DNA of 64,000 nt, taken from positions 32,001 to 96,000 of IMG/VR virus record IMGVR_UViG_3300031257_000001; one strand, given 5' to 3'. The notes beneath the pieces are model-generated. The model had not been told where the DNA came from. It saw only the letters and a program-made list of their open reading frames with translations, and did not search any database. Position numbers and translations under genes: made by a program. The stretch comes from a virus. Below, piece by piece: positions 1 through 64,000 of this stretch (positions are counted from its first letter, which is position 1; each line of letters starts with the position of its first letter).

Positions 1-324
1 GGGGTGGGATTGTGTGAGCTTGTGTACTCATCAGGCGACGGGCAAGCAGCCCGAGCCGACAACAGTAACATCACCACCGCAAATGTCCTCGGGATGGTGG
101 TGGAAAAGCCATCAACAGTCACGGCCACGGTGGCGTATGTAGGCAAGGTTGACGGGTTCGTTGGGTTGACACCGGGCATTGTGATGTTCCTGGGGACCAA
201 CGGCGCCATCATCCCTGCCTCCGCCGGACTCCCGACGGCGCCCGATTCGGTGATTCATCGGGTTGGAATCTGCGTCTCGCCCACAGAATTCATCTTGGCT
301 CCTGGACTTGCAGTGAGGATGTGA
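1..324 (+). CDS. Partial (5'-truncated) virion structural protein, capsid cement/fibre (DUF2190-like) C-terminal domain
   Basis: Frame is open from base 1. Gly/Ala/Val-rich beta domain (VLGMV...GLTPG..FL....G...HRVG.CVS.TEFI) resembles the C-terminus of the 667-2139 protein. Confidence 0.5.
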   Translation, partial: GVGLCELVYSSGDGQAARADNSNITTANVLGMVVEKPSTVTATVAYVGKVDGFVGLTPGIVMFLGTNGAIIPASAGLPTAPDSVIHRVGICVSPTEFILAPGLAVRM

Positions 325-650
325 TGGAGAAACACTACCAACTCACCAAGTACGCGCTGCCATTCGAGCGTGATGGCAAGTTCCAGTTCCGCGTGCGCTT
401 CCATCAAGAGACCGAGGGTGGCGGGCTGCGTGTCAGAGCGCTCAAAGCCTGCCCACTCATCACTGCGCCCTCCGGCGGCGTGGTGTCCACTACAAATCTG
501 ACCGCTCAGCGAATGATCGAGGCGTTCCACGCGCCCAACAACACTCACCGTAACGGCGAGCGCCGGGTGCGCAAGCCGCTGTTCAAGGACGTGACAGCCG
601 CCAACGCCACCGTGGATGTGGACCTGGATGAGGTGTTCGGCACAGCCTAG
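321..650 (+). CDS. Hypothetical phage protein
   Basis: Coupled start overlapping the upstream stop, typical codon usage, followed by the GGAGA RBS of the next gene. Confidence 0.6.
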   Translation: MMEKHYQLTKYALPFERDGKFQFRVRFHQETEGGGLRVRALKACPLITAPSGGVVSTTNLTAQRMIEAFHAPNNTHRNGERRVRKPLFKDVTAANATVDVDLDEVFGTA

Positions 651-666
651 CCTCTGGAGATGCCAA

Positions 667-2139
667 ATGACAGTCGCTCTGAAGATTGACACCACTACTG
701 GTCAGCTGCGCCAGTTTGCCGAGGCAGATGTCTTGGGGATTGATGCCATTGAGCGTCGCTCTGGAAGCGGCAACTTGCTCGTTGGCGGAAACCTTGGTGT
801 CGGTGAGGAATTGGTTCTGGGTTCCACCACAGCCCTAACCCGTATCCTGGGTGACCTGGAAGTGGACGGCTCCGAGACGGTCTCCACCTCTGAAACGGTG
901 GTCGGCCAGTTCACAGCACAGGGCAACGTCCAGTTGGGTGTTGGGGATGATGGCGATCAGATCAACCTCGGATCTGGCACCAATGATGTCGTGACGTTGA
1001 ATGCCGACCTGCGTTTAGGATCGCCTGCAGGTGCGTTGCAAATTGGCACCGGCGTCGGTGAATATCTGGGCAAGTTGTGGTTGGAGAAGATTGGCGACCT
1101 CGGTCCGAATAATGACGCATACAATCTGAATACCAGCGGCGTGGATGCTGGTTCCTATGCCATCGGCGTGGATCCTGCACGTGTGACCAACTCAACAGCG
1201 GCAAATCTGATGGATATGCTTGCTGATCTCGATGGCGCTATCGCCGCTGGGAGTCCGAACCTTCAATCAGCATACACCGCAGGCAACACCATCAATGCGA
1301 CGGCCGCTGATGGCGAGATCCAGTTTGTCAATAGTGCCGATGCGACTGATACGTTGCAAATTCTGCGTGCACCTGTATCGGGGACTGGTGGACGTGGCTT
1401 GTACATTTCGATGGGATCAAGTTGCACCGGTCGCGGACTACAAGTGACCAATGAAGGTTCCGGCGATGCCTTTGCGGTGTTTGATGGTGCTGTTCAAGTA
1501 TTCACAATTGGTGGGAACGGATCCCTGACAGCCAACATGGCGGCGGCAAGCCAGTTGAAAACAACTGTTGGGAATCTGCTGCTTAGTTCAGACGCGGCCG
1601 AACTGCAGCTCAATGACGTGGGCGGTTCGAACATCGAGCTCAGCCAATCTGCCGACAGGACGCTGGATGAGACGGGCGTGGGCGAGGTGTTGGAAGGCGC
1701 CACATCTCTCATCGGCGCAATCAACCGTCTGGCACGGTCAAGCACCGCCGGCGCGGGCAGCATCGATGAAGCCCCGATTCAGGACGGAGTTACCATTGCT
1801 GCCGGAGATGTGGTTTCCCAGTCCACTGTCAGCGGCCGGGTTACCTCAACCACGATGAACAACAACACCAACTCGCGGGTGGTTGGCATCGCGTTGACCG
1901 GCGGGACCGGTGACGCAGGCGGGACCGTGACTAGTCGGTTCGCCCTCCCCGGGACCAAGGTCACCATCTCCGGAGCGGCCTACACGGCCGGTGCGGCGTT
2001 GTTCGCGCCCGAGACTCCCGGCGTACCTGTGGGATCCGGTGCTGCTCCGAGTGATCCTGGCGATGTGCTACAGCGTATCGGATGGGCGCGAAGCCCCACC
2101 GATTTCATCATTGATCTGGGTCTACAAGTCATCCTCTGA
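667..2139 (+). CDS. Putative head fibre/decoration protein
   Basis: ATG at 667 after GGAGA. Gly/Thr/Asp-rich, with an LQSAY..G motif and a C-terminal cement-like domain. N-terminus is paralogous to the 2865 ORF. Confidence 0.55.
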   Translation: MTVALKIDTTTGQLRQFAEADVLGIDAIERRSGSGNLLVGGNLGVGEELVLGSTTALTRILGDLEVDGSETVSTSETVVGQFTAQGNVQLGVGDDGDQINLGSGTNDVVTLNADLRLGSPAGALQIGTGVGEYLGKLWLEKIGDLGPNNDAYNLNTSGVDAGSYAIGVDPARVTNSTAANLMDMLADLDGAIAAGSPNLQSAYTAGNTINATAADGEIQFVNSADATDTLQILRAPVSGTGGRGLYISMGSSCTGRGLQVTNEGSGDAFAVFDGAVQVFTIGGNGSLTANMAAASQLKTTVGNLLLSSDAAELQLNDVGGSNIELSQSADRTLDETGVGEVLEGATSLIGAINRLARSSTAGAGSIDEAPIQDGVTIAAGDVVSQSTVSGRVTSTTMNNNTNSRVVGIALTGGTGDAGGTVTSRFALPGTKVTISGAAYTAGAALFAPETPGVPVGSGAAPSDPGDVLQRIGWARSPTDFIIDLGLQVIL

Positions 2140-2144
2140 GGAAC

Positions 2145-2861
2145 ATGGCAACCAAGAAGCGAACCAAGCGGGCTATCCGCCCGTCCAAGAAGGACGCACC
2201 CGTTGGCGAGGATCATCAGCCTGGTGGGGACGCATCCGCTGCCAACCCTACTTCCAAACAGCCGCAAGCTGTGGCATCGCCAGCAAGGAAGCCAGACCCT
2301 CACGCATCCGAGCGTGAGGCGGCTCGCAAGGCTCGCAAGGAAGCCAAGGAGAATCCCCTGCCAACCAAACCCGAGACTCCGAAGTCAAAGGTGACTGGAA
2401 GGCCGGTGACTCCCAAGGCGGTGTCCGTGGTGACGGACGATCTTCCACCACCGCCGGCGGACCTCGATGCGGCACGCCGGCGCAAATCCGTGGCGGCTGC
2501 GGTGGCCAACCAGGATCCCATAGTATTGGTTCTGGACGAGCGTCTGCGCTACAAGATGGAGGCTATGGATCGGCGTCACAACGAGGCCGTAGACCGCGTC
2601 AAGCAACCCATCCTCCAACTGTTCGCAGATAGGATCAAGACGACAATCCAGAAGGCTGTTGATTCTGACCAGGCGTGCCGTGAATCGCGCCGGGCGCAAA
2701 TCGAATGTGTCAATGAGATCATCGACGCACTGGCCGGTGAGCTCCCCAAGGGGTACGCCATCACTCTCATCGAGGGTGAGAATGGGCAAGCTCGTGCTGA
2801 GTTTGCGCCCGACCAAGTGGGCAAGAAACTGCCGGTGCCCGAGCCACTGGCCAAGGAGTAA
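2145..2861 (+). CDS. Hypothetical protein (Lys/Pro-rich disordered N-terminus, helical C-terminus)
   Basis: GAGGA RBS, in operon. Confidence 0.65.
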   Translation: MATKKRTKRAIRPSKKDAPVGEDHQPGGDASAANPTSKQPQAVASPARKPDPHASEREAARKARKEAKENPLPTKPETPKSKVTGRPVTPKAVSVVTDDLPPPPADLDAARRRKSVAAAVANQDPIVLVLDERLRYKMEAMDRRHNEAVDRVKQPILQLFADRIKTTIQKAVDSDQACRESRRAQIECVNEIIDALAGELPKGYAITLIEGENGQARAEFAPDQVGKKLPVPEPLAKE

Positions 2862-2864
2862 GGC

Positions 2865-3899
2865 ATGGCAGTCGCGCTGAGGAATGGCGCGAGCGGCGCA
2901 CTGGAGCAGTTCAAGTCTGGTGAATCATTACAGATTGACCAACTTGAACGGCTAGCTGGTTCCGGACATCTGGTCATTGGTTCCGCACTTGGTGCAACCG
3001 ATGAACTACAGTTGGGGTCGGTCGCTTCGGTGGTGCGTATCCTTGGCGACTTTGATGTTGACGGCGCTATGGCTGGCGACCTCGACATGAACGGGAACGA
3101 CATCCTGAACGCGGGAAATTTGGTGACCATGGTGTTCGGCCGGGTCGGGAGCGTTTCTGCTGCCGCCAGCGACTATGATGCCAGCCAAGTTGACAACGAT
3201 TCCAGCGTGCCCGGGACATACGTGGACAATGCGTTGGATACTCTTTTGTCTGCAGTTAGCGCATGCGCCCCGGAATCTAGGAGCCTGACAGCCGGAGCAG
3301 GCCTAACGGGTGGTGGCAATCTCAGTGCTGATCGGACGTTCGATGTGGTCGCCAACGCGGATGGATCTGTGGTCGTCAACGCGGATGACATCCAGGTTGG
3401 TGTGTTGGCTTCGGACGTTCAACACGGGGCTAGGGGCGGAGGCATCCAACATGCGGTGGTAAGTGGTTCTGCTGCTGGATTTGCACCCACCGTGAGTTCC
3501 ATTGCCGGTGCTTTGGCGTATTCCACTAGCAGCGCCCAGGCATATGCAGCAGTGTTGAGGGCCATATTGTCGCCCGCAGCGTTGGAGATTGGTGCTTCAG
3601 GAGCTGTGGCGACCAGCGGAGCTTTGCGCTTTGCCAAAGACAATTCGCTATTAGCAGCACTCAATGAAGCTGAAGATGGTATCGTCAAGATGATCGAAAA
3701 GGATCCATCAAGCGATGCCGTCAACATTGGGCCTGGCGCATCTGATATCGTCCGGATAGGCGACGTGTACATTGAAGTGCTGGAAGCGTCGGGCCATCCA
3801 GCAGCACCAACAGACGATGCCATCAGGTTGTACACACTGTCATCTGGAACAGAGTTTTGGGCTGTGAAAAAAGGCGGGGATAGAGTTCAATTGGTTTGA
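2865..3899 (+). CDS. Putative head/tail fibre protein
   Basis: AAGGAG RBS. Fibre-like motifs (GDLDMNGNDI, VFGRVGSV, TAGAGLTGGGNLSADRT). Confidence 0.55.
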   Translation: MAVALRNGASGALEQFKSGESLQIDQLERLAGSGHLVIGSALGATDELQLGSVASVVRILGDFDVDGAMAGDLDMNGNDILNAGNLVTMVFGRVGSVSAAASDYDASQVDNDSSVPGTYVDNALDTLLSAVSACAPESRSLTAGAGLTGGGNLSADRTFDVVANADGSVVVNADDIQVGVLASDVQHGARGGGIQHAVVSGSAAGFAPTVSSIAGALAYSTSSAQAYAAVLRAILSPAALEIGASGAVATSGALRFAKDNSLLAALNEAEDGIVKMIEKDPSSDAVNIGPGASDIVRIGDVYIEVLEASGHPAAPTDDAIRLYTLSSGTEFWAVKKGGDRVQLV

Positions 3900-3902
3900 A
3901 TC

Positions 3903-4292
3903 ATGTCTGCACACAAGATACTTGACGGACCATTTTCACTGGTCACAGAAAGCACGGCCTTGGTGACCATAGCAACACTGGACGAGGACAGCTTGGGGCA
4001 TGGTTTGCTCACCGATAACTATGTGGTCGGAATTGATGTTTGGTTGGTGTCAAGGGCGACAAGTGGAGACTATGGTGGGTATGTCAAAGGTGCAATTGAG
4101 ATAGTCCGAAACGGTGGAAACATTGAGGAACTTGGGTACAGCCTTGAGAAAGCCATGGGTGGCGTCCACCCAGTAATCACAGTGGCTGATGGTGACCCCG
4201 ATGTTTTGGTGCAAATCACTCCAGATTCTGCAATAGAAACTACGCATCGGGTGTGGCTGGAACTGCGAGGGCAGGATGATGTGCCGCCGTAG
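3903..4292 (+). CDS. Hypothetical structural protein
   Basis: In-operon ORF, beta-rich. Confidence 0.5.
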   Translation: MSAHKILDGPFSLVTESTALVTIATLDEDSLGHGLLTDNYVVGIDVWLVSRATSGDYGGYVKGAIEIVRNGGNIEELGYSLEKAMGGVHPVITVADGDPDVLVQITPDSAIETTHRVWLELRGQDDVPP

Positions 4293-5049
4293 CAATCCGA
4301 CAATCTGGGCATTGTGTGCTCTCTCGCGACCACACGAACTGCCTCGTGTGATGCACGAGTTTGAGCAGCAGACGTACCCGAACAAGATGATCGCGATCAT
4401 CGAGAACAAAGATGGTATCGGTGCGTGTGAGAGGTTTGGGATTGTTCCAGACCTGCTGCTTCATTCCGAGCCACACCAAGCAATCGCAAAAAATGCTGGG
4501 CTGAACGCGATTCGTGATCTTGCTGATTCGGGTGATTGGTGGGCAACATGGGATGACGATGATTGCAACGGCCCCGGTCGACTTGCTGAGTTGGCGGAGT
4601 CTATTGGCCACACAGATGTGCTTGGCAAATCAAGCTTCTTTATGCGAATGCGGGACGGTCGTTTGCTGAAATTCACACGTCCATACAGGCGATTGTGGGG
4701 CAGCACCTTGTCTGCTAAATTGGGCATTGAAGTGGAATTCAGAAACACAGGAAGGTGGGGAGAGGATGAGGATTGGCTCTGTAGGGTGGAAAGGCTTGGA
4801 TTCAAGATTGGCACGTTATCACCTTGGCACTTCATAGTCAATCGTAGCATGCGAAACCATGCATGGTGTGTCAGCGATGACAATGCCATCAATTGTATCG
4901 CTGGCGGTAGGCCTGACGTTGTTGTCCAAGATTATGGCAATGTGAGTGCAGATTTTGCGCTTTTTGGTTGTGATGAGCCGCCTAGCAAGCCACTGGCTGT
5001 GGCTGAATATGATTGGGAATTGTCACTTGCTGAGGCCAGATCTGCATGA
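4276..5049 (+). CDS. GT-A fold (GT2-like) glycosyltransferase
   Basis: FEQQTYP, AKNAGL, WDDDD (DxD) and GEDEDW motifs typical of GT2. Confidence 0.7.
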   Translation: MMCRRSNPTIWALCALSRPHELPRVMHEFEQQTYPNKMIAIIENKDGIGACERFGIVPDLLLHSEPHQAIAKNAGLNAIRDLADSGDWWATWDDDDCNGPGRLAELAESIGHTDVLGKSSFFMRMRDGRLLKFTRPYRRLWGSTLSAKLGIEVEFRNTGRWGEDEDWLCRVERLGFKIGTLSPWHFIVNRSMRNHAWCVSDDNAINCIAGGRPDVVVQDYGNVSADFALFGCDEPPSKPLAVAEYDWELSLAEARSA

Positions 5050-6224
5050 TCAAGCTGAAATCTTTGACGGGGTTGAGGAGCGGTACGCACTTTAAGAGTA
5101 CCACATTCTCTTCCTTCGGCACCGTCGCCGCCCACTGGAACCTGGGCGACCCGGACGACGTTGACTATCAGGGGCCGACCGGGGAACTACTGACTAACGG
5201 AGACGTTGAAACTGGCGACACCACAGGGTGGTTGCCCAGCCCTAACGCTACGCTGAGCGTGGAAAACAGCGATCCGTATGAAGGTAACTGGAACCTAAAG
5301 ATTTTGAATGACGGCGGCACGGATCAGTATGCCCGCCAAGCGTGCAACTGTGTGACTGGGGCTACGTACTATCACTCCGGGGTGATGCGCTCGGACGGTA
5401 CTGGGGATCCACGAGTAGTGAATGGCGGCATAACTAGGTTCGACGGCGAGCCGATCGCGTCATGGCAAGACTCTGCGTGTATTTTTAAGGCAGCGGCTGC
5501 TCCAATAATCTATCAATGTCATTGGCAAGACGGAACGTATGTAGAGTGCGACGCAAATTCGTTGAACGAATGCCCGGGCATCGCCAAGTGCAACAACCTC
5601 GTGAATCCCGGCACCTATGACCTGGTGCAAGCGACGGTCGCAAATCAGGGTACGCTGCAGCCGAACTGGGGCGGGGCCGGCGGGCTTGACTGTGGTGGCA
5701 CGGACGGGACAGATGACTACTGGACGGCTGACGCATTGGCGGCCGCGGTGTTCAGCGGCGATGATCGGGCGTGGACAATAGCTATTGCTTTTGAGCACAC
5801 AACTAGCGGCGCAGTCCAAGCTCTCTGGTCGACTGGCAATTCTGGAGATGCAGCGAACAACCTAATGTGGTTGAGCGTTTCCGCTGCCAACGTGCTGGAG
5901 GTGTCGAAAAAAGACAATGTCGGCACGCTCAAAACCGTTACGATTAAAACCGGCTTGTCTGTTGGTAGGCACGTTCTCGTACTGCGTTGCACTGGCACAC
6001 AGATATACGGCGTTTTGGACGGCGTCGTGGAAGTTGCGGCAGGTGATTTTGACGTTGGGACGATATCGCTCGATCGCATGACCCTGAATGCGCGGCGGTG
6101 GACAACGGTTGGCTACCAAGGGGCCCTGTCTTATCGAGATTGTGTGATCTATTCGGAAGACATCGGGGCGGGGCCGGCATTGAGTTGCACGGCGCTTCTC
6201 GAGTCAAGGAGTCCCATCGCATGA
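5046..6224 (+). CDS. Carbohydrate-binding module plus LamG/concanavalin-like virion protein
   Basis: ELLTNGDVETG..GW (CBM-like) followed by a LamG-like region (RHVLVL.....IYGVLDG; DCVIYS). Confidence 0.55.
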   Translation: MIKLKSLTGLRSGTHFKSTTFSSFGTVAAHWNLGDPDDVDYQGPTGELLTNGDVETGDTTGWLPSPNATLSVENSDPYEGNWNLKILNDGGTDQYARQACNCVTGATYYHSGVMRSDGTGDPRVVNGGITRFDGEPIASWQDSACIFKAAAAPIIYQCHWQDGTYVECDANSLNECPGIAKCNNLVNPGTYDLVQATVANQGTLQPNWGGAGGLDCGGTDGTDDYWTADALAAAVFSGDDRAWTIAIAFEHTTSGAVQALWSTGNSGDAANNLMWLSVSAANVLEVSKKDNVGTLKTVTIKTGLSVGRHVLVLRCTGTQIYGVLDGVVEVAAGDFDVGTISLDRMTLNARRWTTVGYQGALSYRDCVIYSEDIGAGPALSCTALLESRSPIA

Positions 6225-6601
6225 GGAAGCTAATTGCTCTCACTCGCAAGGCGCTTGAGCCAGCGCAGGCCGCGCAGGACAAGGCACATGGGCTGCCGCG
6301 GTCCGCGGTGCATCCGCGCACGTTGCTGCCCACCGGATTCTTGGTCGAGCACCAGGAAGCGATCGAGTCGAACGCCGACGGCAAGGTGTTCGGGCTCCGA
6401 ATTTGGGAAGCACAAGACGGCGAGGGCGCTGGCACCGGCCAGCCGCGCATCATGCCGAAGTGTGCGATCGATGCTGCCGAGTGCAGCGAGCTCGCGGCTG
6501 GAATCGTGAAACAGAAGGCCGCGCCGGACTGGAATCCAGAGACGATCAAGCCGGAGGATGTGGCCGCGGTCGAGGCTGTGGAACTGGAGACTGAACGATG
6601 A
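6221..6601 (+). CDS. Hypothetical protein
   Basis: ATGA overlap at 6221 with AAGGAG upstream. Confidence 0.55.
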   Translation: MRKLIALTRKALEPAQAAQDKAHGLPRSAVHPRTLLPTGFLVEHQEAIESNADGKVFGLRIWEAQDGEGAGTGQPRIMPKCAIDAAECSELAAGIVKQKAAPDWNPETIKPEDVAAVEAVELETER

Positions 6602-6688
6602 CCGCAATCAAACTCCACGCCACCGCCGCATGGCCCTACCTTGCCTGAGAACCTTTGCTTCCAGCCAGGTTGCAGCGAGGATTAGGGT

Positions 6689-6961
6689 GTGTCCGCCGAA
6701 GTCATCAGACGCTTAGTGGAGACCCCGAATGGGGTCAGGACCACGTTCACAACGCAGGATCCGTTCGCAGCCGGAAGTTTCCGGTTGGTCAGGAACGGGG
6801 ACACATACGAGCCAGACGATGACCGTTTTGGCTGGAGCGAGACGGACCAACAGACGGTGGAGCTCATCGAGGCGCCCGAGACGGGTGAAGTGCTCCAAGG
6901 CTTCTACACATTGCTGACGTCGTGCGGCACGCCGTTCGACCCCGGAGGTACAATCCCGTGA
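6689..6961 (+). CDS. Small virion protein
   Basis: TPNGVRTTFTT...RNG beta-sandwich motif seen in phage structural proteins. Confidence 0.5.
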   Translation: MSAEVIRRLVETPNGVRTTFTTQDPFAAGSFRLVRNGDTYEPDDDRFGWSETDQQTVELIEAPETGEVLQGFYTLLTSCGTPFDPGGTIP

Positions 6962-7359
6962 CCGACACCGTGAAGATGGATGTGATTGTGCGCAAGGACT
7001 TCCCGCTGTTCACCGGCGAGTCCGTGCGCGACGCCAGCAAGAAGCTGGTGGCAGCCGGCCGCGACTTCCTGCTCAAAAAGCTCAACCTCACCGAGAAGTC
7101 TGCTGGGGTGTACATGGTGGAGGCATTCTCCACGGCCGGCGTGTTCGAGGTGTACCGCAGGGACACCGACGCTCCCTGTCAATTCTTCGCGGCCACGTTC
7201 AAGCGCGACGATGACGGCAACTTTGAGTTCGGCACGGCCCAAGAAGTGGAGCGCGTGACCAGCTTCCAGCCCAAGCAGGGAGCCGCCACACCCACGCTGA
7301 AGTCGGGGCTCCCCGGCTGGCCCGAAGTCACAAAGAGCATGTGGTCAGGAGTGATCTGA
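6958..7359 (+). CDS. Hypothetical protein
   Basis: GTGA overlap with GGAGGT RBS, good codon usage. Confidence 0.6.
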   Translation: MTDTVKMDVIVRKDFPLFTGESVRDASKKLVAAGRDFLLKKLNLTEKSAGVYMVEAFSTAGVFEVYRRDTDAPCQFFAATFKRDDDGNFEFGTAQEVERVTSFQPKQGAATPTLKSGLPGWPEVTKSMWSGVI

Positions 7360-7360
7360 A

Positions 7361-8467
7361 TTGCCGACCATTGCGAGAGGCGACCGGAACACAACCAGCG
7401 TCATCAACTGGTTTGTGCTGCTTGAGGGGGCCCCCTATGACCCCTTTGAGGTCGGCTTTCGCATCATCGACATCACGGCCGGCCTCCCCGGCACCCAGAT
7501 CTTCCCGGCAACTTCGGGTGACTATGAGATCATCACCATTGCCGGCCAATTCCAGGTCGGCGCGTGGTACGCATTCAGCATCGCGGACGGGGCCGGTTGG
7601 GAATGCCCGCTGGCGGCCAACCTTGGGACGCACCGCACCATCTGGCGGTGGCGAGACTACGCCGGCGGGCCGTACCTGTATGGACGTGAGGACTTCACGG
7701 TGGTGTCCTCCGGGGCGACCGGCGGTGACCCGCTGTACTGCTCGGTGGATGACATCCGATCCTACGGTCTGACCGACCCGCCCTACACGGACGACATGAT
7801 TGAGGTGGCCATCCGCCTGTGGCAGGCGTTCATCGAGCGGGTCTGCCGCCAATGGTTCTATCCCAAGGATCTTGAGTTCTGGGTGGACGGGACCGACTCC
7901 GATGCGCTCCACTTTGGGGTCCCCATCATCTCCATCGATGAGCTGCGCCTCAACGACTGCCCGGCTCCGTTGGAGACCACCGCGTACAAGGTGTACAGCT
8001 CCAGGGATTATCCAGTTGATCGCCAGAATCCTCGCATCAAGCTCGTGGACTCGTGGGCGGAGCAACGCGACATCTACACCGCGCCCGACCGCCTAGGCCG
8101 GCGCTTGTTTCGGAAGGGCCGCCAAAACCAGTACATCAGTGGGACGTTCGGCTACACAGAGGAAGATGGATCTGTCCCGCTGCTGATCAAGCGAGCACTC
8201 TGCAAACTTGTGGTGGAGAAACTCACCCACCCCATCTACCAGGACCCGGCCGCTCCGGGAATCACGCCTCCAGCCCTAGTGAGCGGCATCGTCACCGAGG
8301 AATGGACAGACGGACACAAGTTGAAGTACGCACAGAGCGGAGGCCAGCTCAATCCGCGGGCCCCGGGCCTTGCCGGAATCACAGATGACCAGGAGATTCT
8401 CGGAATCCTTCGGTTGTTCCGTGCTCCCATTGGCATTGCCACCCCTGCTCATCCGTCGTTCCGCTGA
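7361..8467 (+). CDS. Head-tail adaptor/connector with extra N-terminal domain
   Basis: YCSVDDIR...FIERVCRQWF...G.QN..ISG.FGY...VP.LIKRA pattern of head-tail adaptors. Confidence 0.65.
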   Translation: MPTIARGDRNTTSVINWFVLLEGAPYDPFEVGFRIIDITAGLPGTQIFPATSGDYEIITIAGQFQVGAWYAFSIADGAGWECPLAANLGTHRTIWRWRDYAGGPYLYGREDFTVVSSGATGGDPLYCSVDDIRSYGLTDPPYTDDMIEVAIRLWQAFIERVCRQWFYPKDLEFWVDGTDSDALHFGVPIISIDELRLNDCPAPLETTAYKVYSSRDYPVDRQNPRIKLVDSWAEQRDIYTAPDRLGRRLFRKGRQNQYISGTFGYTEEDGSVPLLIKRALCKLVVEKLTHPIYQDPAAPGITPPALVSGIVTEEWTDGHKLKYAQSGGQLNPRAPGLAGITDDQEILGILRLFRAPIGIATPAHPSFR

Positions 8468-8471
8468 TGCC

Positions 8472-8807
8472 ATGACGTACATCTATGCGTTGCTTGATCC
8501 CAATACGGACGCAATACGTTATGTGGGCAAAACTTCAAGGGAAGTTGAAAAGCGTTTTGCTGAACACATTTCCGAAGCGCGTGCTGGATTGGAACATTCC
8601 CCAAAATCTAAGCACAAAATGTCCATTGCTGCAAAGGCTAGGTTGGCGCGAGGAGATTCACCGCTATGCAGTAGAAAACACCAACAGATGGCTAGTGCCA
8701 AAAGCACCAAAGGCAAGGGCAGGAAGATAGGGCCGACAGAATTGTTGGCAATGTCAGAACGTGCAAAGCTACAATGGGCAGAAAGGGAACGTATTGCCCG
8801 CGCCTAA
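8472..8807 (+). mobile_element. Short, probably degenerate GIY-YIG homing endonuclease gene with NUMOD3-like segment
   Basis: MTYIYALLDP...RYVGKT....KRF.EH then HSPKSKHKMS. Lower GC than flanks; only 111 aa. Confidence 0.7.
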
Positions 8808-9222
8808 CCTCATCCATCCCATCCCAGTTCAGATTGAGCCGCTTCAGCGGGCCCAGTCGCTGGTGGATGATGACTTCAGGGAACCGATTCAGCAAGCCGT
8901 CCGCTCACCGAGGGCCACTGTTCCAGGGCAGATCAAGTGGACCAGCGACGAGCAGTTGCGTGTGACGGATGCGGGCACGCAGAAAGGCGCCGATGGCTAT
9001 GTGTTGTTCAGACGCTGCGACCTCCGAGCCGCCGGGCTGAATGAGATTCACCAGTCCGACCGCTTTGTGGCCATCGGCGCCGGAGCGAACACCACCGAGG
9101 TGGATCTGTACGTGGTGCGTGTTCAACAGATGGGCCACTATCCGGACCAGGGCGGAGGCAGCCTGGTGCGCGCCTGGTTCAAGGATCGCCAGCCATCCAA
9201 GCAGACCCGCGGAGGGAAGTGA
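8794..9222 (+). CDS. Head closure/head-tail joining protein
   Basis: Position after the adaptor; DDDFREP motif; TTG start proposed. Confidence 0.55.
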   Translation: MPAPNLIHPIPVQIEPLQRAQSLVDDDFREPIQQAVRSPRATVPGQIKWTSDEQLRVTDAGTQKGADGYVLFRRCDLRAAGLNEIHQSDRFVAIGAGANTTEVDLYVVRVQQMGHYPDQGGGSLVRAWFKDRQPSKQTRGGK

Positions 9223-9866
9223 TGGCAACCGAAGGCATCCAGATCAAGTTCCGTGGCATCAAGAAGTGGCGTGGCGCTCTCAAGGCGCCTGCGTTCAGAT
9301 CTGCGCTGACTCAGAATCTCAAGAAGGCGACCATGATCAACGCCAAGCGGGCGAGCGCCAAGCAGCGCTCACTCATCCAGGGCTCGACCGGGCTTCAGCG
9401 GAGCGCGGCCCTGACCGTCGCCCTCAAGGGCGAAGACAAGCCGCTTGTGGGCGACGGATCGCTGTTCCAGGCCATCACCGAGCGCGATGTGTCCAAGGGC
9501 CAAAGCATCGAGGTGTTCTCGGGCGTGCTCAGGACCAGCGATGACTACAACATCGGCAAGGCGGTCCACGACGGGATCACCCTCCGAGTCACGGAGGCGA
9601 TGCGCGGCCTGTTCTTCATGCTGTGGGTGGCCTCGGAACGCGCCCGCGAGGGGAAGCCACTGCCCAAGCTTCACGGCCGTGCCGAGGAGCTGTTTGGCAT
9701 GTACCAACACTGGCTTCCGTTGTCGCCCGGCACCAAGGCCATCAACATCCCGCCCCGGAGGTGGATTGACATGGCGTTCAAGGATCCCGGACTCAAGCGC
9801 GAGTGCGAGCGCAATTGGCAGCAGGCCATCCAGCAGACGATGCGTGAAAGGGTGCGTCGCTCATGA
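9219..9866 (+). CDS. Neck/tail completion protein (HK97 gp10/Mu gpG-like)
   Basis: KPLV.DG.L..AI, AVHDG and IPPRRWI motifs. Confidence 0.65.
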   Translation: MMATEGIQIKFRGIKKWRGALKAPAFRSALTQNLKKATMINAKRASAKQRSLIQGSTGLQRSAALTVALKGEDKPLVGDGSLFQAITERDVSKGQSIEVFSGVLRTSDDYNIGKAVHDGITLRVTEAMRGLFFMLWVASERAREGKPLPKLHGRAEELFGMYQHWLPLSPGTKAINIPPRRWIDMAFKDPGLKRECERNWQQAIQQTMRERVRRS

Positions 9867-11095
9867 TCCGCGTCTTGAAGGTGTTCCGCTTCACGAACAA
9901 CGAGCGGAGCCGTGTGATCATCGGGACCGGCGCCCGGCTCCACCCTAAACTGAACAAGCTGATGCTCAAGCTGTCCGGCGGAGGCTACCCCACAGGACCG
10001 GACATCCAGGTTGCAACGTGGCTCTCTGTGCCAAGGAGTGTCAAGAAGTGGCTGGTGTTCTTCGCTGACTCCGTGACGCCAAAGGATGGCTCGAATATCC
10101 AAGTGACGCACTTGGGCTACCGGCTTTCTGACGACGGTGTCACCCCCCTGTATTGGGACGGAGCGACGTGGCGAGCGCCGGTTGGATCAGAGTGGAACAC
10201 CGATGCCGAAGTCAACGTTGGCATCGAGTCATTCCCGGTGTCGAACACAGCCATCCAAGTCATCATCAACCTCCGGACCGATGACCCGGCCTTCACGCCC
10301 GAGGTCACCGAGGTGCGCCTGGCATACGAGTCAGACGTCCACTACCAGGAGGACTACATCAGGAGCCTCCTGCGTCTGATCCGTGAGCAGGTGAGGCCGA
10401 TCTCAGAGTACCAGCTGGAGGCCGATGGCCCGACTGACACAGTGGATCTGAACGCCATCGAGACGCCGTACAACATCGTTGGCGCTGATTCGGCCTTTGA
10501 CGCCACCGCCGATCCCAACCTTCAGACCGATTTGTTGGCTGGGTTCGACCCTGTCACCAAGGAAGTCACGCTGTCCACGCCGGTGCCAGATGGCAACACC
10601 ATACAGGTGCGCTTCTTGTACGAACCGGAAGTGGCGCTGACGACCAGCCAAGACTACACAGAGTTGGACAAGGTTCCTGCCATCGTCATCGATGACGTCA
10701 CGACCGGGCAGAGCCACGAGGTAAGCATGCAGCACGTCATCAACAAGGCCACGGGCGGTGGGCTAGCTTGGGACTCCCTGTTCCAGGTTGACATCGAAGT
10801 CCCGATGAGGATGGTCACAGACAAGGCAGTGGATCAACAGCGTCTCGCAGATGCGATGAAGACGCTTTTTGCCAGCAATCCGTTTCTGGTGTCGCTTGCA
10901 AGGGATGAGCGCTACCGGCTGTGGATGACCGATGAATATGACCAGCTAACCTTTCCAGCGCAATCGGAGCTTCACTCTGGAAGGCTTCGTGCCCGGATTG
11001 CCAAAGCGCTATTCTCCCCGACGGACGCCCGAACGATCACCGGTGTCAAGCGGGTCATAGTAACCGGCGGCAATCTTGAGCTGGAAGCACCATAG
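9863..11095 (+). CDS. Putative tail terminator with N-terminal extension
   Basis: Position directly before the sheath; KVPAIVI motif. Confidence 0.5.
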   Translation: MIRVLKVFRFTNNERSRVIIGTGARLHPKLNKLMLKLSGGGYPTGPDIQVATWLSVPRSVKKWLVFFADSVTPKDGSNIQVTHLGYRLSDDGVTPLYWDGATWRAPVGSEWNTDAEVNVGIESFPVSNTAIQVIINLRTDDPAFTPEVTEVRLAYESDVHYQEDYIRSLLRLIREQVRPISEYQLEADGPTDTVDLNAIETPYNIVGADSAFDATADPNLQTDLLAGFDPVTKEVTLSTPVPDGNTIQVRFLYEPEVALTTSQDYTELDKVPAIVIDDVTTGQSHEVSMQHVINKATGGGLAWDSLFQVDIEVPMRMVTDKAVDQQRLADAMKTLFASNPFLVSLARDERYRLWMTDEYDQLTFPAQSELHSGRLRARIAKALFSPTDARTITGVKRVIVTGGNLELEAP

Positions 11096-11108
11096 GAGAT
11101 GATGAGAC

Positions 11109-13424
11109 ATGGCAGTTCGTAGGTTCGGCCCGACTCGCGGCGCAGGTACACGGATTGAAGAGCAAGAGGGCGACAAGACCATCACCCCCGGCGCTCTTGG
11201 TTTTACTGGCTATGCCGGCATGTTCGAGAAGGGGCCTGTTGGGGCGATGAAGATTTGCACCACCAAGGCTGAATTCCTCAAGTGGTACGGCGGTGTCATC
11301 GACGAAAGCCTGGCGCCCGATTCGGCGCTGGACTTCTATGACTTGGCCAACGGCGCTGGTGGGATTGTTCTCATCAGGGTGACGGATGGCAACGAAGTGG
11401 AGTCAGAGCTGACTCTGTACGCTCGGGACGCTGATGACAACATTCCCATGGGCAAGGTGACCGCCAAGAACGGCGGCCGTTGGGGTGGCCGCGCCAAGGT
11501 GCTGGTGGGCGACCTCGACAGTTCTGGCGACCTGACGAATACGACGCTACAGCTGGGCGCCGCCATCGCCGCCAACTTCACCACCGATGAATGGAAGGAC
11601 GCATACATTGGGTTGGACGCGGTGGCCAACGAGCGTTACCCGGTGATTGGTAGCACCAACACGGGGCTCCTCACCGTTGCCGCAGACCAGAAGATGCTGG
11701 ACGATTGGAATGACGCGGCCGTCCCGACCAACCTGCGTTTCTACGCGATGTTGGAGGACAACGGGCGCAACATTGCCGTCAGGATCGATGACGGTGAAGA
11801 GGACAGCTCCGGCCAGTTCAGCTTGGAGATATTCCTGGACGGAGTGCCTGTCAAGAAGTACGGCAATCTCCATACGGACCCGACCCATGCGCGCTACTGG
11901 GTTGAGGTCATCAACAGCGACCTCGGGAACGCATGGATTGACGTGGAGGACCTGTTCACGGGCGCACACACAGCCAGCACGCGCGCGGCCAACTTCTATG
12001 GCGCTTCGGTTTCCGTCACCGCAACCAAGCTGGACATCGATCTGCGCAAGCTGCAGCTCAACTGCCCTTCGGGAGCCGTCCCGACGTTGGTCATGGGGAC
12101 CACCATCGCTGAGCACATGGCGCAGGTGTTGACGCTGACCATGACCAGTGCCTCTGACTTCACAGTTGTGTCCGATAAATTCGGTGCAATTGGATCTGGA
12201 ACGTTGGGGGTGGAATTCTTGACGGCAGTTCCAACCTTCAACAAGTTCGTTCCGCCATTCACGATGGACAACGGTACTGGCTCACTGGCCTCCGGCGACA
12301 TCATCGCCGTTCACTACGTCCCCTTGCCTGCCAACGACCTCGTGGGTGGCAGACTGTGGCCTGACAAGCCGAACTTCTCGCTGGATGAGTTCAGAATCGT
12401 CGCCAACGATCATGAGAGCGTCACGGTCGCCCCGGGCGCAGACCTCACCGCTCTCGCGACTCCGGGCGATGAGTACATGATTGCAGCTCCCATCCCGCTG
12501 GTGAGCGGTCGCGATGGGAACGCGGATGTGTTGGACACTGACTACGAGGACCAGGCGTGGGACACCTCGGACAGTCCGTTCAACGACATCGACGGCAAGA
12601 ACTTGGGCTTGGTTAAGTTCGGCACCCCCGGCGTCACCTCCACTTCCGTCCAGAAGGCCGGTGTGGCCTACGCAGAGGCCAAGAATCACCAGTACAGGGT
12701 GGAGGTGCCAGCAAACGTCACGACCGACAACGGCGCGTTGTCGTACATCAACGACACCATCGGGCGCTCCGACCACAGCGTGGTCAGCTTCCCGTCCTAT
12801 GGCAACGTGCCCGACCCGAACCCTGAAGCACAGCGCGAGGGCAGAACCAAGCTCACCACTGCCACTGGGATGATCCACGGCCGCGAAGCCTCCATGGTGC
12901 GTGACTACGAGGGTTATCACAAGGCGGCAGCCGGCGTGGATGCCACGTTGCCCAAGCTCTTGGCCATCCCGACCGGCGACCGCAAGTTGGATGAGGAGCG
13001 CCTGAACCCGGCAGGGATCAGCATCATCAGGAAGGTGCGCGGTGGCTTTGTCATCTGGGGCGACCGGACCCTGAACCGCGACCCCAATTGGAAGTGGAAG
13101 CACCAGCGCGAGCAGATGTCGTACTACGAGCATGTGCTCCAGGAAAACTTTGATTTCATCATCTTTGCCATCAACGATCCTGACACTGATCGCTTGGCAG
13201 AGACCACGCTGGTTGCATTCTTCCTTCCCGAGTTCGTGAAGCGAGCGTTGCGCGGCGACACGTTCCAGGCAGCAGCCATCATCAAGGTGGATGAAGAGCT
13301 CAATATGAACGCCACACGGGACGCCGGCGACCTCTATGCTGAGGTGTCGCTCCGACTCGCGGACACGGTGGAGCGGTTCATCATCCGCATCGGCAAGCAG
13401 GGCATTTTCGAGCAGGTGGCATAA
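11109..13424 (+). CDS. Contractile tail sheath protein
   Basis: FEKGPVG, IRVTDG, AKNGGRWG, VIWGDRTL, FAIND motifs; AGGAG RBS. Confidence 0.92.
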   Translation: MAVRRFGPTRGAGTRIEEQEGDKTITPGALGFTGYAGMFEKGPVGAMKICTTKAEFLKWYGGVIDESLAPDSALDFYDLANGAGGIVLIRVTDGNEVESELTLYARDADDNIPMGKVTAKNGGRWGGRAKVLVGDLDSSGDLTNTTLQLGAAIAANFTTDEWKDAYIGLDAVANERYPVIGSTNTGLLTVAADQKMLDDWNDAAVPTNLRFYAMLEDNGRNIAVRIDDGEEDSSGQFSLEIFLDGVPVKKYGNLHTDPTHARYWVEVINSDLGNAWIDVEDLFTGAHTASTRAANFYGASVSVTATKLDIDLRKLQLNCPSGAVPTLVMGTTIAEHMAQVLTLTMTSASDFTVVSDKFGAIGSGTLGVEFLTAVPTFNKFVPPFTMDNGTGSLASGDIIAVHYVPLPANDLVGGRLWPDKPNFSLDEFRIVANDHESVTVAPGADLTALATPGDEYMIAAPIPLVSGRDGNADVLDTDYEDQAWDTSDSPFNDIDGKNLGLVKFGTPGVTSTSVQKAGVAYAEAKNHQYRVEVPANVTTDNGALSYINDTIGRSDHSVVSFPSYGNVPDPNPEAQREGRTKLTTATGMIHGREASMVRDYEGYHKAAAGVDATLPKLLAIPTGDRKLDEERLNPAGISIIRKVRGGFVIWGDRTLNRDPNWKWKHQREQMSYYEHVLQENFDFIIFAINDPDTDRLAETTLVAFFLPEFVKRALRGDTFQAAAIIKVDEELNMNATRDAGDLYAEVSLRLADTVERFIIRIGKQGIFEQVA

Positions 13425-13451
13425 TCAGAGCCGCCAGGGAGTGACACGACC

Positions 13452-13916
13452 ATGAGAGCAATTCTGAAGCGCAGCCTGGGAGAGGGCGGTTCATTCATCG
13501 GCGACTCGCACGGTGATGACAACCTGTACGATGTGCTCAAGGCACTCGCCTTGGCAGCGTGCGAATCGGTGGACGTCCTGCAAGCGACACCCTCGGCCGC
13601 GGTGATTGCCAGCAAGCTGATCAAGGAGCCCACGAGGCTGTCCGGGTTCGGCATCAGCCTCGGCACCACAGGGACCGTGTCGGGGACCACGACCGTCATC
13701 GTCAACAAGAATGGCACGCCATTGGTGGGCGTCACGCTGTCCATCGCCTACACCGAGGACGATGGCACGTCAAAGTTCCTGTCGGCTGACGACTTCGGTG
13801 ACATCGACTTCGATCAGGGGGACATCCTCACGATCGAGACCACAGTGGCGACATCCACTGGCCCGGCAAACCTGTTGGCCACTGCCGAACTCAACCCCAT
13901 CAAGGTGGAGGCGTAA
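13452..13916 (+). CDS. Small structural protein between sheath and tube
   Basis: GGGAG RBS; beta-sandwich-like sequence (VNKNGT...GDILTIE). Confidence 0.6.
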   Translation: MRAILKRSLGEGGSFIGDSHGDDNLYDVLKALALAACESVDVLQATPSAAVIASKLIKEPTRLSGFGISLGTTGTVSGTTTVIVNKNGTPLVGVTLSIAYTEDDGTSKFLSADDFGDIDFDQGDILTIETTVATSTGPANLLATAELNPIKVEA

Positions 13917-13974
13917 GCCGAAATCCACCCTGCCGGAGGCTTCCCAAGGCTGACCTGCCGATTGGAGACACGAG

Positions 13975-14412
13975 ATGAAGGGCGAGATCCAACCAGACCA
14001 CATCCCGCTGAACAAGTATGAGTTCCTGGTCATAGGACTCATTCCACTGACGGCCGTGGAGGTCAGCGGCATCGAGGATGAGCTGGAGACCACCCAGCTG
14101 CCCGATCGCACCGTCGCCTCCGGCGGGAACCGCGGACCCACCGAGTTCGAGCTTACCATCCCGATGCACCACCAGACGGAGCGCGCCGCCATGGAGGTGT
14201 GGTTCAGGGAAAGCCAGGACCCGGTGCTGCCGACATACAAAAAACCCTGCACGCTTCTCCACAAGAGCATCAGCGGCGCCACCACGTGTTCATACACGCT
14301 CGTGGGGGTGTTCCCCAAGAAGCGGGCGCTGCCTGATTTGGATAAGGCGAACGAGGGCGAGCTGGCGAACGTGGTATGGACCATGTCAGCTGACGACGTG
14401 TTCCCGCTGTAG
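13975..14412 (+). CDS. Tail tube protein
   Basis: NKYEF, EVSGIE and YTLVGVFP motifs of T4 gp19-like tubes; position. Confidence 0.8.
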   Translation: MKGEIQPDHIPLNKYEFLVIGLIPLTAVEVSGIEDELETTQLPDRTVASGGNRGPTEFELTIPMHHQTERAAMEVWFRESQDPVLPTYKKPCTLLHKSISGATTCSYTLVGVFPKKRALPDLDKANEGELANVVWTMSADDVFPL

Positions 14413-14432
14413 CGCGTACCGCAACAACAGAA

Positions 14433-14446
14433 CCACCGTTCGGTGG
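14433..14446 (+). other. Short hairpin downstream of the tube gene
   Basis: CCACC-GTTC-GGTGG inverted repeat, no U tract. Confidence 0.35.
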
Positions 14447-14488
14447 ACCTATCAAGGCGGGCCATGACTCGCCGATTGGAGGTGGCCG

Positions 14489-15367
14489 ATGACAGAACAG
14501 AAAGCAGTCTTTGAGGCTCCGACCGAGGCGCCGGCGGAGTCTGGTGAGGCGTCAAAGCGCCGAATCGTTACGATGGAGGCATGGGGCAAGAAGCTCCCCA
14601 TCGGCATCCCGACCGCGGAAGGACTGCTGAACAAGAGCTTCAGCACCCGGCCTTGGAAAACCAAGGACGAACGCAAGTTGGGGAAGCTCAAGAAGCCCGA
14701 CATGAGCTTGGGTAGCTACGTGGGGGCCATCGTGGCCACCATGTGCGACTCCATCGGCGACACGAACCTATCCGCCATCGAAAAGCAGGAGGAACGACAA
14801 GTCCACATACAGCGCATGTACATGGGCGACGTGTTCTACATCTACTGCTGGCTGCGTCACGAGGCGATGGGCGACCAACTCAAAGTGAGCTTCACCTGCC
14901 CAACTTGTCAAAAGAAGCTGCCATATGTGGGCAACCTACTGACGTCCGAGGTGGCCGTGGTGGACAGCATCGAGGCGCTGCGCTGGGCGCATGAACTACA
15001 TGATCCAATCCGGCTCCGTGGCAAGGATGTGACCAAGTTCCAGATGTCCACATCACGGTGGTCAACGATCGATGGCCACCGTGGCTCACGTGACGACGCA
15101 AACGCCAAGGTCACCGCGGTCCGCGGCTCCATCGTCGCCCTCAATGACGATAATGACGCGGTCGCCCTCGGGGAAGCGGAGCTTGATGATCTCACCAAGC
15201 GCGACCTGGAGGCGTTGGCAGAGCAAATTGACGAGCGCTTCATGGGGCCGAACATGGCTCTGGAAGGGAAGTGCACCCCGGAGATGTGCCCCATGGGTGG
15301 GGGCTACGATTTCAGGGTGCCCATTGACTGGAGTTACAACAGTTTTTTCAGTGGTTCCTCCAAGTAA
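14489..15367 (+). CDS. Tail assembly chaperone (T4 gp26-like, CxxC)
   Basis: MYMGD.FY...LR, FTCPTC and terminal FF motif; lies between tube and tape measure genes. Confidence 0.75.
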   Translation: MTEQKAVFEAPTEAPAESGEASKRRIVTMEAWGKKLPIGIPTAEGLLNKSFSTRPWKTKDERKLGKLKKPDMSLGSYVGAIVATMCDSIGDTNLSAIEKQEERQVHIQRMYMGDVFYIYCWLRHEAMGDQLKVSFTCPTCQKKLPYVGNLLTSEVAVVDSIEALRWAHELHDPIRLRGKDVTKFQMSTSRWSTIDGHRGSRDDANAKVTAVRGSIVALNDDNDAVALGEAELDDLTKRDLEALAEQIDERFMGPNMALEGKCTPEMCPMGGGYDFRVPIDWSYNSFFSGSSK

Positions 15368-15573
15368 AAAATCCCGCCCTAATCCGCAAGGAGGTGTTCC
15401 TGCTTTCCTATGGTACCAAGGGCGGGTTCACCTATGGCGACATCATGGAGATGGAGCCATCGGAGCGGGAGGCGTACTTGGAGGTGCTGAACGAGCAACT
15501 GGAGCGCGAGAACCGGGAGATCAAGCGCGCCCAAGGTAAAACTAAGGGCGGTAGGAGCAAGCCCCGCAAATAG
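15343..15573 (+). CDS. -1 frameshift extension of the tail chaperone (gpGT-like)
   Basis: Slippery T TTT TTC at 15343-15349. The -1 frame reads FFQWFLQVKNPALIRKEVFLLSY...DIMEMEPSEREAYLEVLNEQLERE...RK*. Confidence 0.8.
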   Translation, partial: FFQWFLQVKNPALIRKEVFLLSYGTKGGFTYGDIMEMEPSEREAYLEVLNEQLERENREIKRAQGKTKGGRSKPRK

Positions 15574-15585
15574 AGGCAAATCAAG

Positions 15586-18237
15586 ATGGCACTGGAGCGA
15601 GTTGGACTAGGCGGCATGATGACGTTCAACGCCGCGCGGGCCGTTCGCGGAATGAACCAGGCCTCGACTGCCGCCGGCCGACTCCAAGCATCCACAACCC
15701 GACTGAGCGCCGCTACGGCCCGGAGTGGCGGCGTGTATCGGGACGCCAGCGGGAAGTTCCGCGACGCATCTGGCCGCTTTGCCAAGATGCCGCAGACGAT
15801 GAACCGGGCGTCGATGAGCTTCCAGAAGTTCGGATCGACCGCCGGCGGCGTTGTCAGCAGCGTGGGAAGGGGCGTCCAGCGGCTTGGAGGTGCCATCACC
15901 AAGTTGGGGATGGCTGCCACCGCCCTCGGTGTGGTGTTCGGGCTCGGGGTCAAGAAGGCAGCCGACTTCGAGCAACAGATGTCGGCGGTGAAAGCCATCA
16001 CCGGAGCCACGGGTGCGGACTTCGCGCGGCTGGAGGACAAAGCCAAGCAGATGGGCGCGACCACTGTGTTCAGCGCAACACAGTCGGGTGAGGCCATGGA
16101 AGCTCTTGCCCGGGCCGGCTTCAGCACCTCCGAGACGATTGATGCCCTCGGGGGTGTCATGGCGGCCGCTGCCGCAGACTCCATGCCGTTGGCAACGGCT
16201 GCCCAGATCACATCCCAGGTGATCAGAGCCATGGGGTTGGAGGCAGGGGAGGCAAACCGTGTGGCAGACGTGCTCGCGTTGACCAGCGCGCGCACGAACA
16301 CCGATATCATCGGCCTCGGGGAGGCGTTCAAGTTCGCCGCTGCCCAGTCCAAGATCATGGGAATCGATCTGGAGACCACCGCGTCTGCCATCGGTGTGAT
16401 CTCAGACGCCGGCATCCGTGGAACCCTCGCTGGCACATCCTTCACGAACATGTTGGTCAAGCTGTCTCGGCCGAGTAGCAAAGCCACCAAGCTCATGAAG
16501 AAGTATGGCATGGCAGTCTTTGAAACTGCCGAGGGGAATCTGGACTTGCGCAAGACGCTCGCCAGCGTGGGCGCCGGTCTGAAGGATGTCACCTCAAAGA
16601 CCAAGCGCGCGGCCGCGATCACCGAGATATTCGGGATCAGGGGCCAGAAGGCCGTCAGCGCTATCGACCAGGCCATCACCTCCGGGAAGTTTGCCACCCT
16701 GTCCGCGGAGCTGGACAAGGCAAATGGCAAGGCCAAGGAGATGGCCGAAGTCAGACTGGCCAATCTGCATGGTGCCATCACCCTCGCCAAGTCTGCCATG
16801 GAGGGATTCTGGATTGAGACGGCCGGGCTGTTCCTGGGGCCGATTCAGGGGAAGATCAAGGGATTCACCAAATTGCTAGGTGGTGTTGTCACCGCATTGC
16901 AGCTCATTAGCACAGGGGTGGATGAAAATGACGAAAGGTGGCGAAAGCTTTCCCCAACCGTGAGGTCTGTTGCCAAAGGGATTCGCCAAGGAATCGACGA
17001 CATCAAAGCTGGCGTGAAATGGTTAGGTTCACAGTGGGATGCGCTGATGACGCAATTCGGTGTGACCTCGCCTGAGACGATACAGTGGATTTCACGCATA
17101 GCTACTGTCCTCGCCATTGCTGCCGCAGTGTTGGGCCCTGTTATTCTTGTTGCAGGAATGGCACTAACGGCGATTGGGGGTGTGATTGCTGCTATCGGCG
17201 CCGGGATTGCTGCCATCGCAGCAGCTGGGTGGCCACTCATCCTCGCTGCAATTGGCGCAGCGGTCAGTGCCATAGCCATGGTGGCTACGGCAATTGGAGT
17301 GGTTCTGGGCGTTTTGGCCGTGTTGAAAGCTGATGGGATCAAAGTCTCAGAAGCATTGCGTTTGGGGATACAGCTAGTTTCAGCAGCATGGAATTGGCTA
17401 GTTCAAAACGCCATCAAGCCATTCACCGACGCCATCAAGAAGGAAGTCCTTCCAGTATTTGTCAAATTCAAAGCATCCGCACAGACCACACTGATGTACA
17501 TCTCCATGAAGTGGAGTGAGGTATTCAGTGGTGCCATTCAGATTGTGCGAAGGCTGACACCAGTTTTCAGGCTGGTATTCCGCACGCTGGGCAAAATCGT
17601 TGGAGCATTTGCCGCTGTTACCGGAATTGCGATGCGTGCAATCGTCCAATTCACCCGTCCTGTGATCGGTGCATTTGTGGCCATTGGAAAGGTGATAGTG
17701 GAATCCGTCATCAGCGTTTTGATCAAGATGGTGGCCATATTGGTAAAGGCCGGGGATGCTATCAAGGCTGTGACTGGAAAGGATCTGATTCCAAAGGAAC
17801 TACGTGAAATTGGCACCACCAATTTTGAATTCTTGCCAACAGGCGCGCCAGACACCTCTGTGGCCGGTTTGATAGGGAAGGGGACCGGAACCAGAGATGT
17901 GGCGGGGATGATCGACTGGACACTGGAGGACATGGCCAACACCATTGGTGAGGGCGTCGCGCAAGGAGCAACAGAAGGTGTGTCTGATGGGTTGGCAAAA
18001 CAGAAAGGGGCTGCATCAGCGCCCGGAAGCACCAAAGTGGATCTCAGCGTTGGTGGTGGAGCGCCAATCAAGGTTGACACAAAGGTTGACATCGATGGAC
18101 ATGAAGTTGCAAGGGCAACAGGCCACGCAAGGCTGGAAATATCTGAACGGGCTGGATTCCAAGCAACTCCATGGCAACGTCGACTGATCATTGAACAAGG
18201 ATTCGCACCATCAGGCGGAATGACGGGAGGGTTTTAG
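15586..18237 (+). CDS. Tape measure protein (TP901 family core)
   Basis: AADFEQQMSAVKA, T.FSA.Q.GEAM..LARAG, GI.G..AGT motifs and a hydrophobic segment. Confidence 0.92.
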   Translation: MALERVGLGGMMTFNAARAVRGMNQASTAAGRLQASTTRLSAATARSGGVYRDASGKFRDASGRFAKMPQTMNRASMSFQKFGSTAGGVVSSVGRGVQRLGGAITKLGMAATALGVVFGLGVKKAADFEQQMSAVKAITGATGADFARLEDKAKQMGATTVFSATQSGEAMEALARAGFSTSETIDALGGVMAAAAADSMPLATAAQITSQVIRAMGLEAGEANRVADVLALTSARTNTDIIGLGEAFKFAAAQSKIMGIDLETTASAIGVISDAGIRGTLAGTSFTNMLVKLSRPSSKATKLMKKYGMAVFETAEGNLDLRKTLASVGAGLKDVTSKTKRAAAITEIFGIRGQKAVSAIDQAITSGKFATLSAELDKANGKAKEMAEVRLANLHGAITLAKSAMEGFWIETAGLFLGPIQGKIKGFTKLLGGVVTALQLISTGVDENDERWRKLSPTVRSVAKGIRQGIDDIKAGVKWLGSQWDALMTQFGVTSPETIQWISRIATVLAIAAAVLGPVILVAGMALTAIGGVIAAIGAGIAAIAAAGWPLILAAIGAAVSAIAMVATAIGVVLGVLAVLKADGIKVSEALRLGIQLVSAAWNWLVQNAIKPFTDAIKKEVLPVFVKFKASAQTTLMYISMKWSEVFSGAIQIVRRLTPVFRLVFRTLGKIVGAFAAVTGIAMRAIVQFTRPVIGAFVAIGKVIVESVISVLIKMVAILVKAGDAIKAVTGKDLIPKELREIGTTNFEFLPTGAPDTSVAGLIGKGTGTRDVAGMIDWTLEDMANTIGEGVAQGATEGVSDGLAKQKGAASAPGSTKVDLSVGGGAPIKVDTKVDIDGHEVARATGHARLEISERAGFQATPWQRRLIIEQGFAPSGGMTGGF

Positions 18238-19056
18238 ATGGGACTTGGACACGCTGCCATAGGCATCGGTGCGACACTCTTAAGCAAATTCCTGTCGCTC
18301 AAGACGTGGACGCTCACAAACAACGACAGCCGTGAGGTACTCAAAGGTCAGTTCCCGGCTGAAAATGTTACCCGAGGTGCTGGGAGCAATTACCAAGTCA
18401 CAACCGCACTGAATCGCCAGAATCCCATTATCCAGTTTATCAATGGCGAGTTGGACACATTGAGCGTCCAGTCGCGCTTCTGGCGCAAAGATCTGTTCGA
18501 TGAGGCTCCCACCGACCGCATCGACAAGCTTCTGGAATGGACTCGTGTTGACAAAAAGCTCAGACGGCCGCCGATATTGACTTTTGCTCTGGGCGATGGC
18601 TTGGGACTTACGATGCAAGTTGTCCTGGAAAAGGTGGACAGCATCGTGTATGGGAACCCGAACGCGCTAGGTGGCATCCGCGAGGTTTCGTTCAGTCTGT
18701 CGATGCGTTCGCAGGTTCCGTTCGACATCAACGAGACCGAGGTTACCGACACACGTTATCACCGCGTCAAAGAAGGTGAATTCTATGAGTTGATTGCACA
18801 ACGTGAGTATGGCAATCCCATGCTAGGGATCTTCATCCGGCGTTTACATCCGACCAAGCCGATCGCAAACCCTGGTGATGTGGTGAAACTCCCGGCAGTT
18901 GAGACTGCCAGAATTGCCGATTTACAACCTGACAGTACCCCTCTCAAAACAGCATTTGGCAACAAGGACACAGAACAGCGACGGAACCGCATTCGGCATT
19001 TTGAATTACGTTCTGAATCCAGCGTGTCGTTTCTGTTCCAGTCGGCAAGGAAGTGA
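18238..19056 (+). CDS. Tail tube initiator / LysM baseplate protein (P2 gpU+gpX-like)
   Basis: PIIQFING, RPPIL.F, C-terminal LysM-like VKEGE...IA.REYGNP. Confidence 0.75.
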   Translation: MGLGHAAIGIGATLLSKFLSLKTWTLTNNDSREVLKGQFPAENVTRGAGSNYQVTTALNRQNPIIQFINGELDTLSVQSRFWRKDLFDEAPTDRIDKLLEWTRVDKKLRRPPILTFALGDGLGLTMQVVLEKVDSIVYGNPNALGGIREVSFSLSMRSQVPFDINETEVTDTRYHRVKEGEFYELIAQREYGNPMLGIFIRRLHPTKPIANPGDVVKLPAVETARIADLQPDSTPLKTAFGNKDTEQRRNRIRHFELRSESSVSFLFQSARK

Positions 19057-19061
19057 TGTAG

Positions 19062-20465
19062 ATGGTTGATGGTTCGGCCGGAGCAGCATCGGGAGCTTCT
19101 GCATATGGTGAATCCAAATCAGTCTCACCATATGCTCCTGGTGACATCTCATCAAATGCTATTGGTTACACATTGAGCGTCAACAACAAGGCGATCAATG
19201 CAGGGATCCGACGGCTCGTCCAGCGCGTGGAATTCGAGTCCAGCGACGGCATGGCGGACCTTGCCCGGCTCAATATCATCGACCCCATTGACGACCAAGG
19301 GAACCTCCCCATCCGCGATTCCCAGACGTTCGCAGTCGGCAACACGCTCGGAATCTTTGGCGGATATGGCGGAAACATCAAGCACATCGGCCATGCTGTT
19401 ATTCGCAGAGTCCGCACGGTGTACCCGCAGGAGGGACAACCCACAATGCAGATTGTGGGTTACAGTCGTGACTCCGAAATGGCAGATAACAGTCCACCAC
19501 CTCTGACTGATGTGGAACAGGCGGAGCAGGAGGCAATCCAGGAGGCGCAAGGCGGAGGGCGGAAGCGCCGGGGGAAGGGCCCGAAGCCGGGCCGGCGCTT
19601 CGCTGACGCCAAGTTCAGCGAAGCTGTGCGGTTACGGGCTGAACAGTATGGGTTCGATATTGATGTGGATGACACTCCGGATCCGCCCCACGACTTCATC
19701 CAGAAGGTCGGCCTGTCGGACTATGACTTTGTACAGGGGCTGTCGAACATCACGGGCTTCATGTTCTGGGTAGATTCCAACAAGGATGGCAAGTGGATGC
19801 TCCACTTCAAGGATCCCGACAAGATCAAGCCTGGAGACCTCGGGCAAGACAAGGAGCACAACTTCAAGTGGAATGAGGGTGACTTCTCCACGCTGCTGAC
19901 TTTCGAGCCCGAGATTGCCATTCAGGGCTCGGTCACACAATTCAAGGCGGTGGCCAAGGACGCCATCACCGGGCAAACAGTGGAAGTGGATCTCAAGGAG
20001 GATGCGGACACGCCCGACCCGGTGAGCCCTCCCGGCGGCTCAACGTTCGACCTGGACAACCCGCCTCAGCTGCGAGAGGTCGGGCAGAACGTCGTGACTG
20101 GCGAGCTGGTCTCTGGTTCGTCCATCAAGCTGTACGTGGGCGACTTCAGCTTTGGGATCAAGGCGAACCGGCGCTTCAAGGATGCTGACGAGCTGTCCCG
20201 ATGGGCTCGCCAGTGGTGGCGACGGAACCGCGACAACTTCATCCAGGCACGCTGCCGCCTCATCGGCGTGGAGACGCTCCGCGCCCGCCAGACGCACGTC
20301 CTCAGCGGGGTGGGCGTGGCCCTCACAGGTCAGTACTACTTTACGCGGGTGAGACACACATTCGATGGGAACGGCTACAGTCTCGACTGCAATGTGCGGA
20401 AGATCATCGTGGCACCACCCCCGGCGGCGTCTGTGGCGTTTCTGAGTCCACCGGGAGCCTTTTGA
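19062..20465 (+). CDS. Baseplate hub (late control D / gp27-like)
   Basis: Q...SDYDFV..L....GF.FWV and G.G..L.G.YY.T.VRH.F...GY motifs. Confidence 0.85.
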   Translation: MVDGSAGAASGASAYGESKSVSPYAPGDISSNAIGYTLSVNNKAINAGIRRLVQRVEFESSDGMADLARLNIIDPIDDQGNLPIRDSQTFAVGNTLGIFGGYGGNIKHIGHAVIRRVRTVYPQEGQPTMQIVGYSRDSEMADNSPPPLTDVEQAEQEAIQEAQGGGRKRRGKGPKPGRRFADAKFSEAVRLRAEQYGFDIDVDDTPDPPHDFIQKVGLSDYDFVQGLSNITGFMFWVDSNKDGKWMLHFKDPDKIKPGDLGQDKEHNFKWNEGDFSTLLTFEPEIAIQGSVTQFKAVAKDAITGQTVEVDLKEDADTPDPVSPPGGSTFDLDNPPQLREVGQNVVTGELVSGSSIKLYVGDFSFGIKANRRFKDADELSRWARQWWRRNRDNFIQARCRLIGVETLRARQTHVLSGVGVALTGQYYFTRVRHTFDGNGYSLDCNVRKIIVAPPPAASVAFLSPPGAF

Positions 20466-21454
20466 TGGGCGTCATCCGCGAAACATACCTGGCCACTGTC
20501 TCGACCAACGATGACCCCGAGAAGCGCGGACGCATCAAGGTGCTGTGCACGCAACTGATGGGAAGTGAGGATGAGGAATGCCCTGTTTGGGTGGATCCCA
20601 TCTTCGATTGGGGCTGGTTCGTCATCCCGGACCCGGGAGAGATTGTCGAAGTGGAGGTGTCCACTGGCTCGACCGAGGACGAGCAACTGGGCCAATTCTC
20701 CATCGACAATCTCGACATCCGGTGGCGTCAAACTCGTGAGTATGGCAACGAGGAAGCTGAAGAGGACAGCTTGAAGCGCCCCATTCCGGAGGACTTCACA
20801 TCCACCAACTATGGCAAGCGTCGTGGCTTCGCCACGCCGTTGGGCCATCTCATCATGTTCGATGACACACCCGATGATCCCAAGCTGTCGATCTCGTGGA
20901 TCGATGGCGACAGCGATGACCCAACCTACGCGTTCTTAACGTTTGACAAGCAGGGCGTGAAGCTCGCTTCCAAGCCGCATGGCGACGATAAGGTTCAGCA
21001 CTGCCTGTTCTTCAACCACGAAACTGGTGAGATTTCAATCATCGATTCGACCGGCAACTCTATCAGCACGATGCCGAACGGGATCAAGATTGTAGCTGCC
21101 AAGGATGGCGCGAGCGACGCCAACATCGAAGTCAAGAATGACGGCGTGATCCAGATCCTGGGCGGGAAGCAGGTGACGGTGTCGTCTGGATCCATTCAAT
21201 TGGACGCCGGGCTTCCAGGAGCTGTGCTGCTTGGATCTGGTCCTGCTACTGCTATCGTTGATCAAGCTATCAAAGGGACTTCGTTCCATGCACTGCTGAC
21301 TCCGTTGTGGACTGCTATGGCAGCAGGCGCAGCAGGCGGTGGTTTGATTACGCCTGCACAGGTAATGGCATGGTGCAACGCAGTGGCAGTAGCCGCTGTC
21401 ACCGCAGTGGCAGGGTTGGCTACCACCCTAAGCACTGATGTGAAGTTGAAATGA
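20465..21454 (+). CDS. Baseplate central spike (gpV/gp5 OB-fold)
   Basis: DDPEKRGRIKV, GWFVIP..GE.V.V and TP.GH.I.FDD motifs. Confidence 0.85.
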   Translation: MGVIRETYLATVSTNDDPEKRGRIKVLCTQLMGSEDEECPVWVDPIFDWGWFVIPDPGEIVEVEVSTGSTEDEQLGQFSIDNLDIRWRQTREYGNEEAEEDSLKRPIPEDFTSTNYGKRRGFATPLGHLIMFDDTPDDPKLSISWIDGDSDDPTYAFLTFDKQGVKLASKPHGDDKVQHCLFFNHETGEISIIDSTGNSISTMPNGIKIVAAKDGASDANIEVKNDGVIQILGGKQVTVSSGSIQLDAGLPGAVLLGSGPATAIVDQAIKGTSFHALLTPLWTAMAAGAAGGGLITPAQVMAWCNAVAVAAVTAVAGLATTLSTDVKLK

Positions 21455-21780
21455 GATCACGTTGTGCATTCCCACCATTCCCACCAACCATCAGCCTCCC
21501 CATCCCCATCCCAGGACTCCCGCAGATCCCTGCGATCCCTACGCTACCCATCCCGCCATTCGGTGTGGCAGTCAAGTTCCCACCAACCATCAGCCTCCCC
21601 ATCCCCATCCCAGGACTCCCGCAGATCCCTGCGATCCCTACGCTACCCATCCCGCCATTCGGTGTGGCAGTCAAGTTCCCACCAACCATCAGCCTCCCCA
21701 TCCCCATCCCAGGACTCCCGCAGATCCCTGCGATCCCTACGCTACCATTCTTCCCCCCATTGTGCCCCATCGATCCTTGA
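21451..21780 (+). CDS. Proline-rich small protein made of a 33-aa repeat
   Basis: ATG overlaps the spike stop; FPPTISLPIPIPGLPQIPAIPTLP repeated three times; Cys near both ends. Confidence 0.6.
   Translation: MRSRCAFPPFPPTISLPIPIPGLPQIPAIPTLPIPPFGVAVKFPPTISLPIPIPGLPQIPAIPTLPIPPFGVAVKFPPTISLPIPIPGLPQIPAIPTLPFFPPLCPIDP
21478..21746 (+). repeat. 99-bp tandem repeat, about 2.7 identical copies
   Basis: Units start at 21478, 21577 and 21676. Confidence 0.95.
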
Positions 21781-21789
21781 GGTTGTGCC

Positions 21790-22191
21790 ATGCCGACAGG
21801 ACTAGCTGTACCAGGACGAACCAACACCGGCGGCGGAATGCTCGTGAGCCGGACGGAAGACCAGGATCAGAGCATCATCAAGCTCGCCCTCGGTGATGAC
21901 TTCAGCGACAACCCATTCCAGGTGGGAATCGGCCTTGGGATTGGGCATGTCTTTGGTGTGAACGATCCAGCGTTACGTGCATTGATCATGTCCAGGCTCA
22001 TCCCCATGTTCAAGCGATTTGAAGCATTGAAGCGTTTCAAGCTCCGGACGGAAACGCTTCAATGGGAGGAAGGTGAGGAAGGTGGGCCCGTCCTCAGCTT
22101 CAAGTACGTCAACTTGGAGACGGATGAAGAGCGCGACTTCAGGCGTAGCCTCCGCCAGGCGAGCGGAGCCATTAACCCAGGGACGGTGTAG
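21790..22191 (+). CDS. Baseplate wedge protein (gp25/gpW-like)
   Basis: Size, position and G.G.VF..N motif. Confidence 0.65.
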   Translation: MPTGLAVPGRTNTGGGMLVSRTEDQDQSIIKLALGDDFSDNPFQVGIGLGIGHVFGVNDPALRALIMSRLIPMFKRFEALKRFKLRTETLQWEEGEEGGPVLSFKYVNLETDEERDFRRSLRQASGAINPGTV

Positions 22192-22193
22192 AC

Positions 22194-24371
22194 ATGGCCG
22201 GGACCCAGATTGAGATTCCCAGTTTCAACTTTGCGGCATTCTTCTATCCGCAAATCTTGGAGTCATTGCTAGTCTTCAAGCGGCAGAACGTCCCTGAGCT
22301 CACCGACGAAAGTGAGTTTGAGCCGTCCATCCAGCTGCTCCGTGCGTTCGCGCTGGTCGGGCACTTGAACAACGTGTTGGCGGACATGATCGCCAACGAG
22401 AGCACCTTGCCCACGGCGAAGCTCCCTGAGACCGTGCGCAACATGCTCCGCCTCATCGACTTCGAGTTGCGCCCGGCGACTCCGGCCGCGGTGGAAGTGA
22501 TCTTGGATCTCTCACGGGTGTTCACCGTGTCTCGGCAGGTGGTCCCGGAGCGAGCCCAGTATGCCACGCGCCGGACCGAAGGCGACAACGTCATCATCTA
22601 CTTCGAGTCGCTGTCATCGCTGACCATCGATCGCACAGATGAGTTCACGGCCGTTCTGGCCACCCCGGACGGAACCACCTTCACAGACTACACGACCCAG
22701 GCGAATACCGGGACCACGTTCACTCCGTGGACCGCGCCGGCGCCCGGCGGTGCCATCTACTTTGGACACGCACAAGTCCAGCACAACCGGCTCGACCTGG
22801 ACGTGATCACTGCCCCTGGCGAGATCACGAATGCGGTGTGGGAGTTCTTTGACGGCGACTACCGCGATGTGGCACCCGATACCATGATCAACGTCGGTGG
22901 GGGCGTGCTTCGCTTCAACATCAACGACCTCCTGGGCGATCAGAACCGGGCCGGCGCGGAAGTGCGTGTCCAACTCAACGAAACCACGACAAGCGAGACG
23001 GCCACGAGCCAGTGGGACGGATCCAACAACTATGTGGAGACCAACCTTCTGGGGCAGGCGTCGCCCTCCACCGATGCGGTCGACTACACGGTGGGCGTCC
23101 AGTGGCAAGAGTTGGACAACGTCAATGACGAGACGCAACTGCTGGGCCAGACCGGCACGAATCTTGTGGAATTCGATCTGCCGCAGAACGAGCTGCGCGC
23201 ATGGCGCGCGACCGAGGTGGACGGCGTGGAGTCATTCTGGCTCCGCCTGCGGATCGTGGAAACGTCCGGAGCAGCACAGGTCCAACTGGGTCGAATCCGC
23301 ATGGATGAGGGCGACCAGTACGTGATGACGGAGGCGATCCAGGGACGTTCCATCATCGCTGAAACATTGGGGTCGAGCAACGGCGACGCCAACCAGCGCT
23401 TCCCGACCACGTCCAACGCCTTCATCCTGAACTCGCAGACGCTTCGCGTGGATTCCGAGGTTTGGGTGCAGGTGGAGAACTTCCTGTCATCGAGGCCACA
23501 AGACAAGCACTATGTGGTGGAGCTTGGCCAACGGGACCGAGCCACCATCGTGTTTGGCGACGGCGTGAACGGACGCATCCCAGACGTTGGCCAGGGCAAC
23601 ATCGAGATGGACTACAGGTTCGGCGCTGCCGATGACGGCAACGTGGGCGCCCGGACTGTAACCGTGGACAAGACAGGCCTGACCTTCATCAACGGATTGT
23701 TCAATCCACGCCCCGGCGCCGGCTGGGCAGAGGCGCAGTCTGATTCACCGGCGAGCCTGGAAAAGGCAAAGGTGGAGGGGCCGGCGAGTTTGCGCGCCAG
23801 AGAGGTGGCGATCAGCCCGACCGACATGGAACAGATGGTCACAAGATTCGTCCAGGAGGATGGATCTAGCCCGTTCAGCCGGGCCGTTGCAATTGAAGAG
23901 GGTTTCGGCCCCAAGACCGTGGAGTTGGTTGTGGTGGCCCGAGGCGGAGGACAGGCGACCGGGGGGCAGCTGGAAGCGCTCGACACATTCTTCAACGGCG
24001 ACCCGACCGCCGTGCCGCCGCTTCCCAAGCGCATGGTCGCCAACCAAGAAGTCACCAGCGTCAACTTTGATCCGGAACCCATCAACGTTGAAGCAATCGT
24101 GACGGCCCCGGCCAACATCACGGCAGCGCAAGTTCGCAACCAGCTTGCCGCCATCCTTCAGCCGGAAGCGATCAAGGAAGATGGCGTGACTTTTGTGTGG
24201 GTGTTCGGCGCTGAGATCCCGCGGAGCCGCATCATCCACGAGATATTCGAGACTGACCCGACCATCGGGAAGGTGGTCCTCAACGTGCCAGCGACTGACA
24301 CACAGCTCCAAAGGCGGCAACTTCCCGCCAACGGGACGTTCACAATCACGATGGTGGAGGCAACAAGCTAA
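22194..24371 (+). CDS. Baseplate J-like wedge protein
   Basis: ANES.LPTA, LGSSNGDANQRF, I.FGDGVNGRIP and RE.AIS..D motifs. Confidence 0.88.
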   Translation: MAGTQIEIPSFNFAAFFYPQILESLLVFKRQNVPELTDESEFEPSIQLLRAFALVGHLNNVLADMIANESTLPTAKLPETVRNMLRLIDFELRPATPAAVEVILDLSRVFTVSRQVVPERAQYATRRTEGDNVIIYFESLSSLTIDRTDEFTAVLATPDGTTFTDYTTQANTGTTFTPWTAPAPGGAIYFGHAQVQHNRLDLDVITAPGEITNAVWEFFDGDYRDVAPDTMINVGGGVLRFNINDLLGDQNRAGAEVRVQLNETTTSETATSQWDGSNNYVETNLLGQASPSTDAVDYTVGVQWQELDNVNDETQLLGQTGTNLVEFDLPQNELRAWRATEVDGVESFWLRLRIVETSGAAQVQLGRIRMDEGDQYVMTEAIQGRSIIAETLGSSNGDANQRFPTTSNAFILNSQTLRVDSEVWVQVENFLSSRPQDKHYVVELGQRDRATIVFGDGVNGRIPDVGQGNIEMDYRFGAADDGNVGARTVTVDKTGLTFINGLFNPRPGAGWAEAQSDSPASLEKAKVEGPASLRAREVAISPTDMEQMVTRFVQEDGSSPFSRAVAIEEGFGPKTVELVVVARGGGQATGGQLEALDTFFNGDPTAVPPLPKRMVANQEVTSVNFDPEPINVEAIVTAPANITAAQVRNQLAAILQPEAIKEDGVTFVWVFGAEIPRSRIIHEIFETDPTIGKVVLNVPATDTQLQRRQLPANGTFTITMVEATS

Positions 24372-24799
24372 TGTCCATTACCAATGCAACCGCGAATGCC
24401 GCGCTGGACAAGTTCCTGGGCCAACCCATCTCGGGCGGAGGGCTTTGGCCGTCAACTGTGTACATCGGTTTGCTCCTCGCAGAGCCCAATCCAGACGGCA
24501 GCGGGGTGGTCGAGCCCTCCGGCGGTCTTGCGTACTCACGCCCGGGCGTCACCAACTCAATAGCCGAGTGGCCTGGCGCCACATCGCGCCAGAAGACACA
24601 CGCCAGCGACATCGTGTTTCCGCAGGCCATCGGCGGCAACTGGGGAACCATCACCCACGTGGGGATCTTTGACGCCGCTTCCGGAGGTAGCCTCTTGGCC
24701 TACGGGCCGCTTCAGACTGCTCGCCCTGTCAACGAAACTGACATCTTCAGGTTCATGGCAGGATTCGCTCCGCTGACACTCACATTCCCGGCTAGCTGA
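24371..24799 (+). CDS. Small tail/baseplate protein
   Basis: VYIGL...EP.G..Y.R...FP.A...WGTITHVGIFDAASGG motif common in phage tail proteins. Confidence 0.7.
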   Translation: MSITNATANAALDKFLGQPISGGGLWPSTVYIGLLLAEPNPDGSGVVEPSGGLAYSRPGVTNSIAEWPGATSRQKTHASDIVFPQAIGGNWGTITHVGIFDAASGGSLLAYGPLQTARPVNETDIFRFMAGFAPLTLTFPAS

Positions 24800-27357
24800 T
24801 GGCATTCATCGACGAACCAGCAACGATCACCATCCAGCTGATCAGCAACGCGAAGGGCTCGCTGATCTTCGCGCCTGTTGGCGGCGTCGCGATGGAGATC
24901 CCGGCGACCCTGCTGACTGGCAATCTCGTTCAGCCGGTGGTGGTGGTTCGTGCCCGCGCTCTGTCTCCCAACCGTGTCCGCATCGACTTCGATGGGCCGT
25001 TGGACACCAACAGCCAATTGCTGGATCGTGAGAACTACAAGATCACGCCCACCGCCGGCGGAGCCATCGTCACCATCTTGAGCGTCCACGAGCCTTCCAG
25101 CGCATCACCTCTGTTCATCGAGTTGGAAGTCACCGAGATGACGGACGGCTCGGCATACGAGGCCATTGTCAACGACGGCTCCACAGACCCGGTGACCTCG
25201 GATAGCGTCCCAGTCACCTCCACGCCCGAAGCGTTCACAGGGCTCGGTGAAATCCCATTTGTGCTGTTGGTCATCGCGGCTTCCGAGACCACAGCAGAGG
25301 TGCGCTTCAGCGAGACCATGCGAGCGTTCGGTGACATCACGGACCCGAGCAGCTACAGCTTTGACTTGGGTCTAATCGTGGAGGAAGTGCTACTGGTGTC
25401 CGGAAGCACGGTGACGCTTCAGACTTCAGCACAGAACCCGGGAACGCTGTACACGGCAACCATCACCGGGTCATTCGAGGATGGCTCAAAGAACCCACTG
25501 GTGGTACCGGCCACCAGCCCGATGCTAGGGTTTGTCGAGGGGTTGCCCGATCCGGAGGCGTTGAACCTCCGCATGTACAACTTCCTGATCCAGGGGATGC
25601 GCAACGAGGACCAGCGCGTGGGCGAGCAGTTCTGGGAGCGCTACCTGGAGGGTCCGCAAGTCAGCTGGAAGGTCACCACGGGCGTCATCCTGGCCATCCC
25701 GCTTCTGTGGAGTGTGACCGAGATTCCAGATGAGTTCTTGCGCTACCTCAAGAACATCGTGGGGTGGACGGACGATCTGAACGCCATCACAGACGCGCTG
25801 GATTCGGCCACGCTTAGAAGGCTGATCGCCAACTCAGTGGCGTTCTGGAAAACCCGTGGAAACGAGACCAGCACAGGGGACCTCCTGCGATTGATCACCG
25901 CGGAGCGTGTGCGCATTGTCAATTGGTTCCAGCTTCGGTTTATCGTGGGCGAGACGGAGCTCAGCCAGGAGTTTGAGGGGCACGATTATTGGATTACAAG
26001 ATTCCGTGATCTGGCCCGAGCGCCTGTACAGCTGTTGAACAGCATCGCGATTGTGCCGAGCGGCAGTCCTTATGTTGGAACAGTGGTGTCCAATGCGGAC
26101 GGGTTGCTATTGTTTGTGTCATCAACAGGGGCGATAGGCGACGTGCTAGTCGGTGGCAATCAAGCGTTGTTGTTGTCCAAACAGACCGCATCCGATGGAT
26201 ATGGTGAAGCTGCTGTATACTGGTATGGATCCGTAGCTGCCGGGACGCAATACACCATATTCAGCACAGATGACTTTTTTGTTGGCCAATATGAACTTGG
26301 CGGCGTTAGATCGTCGCACAGCACCATCGTCGATCTGACATCGTTCCCGGAAGGTGGTGACGAATTCACATCCACCATCCACAGTACGCAGGATGGAGAG
26401 ACTGTAGTTGTTGGATTCATTGCAAGGCGCGCTGGGGCATATGGTATCTATGTTGAAGAATCCAGCAATGTGGATGTTTTGAGCAGATCTAGCAATTCCA
26501 GCACCATAGGTGATGTTGGGGTGTTGTTGCCGCACGGCTTGGTTGGTGGCGTAACGTATGGATACACAGCTCCAAATGAATCGCTTAGGCCAAGCTATTC
26601 CACTGTTCTTATGGCAATGAGTATCCCTGGTGTTGATGCCGTCCCTAGGGAATACACATCCGGTGACGAATGTGTGTACAATGTGAGGATCGTGGATAGT
26701 GGCGATCTGAATCGTCAATTGGTCATCGACTTGCTCAAGCTGACGCGGCCGATTGGCGAGCGAATCGAGGTGGACTTTATCGCGTTCTTGGATGAGTTCA
26801 CGACGCCCGACGACAACAGCCAGTGGACGGGCAACACGACGATACAAGACGGGCATCTCACGGTGCTGACCGCGGACCCCGAGACATATGTGTCGCTGGA
26901 CCGCGCTTTCGATTGGACCAACTACGTGTTCACAGTTCGGATGCGGTGGCAAGGCGACTCGGCCGCCGTGCGGTTCTATCGCTCCGGTCCGGATGACTAT
27001 TATGAAGCGCAGCTGGACGTGGTTGCGAACACGCTCACCCTTGTCACGGTGCTCGCCGGGACCCCCACAACGCTCGCGACCGTGAATCTGGTGGACTTCG
27101 ATCTGGCGTTGCTCAATGATGTCTGGTACAGCCTCCGTGTGGAGGCATCGCCCGAAGGCACCAACGCCGTCATCAAAGTCGCCATTGATAACAATCAAAT
27201 CCTCGTGGAAGCCAACCCGGACCATGCCAACGGCTCGTTTGGGATAGTGGCCACCGGAACGCTCGCTGAATTGGACATCGCTGAGTTGTTCCTTAACCCG
27301 TTGGAATCATCTCGGATTGGACTCGGCAACGTCGTTGAGTCCAACTTTGACCTGTAA
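24799..27357 (+). CDS. Baseplate protein (P2 gpI-like) with Ig-like and lectin-like domains
   Basis: IPDEFL.YL...VGW...LRRLI......WK.RG motif; N-terminal Ig-like repeats. Confidence 0.7.
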   Translation: MAFIDEPATITIQLISNAKGSLIFAPVGGVAMEIPATLLTGNLVQPVVVVRARALSPNRVRIDFDGPLDTNSQLLDRENYKITPTAGGAIVTILSVHEPSSASPLFIELEVTEMTDGSAYEAIVNDGSTDPVTSDSVPVTSTPEAFTGLGEIPFVLLVIAASETTAEVRFSETMRAFGDITDPSSYSFDLGLIVEEVLLVSGSTVTLQTSAQNPGTLYTATITGSFEDGSKNPLVVPATSPMLGFVEGLPDPEALNLRMYNFLIQGMRNEDQRVGEQFWERYLEGPQVSWKVTTGVILAIPLLWSVTEIPDEFLRYLKNIVGWTDDLNAITDALDSATLRRLIANSVAFWKTRGNETSTGDLLRLITAERVRIVNWFQLRFIVGETELSQEFEGHDYWITRFRDLARAPVQLLNSIAIVPSGSPYVGTVVSNADGLLLFVSSTGAIGDVLVGGNQALLLSKQTASDGYGEAAVYWYGSVAAGTQYTIFSTDDFFVGQYELGGVRSSHSTIVDLTSFPEGGDEFTSTIHSTQDGETVVVGFIARRAGAYGIYVEESSNVDVLSRSSNSSTIGDVGVLLPHGLVGGVTYGYTAPNESLRPSYSTVLMAMSIPGVDAVPREYTSGDECVYNVRIVDSGDLNRQLVIDLLKLTRPIGERIEVDFIAFLDEFTTPDDNSQWTGNTTIQDGHLTVLTADPETYVSLDRAFDWTNYVFTVRMRWQGDSAAVRFYRSGPDDYYEAQLDVVANTLTLVTVLAGTPTTLATVNLVDFDLALLNDVWYSLRVEASPEGTNAVIKVAIDNNQILVEANPDHANGSFGIVATGTLAELDIAELFLNPLESSRIGLGNVVESNFDL

Positions 27358-27368
27358 GGGCCCTCCCC

Positions 27369-30300
27369 ATGACCACCGGTTCTGAATTCGTCAACATCAC
27401 TGACAAAGCAATTCTCGGTCACCTCGACATGAAGGATCGGTTTCTGGAATACCTTAAGACTGCATCCGAACTGTCGGTGAAGAGTCTGTGGAATGTGGAC
27501 GGTGTTTTCGACATCAAATTGACGTTGTCTTCGCCCGGCGCAAACCAGATTCAAGTTGACGGAGCATCGTTGATCGTGGATGGCATTGGGCATCTGTTGG
27601 ATGTGAATTCCATTTATCCAAGCAGAATTGCCAGCTTTGAAAATGCGAATGGCATCGATTACGATGTGGGATTTCACTATGCAGAGCGCCCCGTAGGGAT
27701 CCGCATCAACCCCAGGACGGGCCAACCTGAGTACGTGAAATGGCGAGAAGTCATCGGCGAACCAGCAGCGCCAAGTTCTGTAGTCGACCACGGGAACGGC
27801 ACCATCACATTCAACGTGAACAGCGTCACCGAATCTGGTGTGGACAACGCTGGACGTTTGGTGTTGGTCTACAAGAATGAGCCTGCTGAAGGTGCAACGT
27901 CTGAATCTTTGGCAATGGAAGAGCTGTTGGTTGCATATTCCGGCGGCAACAACTTGGTCACGACAAGCGGTGCTCTTGGGCAATCGTCGCCTTCCACAAC
28001 AGCATCAGACTACACAGTGATTCTGCTTGGCGTCAGCGTCAAACGGAATATCAGCTTGGAGGGGGCATCTGGTTTCATGTTCGTTGGCGTGGTGACGGGG
28101 AATGGTGGGACGCCCACTGCATTCGACAACACCAATCAACGTCTACTCAAGACGTTCCAAGACAGCACACAAGTCACCTTCACACCATACGGTTGGTTGA
28201 CGGCTGGGACTGTGCAAGGAGCATTTGAGCAGGTGGTTAGTTTGCTAGGGGCCGAGGGGACCGGCGTGGATGATGGCTCCAACAAGATTGGTTGTGATGA
28301 CGACAATTGGCACATGTACTATTCCGCTGATGGATTGGATGAAGACGGTTGGGGTGGGATAGGTGCATTGGGCGACTCTGGGCAGCCAGACGGTTGGGTC
28401 TCCGGACTATCCAACATAGACTTGGAATCTGTGATGGATCGCATTGATGCGGTCCTCCGTCAGCGTCGTCAATTCACAGGAACATTGGGTGATGACACGG
28501 TCAATTCCAGAGGGGATGTCCAACGCGATCAACCCGAAACATCAGTCGCATCCAATGGTGGATTGTGGATACTACAGAAGCTACACACGGCATCGCCAAG
28601 TCCCAAATCGTCATACCGGCTAGCAGATGGAAGTTCTGGACGGAACCCGTGGCTGATTGCTGAAACCAGTTCGGATCACCATGCAGGACACCAACGTGTC
28701 TTCCGCGCTGTGACAGACAGCGATTTGATGTTGCAGGGACGTTTTGATCGCGTCAAGATTTGCAATGAATCAACAACCATGACCCATCTGCTTCACGCAG
28801 TGGGTGGTTTGCACTTGAATGATTGTGGCATTGATTGTGGGGCCATTGATATTAACGGTTACAGAGCGGCAACTGGCAATTCCGTGACGATGCCAACTTT
28901 CAAAAGGTGCTTTTGCGGATCAGTCAATGATGCTGGAATCGGAGTTGGATACACAGCGGCTGATGCCACATTGCGTTTTTGCAACGATTACAGCAACCCA
29001 AATATGCCTCCGGGGGCCGTATTTGAGGACTGTTTGATTGAATCGCCAAACCAAGTCACGTATGATCACGCCGCCGTGGAATTCGACCAATTGACCGCGG
29101 ATTGGACGACGCTGTGGGGCGCGGACGATGATGTGTACAACGGATCAATCACGTTTCGCAGTTGTGTTTTCGTACAAAAACATCCAAATCACACACTAGT
29201 AAAGGGGCACTCATCTTGGGGTGGTTGTCAGATCGTTTTTGAGAATTGTGTGTTCATCGGTCGAAGTGATCAAGAAGCCACGTTAATTGACATCAGCGGC
29301 ATGGAGGATGTACATTTCAGGAATTGCTCCGTATTTGCTCCCAATGGCAACGTCTTGTTGGCCAGTGCAGTGAAACGTTGTTCAATCGATGGCATGTTCA
29401 TCTATTGCGACGACGGTGATGGCAGCGGCACGTCGCACCAACTGTTCACATTCCAAGGAACTGGCACTGGGTATTCCAACGATTGTCGTGTATCAAATGT
29501 GGTGTGCCAAATTGAGGGCTCCGGCGTGTTTGATGGAACCGTGAGTGTTGAATCTGCAATCACACTGACATCGTGTTACGTTGACGGTTTCAACGTTCAG
29601 GTAAATGCAGGTGAACTACCCCGTGGCAATTGGTTGAATCTTGGATACATCTCAGGTTGCAACATCAGGTGGTCCGCAGGCCCATCATGTACTGGGAGGC
29701 AAGCCGATGATTATGACGACATCTCACTCATCGGTGCCAAGGTTTCCAACCTGCAATACAAGGTTGATTGCGCCACAGAAGATGCTGGATATGCTTCATT
29801 CGTTTGCAAGATGGGTGACAACTCGACACTGCTGGATCCACAGTTCACACTGACAACGCAAGATTCCGTTGGTGACGGGTACAAAGCTACGTTTGGATTC
29901 GTGTCATCTGAATTTGCCACAATCAATGGCGGGTTCATGCATGATGCCTCAACGTATGGTAAGAAGAATTTCAGCTCTGATGGACGGTACTACTTTGAAG
30001 GGAGCGAATGGTGCGCCATCCGGAACCACTCCATCTACTCGGAGCCATCATATTTGCATGGTGCGCTAGGTTGCATCATCTCATTCAAGAGCTCATTCAG
30101 CTCACGTTGCGTTATTGATGGGAACAACATCAGATTCCCTGGGACCAGGATGGCCAATTCCAAGCATGTGCTGTATGCTGAGGCTGCTAGCTTCTGCAGC
30201 TTCTCAAACAACATGATGGAGTCCTACACCACAGGTGCCACTTCGTTTGGATCTGGCATTCTCAAATTTGACAATGCCATCAGCACAAATGGGTTGTGCC

Positions 30301-30470
30301 AAGTCATCGCCAATAACGTGAAAATGGCGGGGGCTGATGGGTACTTCATTGACATCGACTCCGGTGCGTTTTCCAACGGCATCATCAAAAACAATGTGCT
30401 GAATCATGGCGGCACAACCGTCAACGGGACACCAACGAGTAGCTACGTTTCAGATAACATCAACGTGTGA
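27369..30470 (+). CDS. Tail fibre/tailspike, C-terminal beta-helix (putative receptor-binding/depolymerase)
   Basis: Position; repeated FxxC/FENC/FRNC and IxNN beta-helix ladders; lower-GC 3' part. Confidence 0.7.
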   Translation: MTTGSEFVNITDKAILGHLDMKDRFLEYLKTASELSVKSLWNVDGVFDIKLTLSSPGANQIQVDGASLIVDGIGHLLDVNSIYPSRIASFENANGIDYDVGFHYAERPVGIRINPRTGQPEYVKWREVIGEPAAPSSVVDHGNGTITFNVNSVTESGVDNAGRLVLVYKNEPAEGATSESLAMEELLVAYSGGNNLVTTSGALGQSSPSTTASDYTVILLGVSVKRNISLEGASGFMFVGVVTGNGGTPTAFDNTNQRLLKTFQDSTQVTFTPYGWLTAGTVQGAFEQVVSLLGAEGTGVDDGSNKIGCDDDNWHMYYSADGLDEDGWGGIGALGDSGQPDGWVSGLSNIDLESVMDRIDAVLRQRRQFTGTLGDDTVNSRGDVQRDQPETSVASNGGLWILQKLHTASPSPKSSYRLADGSSGRNPWLIAETSSDHHAGHQRVFRAVTDSDLMLQGRFDRVKICNESTTMTHLLHAVGGLHLNDCGIDCGAIDINGYRAATGNSVTMPTFKRCFCGSVNDAGIGVGYTAADATLRFCNDYSNPNMPPGAVFEDCLIESPNQVTYDHAAVEFDQLTADWTTLWGADDDVYNGSITFRSCVFVQKHPNHTLVKGHSSWGGCQIVFENCVFIGRSDQEATLIDISGMEDVHFRNCSVFAPNGNVLLASAVKRCSIDGMFIYCDDGDGSGTSHQLFTFQGTGTGYSNDCRVSNVVCQIEGSGVFDGTVSVESAITLTSCYVDGFNVQVNAGELPRGNWLNLGYISGCNIRWSAGPSCTGRQADDYDDISLIGAKVSNLQYKVDCATEDAGYASFVCKMGDNSTLLDPQFTLTTQDSVGDGYKATFGFVSSEFATINGGFMHDASTYGKKNFSSDGRYYFEGSEWCAIRNHSIYSEPSYLHGALGCIISFKSSFSSRCVIDGNNIRFPGTRMANSKHVLYAEAASFCSFSNNMMESYTTGATSFGSGILKFDNAISTNGLCQVIANNVKMAGADGYFIDIDSGAFSNGIIKNNVLNHGGTTVNGTPTSSYVSDNINV

Positions 30471-30501
30471 TGCAACTCGACGCTGGTGACAAGTACAGGA
30501 T

Positions 30502-31158
30502 ATGATTCCCAACACTATGACTGACTATCTCAACTCCACCGAGTTTCGAGCCGCCCTGCTCGTGGCGGTGCCTACACTGTTGGTCCTCTTGCGCAGGGTG
30601 ACGCCACTGCTGGACCTCACCACGTGGCCAAAGTGGTTGCAACCGGTGCCACCGTTGCTGCTCGCTGGGCTACCTGTGCTCGTGGGTGAACTTGAATCCT
30701 GCGCAAGTACCGGGGCTGCGTTTCTCGCTGCGCTGTTCGAAGGGCTCGCCGCGATCGGCGCGTGGCATGGGTTGAAGCGACTGAAACCCGGTGGCGTGGC
30801 GAAGGCATCTGCGGTGTCGTTGATTCTTCTGCTCACTGGGTGTGCTGGATCTCTTGAGACATCTCGCAGCCGGGGCCAGCTGGTGCCGCGCACGGCAAGC
30901 GAACCGCGCGACGAGGCACGGTGCAGACAACTGGATGATCGCAGGACGCTCTGGGGTGGACTCGGGAAGGGTGCGTTGGGACTAGTCACAGCGGAGGCCG
31001 CGGTCACGACCCAGATCGATCAGCTGGACCGGCGCTATCGGCCCGGAGCGAAGATTGCCGTGATCAGCTCAGCTGCCGCGGTGGCTGCGTTCGGAGTGGC
31101 CGTGATTTACGTGTCCGAGGAATCCGGCAACCGATGGGCTGAGGAGTGCAGCCAGTAA
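30502..31158 (+). CDS. Membrane protein: holin-like N-terminus plus internal lipobox-like LLTGC
   Basis: Three N-terminal hydrophobic helices, LILLLTGCAG, further hydrophobic helices. Confidence 0.55.
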   Translation: MIPNTMTDYLNSTEFRAALLVAVPTLLVLLRRVTPLLDLTTWPKWLQPVPPLLLAGLPVLVGELESCASTGAAFLAALFEGLAAIGAWHGLKRLKPGGVAKASAVSLILLLTGCAGSLETSRSRGQLVPRTASEPRDEARCRQLDDRRTLWGGLGKGALGLVTAEAAVTTQIDQLDRRYRPGAKIAVISSAAAVAAFGVAVIYVSEESGNRWAEECSQ

Positions 31159-31172
31159 GGCGCGAGGCCCGC

Positions 31173-31319
31173 ATGTGGCCCGATCGCCGCCCAGTCTACC
31201 TCGAATGCCAACCACCATTGTGGGACCGCGTTGCGGTGCGTGCCGGGTGCTGGGTTTGGGCAGGAATGTTAGCGTTGGCTGCAGCTGTGGTGCTGATGAG
31301 TGTCGCGTTTCTGCGGTAA
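31173..31319 (+). CDS. Small single-TM protein (not in ORF track; alternative GTG start at 31146)
   Basis: MWPDRRPV...CWVWAGMLALAAAVVLMSVAFLR*. Fills the gap, and its stop overlaps the AAGGAG RBS of the next gene. Confidence 0.5.
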   Translation: MWPDRRPVYLECQPPLWDRVAVRAGCWVWAGMLALAAAVVLMSVAFLR

Positions 31320-31329
31320 GGAGTGGCGT

Positions 31330-32103
31330 GTGACAGAAATCAAATGTTGTGGGTGTCTGCCTGATCCAATCGACCACAGACACCACGCTGATTTTGAGAG
31401 ACTTGGGCTTACGGCGGGCACAGAGCAGTGGCCGTCGCTTCGTGCATTTTGCGGCGAGGTACTCAACCAGCAGAGCACCAGCTCGTGCGTGCCGCATGCG
31501 ATTCTGGACGCCGAGCGGACCACGCTCCGTGCGCGCCACCTGATTGATGCGCCGCTCGGGTCGATTCTGCAGCTGTACTACGGTGCGCGCTTTCGAAGCG
31601 GCCTGCATGGCAGCGATGACGGTTGCTACCCGAGCGTGGCCATTTTTGAGCTGGAAGCCAACGGGATTGCGCCGGCATTCCAATGGCCATTCGCACCAAT
31701 GCATGTGCAGAAGCGCCCGCCAATTGCCGCGACTCGTGATGCCTATGAACGTCGGGGCATGCGCGACACCTATGCAATACACGAATCGACGGTGGATGGT
31801 CGAATCGCCGCAATGCGTGCGGCACTCAACGCTAAGCGCGCCGGCACAATGCAGATACCGGTTGACCGCGCGATGATGTTCTCCAACGGTGTCACGTTGA
31901 TAGAGTATGCCAAGCTTGGAGCAATAGAAGGCTATCACCTTGTCGAATTCGTTGCGCTTGCCGATGACGGTGGGCCATGTGTCGAAATCAAAAACAGCTG
32001 GGGCAGCGGTTGGCGAGATGGTGGCTATGCCTACCTGGATCGCGGTTTCATCGACAACACACAATCGCTCTACATCATAGACCCGAAGGACCCACCGCGA
32101 TGA
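31330..32103 (+). CDS. Papain-like (C1) cysteine peptidase
   Basis: NQQSTSSCV (oxyanion Gln, catalytic Cys), GYHLV (His), KNSWGSGWRDGGYAYL (Asn). Confidence 0.9.
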   Translation: MTEIKCCGCLPDPIDHRHHADFERLGLTAGTEQWPSLRAFCGEVLNQQSTSSCVPHAILDAERTTLRARHLIDAPLGSILQLYYGARFRSGLHGSDDGCYPSVAIFELEANGIAPAFQWPFAPMHVQKRPPIAATRDAYERRGMRDTYAIHESTVDGRIAAMRAALNAKRAGTMQIPVDRAMMFSNGVTLIEYAKLGAIEGYHLVEFVALADDGGPCVEIKNSWGSGWRDGGYAYLDRGFIDNTQSLYIIDPKDPPR

Positions 32104-32390
32104 AGTGGCTACTGCTGGCAGCATTGCTCTGTGCCTGTCGTCCAGTCTACAATCCTACAGACCCGCAAGACGTAGACGGTGGCGGAGCGTCTGATTGCGC
32201 AGCCATGTGTTCCACGCTCGAACAGCTTGGCTGTGACAAGGAATGGGGAATTGATCCTGAAGACGGTCCGTGTCTCGAGTGGTGTACTGCACGTGAAAGT
32301 GATCCGAAGTCACCAACAATGTGCCCTGCACAAGTGGCCAAGGCGACAAGTTGTAATGAGGCCAACCAACTCAGCCAATGTGGGGATTGA
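32100..32390 (+). CDS. Cys-rich lipoprotein
   Basis: MKWLLLAALLCAC lipobox and eight further Cys. Confidence 0.75.
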   Translation: MKWLLLAALLCACRPVYNPTDPQDVDGGGASDCAAMCSTLEQLGCDKEWGIDPEDGPCLEWCTARESDPKSPTMCPAQVAKATSCNEANQLSQCGD

Positions 32391-32426
32391 TCAGCTCGTA
32401 GCTGGAAGACACACTATCTTAGCTGA

Positions 32427-34958
32427 GTGATCAAGCTACGCTTGGACAACCGCTGGGTCTACATCACCGGCGCTCCGCGCTCCGTCATCCGCGAGTTGGA
32501 GTCCATCACGAGCTATCGTGTGGCGGGCTTCATGTTCGCGCCGTCCTTCAAGAGAGGGCACTGGGACGGCAAGGAGCACCTGCTGCGCTTCAGCAGCAAG
32601 CGCGGATACCACGCGCCCCGAGGACTCGTCACCGACATCGCCCGGGCTCTTCGGGCTGAGGGGCATCGGTACACGGTCGAGCATGTCCACGCTCCGCTGC
32701 CGGAGCGGCGCAAGCTGGTGTGGGAGTCCAGCGTGGTGATGCGAGGATACCAGGATGAGGCGATCAACGCCCTGCTGGCACCTCCTGTGCGCGGCAGTGG
32801 GGTGTTGAAGATGCCCATCAGGAGCGGCAAGACCAAGATGGCCGCCCGGCTCATCCGCAGGATCGGCCAGGCCACACTGTTCGTGGTCCCGTCCAAGTCA
32901 CTCCTGTACCAGACCCGGGAAGCCCTCGCTGAGTGCTTCCCGTTGGAGACCATCGGCCTCATCGGCGACTCCGAGCACGATGAGCAGTTCATCACAGTCG
33001 CCTCCATCCAGACATTGGCGATGTGGCGCGAGGGCGGCCGCTGGAAGATGATGCGGCCTGCCAAGAAGCAGGAAAGCCGCGTTGCGTGGCTGGAGGAGCA
33101 CGGCTGGGAGCCGTCGGGCGAGCTGTGGCGCAAAGGTCGCATCAAGCCCGTGGCGATCGTCAAGGCCATCGAGCGTGAGGCGAGCGACCGCGAGGCAGAG
33201 CGGAAGGCCACTGTCAAGGCCAAGTACAAGGGTCTGCTCAAGGCGTTCCCTCTGCTCATCCTCGATGAATGCTTTATTGCAGGAACGTTAGTTGACGGGA
33301 GACCTATCGAGAGCATTGCTGTCGGTGACATGGTTGCTGCATTCGACAACAACGGCACCACATCCCAACGACGAGTAACCCGGACATTCAAAACGGTTCC
33401 ATCCAGCCTTGTTCGCATCCGATTCAACGACGGAAGGACCCTGACTTGCACGCCAGGGCATCCCTTCTTCACCGCTTGCGGTTGGGTGAAGGCTTGCGAG
33501 CTGAGGCCTGGATCGGATATGGTGTTAAGCACCAATGCTAAAGTGCACGACCTGCGGACGGGAATTGGACTCGGAGAACGTTCCTGCTCATCGTTTGGAA
33601 CGATGGAAGAAAACCGGAAGAATCTACTGCAAGACAGCTTGCGGCCGTGCATACACCGGGAAGGTGACCCGAAACTCACCCCACCTACGCTCCCAGGAGG
33701 TGCGGGAGGCTTCATCGAGGCGAATGAAGGAGAGCAACCCGATGCGCTCGGAGCATGTGCGTGCCAAAATGGCAGCTTCGCTGCGTGCTCGTGGCCATTC
33801 TCCCAATTGGACCAAGGGCGGGAACGGACGGCCACTACCAATTGCACAAGTGGTCCTTGCAGCTGCTTTGGGATGGGAGACAGAATGCGTTGTGAAGACG
33901 GGGAATCCGTCACGTGGAGTGGATCGAATGGTCGGGATTTCGTCTTGTTACAAGCTGGATGTTGCCAACTCGACGCTGAAGCTCGGAATCGAGCTAGACG
34001 GCCCCTCGCACCACACTCCGAAAGCACGTGTGTTGGACAAAAAGAAAACCGACTTTCTGAGTGGGATGGGGTGGACGGTGTTGAGGTTCTCCAACCGGGA
34101 AGTGACAAACGATTTGGAGGGTTGTGTCCGGACGGTTTTGTGTACAATCTCGAAGTTGAAGGACTCCACACGTACATAGCCAACGGCTTGGCCGTCCACA
34201 ACTGTCACCACTACCGGGGGACCGGCGAGTGGTACAAGGTCCCGCATGAGTTCGACAGCAGGTTCAAGGTCGGCCTGTCGGCCACCGCCTATCTGGACAA
34301 CAGCGTCGAGCAGGAACGCGGGATCATCTGGCTGAAGGCGACGTGCGGACCGATCCGCTGCGACATCCCGATGAGCCGTCTCATCGCGGACGGATTCTTG
34401 ATGAAGCAGCACGTCAGGATGTTCCGCGTGACCACCCCCAACCTCAATGGCCGGAAGTGGAGCGCGACGATGCGCCGGCAAGCCATCGTGACCAACCGCC
34501 GGCGCAACGCGATAATCGTCATGTGCGCTGCCAAGTACGCCGCAGAAGGACGCCGCATCGCCATCATCGCCCGGCTCCACGAACACATCGGGATCCTGTG
34601 CGAGGCGATGGATGAGGCCGGGCTGGAGTATCGCACCATCACCGGGCATGACGACCAAGAAGCGCGCGAGGACATCGTTGACGGGTTGGTCAGAGGGGAC
34701 TACCATGTAATCATTGGAACCGTCATCGGCGAGGGCGTGGACATCCCACAAATGGAGGTGGTCATCAATGCGGAAGGCGGCAGGGATACCAAGTCCACTG
34801 TGCAAAGGCAACGCAATCTAACCATCAACAAGGGCAAAAGGCAGGCGGTATTGGTTGACTTTTTGGACGAGACAAACGACCATCTGCGAAAGCACTCCGA
34901 GGCCCGGTTGGAGGTGTACCGCAGCGAGCCAATGTTCCAGATTGACCTGGTGGGCTAG
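32427..34958 (+). CDS. SF2 (DExH, UvsW/XPB-like) helicase, intein-containing
   Basis: MRGYQ, PIRSGKT, DE|CH, GLSATA, GEGVDIP and QRQR motifs. Confidence 0.9.
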   Translation: MIKLRLDNRWVYITGAPRSVIRELESITSYRVAGFMFAPSFKRGHWDGKEHLLRFSSKRGYHAPRGLVTDIARALRAEGHRYTVEHVHAPLPERRKLVWESSVVMRGYQDEAINALLAPPVRGSGVLKMPIRSGKTKMAARLIRRIGQATLFVVPSKSLLYQTREALAECFPLETIGLIGDSEHDEQFITVASIQTLAMWREGGRWKMMRPAKKQESRVAWLEEHGWEPSGELWRKGRIKPVAIVKAIEREASDREAERKATVKAKYKGLLKAFPLLILDECFIAGTLVDGRPIESIAVGDMVAAFDNNGTTSQRRVTRTFKTVPSSLVRIRFNDGRTLTCTPGHPFFTACGWVKACELRPGSDMVLSTNAKVHDLRTGIGLGERSCSSFGTMEENRKNLLQDSLRPCIHREGDPKLTPPTLPGGAGGFIEANEGEQPDALGACACQNGSFAACSWPFSQLDQGRERTATTNCTSGPCSCFGMGDRMRCEDGESVTWSGSNGRDFVLLQAGCCQLDAEARNRARRPLAPHSESTCVGQKENRLSEWDGVDGVEVLQPGSDKRFGGLCPDGFVYNLEVEGLHTYIANGLAVHNCHHYRGTGEWYKVPHEFDSRFKVGLSATAYLDNSVEQERGIIWLKATCGPIRCDIPMSRLIADGFLMKQHVRMFRVTTPNLNGRKWSATMRRQAIVTNRRRNAIIVMCAAKYAAEGRRIAIIARLHEHIGILCEAMDEAGLEYRTITGHDDQEAREDIVDGLVRGDYHVIIGTVIGEGVDIPQMEVVINAEGGRDTKSTVQRQRNLTINKGKRQAVLVDFLDETNDHLRKHSEARLEVYRSEPMFQIDLVG
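33270..34202 (+). mobile_element. Intein (311 aa) in helicase Walker B
   Basis: CFIAGTLV block A, CTPGHPF block B, VYNLEV...AVHN|C. Splicing restores DECH. Confidence 0.93.
33535..34179 (+). CDS. Vsr/DUF559-like endonuclease nested in the +1 frame of the helicase intein
   Basis: CxxC...CxxxC, NUMOD3-like helices, YKLDVA....KLGIELDGPSH.......DKKK..FL...GWTVLRFSN. Confidence 0.85.
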   Translation: MLKCTTCGRELDSENVPAHRLERWKKTGRIYCKTACGRAYTGKVTRNSPHLRSQEVREASSRRMKESNPMRSEHVRAKMAASLRARGHSPNWTKGGNGRPLPIAQVVLAAALGWETECVVKTGNPSRGVDRMVGISSCYKLDVANSTLKLGIELDGPSHHTPKARVLDKKKTDFLSGMGWTVLRFSNREVTNDLEGCVRTVLCTISKLKDSTRT

Positions 34959-35017
34959 CGTGTGAAACCATTCCACGCTACCTTACACACTGCCGGCGAT
35001 TCCCCCTCACGGCCCAC

Positions 35018-35059
35018 AAGGCAGCCATGACTACCCCAGGTTGTGGCTGCCTTTCATTT
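35018..35059 (+). terminator. Putative intrinsic terminator after the helicase
   Basis: AAGGCAGCCA...TGGCTGCCTT stem followed by TCATTT. Confidence 0.5.
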
Positions 35060-35104
35060 GGGTGCCCGTCAGCGCTTTTCGGCCTGCCTGTGTAGGGCCG
35101 TCCC

Positions 35105-36661
35105 ATGAAGTCGAAAGCGCACCCACGTGAGTATCAGGGCGACGGCCCGGTTTCAATCCCAACTGCCTACTGCGAGCTGAGCAAGCGCGCGTTCGCGGTC
35201 TGGGTCAGGTTGATGGCTGAGTCTCCCGAGGTTCTGCTGACAGGGAGGCATCGCCTCGCAGAGTTGTTGAGCTACTCACAGCGCCGGTTCAGCGAGGTGC
35301 TTCTGGAGCTTGTGCGCAAGGGGTACGTGGGCGTGATCCCTCCCGAGCGAGTGGGCCTTGTCACCCAAATTGTGTTGCGGCGCCGTGCAAAGATCAACCA
35401 GAGGACGGGGAACTGGTTCAGGCTGGGAAACTTGCTGCTGCAAGGCGACCACGAGTGCATGTGCAATCAACAAGAAACTGGCCCAAAGTTTACACAGACC
35501 CAAAGTTTACACAGACCGAAACCAAAGTTTAGTTGGGCTGATCCAAACTTTAATTGGACCCATGGCATAAAACCGGGAGAAGTGGTGTGTAAAAAGGTAC
35601 CAAGGGAAACCAGTTCTTGTGTAGAGGGTGGATCTTGCAGTCACAAAAGTGGCATTTGTCCAGACAAAAGTGGCAATCTCACAAACTGGGTCCAACTAAA
35701 CTTTGGATTAGTCTGTGTAAACTTTGGAAGTCCCAGAGTCGTTGGGAGTGTGGTTCTTGTGGAGTCCATAGATTATTGGAATACGCAAGGCGTCAAAAAG
35801 CTTCCCGACGGAAACTCTTGCCACATGGCAGCCATGATGCTTTCTGGTGTTAAAAAACGCCGTTTCGTGGCTGGCACGAAAACACAAACAAAACGAACCA
35901 CCTTAGAGGTAGATAGGCTTAGAGAAGCTAAGGAGAAGGAGAAAGAGAAACGTAGGCTCTCTACCCGAGCGAAGCGAGGGTTCTCAAAGCAGCGACGTGG
36001 CAAGGGTGTTGATTGGGCAAAGATAGACCTGATGGGGGACCCTGTCGTGAGCTTCGAGCCCGGCGACCGCGAGCGCCCTCGTGTTCTTGAGGTTCTGTCC
36101 CGGAGGGCTCGCGACCCGGAGCGAGTCAGGCTCGTGGCAAAGCTGGAACGCGAGTTCTGCCGCATCTACACCCGGTACAGGCGACAGGCGGAGCGCGACC
36201 TCACCGGCTCGACTGATTACAATGAGGTGTGGGAACAGGAACGGAAGTTGGCCGCCCGGGCAGCCATCCTCTGCATCCAGAAGGGAACAACGCCAACCAG
36301 GCTCATCCGCTACTGGCACAAGGCCATCCGCGACTTCACAGACTTGAAGATTCCAACACTGCGCTTCCTGGCCAGCCCGGCGAACGTGGACCGGGCCGCC
36401 TGCGCAGAGATCAATATCGATGACGCCAAGGACAAGCCTCCGGCCGGGAACAGCTTCAGCGCGGTCTGTGGTCTCGATGTACGATTGAGGCCGGAGCTTG
36501 AACGCGCCGGGTTCGACACCAGGCCGTACAACGACCGCTTCATGCTGGGAATCCAACACAATGCGATGGCGATAGCGCAGGGCAAAGACATCTTCATGGC
36601 GAAGGGTCGCGTGAGGGATATGGCGGTGTTCGCAGCGGAGAATCTGTTCAATGAGGAGTGA
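35105..36661 (+). CDS. Putative replication initiator (N-terminal wHTH, internal iterons)
   Basis: LAELLSYS.R.....L.EL..KGYV wHTH; directly upstream of a DnaC-like gene; AT-rich repeat block inside. Confidence 0.6.
   Translation: MKSKAHPREYQGDGPVSIPTAYCELSKRAFAVWVRLMAESPEVLLTGRHRLAELLSYSQRRFSEVLLELVRKGYVGVIPPERVGLVTQIVLRRRAKINQRTGNWFRLGNLLLQGDHECMCNQQETGPKFTQTQSLHRPKPKFSWADPNFNWTHGIKPGEVVCKKVPRETSSCVEGGSCSHKSGICPDKSGNLTNWVQLNFGLVCVNFGSPRVVGSVVLVESIDYWNTQGVKKLPDGNSCHMAAMMLSGVKKRRFVAGTKTQTKRTTLEVDRLREAKEKEKEKRRLSTRAKRGFSKQRRGKGVDWAKIDLMGDPVVSFEPGDRERPRVLEVLSRRARDPERVRLVAKLEREFCRIYTRYRRQAERDLTGSTDYNEVWEQERKLAARAAILCIQKGTTPTRLIRYWHKAIRDFTDLKIPTLRFLASPANVDRAACAEINIDDAKDKPPAGNSFSAVCGLDVRLRPELERAGFDTRPYNDRFMLGIQHNAMAIAQGKDIFMAKGRVRDMAVFAAENLFNEE
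35483..35727. repeat. Iteron-like direct and inverted repeats, putative replication origin
   Basis: CCAAAGTTTACACAGAC at 35483 and 35500, inverted copy at 35711-35727. CCAAAGTTTAGTTGG at 35522, inverted copy at 35692-35706. ACAAAAGTGGCA twice. Confidence 0.75.
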
Positions 36662-37325
36662 GCGTGAGGTCGATGCGTTCCGCGCCGGCCTCATCGAACG
36701 CTTCGGGGATGATGGCGACAAGCGCGTGGCGTACTACACAGCGTGCTACGAGGCTTGTATTCCACGGACGTTCTGGGATGTCGCCGGTGCCGATGTGACC
36801 TACAACATCGATGCGTTCAAGGGGGTCATCCTGCGATACACGTCCAAGTGGAAGCGGGCCCTTCGCCACGGATACTCGATGCTGCTCGTTGGCGACAACG
36901 GCACTGGCAAGACCATGTTCGTGTCGTTCGTCCTCACACAGATGATCAAGCGTGGCGTGACAGTCTACTACATGACGTTGGCCCAGTTGGACATCGACAT
37001 CAAGCGTGGGTTCAAGGACGGCAACGCTGAGGCCCGGCTTGAGCTCCTGCTCGGGGCCGACTTCCTGGCCATCGATGAGATGGGAAAGGAGCATTTCAAG
37101 GCGGACAGCTTCCTGACCACGCGGTTGGAGCTGCTACTCAAGCGCAGGTACGATGACGGCGAGCCCACGGTTCTGGCTTCCAACTTGGGGTGCCAACGGC
37201 TGGTCGAGATGTACGGCCCGACCATCGAGAGTATGCTGGACGGGAAGTATGCCACGTGCCAGTTGGAATCTGGAGACTTCCGCAAGAGCGTCCGCACCCG
37301 GATGAAGAAGGATCTTGGCTTGTGA
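36651..37325 (+). CDS. dnaC: DnaC/IstB-like AAA+ helicase loader
   Basis: GDNGTGKT, DFLAIDEMGKE, RY....PTVLASN and GDFR motifs. Confidence 0.85.
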   Translation: MRSEREVDAFRAGLIERFGDDGDKRVAYYTACYEACIPRTFWDVAGADVTYNIDAFKGVILRYTSKWKRALRHGYSMLLVGDNGTGKTMFVSFVLTQMIKRGVTVYYMTLAQLDIDIKRGFKDGNAEARLELLLGADFLAIDEMGKEHFKADSFLTTRLELLLKRRYDDGEPTVLASNLGCQRLVEMYGPTIESMLDGKYATCQLESGDFRKSVRTRMKKDLGL

Positions 37326-38725
37326 CTGCCAAGTTTGACCTGGCCTTTGAGACGCAGATCCTGTCTCAGGCGCTCCGCGATGACGTGTTCCTGAAGAAGG
37401 CGGTGCGAATCTGCGACCAGCACCACTTCGGCACCAAAGAGCATGCGTGGATCTGGGGCGTCATCGCGGACACGTGGCGCAAGTACCACGAGCGGGCGAG
37501 CGGGAAGCTCATCCTGTCAAAGGCGAAAGTAGACCACCCCGACCCTGACAAACGCAAGCCATTCCTGGCGTTGGCGCGGAAGCTGGTTCGGGTCAAGCCA
37601 TCCCACCCCAAAGCGGCCCTCGATGAGTTGAACGGCTTCGTGCGTGAGGTGAATCTGCACCTCGCTCTGGAGAAGTCAGCAGATGCGTTGTCGAAGGGCG
37701 AACTGGAAGCTGCGGAGCGGGCCGTGTCCAAGGTCGCCAGGATGTCCGCCCGGGAGCGCAAGTACACTCTGGTGCGCTGGATTGAGGAATTCGAGGCCCG
37801 CCAGGACGCTCGCAGGTATGAGGCCGAGCACCCCGGCGAATTCAAGGTCATCCCGTCAGGTTGGAAGACACTGGACAAGGCGCTGGGTGGCGGCTCCCGA
37901 ATCGGAGAACTGAACCTCATCATGGGGACGACCGGCCGAGGCAAGAGCGTCGGAGCCACCAATGTGGCGATGGCCGCGGTCAAGCGTCTCCACCCCACGT
38001 TGTACATTGCCACAGAGATGCCTGCCAGGCAGATCGCCCAACGGCAGGACACCATCTGGACTGGGATGCGATATGACCAGTTCAAGACGTGGGACTTCAG
38101 GCCGTCCGAACGGCGTGCGATGACGAGGCACCTGAAGCGGGTTGCCAAACTCTGGAGCAACATGTTCCACATCGCTAGCTTTCCTGTTCGTTCGGCCGAC
38201 ATCACAGACGTCCGGCAGCTTCTGGCTGACCTACTGGAGGATCACGATTTCAGGCCGGAGATCATCGTGGTTGACTCCGGCGACCATCTGCGCTCATCCG
38301 ACAAGACGTTGGACAGCTACCGTCTGCAGCAAGCCGATGTGTACTGGGAGCTCAAGAGGCTGGGTGAGGAAGATGGCTATGTGGTCTGGTCCACAGTCCA
38401 GGCAGGCAAGGAGTATGCTGTCACGACGGCCACGAGCGAGGCGACCTCTGAGAGCTACGACAAGGCGCGCATCTCGGACATGATCATCAGCCTCAACGAC
38501 CCTGACGCCGGGCGCCGTCGCAAGAGGATTGAGTTGGATGTTGACGCCGATGAAGAGGATGATGTTGCCGAGGTGACGGGGCCGGAGGTGGGCGACGATG
38601 AGGCGAAGCGCCTGGAGCTGTTCCTGGCCAAGTACAGGGACGGCCTGTCCAAACTCAAGATCCCGCTGAATGCTGACTTCGCTCGGATGAAGCTCAGCGA
38701 GGTAGGTGACGATGATGAGGATTAG
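37322..38725 (+). CDS. dnaB: DnaB-like replicative helicase
   Basis: PSGWKTLD.ALGGG, GTTGRGKS, ATEM, IVVD and AKYRDG motifs. Confidence 0.88.
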   Translation: MTAKFDLAFETQILSQALRDDVFLKKAVRICDQHHFGTKEHAWIWGVIADTWRKYHERASGKLILSKAKVDHPDPDKRKPFLALARKLVRVKPSHPKAALDELNGFVREVNLHLALEKSADALSKGELEAAERAVSKVARMSARERKYTLVRWIEEFEARQDARRYEAEHPGEFKVIPSGWKTLDKALGGGSRIGELNLIMGTTGRGKSVGATNVAMAAVKRLHPTLYIATEMPARQIAQRQDTIWTGMRYDQFKTWDFRPSERRAMTRHLKRVAKLWSNMFHIASFPVRSADITDVRQLLADLLEDHDFRPEIIVVDSGDHLRSSDKTLDSYRLQQADVYWELKRLGEEDGYVVWSTVQAGKEYAVTTATSEATSESYDKARISDMIISLNDPDAGRRRKRIELDVDADEEDDVAEVTGPEVGDDEAKRLELFLAKYRDGLSKLKIPLNADFARMKLSEVGDDDED

Positions 38726-38740
38726 TGAAGGAGTGCCGCA

Positions 38741-39757
38741 TTGGGCTTTGACATTGAGGGGTATGCAGAATCCAGATTGAACCGGTTCCGACGTTGTGGC
38801 GGACGATCCGGGAACGAGGCGACAGCGCTGTGCCCGCGTTGTGACAAGGTGTCCAAGTTCTATTTGAATCTGGAGACAGGCAGCTTCGTGTGCTTCTCGT
38901 GCGACTTCCGCGGCCGCTCCATCGTGTGGCTCGTCGCTGAAGTTGAAGGGTTCACTACGGCGGAGGCCCGTGCCTTCATCTTCCGCCAGACAGTCGCCAT
39001 CCGCCGGCGCGACTCGCGTGCCGTGCTCCGCGACCGCATCGCGGCCCTCCGGCCTCACACCATCAAGGATGACTCGCCGGAGCCGGAGGACTTCGACTTG
39101 CCCAAGTCGTTCAGGCCGGTGTGGAAGGATGGTCGTTGGGACTTCCCCATCTGGCTCAAAGAGAAGCGCGGGATCAAGAGCAAGACCGCTCGCGCATGGG
39201 GGCTCGGATACTGCCGTTTTGGCAAGTACGCTGGGCGCCTGATCATCCCCATAGAGTGCCCCAACGGACGGAGCTTCACAGCCCGGGACATGACGGATGA
39301 GCAAGAGCCCAAGTATTTGAACCCGTGGGGTGCTGATCACCGCCGGCTCCTCATTGGATGGGGCCTCGTTCCGCTGGTGTCAGACTTGGTGATCTGCGAA
39401 GGGCCACTGGACGCAGTGAAGCTCTGGCAGCACAGGATCCCGGCGCTAGCCCTCGGTGGCAAGGAGCTACATGACGAGCAGATCCAGTTGCTCAGGACGT
39501 TGTCACAGTCACAGGCGATCACGATCATGTTGGATCCTGAAGAGCGCGAAGCGCCGTACAGGCTTGCCGAGAGCCTTCACACAGAGTTTGACAGCATATT
39601 CATCGCGACGCTGCCAGATGGGACGGACCCGGGCGACTCAACGTTTGACCAAGCCCACACAGCGCTCGATGACGCCGTCCAGTGGAAGGGGGACCGCACA
39701 CCAAGGTTGCTGGCCAAAGTTCGGAGTGCTGGAGATGCTGTTTCTTCCAGGCGTTGA
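38741..39757 (+). CDS. DNA primase (zinc finger + TOPRIM)
   Basis: CPRC...CFSC, PKYLN, ICEGPLDA, MLDPE and DPGD motifs. Confidence 0.88.
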   Translation: MGFDIEGYAESRLNRFRRCGGRSGNEATALCPRCDKVSKFYLNLETGSFVCFSCDFRGRSIVWLVAEVEGFTTAEARAFIFRQTVAIRRRDSRAVLRDRIAALRPHTIKDDSPEPEDFDLPKSFRPVWKDGRWDFPIWLKEKRGIKSKTARAWGLGYCRFGKYAGRLIIPIECPNGRSFTARDMTDEQEPKYLNPWGADHRRLLIGWGLVPLVSDLVICEGPLDAVKLWQHRIPALALGGKELHDEQIQLLRTLSQSQAITIMLDPEEREAPYRLAESLHTEFDSIFIATLPDGTDPGDSTFDQAHTALDDAVQWKGDRTPRLLAKVRSAGDAVSSRR

Positions 39758-39780
39758 ACTTTTCTTCAACGAGACGGCAA

Positions 39781-39863
39781 AAAAGTTCTTGCCGTGTAAG
39801 CAGTAGCACGCTATGGTCATCTTGTTGCTGAATGACGGCTGTGAGCCGCAACCTGGAGATCAG
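39781..39863 (+). promoter_or_regulatory. Sigma70-like promoter and leader of the MoxR gene
   Basis: TTGCCG-N17-TATGGT (39789-39817), A-tract upstream, hairpin, then AACCTGGAGATCAG RBS. Confidence 0.65.
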
Positions 39864-39865
39864 AG

Positions 39866-41050
39866 ATGAGCGTACGCAACGAAGCGCTAGATGACAAGGG
39901 CCGCGAGCGAGTTCAGTGCCTGCGCTGCAAGGCCAACGGCGTGGTGTCGTACTATCACCGTCTTCAGAAGCACCTACAGACATCGCACGGCATGTCGCTG
40001 GACGAGTATGAAGTCCACCACCCCGGAGCGCCGGTGAAGTCATCGACTGCGGAGCGCGCAGACCAGCGCGCCAAGAAGGCAAAGGCCGACATCCATCCGA
40101 AGCCCACCGCGGACGACACGCACGCTGACGACGGCGAGGACCCAGTGTACACGTTCGGTTGCGCGCACATCGTGGGACGGGTTGACCTCGATGGTGATGA
40201 CAAGTCACACGTCCCACATCATGACGAAGGGTGGAATGTCGGAGCGTCTGAGCAAGCCAGCCTTGAGGCGCTTGCCCTCGGAATCGAGACCAACCAGAAT
40301 GTTCTCATCGTGGGGCCTCCTGGCGTCGGCAAGAGTACGCTTGCCCGGGAGCTGGCCGCCATCGCCAACGCTCCGCTGCGTTACTTGCCCATCAACGGCG
40401 AGATGCGCACAGATGATCTCATGGGCGGCGACCAGCTGCTGGTAGACAAGGAGACAGGCCAGACTGTCACCCAGAACGTGGATGGGCCGTTGCCGGAGGC
40501 CGGTGAGCGTGGCCATTGGGTCCTGTTCGATGAGTTCGACAGCCTCCCGAGCCACGTGGGATTCATCCTGCACGGAGTGCTGGAGGCGGAACGGAAGCTC
40601 ACGCGCGCCAACGGGAATCGGGTGGAGTTCAGCGAGCACTTCCGCGTCATCGCCACTGCCAACACCCTCGGGTTGGGCGATGACACAGGACAGTTCGCTG
40701 GGACGGCGCCGATGAACCGCGCGTTGCTCGACCGGTTCGGCATCGTCATCAGGGTGGGCTTCCCGGAGCAGGAGGATGAGATTGAGATGCTTGTCAGGAA
40801 GGCCGGCTTGCGTCGCAACGTGGCGGAGAACATGGTCAAGATCGCGCGCCAAGTTCGTGAGGCCGTTGCCAACGATACCACCAATGCCGACCTCAGTCCG
40901 CGCCGGCTTTTGATGTGGGCTACCACCACCAAGAAGATGGGCGGGAACGTGGTCAAAGCGGCCCGCTACACTATCATCAACCGCCTGTCCAAAGAGGATG
41001 GCGACTTTGTCTCAGGTCTCATTCAGCGCACGTTCGGGGGGACGCCATGA
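39866..41050 (+). CDS. MoxR/CobS-like AAA+ ATPase with N-terminal zinc finger
   Basis: CLRC...H...H, GPPGVGKS, LFDEFD, FRVIATANT and ALLDRF motifs. Confidence 0.9.
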   Translation: MSVRNEALDDKGRERVQCLRCKANGVVSYYHRLQKHLQTSHGMSLDEYEVHHPGAPVKSSTAERADQRAKKAKADIHPKPTADDTHADDGEDPVYTFGCAHIVGRVDLDGDDKSHVPHHDEGWNVGASEQASLEALALGIETNQNVLIVGPPGVGKSTLARELAAIANAPLRYLPINGEMRTDDLMGGDQLLVDKETGQTVTQNVDGPLPEAGERGHWVLFDEFDSLPSHVGFILHGVLEAERKLTRANGNRVEFSEHFRVIATANTLGLGDDTGQFAGTAPMNRALLDRFGIVIRVGFPEQEDEIEMLVRKAGLRRNVAENMVKIARQVREAVANDTTNADLSPRRLLMWATTTKKMGGNVVKAARYTIINRLSKEDGDFVSGLIQRTFGGTP

Positions 41051-41100
41051 GGCTCCTGTTCAACTTCCACAGTCTGAAGAAAGTTCCAACTGTGCCATCG

Positions 41101-41177
41101 AAAGTTCTAGCCCTCTCATCAAAAACGCGGTAGATGTAGAGGGTGGCGTTGGCGAGACGCCACAACCTGGAGATCAG
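41101..41177 (+). promoter_or_regulatory. Second copy of the promoter/leader, upstream of the vWA gene
   Basis: AAAGTTC-TAGCCC-N17-TAGATG, GTGGCGT...ACGCCAC hairpin, AACCTGGAGATCAG. Confidence 0.55.
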
Positions 41178-41181
41178 CAGA

Positions 41182-43269
41182 ATGAAAACAGCGAAGCGCT
41201 ACCAGATTCCAGCAGAACTGCGCGGTCTGGTCGGCCCCTTCACCAAGATTGCGCGCGCGTTGAGTCGCAACCACCGCATCGAGGTCATCCCGTCCGGGAC
41301 CCGGTGCGCGACCGATTGCCGCGGCCGCATCTGGATTCCGTTCAACGCCGACAAGCTCACCCCGGGCCTGCGCCAGAAGATGAATGGGATGCTCGACCAC
41401 GAGACGGCGCACGTGGCTGAAGAGCGCGAGGCTCGCGAAGCCGGCCAACTCACCGCCCATGAGATCATGCACTCGGAGCGGAACAAGACCGTCAAGATGC
41501 TGATCAACGTGTTCGAGGACATCAGGATTGAGCGCAAATGGGCTGAGCGCTACCCTGGAATGGCACAGAACCTCAGCGCCCTCAACGAGCAAACGGTGGA
41601 GCTGTTCGAGCGTCGCCATGGCTCTGGCGGGAACGCTTGGCACCAGGTTGGTTGCGCTATCATCTGCGCCGCGCGCGGACTGGGATGTGGTTGGCTCAAG
41701 CCTGAGCTTCAGCCGTACTTTGAGCGTTGCGAACAGTTCGTGGAGCGTTGCCCCGAGATGGTCTGGCCGGCGGATGCGCAACGACTCGCACAGGAAGCCC
41801 ATGCAGAGTTGCTAACGCTGGCCGAAGAACAGAAGCGCCAGGCTGAAGAGGAACGCAAGCGACGAGAACACGAGGATGATGACGAGGGTGACGAGGAGCC
41901 CGAGGGCGATGATGAGTCCGAGGGTGACGATGAGTCCGAGGGTGACGATGAGTCCGAGGGCGATGATGAGTCCGAGGGTGACGAGGACGATGACGATGGC
42001 GGCTCGTCCAGCGAGGATGACGACGCTGGTGGGGATGGTAACGAGCCTGGACCCTCGGATGATGACGATGAGGACGATGCAGACGATGGCAGCGAGGATG
42101 AGCCTGATGGTAGCGGTGATGGCGCTGGCGAGGGCCTGGGCGAGCTAGATGACGAGGACGGCGAGCCCGAAGATGATGGCGAGGCGGAGGCTGATGGCGA
42201 GGCGGAGGCTGATGGTGAAGGCGATGAGGGCGACATCGATCCTGACGACATGGCCGCCGGCGCCGATGAGATTCTGGAGTCCGATGCTGACGATGAAGAT
42301 CTGATTGGCGCCATGCGCGACGACATAGCAGAGCAGACGGACGTGGAGGCCAGCGACGGCGCCCACTACATCCCGCACCCCGCCCTGACCGACATGGACG
42401 GGTACGCCACCGAGGGCGAGATTGTTCGCAGGGGCGATGAGAAGACAGCCAGGGAGGCCCGTGATGAGGTGAGAGAGCAGGTCAGCACGCTCCGAGCCAA
42501 GCAGCTTGCCTACCTTCAGACGGTCACCCGGACGAAGCGCCGTTGCGCACTTCGAGCCGGACGGCTGGATCGCAAGGCGCTGACCAAGGCGCGCATGGGT
42601 TCTGACCAGGTGTTTACCGACACCCGCAAAAACAGAGACTTGGACACAGCCATCGAGGTTTTGGTGGACATGTCTGGCTCGATGGGTCTGAATACACACC
42701 ACACTTGTGCTGCGTACTACGCAATGCGCTGTGCGGTCGCCCTCGCAGAAGCGTGGGAAGGGCTGAGCATCCCTTGTGAGTTCACCGGCTTCTGGAACAT
42801 CTCGCGCTACCCACCGCCTGATGAGCGGTTCGTGTGTCGAGGCGCCCTGCGCTACTTCATGATCAAAGGTTGGGATGAGAAGGTGTCCAAGACGCTCCCG
42901 AGATTCGGCGCCATCAAAGGGAAGGGCGACAACACAGATGGCGAGGCTGTGCTCCATGCGGCTCGTCGCCTTGCCTCACGCCGCGAGAAGCGCAAGATCC
43001 TGGTGGTCATCTCCGACGGCTTCCCGGCCGCTGCCAGGACCGACTCTGAACAGCTCAACGATCACCTCCGCGAAGTGGTCAAGATGATCACCTCATCAGG
43101 CATCGAGGTTCTGGGGATTGGCGCTGGCACCGACGCGCCCCGCCACTTCTACAACCAGGACACCGGAGCCAGGAATGTTGTAATCAGGGACATGAACTTG
43201 CTGGCGATCAGCGTGTTCAGGGCCATGAAGGAGATGCTGGCAGCGCACGAGGGGAGGGCCGCGGCATGA
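41182..43269 (+). CDS. CobT-like vWA-domain protein with HExxH N-terminus and acidic linker
   Basis: DHETAH, NVFEDIRIE, VDMSGSM (MIDAS), DGEA and VISDGFP motifs. Confidence 0.88.
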   Translation: MKTAKRYQIPAELRGLVGPFTKIARALSRNHRIEVIPSGTRCATDCRGRIWIPFNADKLTPGLRQKMNGMLDHETAHVAEEREAREAGQLTAHEIMHSERNKTVKMLINVFEDIRIERKWAERYPGMAQNLSALNEQTVELFERRHGSGGNAWHQVGCAIICAARGLGCGWLKPELQPYFERCEQFVERCPEMVWPADAQRLAQEAHAELLTLAEEQKRQAEEERKRREHEDDDEGDEEPEGDDESEGDDESEGDDESEGDDESEGDEDDDDGGSSSEDDDAGGDGNEPGPSDDDDEDDADDGSEDEPDGSGDGAGEGLGELDDEDGEPEDDGEAEADGEAEADGEGDEGDIDPDDMAAGADEILESDADDEDLIGAMRDDIAEQTDVEASDGAHYIPHPALTDMDGYATEGEIVRRGDEKTAREARDEVREQVSTLRAKQLAYLQTVTRTKRRCALRAGRLDRKALTKARMGSDQVFTDTRKNRDLDTAIEVLVDMSGSMGLNTHHTCAAYYAMRCAVALAEAWEGLSIPCEFTGFWNISRYPPPDERFVCRGALRYFMIKGWDEKVSKTLPRFGAIKGKGDNTDGEAVLHAARRLASRREKRKILVVISDGFPAAARTDSEQLNDHLREVVKMITSSGIEVLGIGAGTDAPRHFYNQDTGARNVVIRDMNLLAISVFRAMKEMLAAHEGRAAA
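41902..41982 (+). repeat. 18-bp coding tandem repeat (EGDDES x4)
   Basis: GAGGGYGAYGATGAGTCC repeated four times. Confidence 0.9.
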
Positions 43270-44291
43270 GTGTTGACAACATCACCATGCGCGACTTGTA
43301 CCCGGAGCTGGAGGCAAGCCTGCGTCCTACCATGCTTCAAATGGCGCAGCAGTTCGCCCCGTCGCTGGGGATGGACGTGGACGATGCGATGCAGGAGGCC
43401 CGCATCGCCATCCACCTCGCGTTCCAATCGTATGACTATAACCGGAGTCACGGTGGGATCAGGGCTTTCGCGCGCCAGGTGATCAAGCACACATTCTGTG
43501 GGTTGGCCTATGCGGCAGCGACTCGGGCCCGCTGCCCACACACAGTGTACACGGACGACTCCGGACAATCACAAGTTGTGAAACACCGCAAGCTCGCATC
43601 GCTGGAGGACTTGCTTGAGTCAGGTGGCTTGCAATGGCCGTTGAGCATGGAGTGTGAAGCGGAAGCCGAATTGGACACCCACCGTATCGCCGACAGGCTC
43701 ATGGTCCTTCGGATGCGGTTGTACAATCAATTGGGCCCACAGGAACAGCAGGTGTTCCGCCTTAAGGCTCGGCCCCCGGAAGCGTTCTTGGTGTTCCTAC
43801 GCAACATCGGTGTGGACGCGGCCGATGTGAATCACAAGCACATTGCGCGCTATCTTGGCACCACCAAGAATTCAGTGGACTACTCGTTGCTCAAGATTCG
43901 AGGCGACTTCAGGCGCCTTGCTGAGCATGAATTCAGCGACCTTGTGGCAGACCTGATAAGAGACGGGGATTGGCCGATGGTTCACGTCAGCAACAACCCG
44001 AACGATGCCGCATTTGTGCGACAAGTCATACAGTCCAGAAAGCTGGACCCGCGTCCACTTCCACAACGTCGGGACATCAGGATCGGGTTAAGTGTCGGCC
44101 GGATCATCGAACGTTATCACTGGGGCGCCGTGCTCCACCTCAAGCTCCGCGACCACCGGGCGACCGTGGTTGTGGAAGGACGGTTCAACGAGAATACCGG
44201 GGATGTGTTTGGCCAACACGGCATCTGGAAGCCGATCACAGAGGATGTTCCCTGGTACAAGACCCTGGTCCAGGAGATTGATCGACCATGA
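43266..44291 (+). CDS. Sigma70-like factor with C-terminal extension
   Basis: DVDDAMQEARIA....F..YD (region 2); L...EQQVF.L and HKHIARYLG.T..SV...L.KIR (region 4 HTH). Confidence 0.7.
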   Translation: MSVDNITMRDLYPELEASLRPTMLQMAQQFAPSLGMDVDDAMQEARIAIHLAFQSYDYNRSHGGIRAFARQVIKHTFCGLAYAAATRARCPHTVYTDDSGQSQVVKHRKLASLEDLLESGGLQWPLSMECEAEAELDTHRIADRLMVLRMRLYNQLGPQEQQVFRLKARPPEAFLVFLRNIGVDAADVNHKHIARYLGTTKNSVDYSLLKIRGDFRRLAEHEFSDLVADLIRDGDWPMVHVSNNPNDAAFVRQVIQSRKLDPRPLPQRRDIRIGLSVGRIIERYHWGAVLHLKLRDHRATVVVEGRFNENTGDVFGQHGIWKPITEDVPWYKTLVQEIDRP

Positions 44292-45133
44292 CTGAGAAAC
44301 GCAAGATGCCACCGTGCCTAGGTGGCTATGAGAACAAGGACAAGATCTGCGACGGCAACCCCAAGGCAAAGGACGAGGGTGAGCATGCTCCATGCCTGTT
44401 CCGCGACCGCTGTGTTGGGTTCCAATGCCTGCTCAAGGATCTGGCAGCCGCCGGCAAGCCTGGCGACGCTGAGGACTACTTGTCGGTCAAGAAGGTGGAC
44501 GGTGAGGAATTTGCATTTGCCAAGAAGAGTGGCGATGCATTGGAGCTAGCCATCGACAAGCGCATCGCCAAGTATGGCGTCAAGGATGGCAAGATCACCG
44601 TCCCGAGGGGCCGCAAAGAGAAGCCTTCCAAGAAGGCCCCTGCTGCCAGCAAGAAGGCATCTGCAAAAGGCGCTGTGCAAGAGTCCAAGGAGCCCGACGA
44701 ATCAGCAGACGATGCCAGGGAGCTGTGCGCTTGGTTCACATCTAAGCTGCAAGAAGCAACCGGGCGGGCCGTCCACGACCTCCCCGGCGACTGCGAGGCC
44801 GGCGAGCTGTTCATCATCGATCGGCATGAGAAGTCCAACTATGCCGCGGTTTATGCCAGGGGCGACGTGAGTCACAAGGTGGCTGTGGCCTCGATGTACC
44901 CGAACCGCCGGACAGGGACGCTGCAGATCAGGGTGGCGGCGCCATTCGAGGCGTTCATGAAGGGGTTGTCCAAGGCGTCACGCTCCGCATTGGAGCCGGA
45001 GGATTACACCGGCAAGGACGGCCGGTTCAGGGTGCGCATCAGCGGCCTGGACAAGGAGGGCGCTTCCATTGTCGCTGAATCCGTGTCCGCTGCCATCAGC
45101 AGCGGTATCATCAACTTGCCTGGGATTAGCTGA
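44288..45133 (+). CDS. Hypothetical protein with N-terminal Cys cluster
   Basis: PPCLG.Y....C...PC.FRDRC; ATGA coupling. Confidence 0.65.
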   Translation: MTEKRKMPPCLGGYENKDKICDGNPKAKDEGEHAPCLFRDRCVGFQCLLKDLAAAGKPGDAEDYLSVKKVDGEEFAFAKKSGDALELAIDKRIAKYGVKDGKITVPRGRKEKPSKKAPAASKKASAKGAVQESKEPDESADDARELCAWFTSKLQEATGRAVHDLPGDCEAGELFIIDRHEKSNYAAVYARGDVSHKVAVASMYPNRRTGTLQIRVAAPFEAFMKGLSKASRSALEPEDYTGKDGRFRVRISGLDKEGASIVAESVSAAISSGIINLPGIS

Positions 45134-45150
45134 TCTCCGGGTGAGGGCAG

Positions 45151-45215
45151 GGCGCCCTCCGTCGCTGTGTTCCGTTTCCACAGCACACTCTCGCCAGTGT
45201 CTGACGGAGGGCGCC
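45151..45215 (+). ncRNA. Putative structured leader RNA (three-way junction)
   Basis: Perfect 13-bp P1 enclosing 6-bp and 5-bp hairpins. Confidence 0.5.
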
Positions 45216-45238
45216 AGGCCCGCTTTCACGAGGGTCCC

Positions 45239-46225
45239 ATGAAGGTCGCCATCGTCGGTGGGGGCATGAGCGGTTTGGTTGCCGCGTATGTCTTCCAGCA
45301 GTACCGTGACATCAGCGTCACCATCTACGAGCCGGGCCGCCCGGGCGTAGCGTTCCTCGCCGGCGGGCTGAAGTACATCCACCGGACGGATGAGACGGTT
45401 CAGATGCTCCACGACCACAGCGTGGTCTTCACCAACTACACCGTCCGTGGAGGGATCTTGCTCCATGGGACTGTCGAGCAGTATCCCGGTTGCTTCTCTG
45501 GAATGCAGCCAGAACGTTCCAAGCGGATCCAGGAGGATCATTGGCGCAAGACTCGGCACACAGAGCCGGGTGACTTCAGCCTCCGCTCGATGAACGATCC
45601 GGAAGCCAGCGGGCCGCGCCGGGCCCTCCGGTGCGCGCTCAACGAACTGGTGGACGCGATGCTTGCCGATGTTCATGTCAGACCGGAGGCCATCAAGCGC
45701 ATCGAGCCCAACAGGCTGATTGGCAGGACTGGGCAGCCGTATGGATTCCACTACGCCATCGTCACCATTCCCCTCTGGATTGTGCGGTGCATGGTGGATT
45801 GGCACATCCCCGAGGCGTATGCGATGAAGCTCAACGTGGTCACGGCAGAGCCGCTTCGCGACCCGTTCGCCAGGTGGGACTACGTGTACACGCCATACAC
45901 GCCGGCGAGCCTCATCCACCGCATCTCACCGACTGAGAATGGCTACAGTTGTGAGTTCAACGGGGCTTGGGAGGAAGGCGCAACCAATGACCGTGTCGCC
46001 TCTGATCTGAACTTCCTGTTCCCATCAGGTTGGGTGATCAACGACGTGAAGCGGAATCTGAGCGGGCATCTTCTTCCGCTCCCGGAGCGACCCAAGTGGC
46101 CAGACAACATCAAGCCTCTGGGCCGCTTCACACGATGGGAACCGAGGGCCACGACGGACGCCACACTGCGCGACGCACATAAGCTGGCGCAGGAGTGGGG
46201 ATGGGAGCTCAAGAGGATTGACTGA
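45239..46225 (+). CDS. FAD-dependent oxidoreductase (UDP-galactopyranose mutase/HemY-like fold)
   Basis: MKVAIVGGGMSGL Rossmann motif, VTIPL, C-terminal LGRFTRW. Confidence 0.8.
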   Translation: MKVAIVGGGMSGLVAAYVFQQYRDISVTIYEPGRPGVAFLAGGLKYIHRTDETVQMLHDHSVVFTNYTVRGGILLHGTVEQYPGCFSGMQPERSKRIQEDHWRKTRHTEPGDFSLRSMNDPEASGPRRALRCALNELVDAMLADVHVRPEAIKRIEPNRLIGRTGQPYGFHYAIVTIPLWIVRCMVDWHIPEAYAMKLNVVTAEPLRDPFARWDYVYTPYTPASLIHRISPTENGYSCEFNGAWEEGATNDRVASDLNFLFPSGWVINDVKRNLSGHLLPLPERPKWPDNIKPLGRFTRWEPRATTDATLRDAHKLAQEWGWELKRID

Positions 46226-47228
46226 TTGGACCAGAGGCAAACACCCGTGCGGGTGTGAGATGGACATGCGGCTGAAGTGCGTGAAGCACTGCGGTGGCCA
46301 CGGAATTCCGCCGGATCAACCCGCAAGTGATGCGTTCGGCGTGATGTGGGATGAGCAATCCGGTCAGCAACGCGAGTTGGGCTTGGATCCGGAGCATTTG
46401 GATGATGTAGAGCGCGGCCGAGTCATCACCGACATCGTGGCCCAGGCACATGAAGAGGTGTCTGAGTTAGGTCGGCTCAGTTCCGCTTACAAGCGCCATC
46501 TCCTGTCTCGACCTCGAACGGACCCGGCCATGGTCGCTGAGGAAGTGGCAGACGTGCTCAAGTGCGCCATCGCGGCCGCCCAAACGTTCGGCCTCACCTC
46601 GTTGGACGTGGTGGAGGCTTTCTCGCGCAAGACAATGACAGTCTCGGAGCGGGCCCGGCAAGAGCGTGTCCGGCTTGAACAAGAGACGCCAATCCTGTGT
46701 TTCGACTTGGACGATGTCATCTGTGACTTGTCGCCATGGCGGCAGGAGCTTGACGGCGGGATTGACGTGGATGCCCCGCCGGCGGACAAGCTCGCCTCCG
46801 CCGAACGTCTCAAGGAACAGTTCTATGAGGGCGGACGATTCCGTGAGATGGAACCAGTTCCTGGCGCCAGAGAGGCGTTGGGGCGGTTCACCTCGGAAGG
46901 CTTCCACATCATCATCATGACGGCCCGTCCTCAGTGGCAGTACAAGCGGCTGTACGGCGACACGGTTGAGTGGCTGCTGGAACACGGGATCCCGTTCCAC
47001 CGGATCATGTTCAACAAGGACAAGGTGGAAGCGGTGTACCAACACCTGGTTCCGGGCTGGCCAATGTTCTTCGTGGAGGACCACGAACGAAACATCAAGG
47101 CGTTGGCTTCAGTGGGGATCCATGTACTTGTGTATAATCAGAAGCACAACGAAGGAATCCAGGACACCGAGAACACCACGCGCGTGTACGATTGGCGTGA
47201 GATTGAAAGGATTGTGTTGGGGACATGA
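46218..47228 (+). CDS. MazG-like NTP pyrophosphohydrolase fused to HAD 5'(3')-deoxynucleotidase
   Basis: EEVSEL...EEVADV (MazG); FDLDDV, TARP and VEDH (HAD). Confidence 0.82.
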   Translation: MTDWTRGKHPCGCEMDMRLKCVKHCGGHGIPPDQPASDAFGVMWDEQSGQQRELGLDPEHLDDVERGRVITDIVAQAHEEVSELGRLSSAYKRHLLSRPRTDPAMVAEEVADVLKCAIAAAQTFGLTSLDVVEAFSRKTMTVSERARQERVRLEQETPILCFDLDDVICDLSPWRQELDGGIDVDAPPADKLASAERLKEQFYEGGRFREMEPVPGAREALGRFTSEGFHIIIMTARPQWQYKRLYGDTVEWLLEHGIPFHRIMFNKDKVEAVYQHLVPGWPMFFVEDHERNIKALASVGIHVLVYNQKHNEGIQDTENTTRVYDWREIERIVLGT

Positions 47229-48355
47229 CAAGCTACTTGATGAGGACGCTCGACCGATATCCAATCCAGTTCGCCTCCGGCGACGGCTCGTGGTTGGTCA
47301 CTCCGGATGACGAGAGCTATCTGGACTGGTTCACAGACGTGGGGACCGCTTCATTGGGCTACGGATCGCAGGAGGCACGGACGGCGATGGGGCGGATGGT
47401 CAGCAGCAGAATCCCATTCCACACGCCCAACTTGTTCGGGTGCCCAGAGCGCGAGCGGGCCGCGGAGCGCCTGTGCAAGGCGACTGGGATGGAAAGGGCA
47501 TTCTTCTGTAACAGCGGAGCTGAATCCGTTGAGGCAGCCATCAAGCTCGCCCGTCTCAACACCCACAACAAGCTGGTCGCAGCGGTTGTGGGCTCGTTCC
47601 ACGGCAGAACCTATGGGGCGCTGGCATCCGGCGACGGCGGGAAGCACCACTATGAAGGGTTCGGACCGCTGCCAGGGATGTTCGTACATTGGGAGCCGCC
47701 CGAGATGCCTCCGCCTGAAGTTGGGATCGTCATCATTGCTCCCATCTTCGGAAACAACGACGTCCAAGTGTACGGCGCATGGTTGAAGAGGCTTCAACGT
47801 TGGTGCCAACAGGTCAACATCCTGCTCATCTTCGATGAGGTCCAGACAGGCTCTTGCCGGGCCTCCGGAACCATGAGTTATTCGCACCACATCGGAGTGC
47901 TCCCTGACATCCTCTGCTTGGCTAAGGGTGTGGCCATGGGAGCGCCTGTCGGGGTCACCCTATCACGCAACGGGTTGGACTTCAGCCCCGGAAGCCACTT
48001 CAGCACGTTTGGCGGTGGACCGCTGTCAGCGGTGATGGTGAACGCGATGATCGACTGGTCCGAGAAGCACCAGCAGACCGTCGGGACCGTTGGGCGCTTC
48101 ATCCGCAGGCGGTTGAAGGAGCGTAAATGGGCCAAGAATGTACGTGGCGAGGGGATGCTCATCGCGTTTGATTGGGATGGCGATTGCTTGGGATTGGCAG
48201 CCGCCGCCTTTGAGGAGCGCCTGCTCATCGGGGCGTTTCGCCGGGGCCCGGGCCCGATCAAGATCACACCGCCGTTGAACATCGTTCCGGCAGATATCAA
48301 GTTCGGGTTTGAAGCGCTTGATCGTGCTGTGGCGAGGTCAGAGGGTGCTTCCTGA
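47225..48355 (+). CDS. Class III PLP aminotransferase (ArgD/ornithine aminotransferase-like)
   Basis: NSGAESVEAAIKLAR, FHGRT, FDEVQTG, LAKG and STFGG motifs. Confidence 0.92.
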   Translation: MTSYLMRTLDRYPIQFASGDGSWLVTPDDESYLDWFTDVGTASLGYGSQEARTAMGRMVSSRIPFHTPNLFGCPERERAAERLCKATGMERAFFCNSGAESVEAAIKLARLNTHNKLVAAVVGSFHGRTYGALASGDGGKHHYEGFGPLPGMFVHWEPPEMPPPEVGIVIIAPIFGNNDVQVYGAWLKRLQRWCQQVNILLIFDEVQTGSCRASGTMSYSHHIGVLPDILCLAKGVAMGAPVGVTLSRNGLDFSPGSHFSTFGGGPLSAVMVNAMIDWSEKHQQTVGTVGRFIRRRLKERKWAKNVRGEGMLIAFDWDGDCLGLAAAAFEERLLIGAFRRGPGPIKITPPLNIVPADIKFGFEALDRAVARSEGAS

Positions 48356-49424
48356 TTATACGCAAATGTTCCCAGAGGGAATCTTTGAAAGCGACAGCAT
48401 GGAGATCAACATGACAAAGGAGCCGAAAGTCACACTGGTGACGCACACTCGGGACCCTCTGGAGACGGTGTATGCCGTCTGGAAGGCCAGCAAGGATGAG
48501 GAGCCGCTGATGACAACGCAGGCGGTGAAGCTGACCGTTCCAGATGGCAAGGTCAGAGACCTGTTCCGCCGGGTCATCGCACAACGCATTCCGGTTGGCG
48601 AGCACGTGGACTTCGTGTTCATGGTCGAAAACATCAGCGTCAGCTGGCGTGAGCAGGCTGTGCGCCATCGCATCGGCGTCAAGCCCTCCCCGGAGCGCGT
48701 GGGCGCCGACATCGTGATGATGGACAGGATCCCGGACCTCGCCGAAAGCAGTTGGTGGTCGCAAAGTATGAGATTGATGGACATGGGGAAGTTCGCTCAA
48801 AACGGAGCATTCAGGCTTCCGGCGACAGTGGAGCGCGATTCCAAGCTCACCCAGATGTTCATCGAGACCATGTTCACCATCCAGCGGACCTACAACGTTC
48901 TGGTGGAAGCAGGCATCCCAATGGAGGATGCGCGTGAGCTCATGCCGCTCGGAGCCCAGCATCGCATCTCGTGGAAGCTCAACATCGGGGCGCTGCAACA
49001 TATCGTCTCCAAGCGTGGCTGCTTCATCCTGCAACTTGGGATCTGGGGGCCTGTGATCCAGGGGGTGATCACCGAGCTGGTCCAGAAGGTTGACCCTGTG
49101 TTCTCAGAGTTGGTCACGCCGCCGTGCCTCGATGGCAACACGTTCAAGGGGTGCGCGTTCCACGAGGAGTGCCGGCGCCGGATCAGCGGCGAGGACGCTC
49201 TGCCGCCTTGCCCGCTCCACTTCCGGCATCATCACATCCCCGAGAAGATGGGGAATGGCGACGACATCGCCCACGCCCACACGCCCGAGGTTCAGGACAA
49301 GTACCACTTGCCCATGGCTGAAGAGATGCGGGCTCGTGCCGAGGATTACATGCGGTTCTGGTACCGTGACCCGTACACCGGCGAGCGCTTGGGTACATCG
49401 AACGTAGCGATGAGGCTGATGTGA
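48345..49424 (+). CDS. ThyX-like flavin-dependent thymidylate synthase homologue (deviant)
   Basis: EH..F.F..ENIS....Q..RHR, SQSMR, GIP.EDAR..MP and KRGC motifs; extra Cys-rich C-terminus. Confidence 0.8.
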   Translation: MLPDYTQMFPEGIFESDSMEINMTKEPKVTLVTHTRDPLETVYAVWKASKDEEPLMTTQAVKLTVPDGKVRDLFRRVIAQRIPVGEHVDFVFMVENISVSWREQAVRHRIGVKPSPERVGADIVMMDRIPDLAESSWWSQSMRLMDMGKFAQNGAFRLPATVERDSKLTQMFIETMFTIQRTYNVLVEAGIPMEDARELMPLGAQHRISWKLNIGALQHIVSKRGCFILQLGIWGPVIQGVITELVQKVDPVFSELVTPPCLDGNTFKGCAFHEECRRRISGEDALPPCPLHFRHHHIPEKMGNGDDIAHAHTPEVQDKYHLPMAEEMRARAEDYMRFWYRDPYTGERLGTSNVAMRLM

Positions 49425-49963
49425 TCATCGTCCTGGAGGGGCTCAACGCTACCGGCAAAAGTTCAGTGGCGGAACAGCTTCACGGTGATTGGGGGTATCC
49501 AATCATCAGGCTGTTCCGCTGCTGCAGCGACGACCACCTGGACGGCAGCCGGGTGGAGCACCTCCGATCGTTGGGCATCCCTGTCAACACGTATGTGGAG
49601 GATGCCTTCGTTGCGGACTTCTTGGTGAGGACGGGCGCCCACGCCACACTGGACCGCTCGATGCCCAGCGGGTTGGCCTACGCTTTGGTGGAGGACAGAA
49701 TCGACAGCGAGCAGGTCGGGCCGCTGATGAGGCTCTGGTGCGACACGCTGCGCAAAACCAAAGTCCACGTCATCCAACTCCACGCATCGAGGGCGGAGCG
49801 TGAGCGCCGGATTGAGGGCCGCGAGATTCACCCGCAAGACGGCATTCTTGAAGAGTGGCTGGATGAGATCATGGAGTTGTGCGACCTCCCGATGACGAGG
49901 GTTGACACCACGACGTTGTCCAAGGAGGCCACGCTGAAACGCTGTCTGGAATGCCTACGCTGA
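49421..49963 (+). CDS. dNMP (thymidylate-like) kinase
   Basis: IIVLEGLNATGKSS P-loop, LDRS.PS..AY. Confidence 0.8.
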   Translation: MIIVLEGLNATGKSSVAEQLHGDWGYPIIRLFRCCSDDHLDGSRVEHLRSLGIPVNTYVEDAFVADFLVRTGAHATLDRSMPSGLAYALVEDRIDSEQVGPLMRLWCDTLRKTKVHVIQLHASRAERERRIEGREIHPQDGILEEWLDEIMELCDLPMTRVDTTTLSKEATLKRCLECLR

Positions 49964-50361
49964 AGGAGCTCAGGAATTGGGCGCGGGGCGAGGACATCGC
50001 CGGGCTGCCGGAGCAGTCTGTGCGGACTTCGCCATCCCAACGAGAACACCCCGGGCGAGTCAAGATGCTGGAGCGTTTGGAACAGCTGAAGCTCCAAGCG
50101 CGGACCGCCGGCGGACAGCAGACGGGGATGTACAAGATCAGCACGGGCGGCGACGATGCTTTGATCAAGTTCGGGAAGCACGCCGGGAAGGCGTTGTCAG
50201 TGATCATGGATGAGGATCCGACCTATCTGGCGTGGATGCTTCGTGATGACGATGACGGCCAGCCTCGGTTCGATTCCGTCTTGCTTGATGTGGTGAAGTA
50301 TGTACAGGAATCCCACTGGAAGAAAGCGCGTGAAGAGCGCGCAAAGGGGCGCCGGAGATGA
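49951..50361 (+). CDS. Small protein with ExoX C-terminal-like FGKH motif
   Basis: KFGKHAGK.LS.I...DPTYL.W. Confidence 0.6.
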   Translation: MPTLKELRNWARGEDIAGLPEQSVRTSPSQREHPGRVKMLERLEQLKLQARTAGGQQTGMYKISTGGDDALIKFGKHAGKALSVIMDEDPTYLAWMLRDDDDGQPRFDSVLLDVVKYVQESHWKKAREERAKGRRR

Positions 50362-53300
50362 GCAAGCCTGACGACATCGTTCACCTCCACGTCCACAGCG
50401 ACATGTCCAATCTGGACGGCTGCGGCAAGATTCCGGACTATGTGGCCGCGGCCAAAGCCAGAGGTCACCGGGGCGTCGCCTTCACCGACCACGGGACGAT
50501 GCGCGGGTACATGACCCAGCACGAGCAGTGCAAGGAGCACGACGTCAAGCCCGTCTATGGCCTTGAGTTCTATGTGTCTCCTGACATGCGGAGGCGTGGG
50601 CTCACCGAGGATGAACGGGCGGACATCACCCGGGACCTCCCCAAGTCAGAACACAAAGCTGCCATCAAGAAACATGAGGAGCACGCAGGGATCCGCGACC
50701 GTTGGCACCTGACCGTTTGGGCCCTCGATCAGGTTGGTCTGCAGAATTTGTACAGGCTCTCATCCGCGGCGTGGATTGAGGGGTTCTACTACAAGCCACG
50801 CATCGACCTCGATGAGCTGATCAAGTACGGCGTAGGGTTGGCGGTCGGCTCCGGCTGCTTGGCGTCGCCCATCAACGACTGCTGGGTGTTGGGTAGGCAG
50901 AAGCAAGCGCTGGGGTACGCCGATCGGTTGGCGGATGCGTTCGGCGACAGGCTGTACCTGGAAGTCATGCCACACGCCATTCGGGATCAGCGCCTTGCCA
51001 ATGGGCTGATGCTCAAGCTCCGCAAGCGGTACGGCAGCCGGGGTGTTCGCTTGCTCGCAACTCAAGACGCCCACTATGTGGAGCAGGCAGACGCTTGTCA
51101 CCACGAGGTTCTTCTGTGTATCGGGACCAACTCCATCCTGAGTGACCCAGAACGCTTCAAGTTTGATGGCAACGAATTCCATTTCAAGACGCGCAAGGAG
51201 ATGATTAGGAGCTTCCGGCGGAACCATGAGTTCATGCCAGACAGCGCCATCCGAGAAGCGTTGAACACCACGCTGGAGCTTGCGGAGCGCGTGAGTGCCA
51301 AGGTGGAGGTGGACTACCACAAGGCGTTGCTTCCTGATTCAGGCATCCCGGCAAAGTGTGATGGCAACGCATTTGCCTATCTGCGCGATTTGTGTCTGGA
51401 CGGATGGAAGTGGCGTGAGATTCCCAAGCGCGCGGCCGCCTATGCCGCCGTCCACGGAGTCAGCAAGCCAGAGGCGCTGGCCATCTACCGCGACAGAATG
51501 AAGTACGAGATGGGCGCGCTGGTCCGCCAGAGGTTTGTGCCCTACTTTTTGATGGTTCACGACATCTACCGCTTCGCACGCGAGGCACACATCATGACCG
51601 GGCCCGGGCGCGGCTCGGTTGCCGGATCGCTTGTTGCCTACTGCTTGGGGCTTACAGCTGTGGATCCCATTGAGTTCGGCTTGATCTTCGAGCGCTTCAT
51701 CAACCCGGACCGCATCGACATGCCGGATGTGGACATGGACTTCGAGGACAGGCGCCGGTCTGAAATCATGGACTATTTGCGCGCCAAGTACGGCGAGGAC
51801 AAGGTGTGCCAGATCGCCACCATTGGGAAGCTGTCGGGGAAGCAGTGCATCCGCGACGTGAGCCGGGTCCTTCAGGTCCCACTCAACGAGGTGAACCAGG
51901 TCACAGCGTCGATCATCGAGCGTAGTTCAGGTGATGAGCGTGCCAGTCAGACCATTGAGGACAGCTTCCAGGAGTTTGCAGTGTGCCGTGCCTTCAACAA
52001 GCGGCATCCAGAAGTCCTAGAACACGCCCGCAAGCTGGAGGGGATGGCCAAGAACCTCGGGATACACGCGGCAGGCGTCGTGGCATCCCCGGTCCCGTTG
52101 ACGGACCTTCTGCCGTTGGAGATCCGGAAGCACGACGGCCGCGACCTTGTGGTGAGCGCCGTGGATATGTACGGCGTGGCCTCGACTGGACTGGTAAAGC
52201 TGGATGTTCTCGGGCTCCGAACGCTCACAGTGATCAAGGAGACGCTGGAGGCCATCGACCGGCGTCACGGTCGGCACATCGACATGGAATCCAGGGACAT
52301 CGACCTGAACGATCCCAAGGTGCTACAGGGATTCACCGACCACAACTTTGGAGGTGTGTTCCAGTACGACACGACCAGCGCGGCCGCGGTCTGTCGTGGC
52401 GTGAAGTTCGCCCACTTTGAGGATGTGGCCGCACTCACCGCACTGAATCGCCCGGGCACCTCCCGGTCGGGCCTCGCCACTGAGTACGTGAGGCGAAAGA
52501 AGAAACCAAAAGAGGCTGAAAAGGATCATTTCCATCCGTTGGTCAGCAAGATCACCAAGGACACCCTTGGGATCATCGTGTACCAAGAGCACGTCATCCG
52601 CATCTTCATCGAGGTGGCAGGCTTCGCTCCCGGCACGGCTGACAGCCTGCGCAAAACCATTGCCAAGAAGATCGGCGATGAGGCCATGGGCAAGGAGCGC
52701 GAAAACTTCATCAGGGGCGCTTGGGAGCACTCCCGGGTGGACCGAGCCACGGCGGCCAAGATAATGGACGCGATCACTTTCTTCGGCTGTGTGCCATTCT
52801 GGACGCAAATCGCGATTCCGCTTGACGGAGAACGCTCAATTGGTGTAACGGCTAGAACCTTGCCGATCGATCTGGTTCGACCGGGCGACGAAGTCTGGAG
52901 TGTGGACGAGCATTGGCGTTTGGTTCGGAACCGCGTCAAAAACGTGGTGGCGACAGGGCGAAAGCCGTTGTTCCGAATCGTCGCAAAGATACATGACGGC
53001 AACAGGAGGGTCACAGTCGAGGCTACCGCTGGCCACTATTGGTTGCTCGTTTCGGGGAAATATGCAAAGACGGAACAGCTCAAGTCAGGCGACGTCATCG
53101 CGTATCGGAACCGAACGGCGTTGCGTGTCGATGTAGCGATCGTCCAATTGATCGAGCCGGTGGAGTTTGTCGGTGACGCAACCACTTATGATCTTGAAGT
53201 GGAGAACGAGCCACACAACTATGTCGCCGACGGATTCGTTTGTCACAACAGCTACGGATTCAACAAAACGGTCGGCCGGTCTGCGATGGTGTGGAAGGCC

Positions 53301-56300
53301 GGAGCGAATGCTAGCGATCCCAGGGGTCAAGTTTCAATAGGTGAAATTGCCGATAGGTGGAACGAGCGCAAGGATGGCACATGGTCTCCAATGGCTCGAA
53401 AATTGCGCTATGGCAGATTCAAAATCATCCAGATGGATGAAGATGGGCGCTGTCGCCCAGCGCGCCTCATTGGAATCCATGATCACGGTGTCCAGCGCGT
53501 GTATCGGCTCAAGACAAAAAGTGGCATTGAGACGCCGCCAATCAGCCGTAACCACCGTTTGATGACGTCAGAAGGGTACAAGTCCATAGCCACTGGACTC
53601 GGCCCGGGTGATGCGCTCTTGTTCATGGGCGAGAACAAGGGCCATGATTATTGCTCCTGGTTTGCTGGCGGTGATAGGCAGTTTGCGCAGTCCGGTAGGG
53701 TGAATGACGCATACCGCGCGACGGTTGCTGCTGTTTGGAAGCGTGACGGTGGCAAGTGCTCCGAGTGTGGCGCGAAGTGCGAGCATGGGCGTGGCGGATC
53801 CGAGGTGGCCCACATCTGGTCGCCGGCCGAATGCGATTACAACAAGGCTCTTTTCCACTCTGAGGCAAATCTGCGTCTGTTGTGTAATTCTTGCCACAAG
53901 CGTCTTGACTATGAGAAAGGTGAGCGCCAAAGGCGATGGAGCAAGGGCAGACCGACATTTGCTGATGAGGTGGTTGAGGTCATCGATTCCGGCGAGGAGC
54001 ATTGCTATGATCTTGAGGTGGACGCTCCGGGCCACAACTTCGTCACCGGGCCGGACGGAGAAACGCCGCCGGTCGTTTCCCACAACTCACACGCTACCGC
54101 ATATGGCATGATTGCGTTCTGGTGCGTTCACGGGCAAACGCGATTGCTGGATTGGAGCAAGAAAGAGTACACCACGGTGGCACGTGCTTATCGGGAAGGC
54201 ACAAGCATGATCGCTTGTTACGACGAACGGACTGGGGGGACGATCGGCGGCAAAGTTAAGTGTGTGATTCGGACTGGCAAGAAGAAGGTATGGGAGGTGC
54301 GTCTGCGCTCCTACAAGACGCTTCGGTGTTCCTCTGATCACTTGATCTTGACGGACGAAGGATACAAGAAAGCGTCTTGCCTTCGCGTCGGCGATCTGGT
54401 CGCTTCGGAAAAGAGGCTTTCGCCTTCAAAGAGAGAATCTGTCAAGAAGAAGCTGCGACGCGCCGCGAAGGAACAATGGGCGGGGCTGTCTCCGGAGCAA
54501 AGAGCGTCGATGGTCTCCAAAGCGCACGAGGCGTTGACGCCGGAATTTCGACGAGAGCACGTTTGGCGCGGCACAGCGGAAGACGGCCATAAGGTCTATT
54601 CATGGGGAGAGAAGTTGGTCGGTGATTGGCTGTCGAGCCGTGGGCTGGAACACGAGACGCAACCTAGCGTCGGACGCGGCAAGCGAGCTGACTTCATTTG
54701 CCAAGGCGTGTACGTCGAATACGACGGGATGCGACGCGAAGAATCGTATTGGGAGGACAAATTCGGGGATCTGCCGTATGTCGTCGTTAAGCCGGGGGAC
54801 GACTTGGACGATGTACTTTCGTTCTTGGTCGAGACGGGCAAGATCGTCGTCGGCGAAGAAGTCGCGTTCGAGCCGGTCGTCTTCGCAAGAAAAACGGAGC
54901 GCGTCGCGTTGATGTACGACGTCGTCATGGAAGGCGAGCCGCACAACTTCCTGGCCAACAACATCGTCGTCCACAACTGCATGTGGCTCAAAACTTACTA
55001 TCCTTTGGAGTTTTATTGGGCGTTGCTCAAGAACGAGCCTGACAGGCTTCGCATCCAGCAGTTCGCCAAGGACGCGAAGCAGCACGGCATCGCCCTCTTG
55101 CCGCCACACGTCAACGTGTCCGATGACGTGTTTGCCATTGACGACGCCAGGACGGCCATCCGCGGTAGCCTCGTGGACATCAAGGGCGTGGGGAAGGCAG
55201 CTGCCAAGGCAGTCATCGCCAACAAGCCATACCGGAGTCTGCTGGACTTGGTGGACAGGGTTGAGCGCCGGGCCGTTCACCGAGGCGTCGTGGTCGCCCT
55301 CGCCTCCGCCGGCGCGCTGGAAGGGATGCTACCCAACACCAGGCACTTCGTGGAGAACATCGACGCATGGTGGAAGGTGCTCACAGCCAAGGCCAAGCGT
55401 GCCAAGAAGTTGCGTGAACTTCTGGCTGCAGCGAGGGCGGAGCCGGACTGGCCGCCAGAGGACCGCGACCTGCTGGCGTCCCGGGTGAACCCGCTGGCGT
55501 TCGGCGCACACCCTGTAGAAGCCCACCTCAAGGCGATTGGGCACCGTATCATGGTGCCTGCTGTCACGATGGCTGACGAGGACTTCTTCAAGCGCCACAA
55601 CAGCAAGGGTGTGTACGTGATGGGGATGGTCGTTGAGGTCAAGTACAACCAGATCGGCGACTTCAACACCGGAGAACTGCCCAGCGAGACCGAGAAGCGC
55701 CGGATGTTCTGGGGCAGCCGATACGCCAACATCAACATTGAGGAAAGGACCGGGACGCAGAACCGATTCAAGGTTGACTTCCACATCTTTGATGACCACC
55801 GGGCCATCGTGGACAAGGGTGTCGGGACTCCGCTTGTGGCGTTCGCAACCCCAATGGCCTTCACAGGGACGTTCCGTGCCCACTTCTTGGTGGACATGGA
55901 GGTGCTCCGAGCCAAGCTCACATCCGGCGATGAGATGGATGTCTGGGAGAACATCGTTACCGGACGCCACCCGGCCCTCGTGTACCGCTGGGCATCGGAA
56001 TCCGTCCGTGAGGAGCGCTCGACCAACGCCAAGTTTGAAAAGTACGGTGGCCACTTCTGTGGTGTGGTCACACACATCCAGCCGAAGTATGACCGCAAGG
56101 GCGGGCTGATGGCCTACCTGGGATTGCTAGCCGGCGATGGCCGGTATGAGCGCGTGCTGGTGTTCGCATCGGTGTGGCAGCACATCAAGCGGAAGCTCAA
56201 ACGCGGGATGCTAGTCAGGATGGAGTTGGAGCGTAAGCCGGATCGTGGTGGATGGACGTGCTTCTACAACGGCGGGCATGTCAAGTTCTACAACAGAAAG

Positions 56301-56330
56301 ATTCCAGCCGCCACGCCGGCGGATGAGTAG
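50358..56330 (+). CDS. dnaE: DNA polymerase III alpha subunit with three inteins
   Basis: HLHVHS PHP domain, GPGRGS.AGSL, ERF.NP.R..MPDVDMDF, GIHAAGV, KLDVLGL, YQE. Confidence 0.97.
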   Translation: MSKPDDIVHLHVHSDMSNLDGCGKIPDYVAAAKARGHRGVAFTDHGTMRGYMTQHEQCKEHDVKPVYGLEFYVSPDMRRRGLTEDERADITRDLPKSEHKAAIKKHEEHAGIRDRWHLTVWALDQVGLQNLYRLSSAAWIEGFYYKPRIDLDELIKYGVGLAVGSGCLASPINDCWVLGRQKQALGYADRLADAFGDRLYLEVMPHAIRDQRLANGLMLKLRKRYGSRGVRLLATQDAHYVEQADACHHEVLLCIGTNSILSDPERFKFDGNEFHFKTRKEMIRSFRRNHEFMPDSAIREALNTTLELAERVSAKVEVDYHKALLPDSGIPAKCDGNAFAYLRDLCLDGWKWREIPKRAAAYAAVHGVSKPEALAIYRDRMKYEMGALVRQRFVPYFLMVHDIYRFAREAHIMTGPGRGSVAGSLVAYCLGLTAVDPIEFGLIFERFINPDRIDMPDVDMDFEDRRRSEIMDYLRAKYGEDKVCQIATIGKLSGKQCIRDVSRVLQVPLNEVNQVTASIIERSSGDERASQTIEDSFQEFAVCRAFNKRHPEVLEHARKLEGMAKNLGIHAAGVVASPVPLTDLLPLEIRKHDGRDLVVSAVDMYGVASTGLVKLDVLGLRTLTVIKETLEAIDRRHGRHIDMESRDIDLNDPKVLQGFTDHNFGGVFQYDTTSAAAVCRGVKFAHFEDVAALTALNRPGTSRSGLATEYVRRKKKPKEAEKDHFHPLVSKITKDTLGIIVYQEHVIRIFIEVAGFAPGTADSLRKTIAKKIGDEAMGKERENFIRGAWEHSRVDRATAAKIMDAITFFGCVPFWTQIAIPLDGERSIGVTARTLPIDLVRPGDEVWSVDEHWRLVRNRVKNVVATGRKPLFRIVAKIHDGNRRVTVEATAGHYWLLVSGKYAKTEQLKSGDVIAYRNRTALRVDVAIVQLIEPVEFVGDATTYDLEVENEPHNYVADGFVCHNSYGFNKTVGRSAMVWKAGANASDPRGQVSIGEIADRWNERKDGTWSPMARKLRYGRFKIIQMDEDGRCRPARLIGIHDHGVQRVYRLKTKSGIETPPISRNHRLMTSEGYKSIATGLGPGDALLFMGENKGHDYCSWFAGGDRQFAQSGRVNDAYRATVAAVWKRDGGKCSECGAKCEHGRGGSEVAHIWSPAECDYNKALFHSEANLRLLCNSCHKRLDYEKGERQRRWSKGRPTFADEVVEVIDSGEEHCYDLEVDAPGHNFVTGPDGETPPVVSHNSHATAYGMIAFWCVHGQTRLLDWSKKEYTTVARAYREGTSMIACYDERTGGTIGGKVKCVIRTGKKKVWEVRLRSYKTLRCSSDHLILTDEGYKKASCLRVGDLVASEKRLSPSKRESVKKKLRRAAKEQWAGLSPEQRASMVSKAHEALTPEFRREHVWRGTAEDGHKVYSWGEKLVGDWLSSRGLEHETQPSVGRGKRADFICQGVYVEYDGMRREESYWEDKFGDLPYVVVKPGDDLDDVLSFLVETGKIVVGEEVAFEPVVFARKTERVALMYDVVMEGEPHNFLANNIVVHNCMWLKTYYPLEFYWALLKNEPDRLRIQQFAKDAKQHGIALLPPHVNVSDDVFAIDDARTAIRGSLVDIKGVGKAAAKAVIANKPYRSLLDLVDRVERRAVHRGVVVALASAGALEGMLPNTRHFVENIDAWWKVLTAKAKRAKKLRELLAAARAEPDWPPEDRDLLASRVNPLAFGAHPVEAHLKAIGHRIMVPAVTMADEDFFKRHNSKGVYVMGMVVEVKYNQIGDFNTGELPSETEKRRMFWGSRYANINIEERTGTQNRFKVDFHIFDDHRAIVDKGVGTPLVAFATPMAFTGTFRAHFLVDMEVLRAKLTSGDEMDVWENIVTGRHPALVYRWASESVREERSTNAKFEKYGGHFCGVVTHIQPKYDRKGGLMAYLGLLAGDGRYERVLVFASVWQHIKRKLKRGMLVRMELERKPDRGGWTCFYNGGHVKFYNRKIPAATPADE
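52788..53249 (+). mobile_element. DnaE intein 1 (154-aa mini-intein)
   Basis: FFG|CVPFWT...TAGH...TYDLEV...CHN|S. Confidence 0.92.
53268..54086 (+). mobile_element. DnaE intein 2 (273 aa, HNH endonuclease, Thr1)
   Basis: FNK|TVGRSAMV...SRNH...RDGGKCSECG..EVAHI..NLRLLCNSCH...CYDLEV...SHN|SH. Confidence 0.9.
54123..54977 (+). mobile_element. DnaE intein 3 (285 aa, PD-(D/E)xK/Vsr-like nuclease)
   Basis: FW|CVHGQT...SSDH...S.GEK.V..WL...RADF...YVEYDG...MYDV...VHN|C. Confidence 0.9.
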
Positions 56331-56360
56331 CTACCAAGGACCAATCGGAAGGACAATCAG

Positions 56361-56711
56361 ATGGCTAATGTGACCGACCTGGCGAATGCCGCCGGGGTGC
56401 AGCGTGGAATCGTGAATGACGTGCTGAACCAGATCATCAGGTTCCTCCAGAAGGGAGAGCCCGTGAAGTTGACCGGGTTCGGGACGTTCGAGCGAAAGTT
56501 GCACAGGGGAAGGACGCTCAAGACGCCGGCGGTCCAGGACGGCGACCCGATCACCTACCCAGACAGCTATGCCATGCGCTTCCGTCAGTCACCCATCGCC
56601 AAGCAGCGATTGAACACAGCGCCCAAGAAGGCCAAGAAGGCTGGCAAGAAAACTGCCAAGAAGGTCGTCAAGAAGACAACCAAAAAGACAGCGAAGAAAC
56701 GGAGGGCATGA
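56361..56711 (+). CDS. HU/IHF-like DNA-binding protein with Lys-rich tail
   Basis: GEPVKLTGFGTFE, GR, P and FR.S motifs. Confidence 0.88.
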   Translation: MANVTDLANAAGVQRGIVNDVLNQIIRFLQKGEPVKLTGFGTFERKLHRGRTLKTPAVQDGDPITYPDSYAMRFRQSPIAKQRLNTAPKKAKKAGKKTAKKVVKKTTKKTAKKRRA

Positions 56712-57277
56712 TGGACTTTGGCAAGCGATCAATCACCGTCAACGGCATCGAGGTTGAGCTTGATGTCAACGTTGACCTCCCCATAGCGGACGTGTCCAAT
56801 GACATGGACCGCGTTGCTTCGCAGATGGCGTGGTGGGGAAGCGTCTGGGCGAGCGCCGAACGCGAGGCGGCAGAGGTGGACGCCCACTATCGCCGATGGC
56901 GGGCGATGAAGCTGAAGCAGGTCCTGTCGAAGGATCCCAAGCTGGCCGAATGGAAGGTGAAGGCCGAGGTGGAGTCTGACGCCAAGTTCCTGGAGTTCAA
57001 GACGGCCGCCGCCACGGCTGACGAGAACATCACGCTTGCCCGGGCCATGTTCGCATCAGCCGGCAAGAAAGCAAATCAGCTCCAATCCAAGGGCGCCATG
57101 CAGCGATCGGAGCTGGCGGCGACCGGGATGACAACACCAGAGGAGCCCAGATCAGCTCCCACCCACAGACGCAGTACCAAGGACGAACCAGACAATGACA
57201 CCCCGGATGATGATGCGCGACGTGACAAAGTCCGTGGAATCTTCCGCACAAAAGGCAAAAGCCCACTAGGAGAATGA
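56708..57277 (+). CDS. UvsY-like recombination mediator (putative)
   Basis: Helical protein with KL.E..VKA.V..D pattern; next to SSB and RecA. Confidence 0.5.
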   Translation: MMDFGKRSITVNGIEVELDVNVDLPIADVSNDMDRVASQMAWWGSVWASAEREAAEVDAHYRRWRAMKLKQVLSKDPKLAEWKVKAEVESDAKFLEFKTAAATADENITLARAMFASAGKKANQLQSKGAMQRSELAATGMTTPEEPRSAPTHRRSTKDEPDNDTPDDDARRDKVRGIFRTKGKSPLGE

Positions 57278-57280
57278 CAG

Positions 57281-58537
57281 ATGACCGTTGACATGAGCAA
57301 GATGCGACAGTCCTACGAGGATCAGCAGAAGGGTGGCGACATCCTCAACTTCGATCAGGGTGAAACCTTGCTGTACATCCACCCGCCGTGCCGCGGCGCC
57401 GATGACAAATGGGAGCCCACGACCGGGCTGCCTTATGTCCCTGTGACGGTCCACTACAAGGTGGGCAAGGATGGGGCAATGGTCGTGTCCCTGGACCCGG
57501 ACCGCAACTCTATCATTGAGCACCCGTTCGTGAAGCGGTTCCTCAAGAAGCGCAAGATGAAGCTCACTGGTTCGTGCCCGGTCGCTGCTGAGCTGGAATC
57601 GGGCTCGATGTCGGATGACGAGGCGGACGAAAGCCGGGCACAGACCAAGTACCTGTGGGGAATGACTCCGCTTAAGTTCCGCGCCTCCAGTCGTGAGGAG
57701 TGGCACAAGATCACCCCCAAGCCTTCCGTCGCAATGGTCGGCAAACAGATCTATGACGGCATTATGGAGGCGTTCTTCGACAACGGAGACATCACCGACA
57801 TGGACGGCGCCATTCTGGTCCGCGTCATCCGCAAGGGCAAGGACCGCACCACCAAGTATGAGGTGAAGGTGGACCCGTCCAGCCTCAAGAAGCCATTCAA
57901 GCTTCCCGCCAAGCTCCGGGCGGCCATCGTCAAGGCCATTGAAGAGGAAGGCGACTGCGACCTGTTCCAGCTCACGTCCAACCTCATGAAGTCGCCGGCC
58001 GATGTGGAGGCACTGCTCAGCGGCGTCAAGTCATCTTCCGACCCGGACGATGACGATGACGAGGCCGATGACGATGAGCCGGAACCCCGCCGGAAGGCGA
58101 GCAAGAAGCGGAAGCCCGAGCCCAAGCCCGAGGATGACGAGGGTGATGACGCCCTCGATGACGAGGATGACGAGCCGCCACCCAAGAAGGCTGCCAAGAA
58201 GCCCGAGCCCGAGGAAGAGGATGATGACGACCTCGATGACCTCGATGACGATGACGAGGATGACGAGCCGCCACCCAAGAAGTCCTCCAAGAAGACATCC
58301 AAGAAGGCCGCCAAGAAGGTGGAGCCAGAGCCCGAGGATGATGACGAGGATGACGAGGAAGATGAGCCCCCGCCACCCAAGAAGTCCTCCAAGAAGGCGG
58401 AGCCCGAGGAGGATGACGAGGACGATCTGGGCCTCGATGACCTGGAAGCCGCTCTGGATGAGTTGGATGAGGAAGAACAGAAGGCTCCACCCAAGAAGAA
58501 AGCCTCCAAGAAGGCTGGCAAGAAGCGAGCGACGTGA
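57281..58537 (+). CDS. Single-stranded DNA-binding protein (gp32-like) with long acidic/Lys tail
   Basis: VHY...CPV, GKQIY, DITD..G..V...RKGK...TKY.V; acidic C-terminus with DDEPPPKK repeats. Confidence 0.7.
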   Translation: MTVDMSKMRQSYEDQQKGGDILNFDQGETLLYIHPPCRGADDKWEPTTGLPYVPVTVHYKVGKDGAMVVSLDPDRNSIIEHPFVKRFLKKRKMKLTGSCPVAAELESGSMSDDEADESRAQTKYLWGMTPLKFRASSREEWHKITPKPSVAMVGKQIYDGIMEAFFDNGDITDMDGAILVRVIRKGKDRTTKYEVKVDPSSLKKPFKLPAKLRAAIVKAIEEEGDCDLFQLTSNLMKSPADVEALLSGVKSSSDPDDDDDEADDDEPEPRRKASKKRKPEPKPEDDEGDDALDDEDDEPPPKKAAKKPEPEEEDDDDLDDLDDDDEDDEPPPKKSSKKTSKKAAKKVEPEPEDDDEDDEEDEPPPPKKSSKKAEPEEDDEDDLGLDDLEAALDELDEEEQKAPPKKKASKKAGKKRAT

Positions 58538-59097
58538 GCCGTGCCGCGCGACATAGCTCCACGACAGCGGAGCATCTGACCCCGTTGTACGTCGTGGACG
58601 CTGCTAGGGAGGCGTTGGGTGGTGTCATCGATGTGGACCCAGCGACCACCTTGAGGGCGAACCGGGACATTGGAGCCCGGTTCACCTTCACGCGCGACGA
58701 AAGCGGCATGAAGAACCGTTGGCCCGGCCACGTGTTCTTGAACCCGCCTGGAGGGACAGTCCAGACACGGCTGACCAAATCCAGTTCGGTCCTGTGGTGG
58801 GCGAAGCTGATGTTGGAGTGGACCAGAGGGCGGACGACCGCCGGCGTGTTCATCTGCTTCAGCGTGGAGATACTCCAAGCGGCACAGAAGGTTCGGCAGG
58901 TTCCGCAGCCGTTGGACTTCCCGTTGTGTGTCCCGGATCACCGCATCCCGTTCGACACGCTCGACAGTCGCGGCCGGCGCGTGTCACAGAAGGATCCGAC
59001 GCACGCCAACGTCATCATCTACCTGCCATCAAGAGATGATCCAGGGGCCCTCCGGTTCCGCCGCGCATTCAAGGACATTGGGAGAGTGAGAACGTGA
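58534..59097 (+). CDS. Phage N6-adenine DNA methyltransferase (Dam-like, NPPG variant)
   Basis: TP......R..LG..ID.DPA, G....W.G.VFLNPPG and RI.F motifs. Confidence 0.8.
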   Translation: MSRAARHSSTTAEHLTPLYVVDAAREALGGVIDVDPATTLRANRDIGARFTFTRDESGMKNRWPGHVFLNPPGGTVQTRLTKSSSVLWWAKLMLEWTRGRTTAGVFICFSVEILQAAQKVRQVPQPLDFPLCVPDHRIPFDTLDSRGRRVSQKDPTHANVIIYLPSRDDPGALRFRRAFKDIGRVRT

Positions 59098-61004
59098 CGA
59101 CCAGGCCCAAAAAGGCGATGAGGAAAACAACCAAGAAGCCGAAGCCGAAGCCAAAGCCCGAGCCGCCCGGGCGCAGCCTGGAAGTTGAGGTGCTCGAAGG
59201 GATCCGCTCTGAGATTGGAGATGACGGGGCGCAATTGCTCGGGAGCGATGAGTTGAAGACCAAGATCAGGGGCGTCATCTCGACCCGCTGTATGACGCTG
59301 GACGCTGCCATCGGCCGCGGAGGGATCCCGTTGTCACGCCTGACCATCCTCCACGGCGGCGAGGGGTGCATTGCATCAGGTGCGTTCATTCCAACAAATA
59401 GGGCCGGTAAAGGTGAATCATTCAAGATTGAACATTTGGTTAAAATGTTCAACGGCGGAGTGTCGGGCGGCAAACGTTGGGATCGATCCATACCAACGAT
59501 GGTTAGGGTCATGCAACCTGACGGGACGATCAGGTTGGCGCGCTTGAAGCGCGCTTGGAGTTCCGGGAAGCGGGTTGTGTTTGAAGTGGCTACTTCTGCT
59601 GGCAGAAAACTAACAGCCACAGCCAATCATCCGTTTTGGTCATACGTTGCCAATGATTGGGTGCGTTTGGATGCGTTGTCAATTGGCGAATGTGTGGCAG
59701 TCGAGGATGGACGACCAGCGAAAAGGAAAACACTATCAGTGAGACTGCGGGACAAATATGTCAAATTGAAGAACCACCCGTATGCATGTGCAAGGAACAG
59801 CGATTCCATTGTTGCTTACCACCGTTTGGTGTACGAGGCACATGTCAATGGGGTGGACGTCAACAAATTCATAGCGCAAATTCGTAGTGGCAATCTGTCT
59901 GGGTGTGTGTTTTTTGATCCATCTGTGTTTGTTGTTCACCACAAGAATGGCGACCATTCTGACAACACAGTTGGCAATCTGGAATTGCTAACTCATTTTG
60001 CACACAGGATAAGGCACATTCCAGATTGGGCAAAAAACATCGAAGTCCATGCCAAGCCGGAAAGAATTGTGGCTGTTCGTGAGTGTGGTGCGATGGAAAC
60101 ATATGATCTTGAAATCGATCTGGACGAACCGAATGGGCAACCGAATTTTGTTGCTAATGGGTTCGTGGTACACAACTCGGGCAAGACCACAGTGGCGCTC
60201 CACCTCGTTGCTGAAGTACAGGCACAGGGCGGCGTGGCCGTGTACATCGACAAGGAGTACAAGCTGGATCCGGACTATGCCACTGCCATCGGCGTGGACA
60301 TCAATCGGCTGATCATCAGCCAGCCGCGTTCCCTGGAGCAGGTCCTTGGGGCCATCAAGAAGGCCATTGCCATCGCGGCAGCAGCCCGCCGGCGAACGGG
60401 GAAGCGTGTCCCCATCCTCGTCATCCTGGACTCCATCAACGCGGCCACGGCAAAGGCACGCTTGGAAGGTGACGAGGGCGCCAGCCACATCGCGCCGGAA
60501 GCGCGACTTTGGTCAGGGCACCTCCCGGCCATCATTGAAGAGTGCTCCAAAGAGGATGTGGCATTGGTCCTTGTCAGCCAGGTTCGCTCCAAGATCGGCG
60601 TGATGTTCGGGAGCAACGAGGACATGGCCGGCGGGAATGCTCCGCGATTCTACGCCAGCCTGATCGTCTACATCAAGCGGGTTGGAACCCACAAGCGCGA
60701 CGGCGAGAAGAAAGCCAACATCATCGAGGCCGAGTGCAAGAAGAATCAGATCGGGCCGCCCTTCCGCAAGGGAAAGTTCCTGTTGGAATATGGCAAGGGA
60801 ATCGACTGGGAGCACTCGCTGATCCTCCAGGCGGAGGCGACTGGCGACGTCCAAACCAAGGGCTCGTGGTTGAACTTTGATGGCGAGCGGATTGGCCAAG
60901 GACGCGACGCTGCCGCAGACAATCTGCGCAAGAACAAGAGCTGGGCAGAAGACATCGAACGGGCCGTCAGGGTCTCATTGGGATGGGATGAAGAAGCAGC
61001 ATGA
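59094..61004 (+). CDS. recA: RecA recombinase with intein
   Basis: LD.AIG.GG.P..R, GGEG|SGKTT, YID.E..LDP.YA, SQ.R.KIGVMFG, GG.A..FYAS, KN...PPF. Confidence 0.95.
   Translation: MTTRPKKAMRKTTKKPKPKPKPEPPGRSLEVEVLEGIRSEIGDDGAQLLGSDELKTKIRGVISTRCMTLDAAIGRGGIPLSRLTILHGGEGCIASGAFIPTNRAGKGESFKIEHLVKMFNGGVSGGKRWDRSIPTMVRVMQPDGTIRLARLKRAWSSGKRVVFEVATSAGRKLTATANHPFWSYVANDWVRLDALSIGECVAVEDGRPAKRKTLSVRLRDKYVKLKNHPYACARNSDSIVAYHRLVYEAHVNGVDVNKFIAQIRSGNLSGCVFFDPSVFVVHHKNGDHSDNTVGNLELLTHFAHRIRHIPDWAKNIEVHAKPERIVAVRECGAMETYDLEIDLDEPNGQPNFVANGFVVHNSGKTTVALHLVAEVQAQGGVAVYIDKEYKLDPDYATAIGVDINRLIISQPRSLEQVLGAIKKAIAIAAAARRRTGKRVPILVILDSINAATAKARLEGDEGASHIAPEARLWSGHLPAIIEECSKEDVALVLVSQVRSKIGVMFGSNEDMAGGNAPRFYASLIVYIKRVGTHKRDGEKKANIIEAECKKNQIGPPFRKGKFLLEYGKGIDWEHSLILQAEATGDVQTKGSWLNFDGERIGQGRDAAADNLRKNKSWAEDIERAVRVSLGWDEEAA
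59367..60176 (+). mobile_element. RecA P-loop intein (270 aa) with HNH endonuclease
   Basis: CIASGA...TANH...YHRLV...VHHKNGD.SDN...NLE...TYDLE...VHN|S; lower GC. Confidence 0.93.
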
Positions 61005-62127
61005 CAGATTCCGGGCGTTGTTGACAGCTGATTTGCACATGTCCAACACGCTCCCGCATTCGCGGCCGGCGACGGACGATGGCATTACCGACCGACTACT
61101 GGATCAGCAAAAGCTCTGGACGGAGATCCACGCCAGTGCTGAAGAGCACGAGGTGGACGCCACATTTGTCTTGGGCGACCTGTTTGACAGTAGCCTCGTG
61201 GACCCCGCCACGCTCATCGTCACATCGGAAGCGTTGAAGGCCACCCCGGTCCCCATGTACATCTTGCCTGGGAACCACGAGGCGAACGGCGAGCTGTTCA
61301 TCAGCGGAGCATTCGCGCATCTGGGCGCTGACAAGATCATCTACTTGGGTGGGGCCGACCCGAAGGGATACCAGATCAGCGATTGGCTCCGGTTCTGGCC
61401 GATGGACTACAGCACGCCGGAGCGCTTGATGAAGCGTATCACTGATGCGATGGACTACATGGCATTCGGTCGGAAGCCGGCGGAGGTGGCGTTGCTACAC
61501 CACAGCATCGTCGGTTGCTCGCACTTCGGTTGGACGTGTGACGATGGCGTCCTGGCTGATGACGTGTGCGAACCGTTCGACTGGGTGTTCACGGGGCACT
61601 TCCACGAGCACCAAGCGTTCGGGCCCGAGGAGAAGGGCATGTACCTCGGAGCGCCGATGCACCACCGGTTCGATGACGTCGGGCGCTCCGCCGGCTGGTG
61701 GATCATGGATTGGAAGCACCGATCGGGGAAGGTGTCGTTGGACGCCAAGTTCATCCCGTCCAGCGCTCCGCGCTTCCACGCTGTGAAGTGGAGCGGGAAG
61801 TCAAGCCTGAAGGGGGTCAAGGCGAAGCCTGGCGACTATGTGCGGCTGATTGTGGAGGCGACGCACGCGGAGTGGACCAAGCTCAAGCCGGGCGTGAGCG
61901 CGGCCGTCGGGCGACTCCGCGAGGCCGGTGTGCGTGCTTCGTGGAAGCACAAGCCTGAGTACCATCACGGCCGCCGGCTGAAGGGGAAGGCAACCAGGGT
62001 TGGATCTGTTGACTTCATCGATGCCATCGATGCCTACCTGGGGGCGCCCGACGTGGACACCTCCGGGTTGAGTCTCAAGAAGCTCAGGAGGCTGGGACGC
62101 GAGTTGTTGGAGGAAGCTGGTGATTGA
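60988..62127 (+). CDS. sbcD: SbcD/Mre11-like metallophosphoesterase nuclease
   Basis: ADLH, LGDLFD, PGNHE and GHFH motifs. Confidence 0.88.
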   Translation: MKKQHDRFRALLTADLHMSNTLPHSRPATDDGITDRLLDQQKLWTEIHASAEEHEVDATFVLGDLFDSSLVDPATLIVTSEALKATPVPMYILPGNHEANGELFISGAFAHLGADKIIYLGGADPKGYQISDWLRFWPMDYSTPERLMKRITDAMDYMAFGRKPAEVALLHHSIVGCSHFGWTCDDGVLADDVCEPFDWVFTGHFHEHQAFGPEEKGMYLGAPMHHRFDDVGRSAGWWIMDWKHRSGKVSLDAKFIPSSAPRFHAVKWSGKSSLKGVKAKPGDYVRLIVEATHAEWTKLKPGVSAAVGRLREAGVRASWKHKPEYHHGRRLKGKATRVGSVDFIDAIDAYLGAPDVDTSGLSLKKLRRLGRELLEEAGD

Positions 62128-64000
62128 GTCCGTTGAGGCAGAGGACTTCTGTTGCTTCGAGCACATGAAGCTTGGCCTGTCCGATCGTGGCTTGGTGTGG
62201 CTTGGCGGAGTCAACCACGACTCCGAGGCAGCCGACTCCAACGGCTCCGGGAAGTCCACGGTGTTCAAGGCTCTGGGCTGGGGTTTGTTCGGCGAGACCA
62301 TCGACAAGGACAATGGCGATGGCGTCATCCGCGACGGCGCCAAGTGTGCTACGGTCTGCGTGGGGCTCGCCGGCGGTTGGACCGTCGTGCGCACCCGTCG
62401 CAAGGCACAGCCTCGCATCAAGCTCCTGCGTCCGGGTGGCAAGGAATTCAGCGGCGGGAAGGGCGAGATCCAGGAGCACATCACCGAGCTGGTCGGTATG
62501 GATTGGGACACATTCAGAAACACAATCCTGTATGGGCAGGGCGACCACAAGCGCTTCTTGGCTTCCAAGGACGGCGACCGCAAGGACATCCTCCACAAGA
62601 TTCTCCGAACGCGACGGTTCGCCAGCGCTCACGCAATCACCGCGGAGCGGAACCGCGTTGCCAAGCGCAAGTCTGCCGCGCACTTGGAGAAAGTCAGAAC
62701 GCTAACCGCCCGGATTGAAGAGCACGATCTGGACGATCTGAAGTCGCGAATCGACTCATGGGAGGAAGCTCGCCAGGAGCGCGTGAGGCGTGCCAAGCAG
62801 AAGGCACGCGAGCAGACCGCAGAGGCCAAGCGGATTGCCAGCGAGGCGCCTGACACATCCTCGCTGGAGACCCGCCTGTCCACGGCCACAACCCAGCACG
62901 ACGCTGCCAAGAGGCTGGCAGACCAGGTTGAGGCGTTGGGTCGTGACCTCGATGCTGCTCGCGAGGCATTGGGCGATGATCGGGCGGCCCATCATGTTGA
63001 ACGGTCCAAGTTGGAAGCGGCGAGGGCCGCGCTGGCGAAGCTGGAAGGCGCCGAACGGTGCCCAGTGTGTAACAGCAAATTGGCGGAGGGCGACGCTGCG
63101 AGACACGTGGGCGAGATTGAATCCACCCGAGATGTGCTGGTGGCGAGCGCCAACGCACTCGCCGGGAGCGTTCGTGAGAGCGAGCTCAAGGCAGCAGGCA
63201 TTGAAGAGCGGTATGACGAAGCCAAGCGCGCCGAACGGGAGATGTCACGCCTGGGCATCCTCAAGGTGCGGCTGAAGGCGGAGCTTGAGACCGCCAAGGC
63301 GACAGCGAAGTTGTCAAAGGCAGCCCGCGATGAGGCCAGGGCCGCGTTGGAGTCAGCTCGGGAGATAGCGGGCGAAGACAATCCATACAGCGAGCACCAC
63401 GCGCGTGCCAAGGCCAAGGTTGACAAGTTCACGGCCCAGAAGGCTGATGAGCAGGGGAAGGCCGACGACATCGAGTGCGACCGCGCCCATTTGGAGTTCT
63501 GGGTCCGTGGATTCGGGCCCGCCGGGCTCCCCAGCTTCGTTCTGGATGTGGTGATGCCGATGCTCACAGAGCGCGCCAACCACTACCTCGATGCGCTCGC
63601 TGACGGCGACATCGCCATGATGTTCTCCACGCAGCGTGAGCTCAAGAGCGCGGCCGGCGAGTACAGGGATGAGATCAGCGTCACCTGGGAGATTGAAGGC
63701 GCCTCCGGGCATCCGCCCTCCGGAGGACAGTCCAAGAAAATGGAGATTGCCACCGACCTGGCGTTGATGGATCTGGCCGCCGGCGAGTCACGCCCGGACC
63801 TCCTGCTGCTGGATGAAGTTTTCGACGGCTTGGACGCAGAAGGCCGGACGCGAGTTGCCAAGCTGCTTCACAACTTGCGGAGTGTCCGTCGCACAATATT
63901 TGTCGTTAGCCATGACATTGGCGTTAGGGAACTTTTTGAGCGTTCCGTGGTCGCGGTGAAGCATGGTGGCGTTTCCATGTTGGTTGACGAGACCAGCAGT
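62120..64000 (+). CDS. sbcC: SbcC/Rad50-like SMC ATPase (runs off window end; absent from ORF track)
   Basis: GTG at 62120; SNGSGKST Walker A, YGQG, CPVC zinc hook, PSGGQ signature, LLLLDEVFDGLD, VSHD. Confidence 0.9.
   Translation, partial: MIESVEAEDFCCFEHMKLGLSDRGLVWLGGVNHDSEAADSNGSGKSTVFKALGWGLFGETIDKDNGDGVIRDGAKCATVCVGLAGGWTVVRTRRKAQPRIKLLRPGGKEFSGGKGEIQEHITELVGMDWDTFRNTILYGQGDHKRFLASKDGDRKDILHKILRTRRFASAHAITAERNRVAKRKSAAHLEKVRTLTARIEEHDLDDLKSRIDSWEEARQERVRRAKQKAREQTAEAKRIASEAPDTSSLETRLSTATTQHDAAKRLADQVEALGRDLDAAREALGDDRAAHHVERSKLEAARAALAKLEGAERCPVCNSKLAEGDAARHVGEIESTRDVLVASANALAGSVRESELKAAGIEERYDEAKRAEREMSRLGILKVRLKAELETAKATAKLSKAARDEARAALESAREIAGEDNPYSEHHARAKAKVDKFTAQKADEQGKADDIECDRAHLEFWVRGFGPAGLPSFVLDVVMPMLTERANHYLDALADGDIAMMFSTQRELKSAAGEYRDEISVTWEIEGASGHPPSGGQSKKMEIATDLALMDLAAGESRPDLLLLDEVFDGLDAEGRTRVAKLLHNLRSVRRTIFVVSHDIGVRELFERSVVAVKHGGVSMLVDETSS

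Follow-up and report, generated by a model that had tools for sequence, protein, structure and literature searches.

In the stretch of viral DNA analysed here (64,000 nt, positions 32,001 to 96,000 of IMG/VR record IMGVR_UViG_3300031257_000001; hereafter the window), a phage helicase gene very probably carries, at the DE/CH site of its motif II, a mobile class-1 intein which contains a complete homing-endonuclease gene in the +1 frame, made by internal initiation. The evidence for this reading consists of the two open reading frames themselves, fold models, a conserved layout, selection specific to each frame, avoidance of stops, and the presence/absence pattern and transfer signature found in relatives. 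An earlier note on the window had proposed a homing endonuclease overprinted on an intein, and the proposal is borne out by the conserved layout, the selection and stop avoidance, the indel-free assemblies and the mobility described below. The features are listed in Table 1.

Table 1. Features of the intein-bearing helicase gene (window coordinates).
Feature	Coordinates	Strand	Remarks
UvsW-like SF2 (DExH) helicase precursor gene	32427..34958	+	843 aa, single unbroken ORF
N-extein, 281 aa	32427..33269	+	ends ...LLILDE, first half of helicase motif II
Class-1 intein, 311 aa	33270..34202	+	inserted in motif II (DE/CH)
Intein N-terminal splicing lobe, residues 1-90, HINT beta-strands	33270..33539	+	AlphaFold2 pLDDT 86-98; Pfam PT-HINT, Intein_splicing
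Intein-frame read-through linker, residues ~91-260	33540..34049	+	stop-free, poorly conserved, predicted disordered
Intein C-terminal splicing lobe, residues ~261-311, with blocks F and G	34050..34202	+	pLDDT 86-98
Predicted homing endonuclease ORF, +1 frame, 214 aa	33535..34179	+	own ATG 33535-33537, TAG stop 34177-34179
Endonuclease N-terminal region, residues ~1-102	33535..33840	+	four-Cys zinc ribbon, helices, RMxxxNPM motif, GGNG loop
Endonuclease catalytic domain, residues ~103-205, DUF559/Vsr-like fold	33841..34149	+	Pfam, homologue profile, Foldseek
Dual-coding segment	34056..34179	+	~124 nt, structured parts of both proteins
C-extein, 251 aa	34203..34958	+	begins Cys+1-His (second DECH half); bears Helicase_C

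Pfam searches of both frames, as the earlier note had suggested, returned helicase and intein domains in the helicase frame (ResIII, UvsW_N, Helicase_C and Intein_splicing) and DUF559 in the +1 ORF. Both exteins match the DNA helicase family phrog_16 in PHROGs. The first codon of the intein (Cys1, TGC 33270-33272) comes right after ...LILDE, and its last codon (Asn311, AAC 34200-34202) is followed by TGT 34203-34205, which encodes Cys+1; since this cysteine directly follows the intein, splicing would restore the DECH box. The splicing blocks had been described as normal, and this description holds. Block B is T61-x-x-H64, block F is VYNLEVEGLHTY and block G is ...AVHN311, then C, so that the Cys1 nucleophile, the TxxH of block B, blocks F and G, the C-terminal His-Asn and the Cys+1 of a class-1 intein are all present. 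The intein alone scores 42.8 bits against Intein_splicing (cut-off 35.8); the PT-HINT match has 38.8 bits (cut-off 27.7). Across 50 inteins only C1, F2, I13, T61, H64, V291, H310 and N311 are invariant. Because the intein interrupts the essential DECH motif and its catalytic residues are conserved, we infer from the sequence that it splices.

The AlphaFold2 model of the intein places strands within residues 21-87 of the N-terminal lobe and at residues 263-274, 291-296 and 301-310 of the C-terminal lobe, whose conserved motifs are W.R(L/V)D.VEVL, VYNxEVE and HN. The linker between the lobes has a pLDDT of 42-55 (about 45), no secondary structure in the model and almost no conserved columns. Residues 92-260 are rich in Gly, Ser, Arg and Cys (21 G, 14 S, 14 R and 12 C among 169) and contain no stop, in agreement with the initial impression of a centre which is non-protein-like yet open. 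We also considered an in-frame endonuclease remnant and rejected it: in the intein frame Pfam sees splicing domains and nothing else, and residues 91-260 are without AlphaFold2 structure.

The +1 ORF, on the other hand, encodes the coherent 214-aa protein with its own ATG that had been postulated. Its stop lies 23 nt before the end of the intein, it matches DUF559 (PF04480) with 47.2 bits over residues 138-204 (cut-off 20.6, E 2e-12), and its AlphaFold2 model has a pLDDT of 91.8. In the N-terminal region, with helices within residues 18-85 (pLDDT 84-97), the proposed zinc-binding cluster is recovered as four cysteines, C4, C7, C32 and C36, invariant in 6 sequences; by analogy with the architecture of I-Bth0305I this region presumably binds DNA. 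The helices had also been called NUMOD3-like, a claim which the search did not confirm, as no Pfam NUMOD family matches the endonuclease at E <= 1. The helical RMxxxNPM...K(M)S..L...GH region resembles NUMOD3 by eye only.

In the catalytic domain D142, D155, H159 and D168 are invariant in 63 homologues and E153 is nearly so, which supplies the E, D, H, D residues of the EDxHD type (PMC3239194); G179, W180, R184, F185 and N187 are likewise invariant. A profile of the 63 homologues matches the DUF559 structure 3HRL (E 1e-10), the closest solved relative by sequence. Foldseek retrieved 3hrl with probability 1.00 (TM on target 0.73), 3r3p with 0.99 (0.59) and 1vsr with 0.84, at E-values which are modest (~0.01-0.2) despite the high probabilities. 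Of the assignment to a Vsr/DUF559 catalytic domain, the DUF559 part and a Vsr-type fold were therefore retained, while the Pfam Vsr family gave no match at E <= 1, so the kinship to Vsr is at the fold level only. No PHROGs family matches the endonuclease at E <= 0.001. A 562-aa minus-strand ORF at 32513-34201 was rejected as a chance product of high GC; in relatives the strand opposite the endonuclease is as a rule open for at most ~40-250 codons, and this open stretch is not conserved.

The +1 layout is kept in 131 of 131 distinct full-length homologues (33-52% identity, GC 29-69%), drawn from four GenBank phages, IMG/VR and metagenome contigs; it is found in every full-length IMG/VR locus and in 80/80 metagenome loci, and the insertion site is DE/CH in nearly all of them. 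The four isolate phages with the endonuclease +1 to a continuous host ORF are Pseudomonas phage MR14, Vibrio phages 1.088.O and CP-T1, and Corynebacterium phage phi673, where the entire ORF bears the annotation 'helicase' only. The bacterial and archaeal genome collection yielded one full-length match with the same layout, in an Akkermansia MAG contig (L094), and one partial match. The weak viral matches L007-L012 and L095 were set aside since they share the DUF559 domain only and belong to other families. A search for in-frame fusions among longer proteins gave 4 matches, which is weak evidence on their rarity. In one of these proteins (P0122) the intein has its DUF559 nuclease in frame; in another (P0121) the endonuclease frame is fused to the intein end and looks like the product of a single indel. 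Some database proteins are called as separate endonuclease genes on long contigs (P0073, from Synergistes, P0012 and P0005). The phage of the window itself has no close relative in the collections searched except an identical short contig (L096).

Frame-specific selection and stop avoidance, which the earlier note had proposed to look for in homologues, were both seen. In the window the helicase frame has 0 stops where synonymous-codon shuffles of the +1 ORF give 7.5 (P(0) = 0.0005), and codons standing before those which start with AA, AG or GA end in T in 0/51 cases vs 40/162 elsewhere (Fisher p 6e-6). The same holds for relatives: 71/71 distinct viral loci have 0 helicase-frame stops, with 2-17 expected, while the stop count of the third frame equals expectation. 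Pooled, 0/6861 at-risk codons end in T vs 4122/18867 (22%) of the others. These counts indicate that the helicase frame is held stop-free by selection acting through codon choice. In the endonuclease frame codon position 3 is the most variable, and among 419 central substitutions between close pairs 56% are silent in this frame and 18% in the intein frame, a pattern by which the endonuclease frame is under purifying selection. In the central ~170 codons, where the intein sequence is unconserved and disorder is predicted, selection on the intein frame does no more than keep it open.

The claim that both frames are under selection thus stands in full for the last ~40 codons and, in the centre, only as the keeping open of the intein frame. 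It had been noticed that the 3' end of the ORF overlaps block F, which is true but understated, as structured parts of both proteins are encoded along the entire dual-coding segment. Here endonuclease residues 175-214 (the GW..LRF.N strand and the C-terminal helix) overlay intein residues 263-303, including the beta-strand DGVDGVEVL and block F. Third-position entropy drops to 0.99-1.21, the substitution rate is about three-fold below that of the centre, and by these measures both proteins are constrained.

In the majority of loci a start codon precedes the first CxxC by 2-10 codons, and 6-9 nt before this codon there is often a GAGG or AGGAG. The Shine-Dalgarno-like element of the window is weak (GGTG, 10 nt upstream), and in the +1 frame a TAA stands two codons before the ATG. 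No sigma-70-like promoter was found upstream of the ATG inside the helicase gene, and folding of 33480-33580 gave no significant signal of RNA structure at the start (z -0.28). Among the sequencing runs listed as carrying the sequence none is an RNA run, a result which is neutral as to expression. The position of the start codons suggests that the endonuclease is translated separately from the internal ATG.

Evidence for mobility comes from Vibrio phage relatives, not from the phage of the window. Among Vibrio phages ~80% identical, the site is empty (141E35-1), occupied by a 149-aa mini-intein (K459) or occupied by the full element. Between phages 1.088.O and 1.027.O the exteins are 76-78% identical and the intein and endonuclease 95-98%, with sharp edges. 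High intein against lower extein identity is, as a sequence pattern, a signature of homing, and these comparisons show the behaviour of a mobile element in the Vibrio phages.

From these results we infer that translation starts internally, that the intein splices, that the endonuclease cleaves and which site it targets, and the element could work as follows. The endonuclease slot of the intein holds no in-frame domain and, instead, a whole gene one base downstream of the helicase frame; two products would arise from one mRNA. Ribosomes in the helicase frame would read through and make a precursor in which the HINT lobes are joined by a disordered linker of ~170 residues, a linker which results simply from out-of-frame reading of the endonuclease gene. 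Splicing in cis, as in a mini-intein with a long loop, would then restore the DECH motif. Ribosomes starting at the internal ATG (33535) would make the 214-aa EDxHD/Vsr-like endonuclease, which may cut intein-less helicase alleles in co-infection, whereupon the element would be copied in by recombinational repair.

The +1 product could also be made by programmed ribosomal frameshifting and not by internal initiation, giving a fusion of N-extein, intein N-part and endonuclease or, after a second shift, a canonical in-frame intein-endonuclease. The two ORFs share a strand and probably an mRNA, an internal promoter-like site was not found and the window's Shine-Dalgarno-like element is weak, all of which would suit such a mechanism. 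However, the TAA upstream of the window's ATG means that the shift is possible only within 6 nt, in other loci the frame upstream is open for anything between 2 and 85 codons, and no slippery site is shared; what recurs is a start codon near the first CxxC, often with its GAGG or AGGAG. The return shift, moreover, would have to sit within the conserved dual-coded block. We regard frameshifting as improbable, and just as improbable is that the +1 ORF in the window's phage is an unexpressed relic, recently frameshifted or decaying, in an intein which persists only through splicing. Decay of the endonuclease after fixation is predicted by the homing cycle, and endonuclease-less mini-intein alleles are known at the same site. 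Nevertheless, the window copy retains its ATG, its stop and all residues invariant in the 63 homologues, and the ORF is intact in all 131 relatives, with a third-position substitution bias, where a relic would gain stops. Every member of the family has the +1 layout, which a recent accident cannot have produced.

Two further explanations are very improbable. The window is a metagenome assembly, and P0121 resembles what one indel would produce, so an ordinary in-frame endonuclease domain might have been displaced by two compensating indels; the earlier note had itself named such indels as the finding that would overturn its proposal. They are absent: contigs from four other salt-marsh metagenome runs are indel-free over 33000-34500, and the genomes of isolated phages, like about 130 independent sequences, show the same frame offset, which refutes the artefact. 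Furthermore, because the nucleotides are shared, an in-frame version is impossible without destroying the C-terminal helix of the nuclease or block F. The locus could otherwise be a fractured gene (Dassa et al. 2009), with the helicase in two polypeptides, a split intein and a free-standing endonuclease between them. The endonuclease superfamily is the same, and the 3' end of the endonuclease runs into the intein C-part in a like manner (overlaps of 6-69 bp in PMC2677866). Against this, the helicase frame of the intein is free of stops in the window and all relatives despite the 2-17 expected, and selection for such openness is understandable only in a frame which ribosomes translate without a break.

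Endonucleases placed out of frame or antisense within inteins have been described before (Gorbalenya 1998, as cited in bioRxiv 10.1101/2025.01.02.630785), and the earlier supposition that comparable cases were on record is correct as far as the general kind goes. In the preprints by Gosselin, Arsenault & Gogarten (10.1101/2025.01.02.630785) and by Phillips, DeSimone & Gogarten (10.64898/2026.09.14.751524), together with Gorbalenya 1998 as cited there, the non-canonical cases comprise antisense LAGLIDADG, antisense VSR-like and +2 LAGLIDADG (dnaX) endonucleases, and frame-3 endonuclease VII-like ones in actinophage polymerase, capsid, terminase and thymidylate synthase; a free-standing endonuclease is proposed there as the invader of a mini-intein. 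Our element resembles these in its contiguous intein, its open, structureless centre, and an endonuclease which lies nested between the lobes out of frame, folds only in the second frame and is selected there. The frame-specific selection is that reported for the cyanobacterial dnaX intein. Our element differs in having a VSR-like/DUF559 endonuclease which occupies the +1 frame of the same strand at the DE/CH site of an SF2 helicase, in its occurrence in phages of very different hosts, and in its ~40 dual-functional codons. In the literature searched we found no report of a same-strand Vsr-like helicase intein family.

Fractured genes (PMC2677866) likewise have a Vsr-like endonuclease in phage DNA-metabolism genes, between intein halves and with its 3' end over the start of the intein C-part. 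There, however, a stop and restart break the host gene and the split intein splices in trans, whereas here the frame is continuous, with 0 host-frame stops at any locus, and splicing would be in cis. I-Bth0305I of the EDxHD family (Taylor et al. 2011, PMC3239194; 3R3P, Foldseek probability 0.99) shares the N-terminal DNA-binding region, the C-terminal Vsr-like nuclease and the conserved E, D, H, D residues, but it resides in a group I intron of recA, has N-terminal NUMOD2/HTH motifs and no zinc ribbon (PMC3239194), and its profile-to-sequence similarity to our endonuclease is weak (E 0.11). A system described in 2025 (PMC11855218) also hides an endonuclease in an alternative frame of an insertion, with the host frame open and the endonuclease's own start codon a few codons from the beginning of the insert; no splicing domain is present in that element, which stays in the mature protein, whereas here HINT lobes flank the insert.

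The general trick is therefore already known, but this family of same-strand, Vsr-like +1 helicase inteins seems to have been overlooked in several published phage genomes. The annotation of CP-T1, MR14, phi673 and the Nahant Vibrio phages lacks a real nuclease gene, for which PHROGs has no family; nested same-strand genes within inteins merit a routine search. The 131 distinct sequences, with their wide range of GC, form a very large natural data set on a gene overlaid on a frame which is only kept open, and also inform how two structured proteins share about 120 nt. The intein would be a natural example of splicing across a long disordered insert, and the endonucleases, which probably target a conserved helicase motif, could yield new site-specific nucleases. 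With cultivable carriers and natural empty-site and mini-intein relatives, translation, splicing and homing are directly testable.

The findings support the view that intein endonucleases arrive as free-standing genes invading mini-inteins, and tie this model to the split-intein 'fractured genes'. We also put forward, tentatively and at slightly less than even chances, a broader reading: that this is an old, stable intein-endonuclease unit, widespread in phages essentially only in the overlapped +1 form, in which the endonuclease is made by internal initiation on the helicase mRNA, the last ~40 codons are shared and the two genes are physically tied. As part of the same reading, the Shine-Dalgarno sequence may in several lineages be built from the intein's conserved Asp-Glu-Val codons (GACGAGGT). 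If this is true, the family would represent a living intermediate stage which links mini-inteins, fractured genes of the Dassa type and canonical inteins.

The helicase gene of the window contains a class-1 intein with a separate endonuclease gene nested in its +1 frame. The source record is a 104-kb IMG/VR virus genome rated as complete, and salt-marsh metagenomes contain DNA related to the window. Both parts of the helicase flanking the intein (exteins) matched PHROG 'DNA helicase' families. Given the residues at the intein edges (see table), splicing would restore helicase motif II as DECH. The earlier note had described the intein and the +1 ORF correctly, coordinates included; the ORF matched Pfam DUF559 with 47.2 bits (cut-off 20.6).

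Features of the helicase locus and its surroundings in the window, and alleles at the same site (DE|CH, bar at the insertion point) in Vibrio phages
Feature	Position	Strand	Description
267-aa ORF	31300-32103	+	upstream of helicase; weak Peptidase_C1 (Papain-family cysteine protease) match, E 1e-4, 22.9 bits, cut-off 20.7
Helicase ORF	32427-34958	+	843 aa; Pfam UvsW_N, ResIII, Helicase_C and Intein_splicing/PT-HINT
Intein start	33270-33272	+	Cys1 (TGC), immediately 3' of ...LLILDE
Endonuclease ORF	33535-34179	+	ATG to TAG, 214 aa, one base downstream of helicase frame
Intein end	34200-34202	+	Asn codon (AAC) of ...AVHN, then Cys-His-His
518-aa ORF	35105-36661		no Pfam match
IstB/DnaC-like ATPase	36651-37325		next gene after 518-aa ORF
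Phage 141E35-1			empty site (...LLFQDE|CHHVL...)
Phage K459 (L177, OZ196316.1)	locus 301-2382		149-aa mini-intein without endonuclease
Phage PS65A.1 (L178, MW824434.1)	locus 301-3432		endonuclease-less mini-intein, and second intein in P-loop
Phages 1.088.O, 1.027.O			full element

Judged by structure models built from alignments of the respective homologues, the second frame encodes a genuine protein, which the centre of the first frame does not. In the model of the +1 product (mean pLDDT 91.8), C4, C7, C32 and C36 form a small zinc ribbon, accompanied by a helical region and a nuclease domain of alpha/beta type. For this domain, Foldseek returned the DUF559 protein 3HRL, 3R3P (the catalytic domain of homing endonuclease I-Bth0305I) and E. 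coli Vsr with probabilities of 1.00, 0.99 and 0.84, at modest E-values of 0.01 or above; a profile of 63 homologues matched 3HRL at E 1e-10. In the helicase-frame model, residues 1-90 and residues 260-311 each form a confident HINT lobe (pLDDT 86-98), while the Gly/Ser/Arg/Cys-rich linker of residues 91-260 was modelled at pLDDT 42-55 without secondary structure, and a Pfam search gave no match to it.

The tests of frame-specific selection and stop avoidance that the earlier note had proposed found purifying selection on the endonuclease frame and a helicase frame free of stops. We compared 11 closely related pairs, two of them duplicating each other; their central part had 419 substitutions, 56% silent in the endonuclease frame vs 18% in the intein frame. 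In the endonuclease frame codon position 3 varies most, up to about residue 180. Invariant in 63 endonucleases are D142, D155, G156, H159, D168, G179, W180, R184, F185 and N187, and nearly so E153; the E, D, H and D residues defining the EDxHD family (PMC3239194) are matched by conserved residues here. In the intein frame, only the splicing residues C1, F2, I13, T61, H64, V291, H310 and N311 are invariant among 50 sequences. When synonymous codons were shuffled with the endonuclease protein and codon usage held fixed, 2-17 helicase-frame stops were expected, and none was observed in any of the 71 distinct viral loci; for the window, the expectation was 7.5 (0 observed, P(0) = 0.0005). As a control, stops in the third frame occurred in the expected number. 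The mechanism of avoidance is visible in the codons: none ending in T precedes AA-, AG- or GA- (0/51 in the window vs 40/162 elsewhere in it, p 6e-6; pooled, 0/6861 vs 4122/18867 others).

The overlap of the endonuclease 3' end with intein block F, already noticed earlier, was confirmed in shared nucleotides from about 34056 to 34179. These encode the last strand and helix of the endonuclease (GW.vLRF.N...) together with a beta-strand (W.R.D.VEVL) and block F in the C-part of the intein; intein YNLEVE read one base later is the endonuclease tail TISKLK. All three codon positions are constrained in this segment, and the frequency of substitutions is about three-fold lower. Since the nucleotides are shared, no pair of indels could bring the nuclease in frame without ruining one of the proteins. 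Compensating indels that displaced an in-frame nuclease, the alternative raised by the earlier note, are ruled out, as contigs spanning 33000-34500 in four other salt-marsh samples differ from it at four single bases and are free of insertions and deletions, and homologues keep the +1 offset. A separate 1393-nt metagenome contig (L096) encodes an identical endonuclease. One in-frame DUF559 intein exists (database protein P0122), a form that appears to be rare. In P0121, a 632-aa ENA metagenome protein, the two frames look fused by one indel between blocks F and G: the endonuclease frame continues into ...FLVHN|CHQF... and from there into the helicase C-extein. P0121 may represent a rare variant, a dead allele or an error of assembly.

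The nested layout is conserved in relatives. With the +1 product as query, tblastn found 36-40% identical sequences within genes annotated only as 'helicase' in Pseudomonas phage MR14, Vibrio phages CP-T1, 24 and Rostov M3, Nahant V. lentus phages and Corynebacterium phage phi673; in every carrier the endonuclease ORF is +1 to an unbroken host ORF, and many stops interrupt the third frame. Pattern scans retrieved 80 IMG/VR loci, 80 metagenome loci and one Akkermansia MAG contig, and all loci with a full-length match have the nested +1 arrangement. The homologous inteins thus collected, as the earlier note had advised, amount to 131 distinct sequences after duplicate removal (33-52% identity to the window, GC 29% to 69%). 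The intein site is DE|CH in nearly all loci. In four IMG/VR and metagenome loci (L057, L062, L082, L170), with much larger host ORFs of up to 2476 aa, the unit lies one or two residues later, after DEAH or DEGHN, which suggests that it switched occasionally between host genes or helicase families at motif II.

The endonuclease would most likely be translated by internal initiation on the helicase mRNA. An ATG, GTG or TTG recurs across loci 2-10 codons upstream of the first CxxC, and GAGG, AGGAG or GGAGG often precedes this start codon by 6-9 nt; no promoter-like site was found inside the helicase gene, and RNA folding at the start showed nothing unusual. GACGAGGT recurs 6-9 nt upstream of the start in L001, L003, L030, L065, L068 and L084; read in frame with the intein, it specifies the conserved Asp-Glu-Val that ends the N-terminal splicing lobe, and its GAGG would double as a Shine-Dalgarno element in several lineages. 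The window's copy lacks this sequence, and its own Shine-Dalgarno-like element is weak (GGTG at 10 nt). Frameshifting from the helicase frame is an unlikely route to the endonuclease, as a TAA stands two codons before the ATG in the window's +1 frame, and elsewhere the length of the open upstream stretch varies widely.

In Vibrio phages whose helicase genes share about 80% DNA identity, all stages of the homing cycle are present at one site (see table). Between 1.088.O and 1.027.O, exteins are 76-78% identical in DNA and intein plus endonuclease 95-98%, with a sharp shift at the intein edges; the 1.027.O N-extein shares 94% identity with its counterpart in the empty-site phage. This pattern would be expected if the element had recently moved between diverged alleles, and the +1 ORF is the sole nuclease in the element. 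The K459 mini-intein would lend itself to comparison, both for splicing and for whether an endonuclease invaded a mini-intein or was lost from a full one. The second PS65A.1 intein (FTGGGK|C...THN|T) is larger and has LAGLIDADG-like motifs (LGVWLGDGH, LLAGLLDSDGY) in frame.

Downstream of the helicase, inside the 518-aa ORF, GC dips to 0.44-0.47 at 35400-35900 vs ~0.6 nearby. Within this dip, CCAAAGTTTA occurs four times in direct orientation at 35483-35552 (spacing 17-22 nt) and twice inverted at 35697-35728 (21 nt); from sequence, this ORF and the next gene look like a lambda-type origin (iterons) within an initiator gene, followed by a helicase loader.

The earlier guess that similar arrangements had been published was right for the general kind. 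Inteins whose endonuclease is out of frame or antisense go back to Gorbalenya 1998, as cited in later papers, and recent bioRxiv preprints describe antisense LAGLIDADG, antisense VSR-like and frame-3 endonuclease VII-like genes in actinophage inteins (10.1101/2025.01.02.630785) and a +2-frame LAGLIDADG gene in a cyanobacterial dnaX intein (10.64898/2026.09.14.751524), the latter with the same frame-specific selection pattern as the window family. Vsr-like endonucleases were first found free-standing between split-intein halves, with 6-69 bp in common with the downstream half (PMC2677866), and according to the 2025 survey (10.1101/2025.01.02.630785) had previously been reported only with split inteins; those of the survey itself are only antisense and none is in helicases. 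The window family joins these features: its intein is contiguous, the endonuclease is encoded on the same strand, and the host genes are helicases. Our search of literature outside subscription journals found no report of a same-strand +1 Vsr-like helicase-intein family. The observation and the interpretation as a separate endonuclease overprinted on an intein hold, upheld by folds, conserved layout and frame-specific selection; the family is a very large, well-supported addition to the known non-canonical inteins, a kind that is itself already known.

Follow-up and report, generated by a model that had tools for sequence, protein, structure and literature searches.

Which product might an uncultured salt-marsh phage of 104 kb make with five enzyme genes packed directly in front of its replicative DNA polymerase? 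The known paradigm for making a non-canonical base before replication joins a thymidylate-synthase homologue to a cognate dNMP kinase and to the removal of the canonical nucleotide (bioRxiv 10.1101/2025.06.16.659550). All four elements of known pre-replicative base replacement are present in the operon analysed here, as its preliminary description had pointed out: one enzyme that destroys NTPs or NMPs, another of thymidylate-synthase type, a kinase resembling dNMP kinases and the phage's own polymerase. We tentatively propose, with somewhat less than even confidence, a pre-replicative route in which dUMP would be converted into an amine-bearing C5 pyrimidine, possibly 5-aminomethyl-dUMP, that would feed the phage's DnaE.

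Gene Content and Packing of the Locus

Within the window, a stretch of 64,000 nt (positions 32,001 to 96,000 of IMG/VR record IMGVR_UViG_3300031257_000001), the locus consists of the following features:

45134..45238, + strand, structured 105-nt intergenic leader (RNA fold)
45239..46225, + strand, small flavoprotein, 328 aa (NAD_binding_8/DAO Rossmann matches)
46218..47228, + strand, MazG-NT5C/HAD fusion (Pfam NT5C 63 bits; MazG half by profile)
47225..48355, + strand, class-III (ArgD-like) PLP aminotransferase of a phage clade (PF00202, 182 bits)
48345..49424, + strand, long divergent ThyX-family enzyme, 359 aa as called (PF02511, Thy1, 75 bits)
49421..49963, + strand, thymidylate-kinase/deoxynucleoside-kinase-like P-loop kinase, 180 aa (profile against PDB)
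49951..50361, + strand, small ORF, 136 aa, with an ExoX-like C-terminal motif (PF20600, 31 bits, cut-off 26.5)
50358..56330, + strand, intein-bearing DnaE-type replicative polymerase, 1990 aa (domain matches)

All six ORFs between 45239 and 50361 were recovered on the + strand where they had first been placed, and the early picture of five enzyme genes and a small ORF, tightly packed and with the small ORF overlapping dnaE, agrees with both coordinates and family support. Neighbouring genes either abut or share 4-13 nt, and the series continues into dnaE. The flavoprotein, whose start is that of the database gene call (ATG 45239), overlaps the MazG-HAD gene by 8 nt only if the latter starts at TTG 46218 (alternatives are ATG 46260 and 46344), and the end of the MazG-HAD gene shares 4 nt with the beginning of the aminotransferase gene. 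The aminotransferase overlaps ThyX by 11 nt if ThyX begins at its called start, GTG 48345, in an ORF that opens at 48309; the overlaps that follow measure 4 nt (ThyX and kinase), 13 nt (kinase and small ORF) and 4 nt (small ORF and DnaE). The small ORF, which thus shares both ends with its neighbours, is weakly conserved in some relatives.

The leader lies between an upstream Zn-ribbon gene and the operon and folds at -58.6 kcal/mol (z -5.0, 200 shuffles); it matched no Rfam family, and a terminator-like T-run was looked for in it and not seen. The operon sits in a replication module with a DnaC-like loader, DnaB, primase, SSB, RecA and SbcCD, and a conserved 281-aa protein encoded upstream matched no enzyme family in domain and profile searches. 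The polymerase carries PHP, DNA_pol3_alpha, finger, HHH_6 and Intein_splicing domains; its relatives align only over residues 1-916 and 1520-1978, and its top identity to cultured phages is 35%. A search of the genome found no ThyA, dUTPase, dCMP deaminase or ribonucleotide reductase, so that the operon is the phage's whole investment in nucleotide metabolism.

Conservation in Uncultured Phages

The association of the five genes, first described from this locus alone, is borne out by the databases: they lie side by side in some 25 IMG/VR loci (roughly 19 of them distinct) of uncultured phages of ~100 kb. Across these loci ThyX identity ranges from 64% down to 38% and the genes change order, the aminotransferase and kinase varying in placement relative to ThyX. 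Such recurrence as a contiguous block is far beyond chance, and many same-sized contigs recur among the independent match lists for ThyX, the flavoprotein and the aminotransferase. One locus (L037), with a DnaE of only 34% identity, nevertheless retains the complete set, and the trio of ThyX, aminotransferase and kinase is also found in a second genomic context (L028) with no DnaE nearby. A further locus (L042) has the MazG-HAD and ThyX pair without aminotransferase or flavoprotein, from which it follows that the target of the fusion need not be dTTP.

A Long Divergent ThyX

The predicted structure of the ThyX-family enzyme has the ThyX fold (Foldseek 2e-7, TM 0.63 on target). Like canonical ThyX of T. 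maritima (TM0449), the phage enzyme holds the RHR and S-x-R elements, the latter as SQSxR, and two downstream arginines aligning with conserved Arg positions of that enzyme, and by alignment it retains the nucleotide- and flavin-binding residues of a normal thymidylate synthase. Unlike TM0449, however, it has its signature motif split by a low-pLDDT insert of 20-25 residues between RHR and SQSxR, Ile, Leu or Val in place of the Tyr that follows S-x-R, and a C-terminal extension of about 100 residues in which four Cys are conserved, and it scores 53 bits against TIGR02170, under the NCBIfam equivalog cut-off of 87.9. It shares only some 25% of its residues with ThyX of cultured phages. In a phage lineage with PolA the same long ThyX is flanked by the polymerase, a YfbR 5'-deoxynucleotidase and a nucleoside-2-deoxyribosyltransferase-family protein. 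Phage M6 carries a homologue of ThyA-type thymidylate synthase, together with an HD hydrolase, a short distance of a few genes ahead of its polymerase. The low score, split motif, four-cysteine tail and neighbours in the PolA lineage suggest that this ThyX is not an ordinary one.

Its motifs are nevertheless intact and it is the sole thymidylate synthase found in the genome, so it could simply make dTMP, which counts against the proposed pathway. The operon would then supply ordinary thymidylate to canonical DNA: ThyX would be a divergent normal dTMP synthase, the kinase a thymidylate kinase and the MazG-NT5C fusion a pool cleaner or balancer, while the flavoprotein would keep the ThyX flavin reduced and the aminotransferase would be an auxiliary metabolic gene for arginine, glutamate or polyamines. 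We regard this explanation as rather unlikely. It agrees with the conserved ThyX fold and binding residues, with an aminotransferase nearest to ArgD that has all its catalytic residues, with a core of ThyX, HAD and DnaE in other phages that lack the aminotransferase, and with the persisting restriction-site avoidance described below; T5 deoxynucleotidase is a comparable pool enzyme in a phage with canonical DNA. Yet dTMP synthesis has no use for an ArgD-type aminotransferase, and this one has nonetheless stayed with ThyX and the kinase through very deep divergence and in the second context as well; moreover, a fused pyrophosphatase-nucleotidase would destroy the substrate or product of a normal synthase. 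A virus-only flavoprotein is also left unexplained, because ThyX enzymes draw on NAD(P)H to reduce their flavin themselves, and the sub-threshold score and split motif remain at odds with an ordinary synthase.

The Flavoprotein and the Pbunavirus Counterpart

The first gene had been described as an FAD oxidoreductase. Its Rossmann matches uphold a flavoprotein; the oxidoreductase part fares less well, since the top structural match is UDP-galactopyranose mutase (UGM), a non-redox mutase and no alcohol oxidase, which speaks against the proposed pathway. The protein is a phage-specific member of the amine-oxidase/PPO/UGM superfamily that falls in virus-only clusters; it has no match to the Pfam GLF domain, and DAO/MnmC-type structures are absent among its 50 best structural matches. 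Its nearest structural relatives bind uridine nucleotides.

A distant counterpart of the operon may be seen in the Pbunaviruses (PB1, F8, 14-1 and LS1), in which about a quarter of thymidines are reported to be hypermodified with erythritol/threitol-like or pentose groups and for which no modification genes are known (PMC12191111). These phages have a ThyX with the same four-cysteine pattern and an HAD-type gene, exonuclease and DnaE in the same order, and a 333-aa protein of LS1 matches the N-terminal third of our flavoprotein (hhalign 84% over the N-terminal 116 columns; hmmsearch 6e-4), a weak and possible homology. In contrast, their ThyX is only 25% identical and has no insert, their module contains neither aminotransferase nor Tmk-like kinase, and their HAD gene bears no detectable relationship to the MazG-NT5C fusion.

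Given the UGM match, the possible homologue near ThyX in LS1 and the Pbunavirus groups themselves, a sugar or polyol modification was considered, in which the flavoprotein would act on a nucleotide sugar, the aminotransferase would aminate a sugar-derived carbonyl and the product would decorate a ThyX-made hydroxymethyl pyrimidine, as the sugar-alcohol and pentose thymidines of Pbunaviruses may be made. We hold this to be highly improbable: neither glycosyltransferase nor nucleotidyltransferase lies in or adjoining the operon, the flavoprotein lacks the GLF match, and the Pbunavirus homology is weak. Moreover, aminotransferases that act on sugars normally belong to the DegT type and do not resemble ArgD.

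The Fusion, the Aminotransferase and the Kinase

The second gene had been read as a MazG-HAD fusion, and here the HAD half stands firmly (63 bits against an NT5C cut-off of 24.8) whereas the MazG half is weak from the single sequence (E 0.11) and emerges only by profile. A profile of 20 sequences matched 5'(3')-deoxyribonucleotidases (cdN/mdN) in PDB at 1.5e-7 and MazG-type pyrophosphohydrolases (2q73, 2q5z and 5ie9) at 1e-4 to 2e-3; both the acidic EE...E..D..K motifs and the HAD motifs DxDxV, T, K and ED are kept in 20 homologues.

The aminotransferase has Aquifex ArgD (2eh6) as its top PDB match (1.3e-53), scores under the NCBIfam ArgD cut-offs, and keeps the PLP Lys234, Asp204, Gln207 and Thr261 invariant among 21 homologues. 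In the ranking of homologues, about 90 of phage type come before cellular ArgD, and identity to bona fide bacterial ArgD is 35-38%; the family grades into ArgD, and a role in amino-acid or polyamine metabolism is therefore possible, against the pathway. Judged from their catalytic motifs, intact in the aminotransferase, HAD, MazG and ThyX, the enzymes look active.

The kinase profile matched YorR (2e-10), thymidylate kinases (1.7e-8) and deoxynucleoside kinases (2e-5) in PDB. It also aligns with gp54 of phage M6, a DNA 5-hmdU kinase (hhalign 95% probability, 120 columns), about as well as with Tmk. This raises a post-replicative hypermodification of thymidine of the M6/ViI/PhiW-14 type, in which ThyX would provide 5-hydroxymethyl-dUMP for incorporation, the kinase would phosphorylate hmU in DNA, the aminotransferase and flavoprotein would build an amine (a diamine, amino acid derivative or amino-polyol) and an unrecognised transferase would append it. 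Diamines, for example diaminobutyrate/diaminopropane precursors, are indeed made by class-III aminotransferases. A thymine modified with a diamine was reported in 2026 (PMC13458397), and in known pathways appended groups are tailored by flavin and PLP enzymes (PMC8989533). The known systems (M6, ViI, PaMx11, SP10, PhiW-14 and SH-Ab 15599; PMC8989533, PMC13458397) share with the operon a P-loop kinase, PLP enzymes and a flavoprotein, as well as amine-bearing C5 thymine side chains of the kind proposed here, and 5-aminomethyl-dU is a known intermediate in PaMx11 (PMC8989533).

We nonetheless judge a post-replicative route quite unlikely. No aGPT-Pplase/DADT transferase was detected in the genome, although for the M6 glycine:DNA transferase (aGPT-Pplase2) this negative is weak because it comes from a single-sequence search, and the ThyA-type hydroxymethylase is missing. 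The matches of the kinase family to thymidylate and deoxynucleoside kinases extend over its full length, with the L037 orthologue above the Pfam Thymidylate_kin cut-off, and the conserved 281-aa protein matched no enzyme family. The operon also differs from the known systems in that its PLP enzyme is a transaminase, not a decarboxylase, and in the lack of DAO/MnmC-type structures among the 50 best matches of its flavoprotein.

Restriction-Site Avoidance

The genome holds 2 CTCGAG sites against 24 expected and 14 AAGCTT sites against 37, and GATC and CATG are underrepresented (z about -11); GC-only hexamer palindromes, tested in the same genome, are not avoided (O/E 1.02). If a bulky replacement of thymine protected the whole genome, palindromes with A/T would not be expected to be avoided in this way, which is a point against the proposed pathway. 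Partial, motif-specific modification would suit both this pattern and the Pbunavirus precedent, a point in favour of a post-replicative route.

A Candidate Pre-Replicative Pathway

In the pre-replicative route that we favour, the long ThyX would use reduced flavin and methylene-tetrahydrofolate to place a one-carbon unit on C5 of dUMP, and would let the product go at the hydroxymethyl (or trapped exocyclic-methylene) level instead of methyl. The UGM/amine-oxidase-fold flavoprotein would oxidise or otherwise activate the side chain, most simply to 5-formyl-dUMP, and the ArgD-like aminotransferase, taking the amino group from glutamate, would turn the aldehyde into a primary amine, so that 5-aminomethyl-dUMP or a related nucleotide bearing an amine would result. 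The Tmk-like kinase would phosphorylate the new dNMP and host NDP kinase would complete the triphosphate for incorporation by DnaE, while the MazG-NT5C fusion would drain the competing canonical nucleotide, most plausibly dTTP/dTMP, from dNTP through dNMP to deoxynucleoside. A flavoenzyme/class-III-aminotransferase pair, NeoQ/NeoB, converts CH2OH to CH2NH2 in neomycin/butirosin biosynthesis. Our full-text literature search found no pathway joining a ThyX-type enzyme, a class-III aminotransferase and a flavoprotein like this one, in line with what had been supposed at the outset.

As in the ThyA-family systems that produce 5-hmdCMP (T4), 5-hmdUMP (SPO1-type) and 5-hydroxy-dCMP (RB69/DLP3), a synthase would make a non-canonical dNMP, a phage kinase would activate it, a parallel enzyme would remove the canonical nucleotide and the phage polymerase would incorporate the product (bioRxiv 10.1101/2025.06.16.659550). 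Unlike in those systems, the synthase has the unrelated flavin-dependent ThyX fold with ThyA absent, the gene set also includes a class-III aminotransferase and a UGM-fold flavoprotein, and the canonical nucleotide would be removed by a MazG-NT5C fusion that goes to the nucleoside. The layout of the operon points to nucleotide-level chemistry, unlike that of the post-replicative systems, and the set is kept across a deep lineage of uncultured phages, directly upstream of the phage's DnaE.

Operon Layout and Genomic Context

The source contig of 104,326 bp, of which the window covers bases 32001-96000, is complete (CheckV) and holds all of its long ORFs on the + strand. The preliminary description had pointed to five packed enzyme genes and a small ORF running into the phage's own dnaE, and family evidence at 45239-50361, inside the replication module, bears this out, with overlaps of 4-13 nt between neighboring genes.

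Genes of the operon and the polymerase gene that follows (positions in the window)
45239-46225, + strand, flavoprotein with Rossmann matches
46218-47228, + strand, MazG-NT5C fusion (NT5C 63 bits; exact start uncertain)
47225-48355, + strand, class-III aminotransferase (PF00202 182 bits)
48345-49424, + strand, ThyX-like protein (Thy1 75 bits; exact start uncertain)
49421-49963, + strand, kinase with a Tmk-like (thymidylate kinase) profile
49951-50361, + strand, small ORF with an ExoX-like C-terminal motif
50358-56330, + strand, DnaE of 1990 aa with an intein

The upstream part of the module encodes a DnaC-like loader, a DnaB-like helicase, a primase, a CobS/CobT-like MoxR-VWA pair, a sigma-like protein and a 281-aa Zn-ribbon protein, while DnaE is followed by HU-like and SSB-like proteins, a short DNA-methyltransferase-like protein, an intein-bearing RecA and SbcD/SbcC. 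In most relatives, the genes for the CobS-like AAA+ (MoxR), the CobT-like VWA and then the sigma-70-like protein (39866-43269) keep this order ahead of the operon. Compared with its relatives, DnaE has ~600 extra residues of intein; RecA (59094-61004) also bears one, with an HNH endonuclease, and the short protein encoded between the SSB-like gene and RecA (58534-59097, 187 aa) matches a PHROG DNA methyltransferase family. The conserved 281-aa protein (44288-45133) carries four N-terminal Cys, a Lys/Arg-rich linker and a conserved C-terminal DR...S.Y..VY motif. It matches no family in Pfam or PHROGs, and in relatives its gene invariably has the sigma-like gene on one side and that of the flavoprotein on the other. 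It was considered as a hidden DNA transferase and left out of the pathway because of the four Cys, the basic linker and the absence of any enzyme family.

Directly upstream of the operon lies a 105-nt intergenic stretch (45134-45238) with a very stable predicted fold (-58.6 kcal/mol, z -5.0), so the operon looks like one unit starting at 45239. This element, which has no T-run and no Rfam family, may serve as a leader with a regulatory role or as a site of processing. Rfam matched no family in the whole window, and promoter and terminator scans gave site numbers no higher than in shuffles. Neither ThyA nor dUTPase, dCMP deaminase or ribonucleotide reductase was found in the phage genome.

Conservation of the Gene Set

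No match emerged when the operon was compared by megablast with 50,697 phage records, and no cultured phage is close, the best cultured-phage identity of DnaE being 35%. The long ThyX has 330 metagenome homologues, many of them on 90-116-kb contigs. We fetched 42 IMG/VR loci and compared them by tblastn and family HMMs; the five enzymes are contiguous in ~25 of the 42 (roughly 19 distinct), across which ThyX identity ranges from 64% down to 38%. Independent match lists for ThyX, the flavoprotein and the aminotransferase also have many contigs of equal size in common. The five genes therefore do co-occur elsewhere, as the preliminary description had asked to be checked, and part of this co-occurrence simply reflects common descent within one phage lineage. 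The aminotransferase gene lies before or after ThyX, and the kinase gene precedes ThyX in two loci. One locus (L037) keeps the whole set with a DnaE of only 34% identity, in another (L028) ThyX, the aminotransferase and the kinase stand in other surroundings, and a third (L042) holds a MazG-HAD and ThyX pair without the other genes.

Predicted Functions of the Enzymes

The ThyX-like protein scores 75 bits with Pfam Thy1 (PF02511) against a gathering cut-off of 24.8, its fold matches T. maritima ThyX structures in Foldseek (E 2e-7, TM 0.63 on target), and it keeps the arginines that align with those conserved in the T. maritima enzyme. With TIGR02170 it reaches 53 bits, below the equivalog cut-off of 87.9. 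The contiguous RHRxxxxxxxS signature is absent, as a low-confidence insert of 20-25 residues parts RHR from SQSxR in all long-type members, and the C-terminus carries ~100 extra residues with four conserved cysteines. Identity to the ThyX of cultured phages is only ~25%.

The C-terminal half of the fusion is an NT5C-type HAD phosphatase (63 bits against a Pfam cut-off of 24.8) with all four HAD motifs conserved (D163/D165, T235, K269 and E287-D288), and the family profile matches the cytosolic and mitochondrial 5'(3')-deoxyribonucleotidases (cdN/mdN) at 1.5e-7. The N-terminal half is a putative MazG-type pyrophosphohydrolase with acidic motifs conserved in an EE...E..D..K pattern; the single sequence alone gives E 0.08-0.11, whereas with the family profile 2q73/2q5z/5ie9 are matched (1e-4 to 2e-3). 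Acting together, both halves would take a dNTP to the deoxynucleoside, which means exclusion of a nucleotide and not its supply.

The aminotransferase (PF00202, 182 bits) has the class-III fold-type I, and all 21 homologues compared share its PLP lysine K234 and cofactor-binding D204, Q207 and T261. It is ArgD-like, matching PDB 2eh6 at 1.3e-53, and scores below every NCBIfam equivalog or ArgD cut-off, with 224.6 bits against 410 for the ArgD subfamily model TIGR00707. Moreover, cellular ArgD, which begins at 35-38% identity, ranks behind ~90 homologues of phage type. These two enzymes also leave room for another account, in which the operon provides ordinary dTMP supply plus an auxiliary aminotransferase: ThyX may simply be a thymidylate synthase, and the aminotransferase is not far from true ArgD. 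We regard this account as unlikely.

The kinase profile matches thymidylate and deoxynucleoside kinases of the PDB over its full length (Tmk 1.7e-8, YorR 2e-10), and its family conserves G-K-S/T and DRS..S..AY; the Pfam Thymidylate_kin cut-off is passed by the L037 orthologue only. The kinase also aligns over 120 columns with gp54, the DNA 5-hmdU kinase of phage M6 (hhalign 95%, E 3.6e-8), where the common parts are the general P-loop kinase core. Going by these alignments, it may target nucleotides or DNA. In the latter case the route would be post-replicative, with the kinase acting on DNA and the aminotransferase building the appended amine, which appears distinctly unlikely: unlike the M6-type thymidine hypermodification (Lee et al.), the phage genome has no ThyA family match, and a weak, single-sequence search detected no homologue of the M6 glycine:DNA transferase gp51 (aGPT-Pplase2) in it at E <= 1.

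In sequence searches the flavoprotein displays a Rossmann motif only, with nothing beyond such matches in the PDB, no match in PHROGs and no Pfam GLF match at E <= 0.01. Its AlphaFold2 model, built from an alignment of 24 homologues, is confident (pLDDT 90), and Foldseek comparison of this model places it in the amine-oxidase/PPO/UGM superfamily, with an overall fold similar to UDP-galactopyranose mutase (UGM, or GLF). The nearest Atlas clusters are 95-100% viral. A mutase fold of this kind would suit a decoration of sugar or polyol type, which we nonetheless consider very improbable.

A Putative Nucleotide-Level Route to an Amine-Bearing Pyrimidine

Genes for a predicted canonical-nucleotide remover, a thymidylate-synthase-type modifier, a putative dNMP kinase and the phage's own polymerase all lie contiguously, following the pre-replicative logic of T4 and SPO1. 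Pre-replicative tailoring of a pyrimidine at the nucleotide level is the best-supported reading of this gene set, and one that we hold tentatively. ThyX would add a one-carbon unit to dUMP, the flavoprotein would oxidize or activate this C5 unit, and the transaminase would turn the carbonyl into an amine. The amine-bearing product would then be activated by the kinase and incorporated by DnaE, while the MazG-NT5C fusion would clear the canonical competitor. In aminoglycoside biosynthesis, a flavoenzyme and a class-III aminotransferase form a pair that converts CH2OH to CH2NH2. With more reserve, we propose that a ThyX fold, in place of a ThyA homologue, may be the entry to a new nucleotide-level pathway in which a UGM-fold flavoprotein and a transaminase convert a C5 one-carbon group to the amine, so that a widespread set of ~100-kb environmental phages would replicate with a positively charged dT substitute (e.g., 5-aminomethyl-dU) made as a dNTP; that the product is specifically 5-aminomethyl-dU is unlikely.

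5-aminomethyl-dU occurs as a post-replicative intermediate in phage PaMx11 (PMC8989533), and the mononucleotide-level pyrimidine modifiers in the same paper and in a bioRxiv preprint (10.1101/2025.06.16.659550) are all ThyA homologues. No paper on a pyrimidine modifier of ThyX type, or on a pathway joining ThyX with an aminotransferase, turned up in full-text literature searches.

Several observations weigh against pre-replicative tailoring. Besides the possible synthase role of ThyX and the ArgD-like character of the aminotransferase, the closest fold of the modeled flavoprotein is a mutase and not an oxidase, and the MazG-HAD and ThyX pair of L042 stands without the other genes. In the whole contig, A/T-containing palindromes are strongly avoided (CTCGAG 2 vs. 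24 expected, AAGCTT 14 vs. 37 expected), GATC and CATG stand at z about -11, GTCGAC and ACGCGT are also low, and hexamer palindromes made of G and C only occur about as often as expected. A thymine-specific easing of restriction avoidance was rejected, as the trend is opposite. A bulky and complete replacement of thymine would be expected to relax the avoidance of A/T palindromes, but a small or partial one would not. The modification pathway put forward in the preliminary description is thus supported in part.

Long ThyX in Other Phages

Long ThyX was also found in a second lineage, which has a family-A polymerase (PolA), and there its gene lies directly upstream of the polymerase. Identity is 36-44%, and the insert and the cysteines are alike. 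Before ThyX, these phages encode a nucleoside-2-deoxyribosyltransferase-family protein, a YfbR-type 5'-deoxynucleotidase and a DUF6378 protein; the last was considered as a hidden MazG, which was unsupported.

Long ThyX clusters of the PolA lineage (positions in each locus)
L038:4950-10954
L036:7890-11083
L039:7748-10963

The first of these also encodes a second ThyX paralogue with altered motifs, along with a NADAR protein and a radical-SAM/SPASM enzyme. For comparison, in M6 the genes for a ThyA-type thymidylate-synthase homologue (gp58) and for an HD hydrolase (gp59) precede that of the polymerase (gp62) by a few genes. The PolA-lineage cluster is probably another uncharacterized nucleotide or DNA modification cluster.

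In Pseudomonas phage LS1, a Pbunavirus, the order is ThyX (gp72), a HAD/PNK-like protein (gp74), an exonuclease and DnaE, and its ThyX has the four-cysteine pattern of the long ThyX but not the insert. Encoded near ThyX, the hypothetical protein gp66 (L044:6788-7789 of the LS1 locus, 333 aa) aligns with the flavoprotein over the latter's N-terminal third (hhalign 84%, hmmsearch 6e-4); gp74 as a relative of the MazG-NT5C fusion was unsupported (probability 22%). Pbunavirus DNA was long regarded as unmodified; according to a 2025 preprint, nucleosides of 362 or 390 Da in TG motifs take the place of about one in four thymidines, with no recognizable modification genes in these phages (PMC12191111). 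By analogy, this adds to the plausibility of a role for ThyX-flavoprotein pairs of phages in thymidine modification, and gp66 is, by sequence similarity, a candidate gene for Pbunavirus thymidine hypermodification.

If confirmed, a ThyX route with a transaminase would be a second, mechanistically unrelated scaffold for non-canonical DNA bases and a possible enzymatic source of amine-functionalized dNTPs, and it would provide a diagnostic gene set to spot hypermodified genomes in uncultured phages. Such a route might also point to how Pbunaviruses, which are used in phage therapy, make their hypermodified thymidines.
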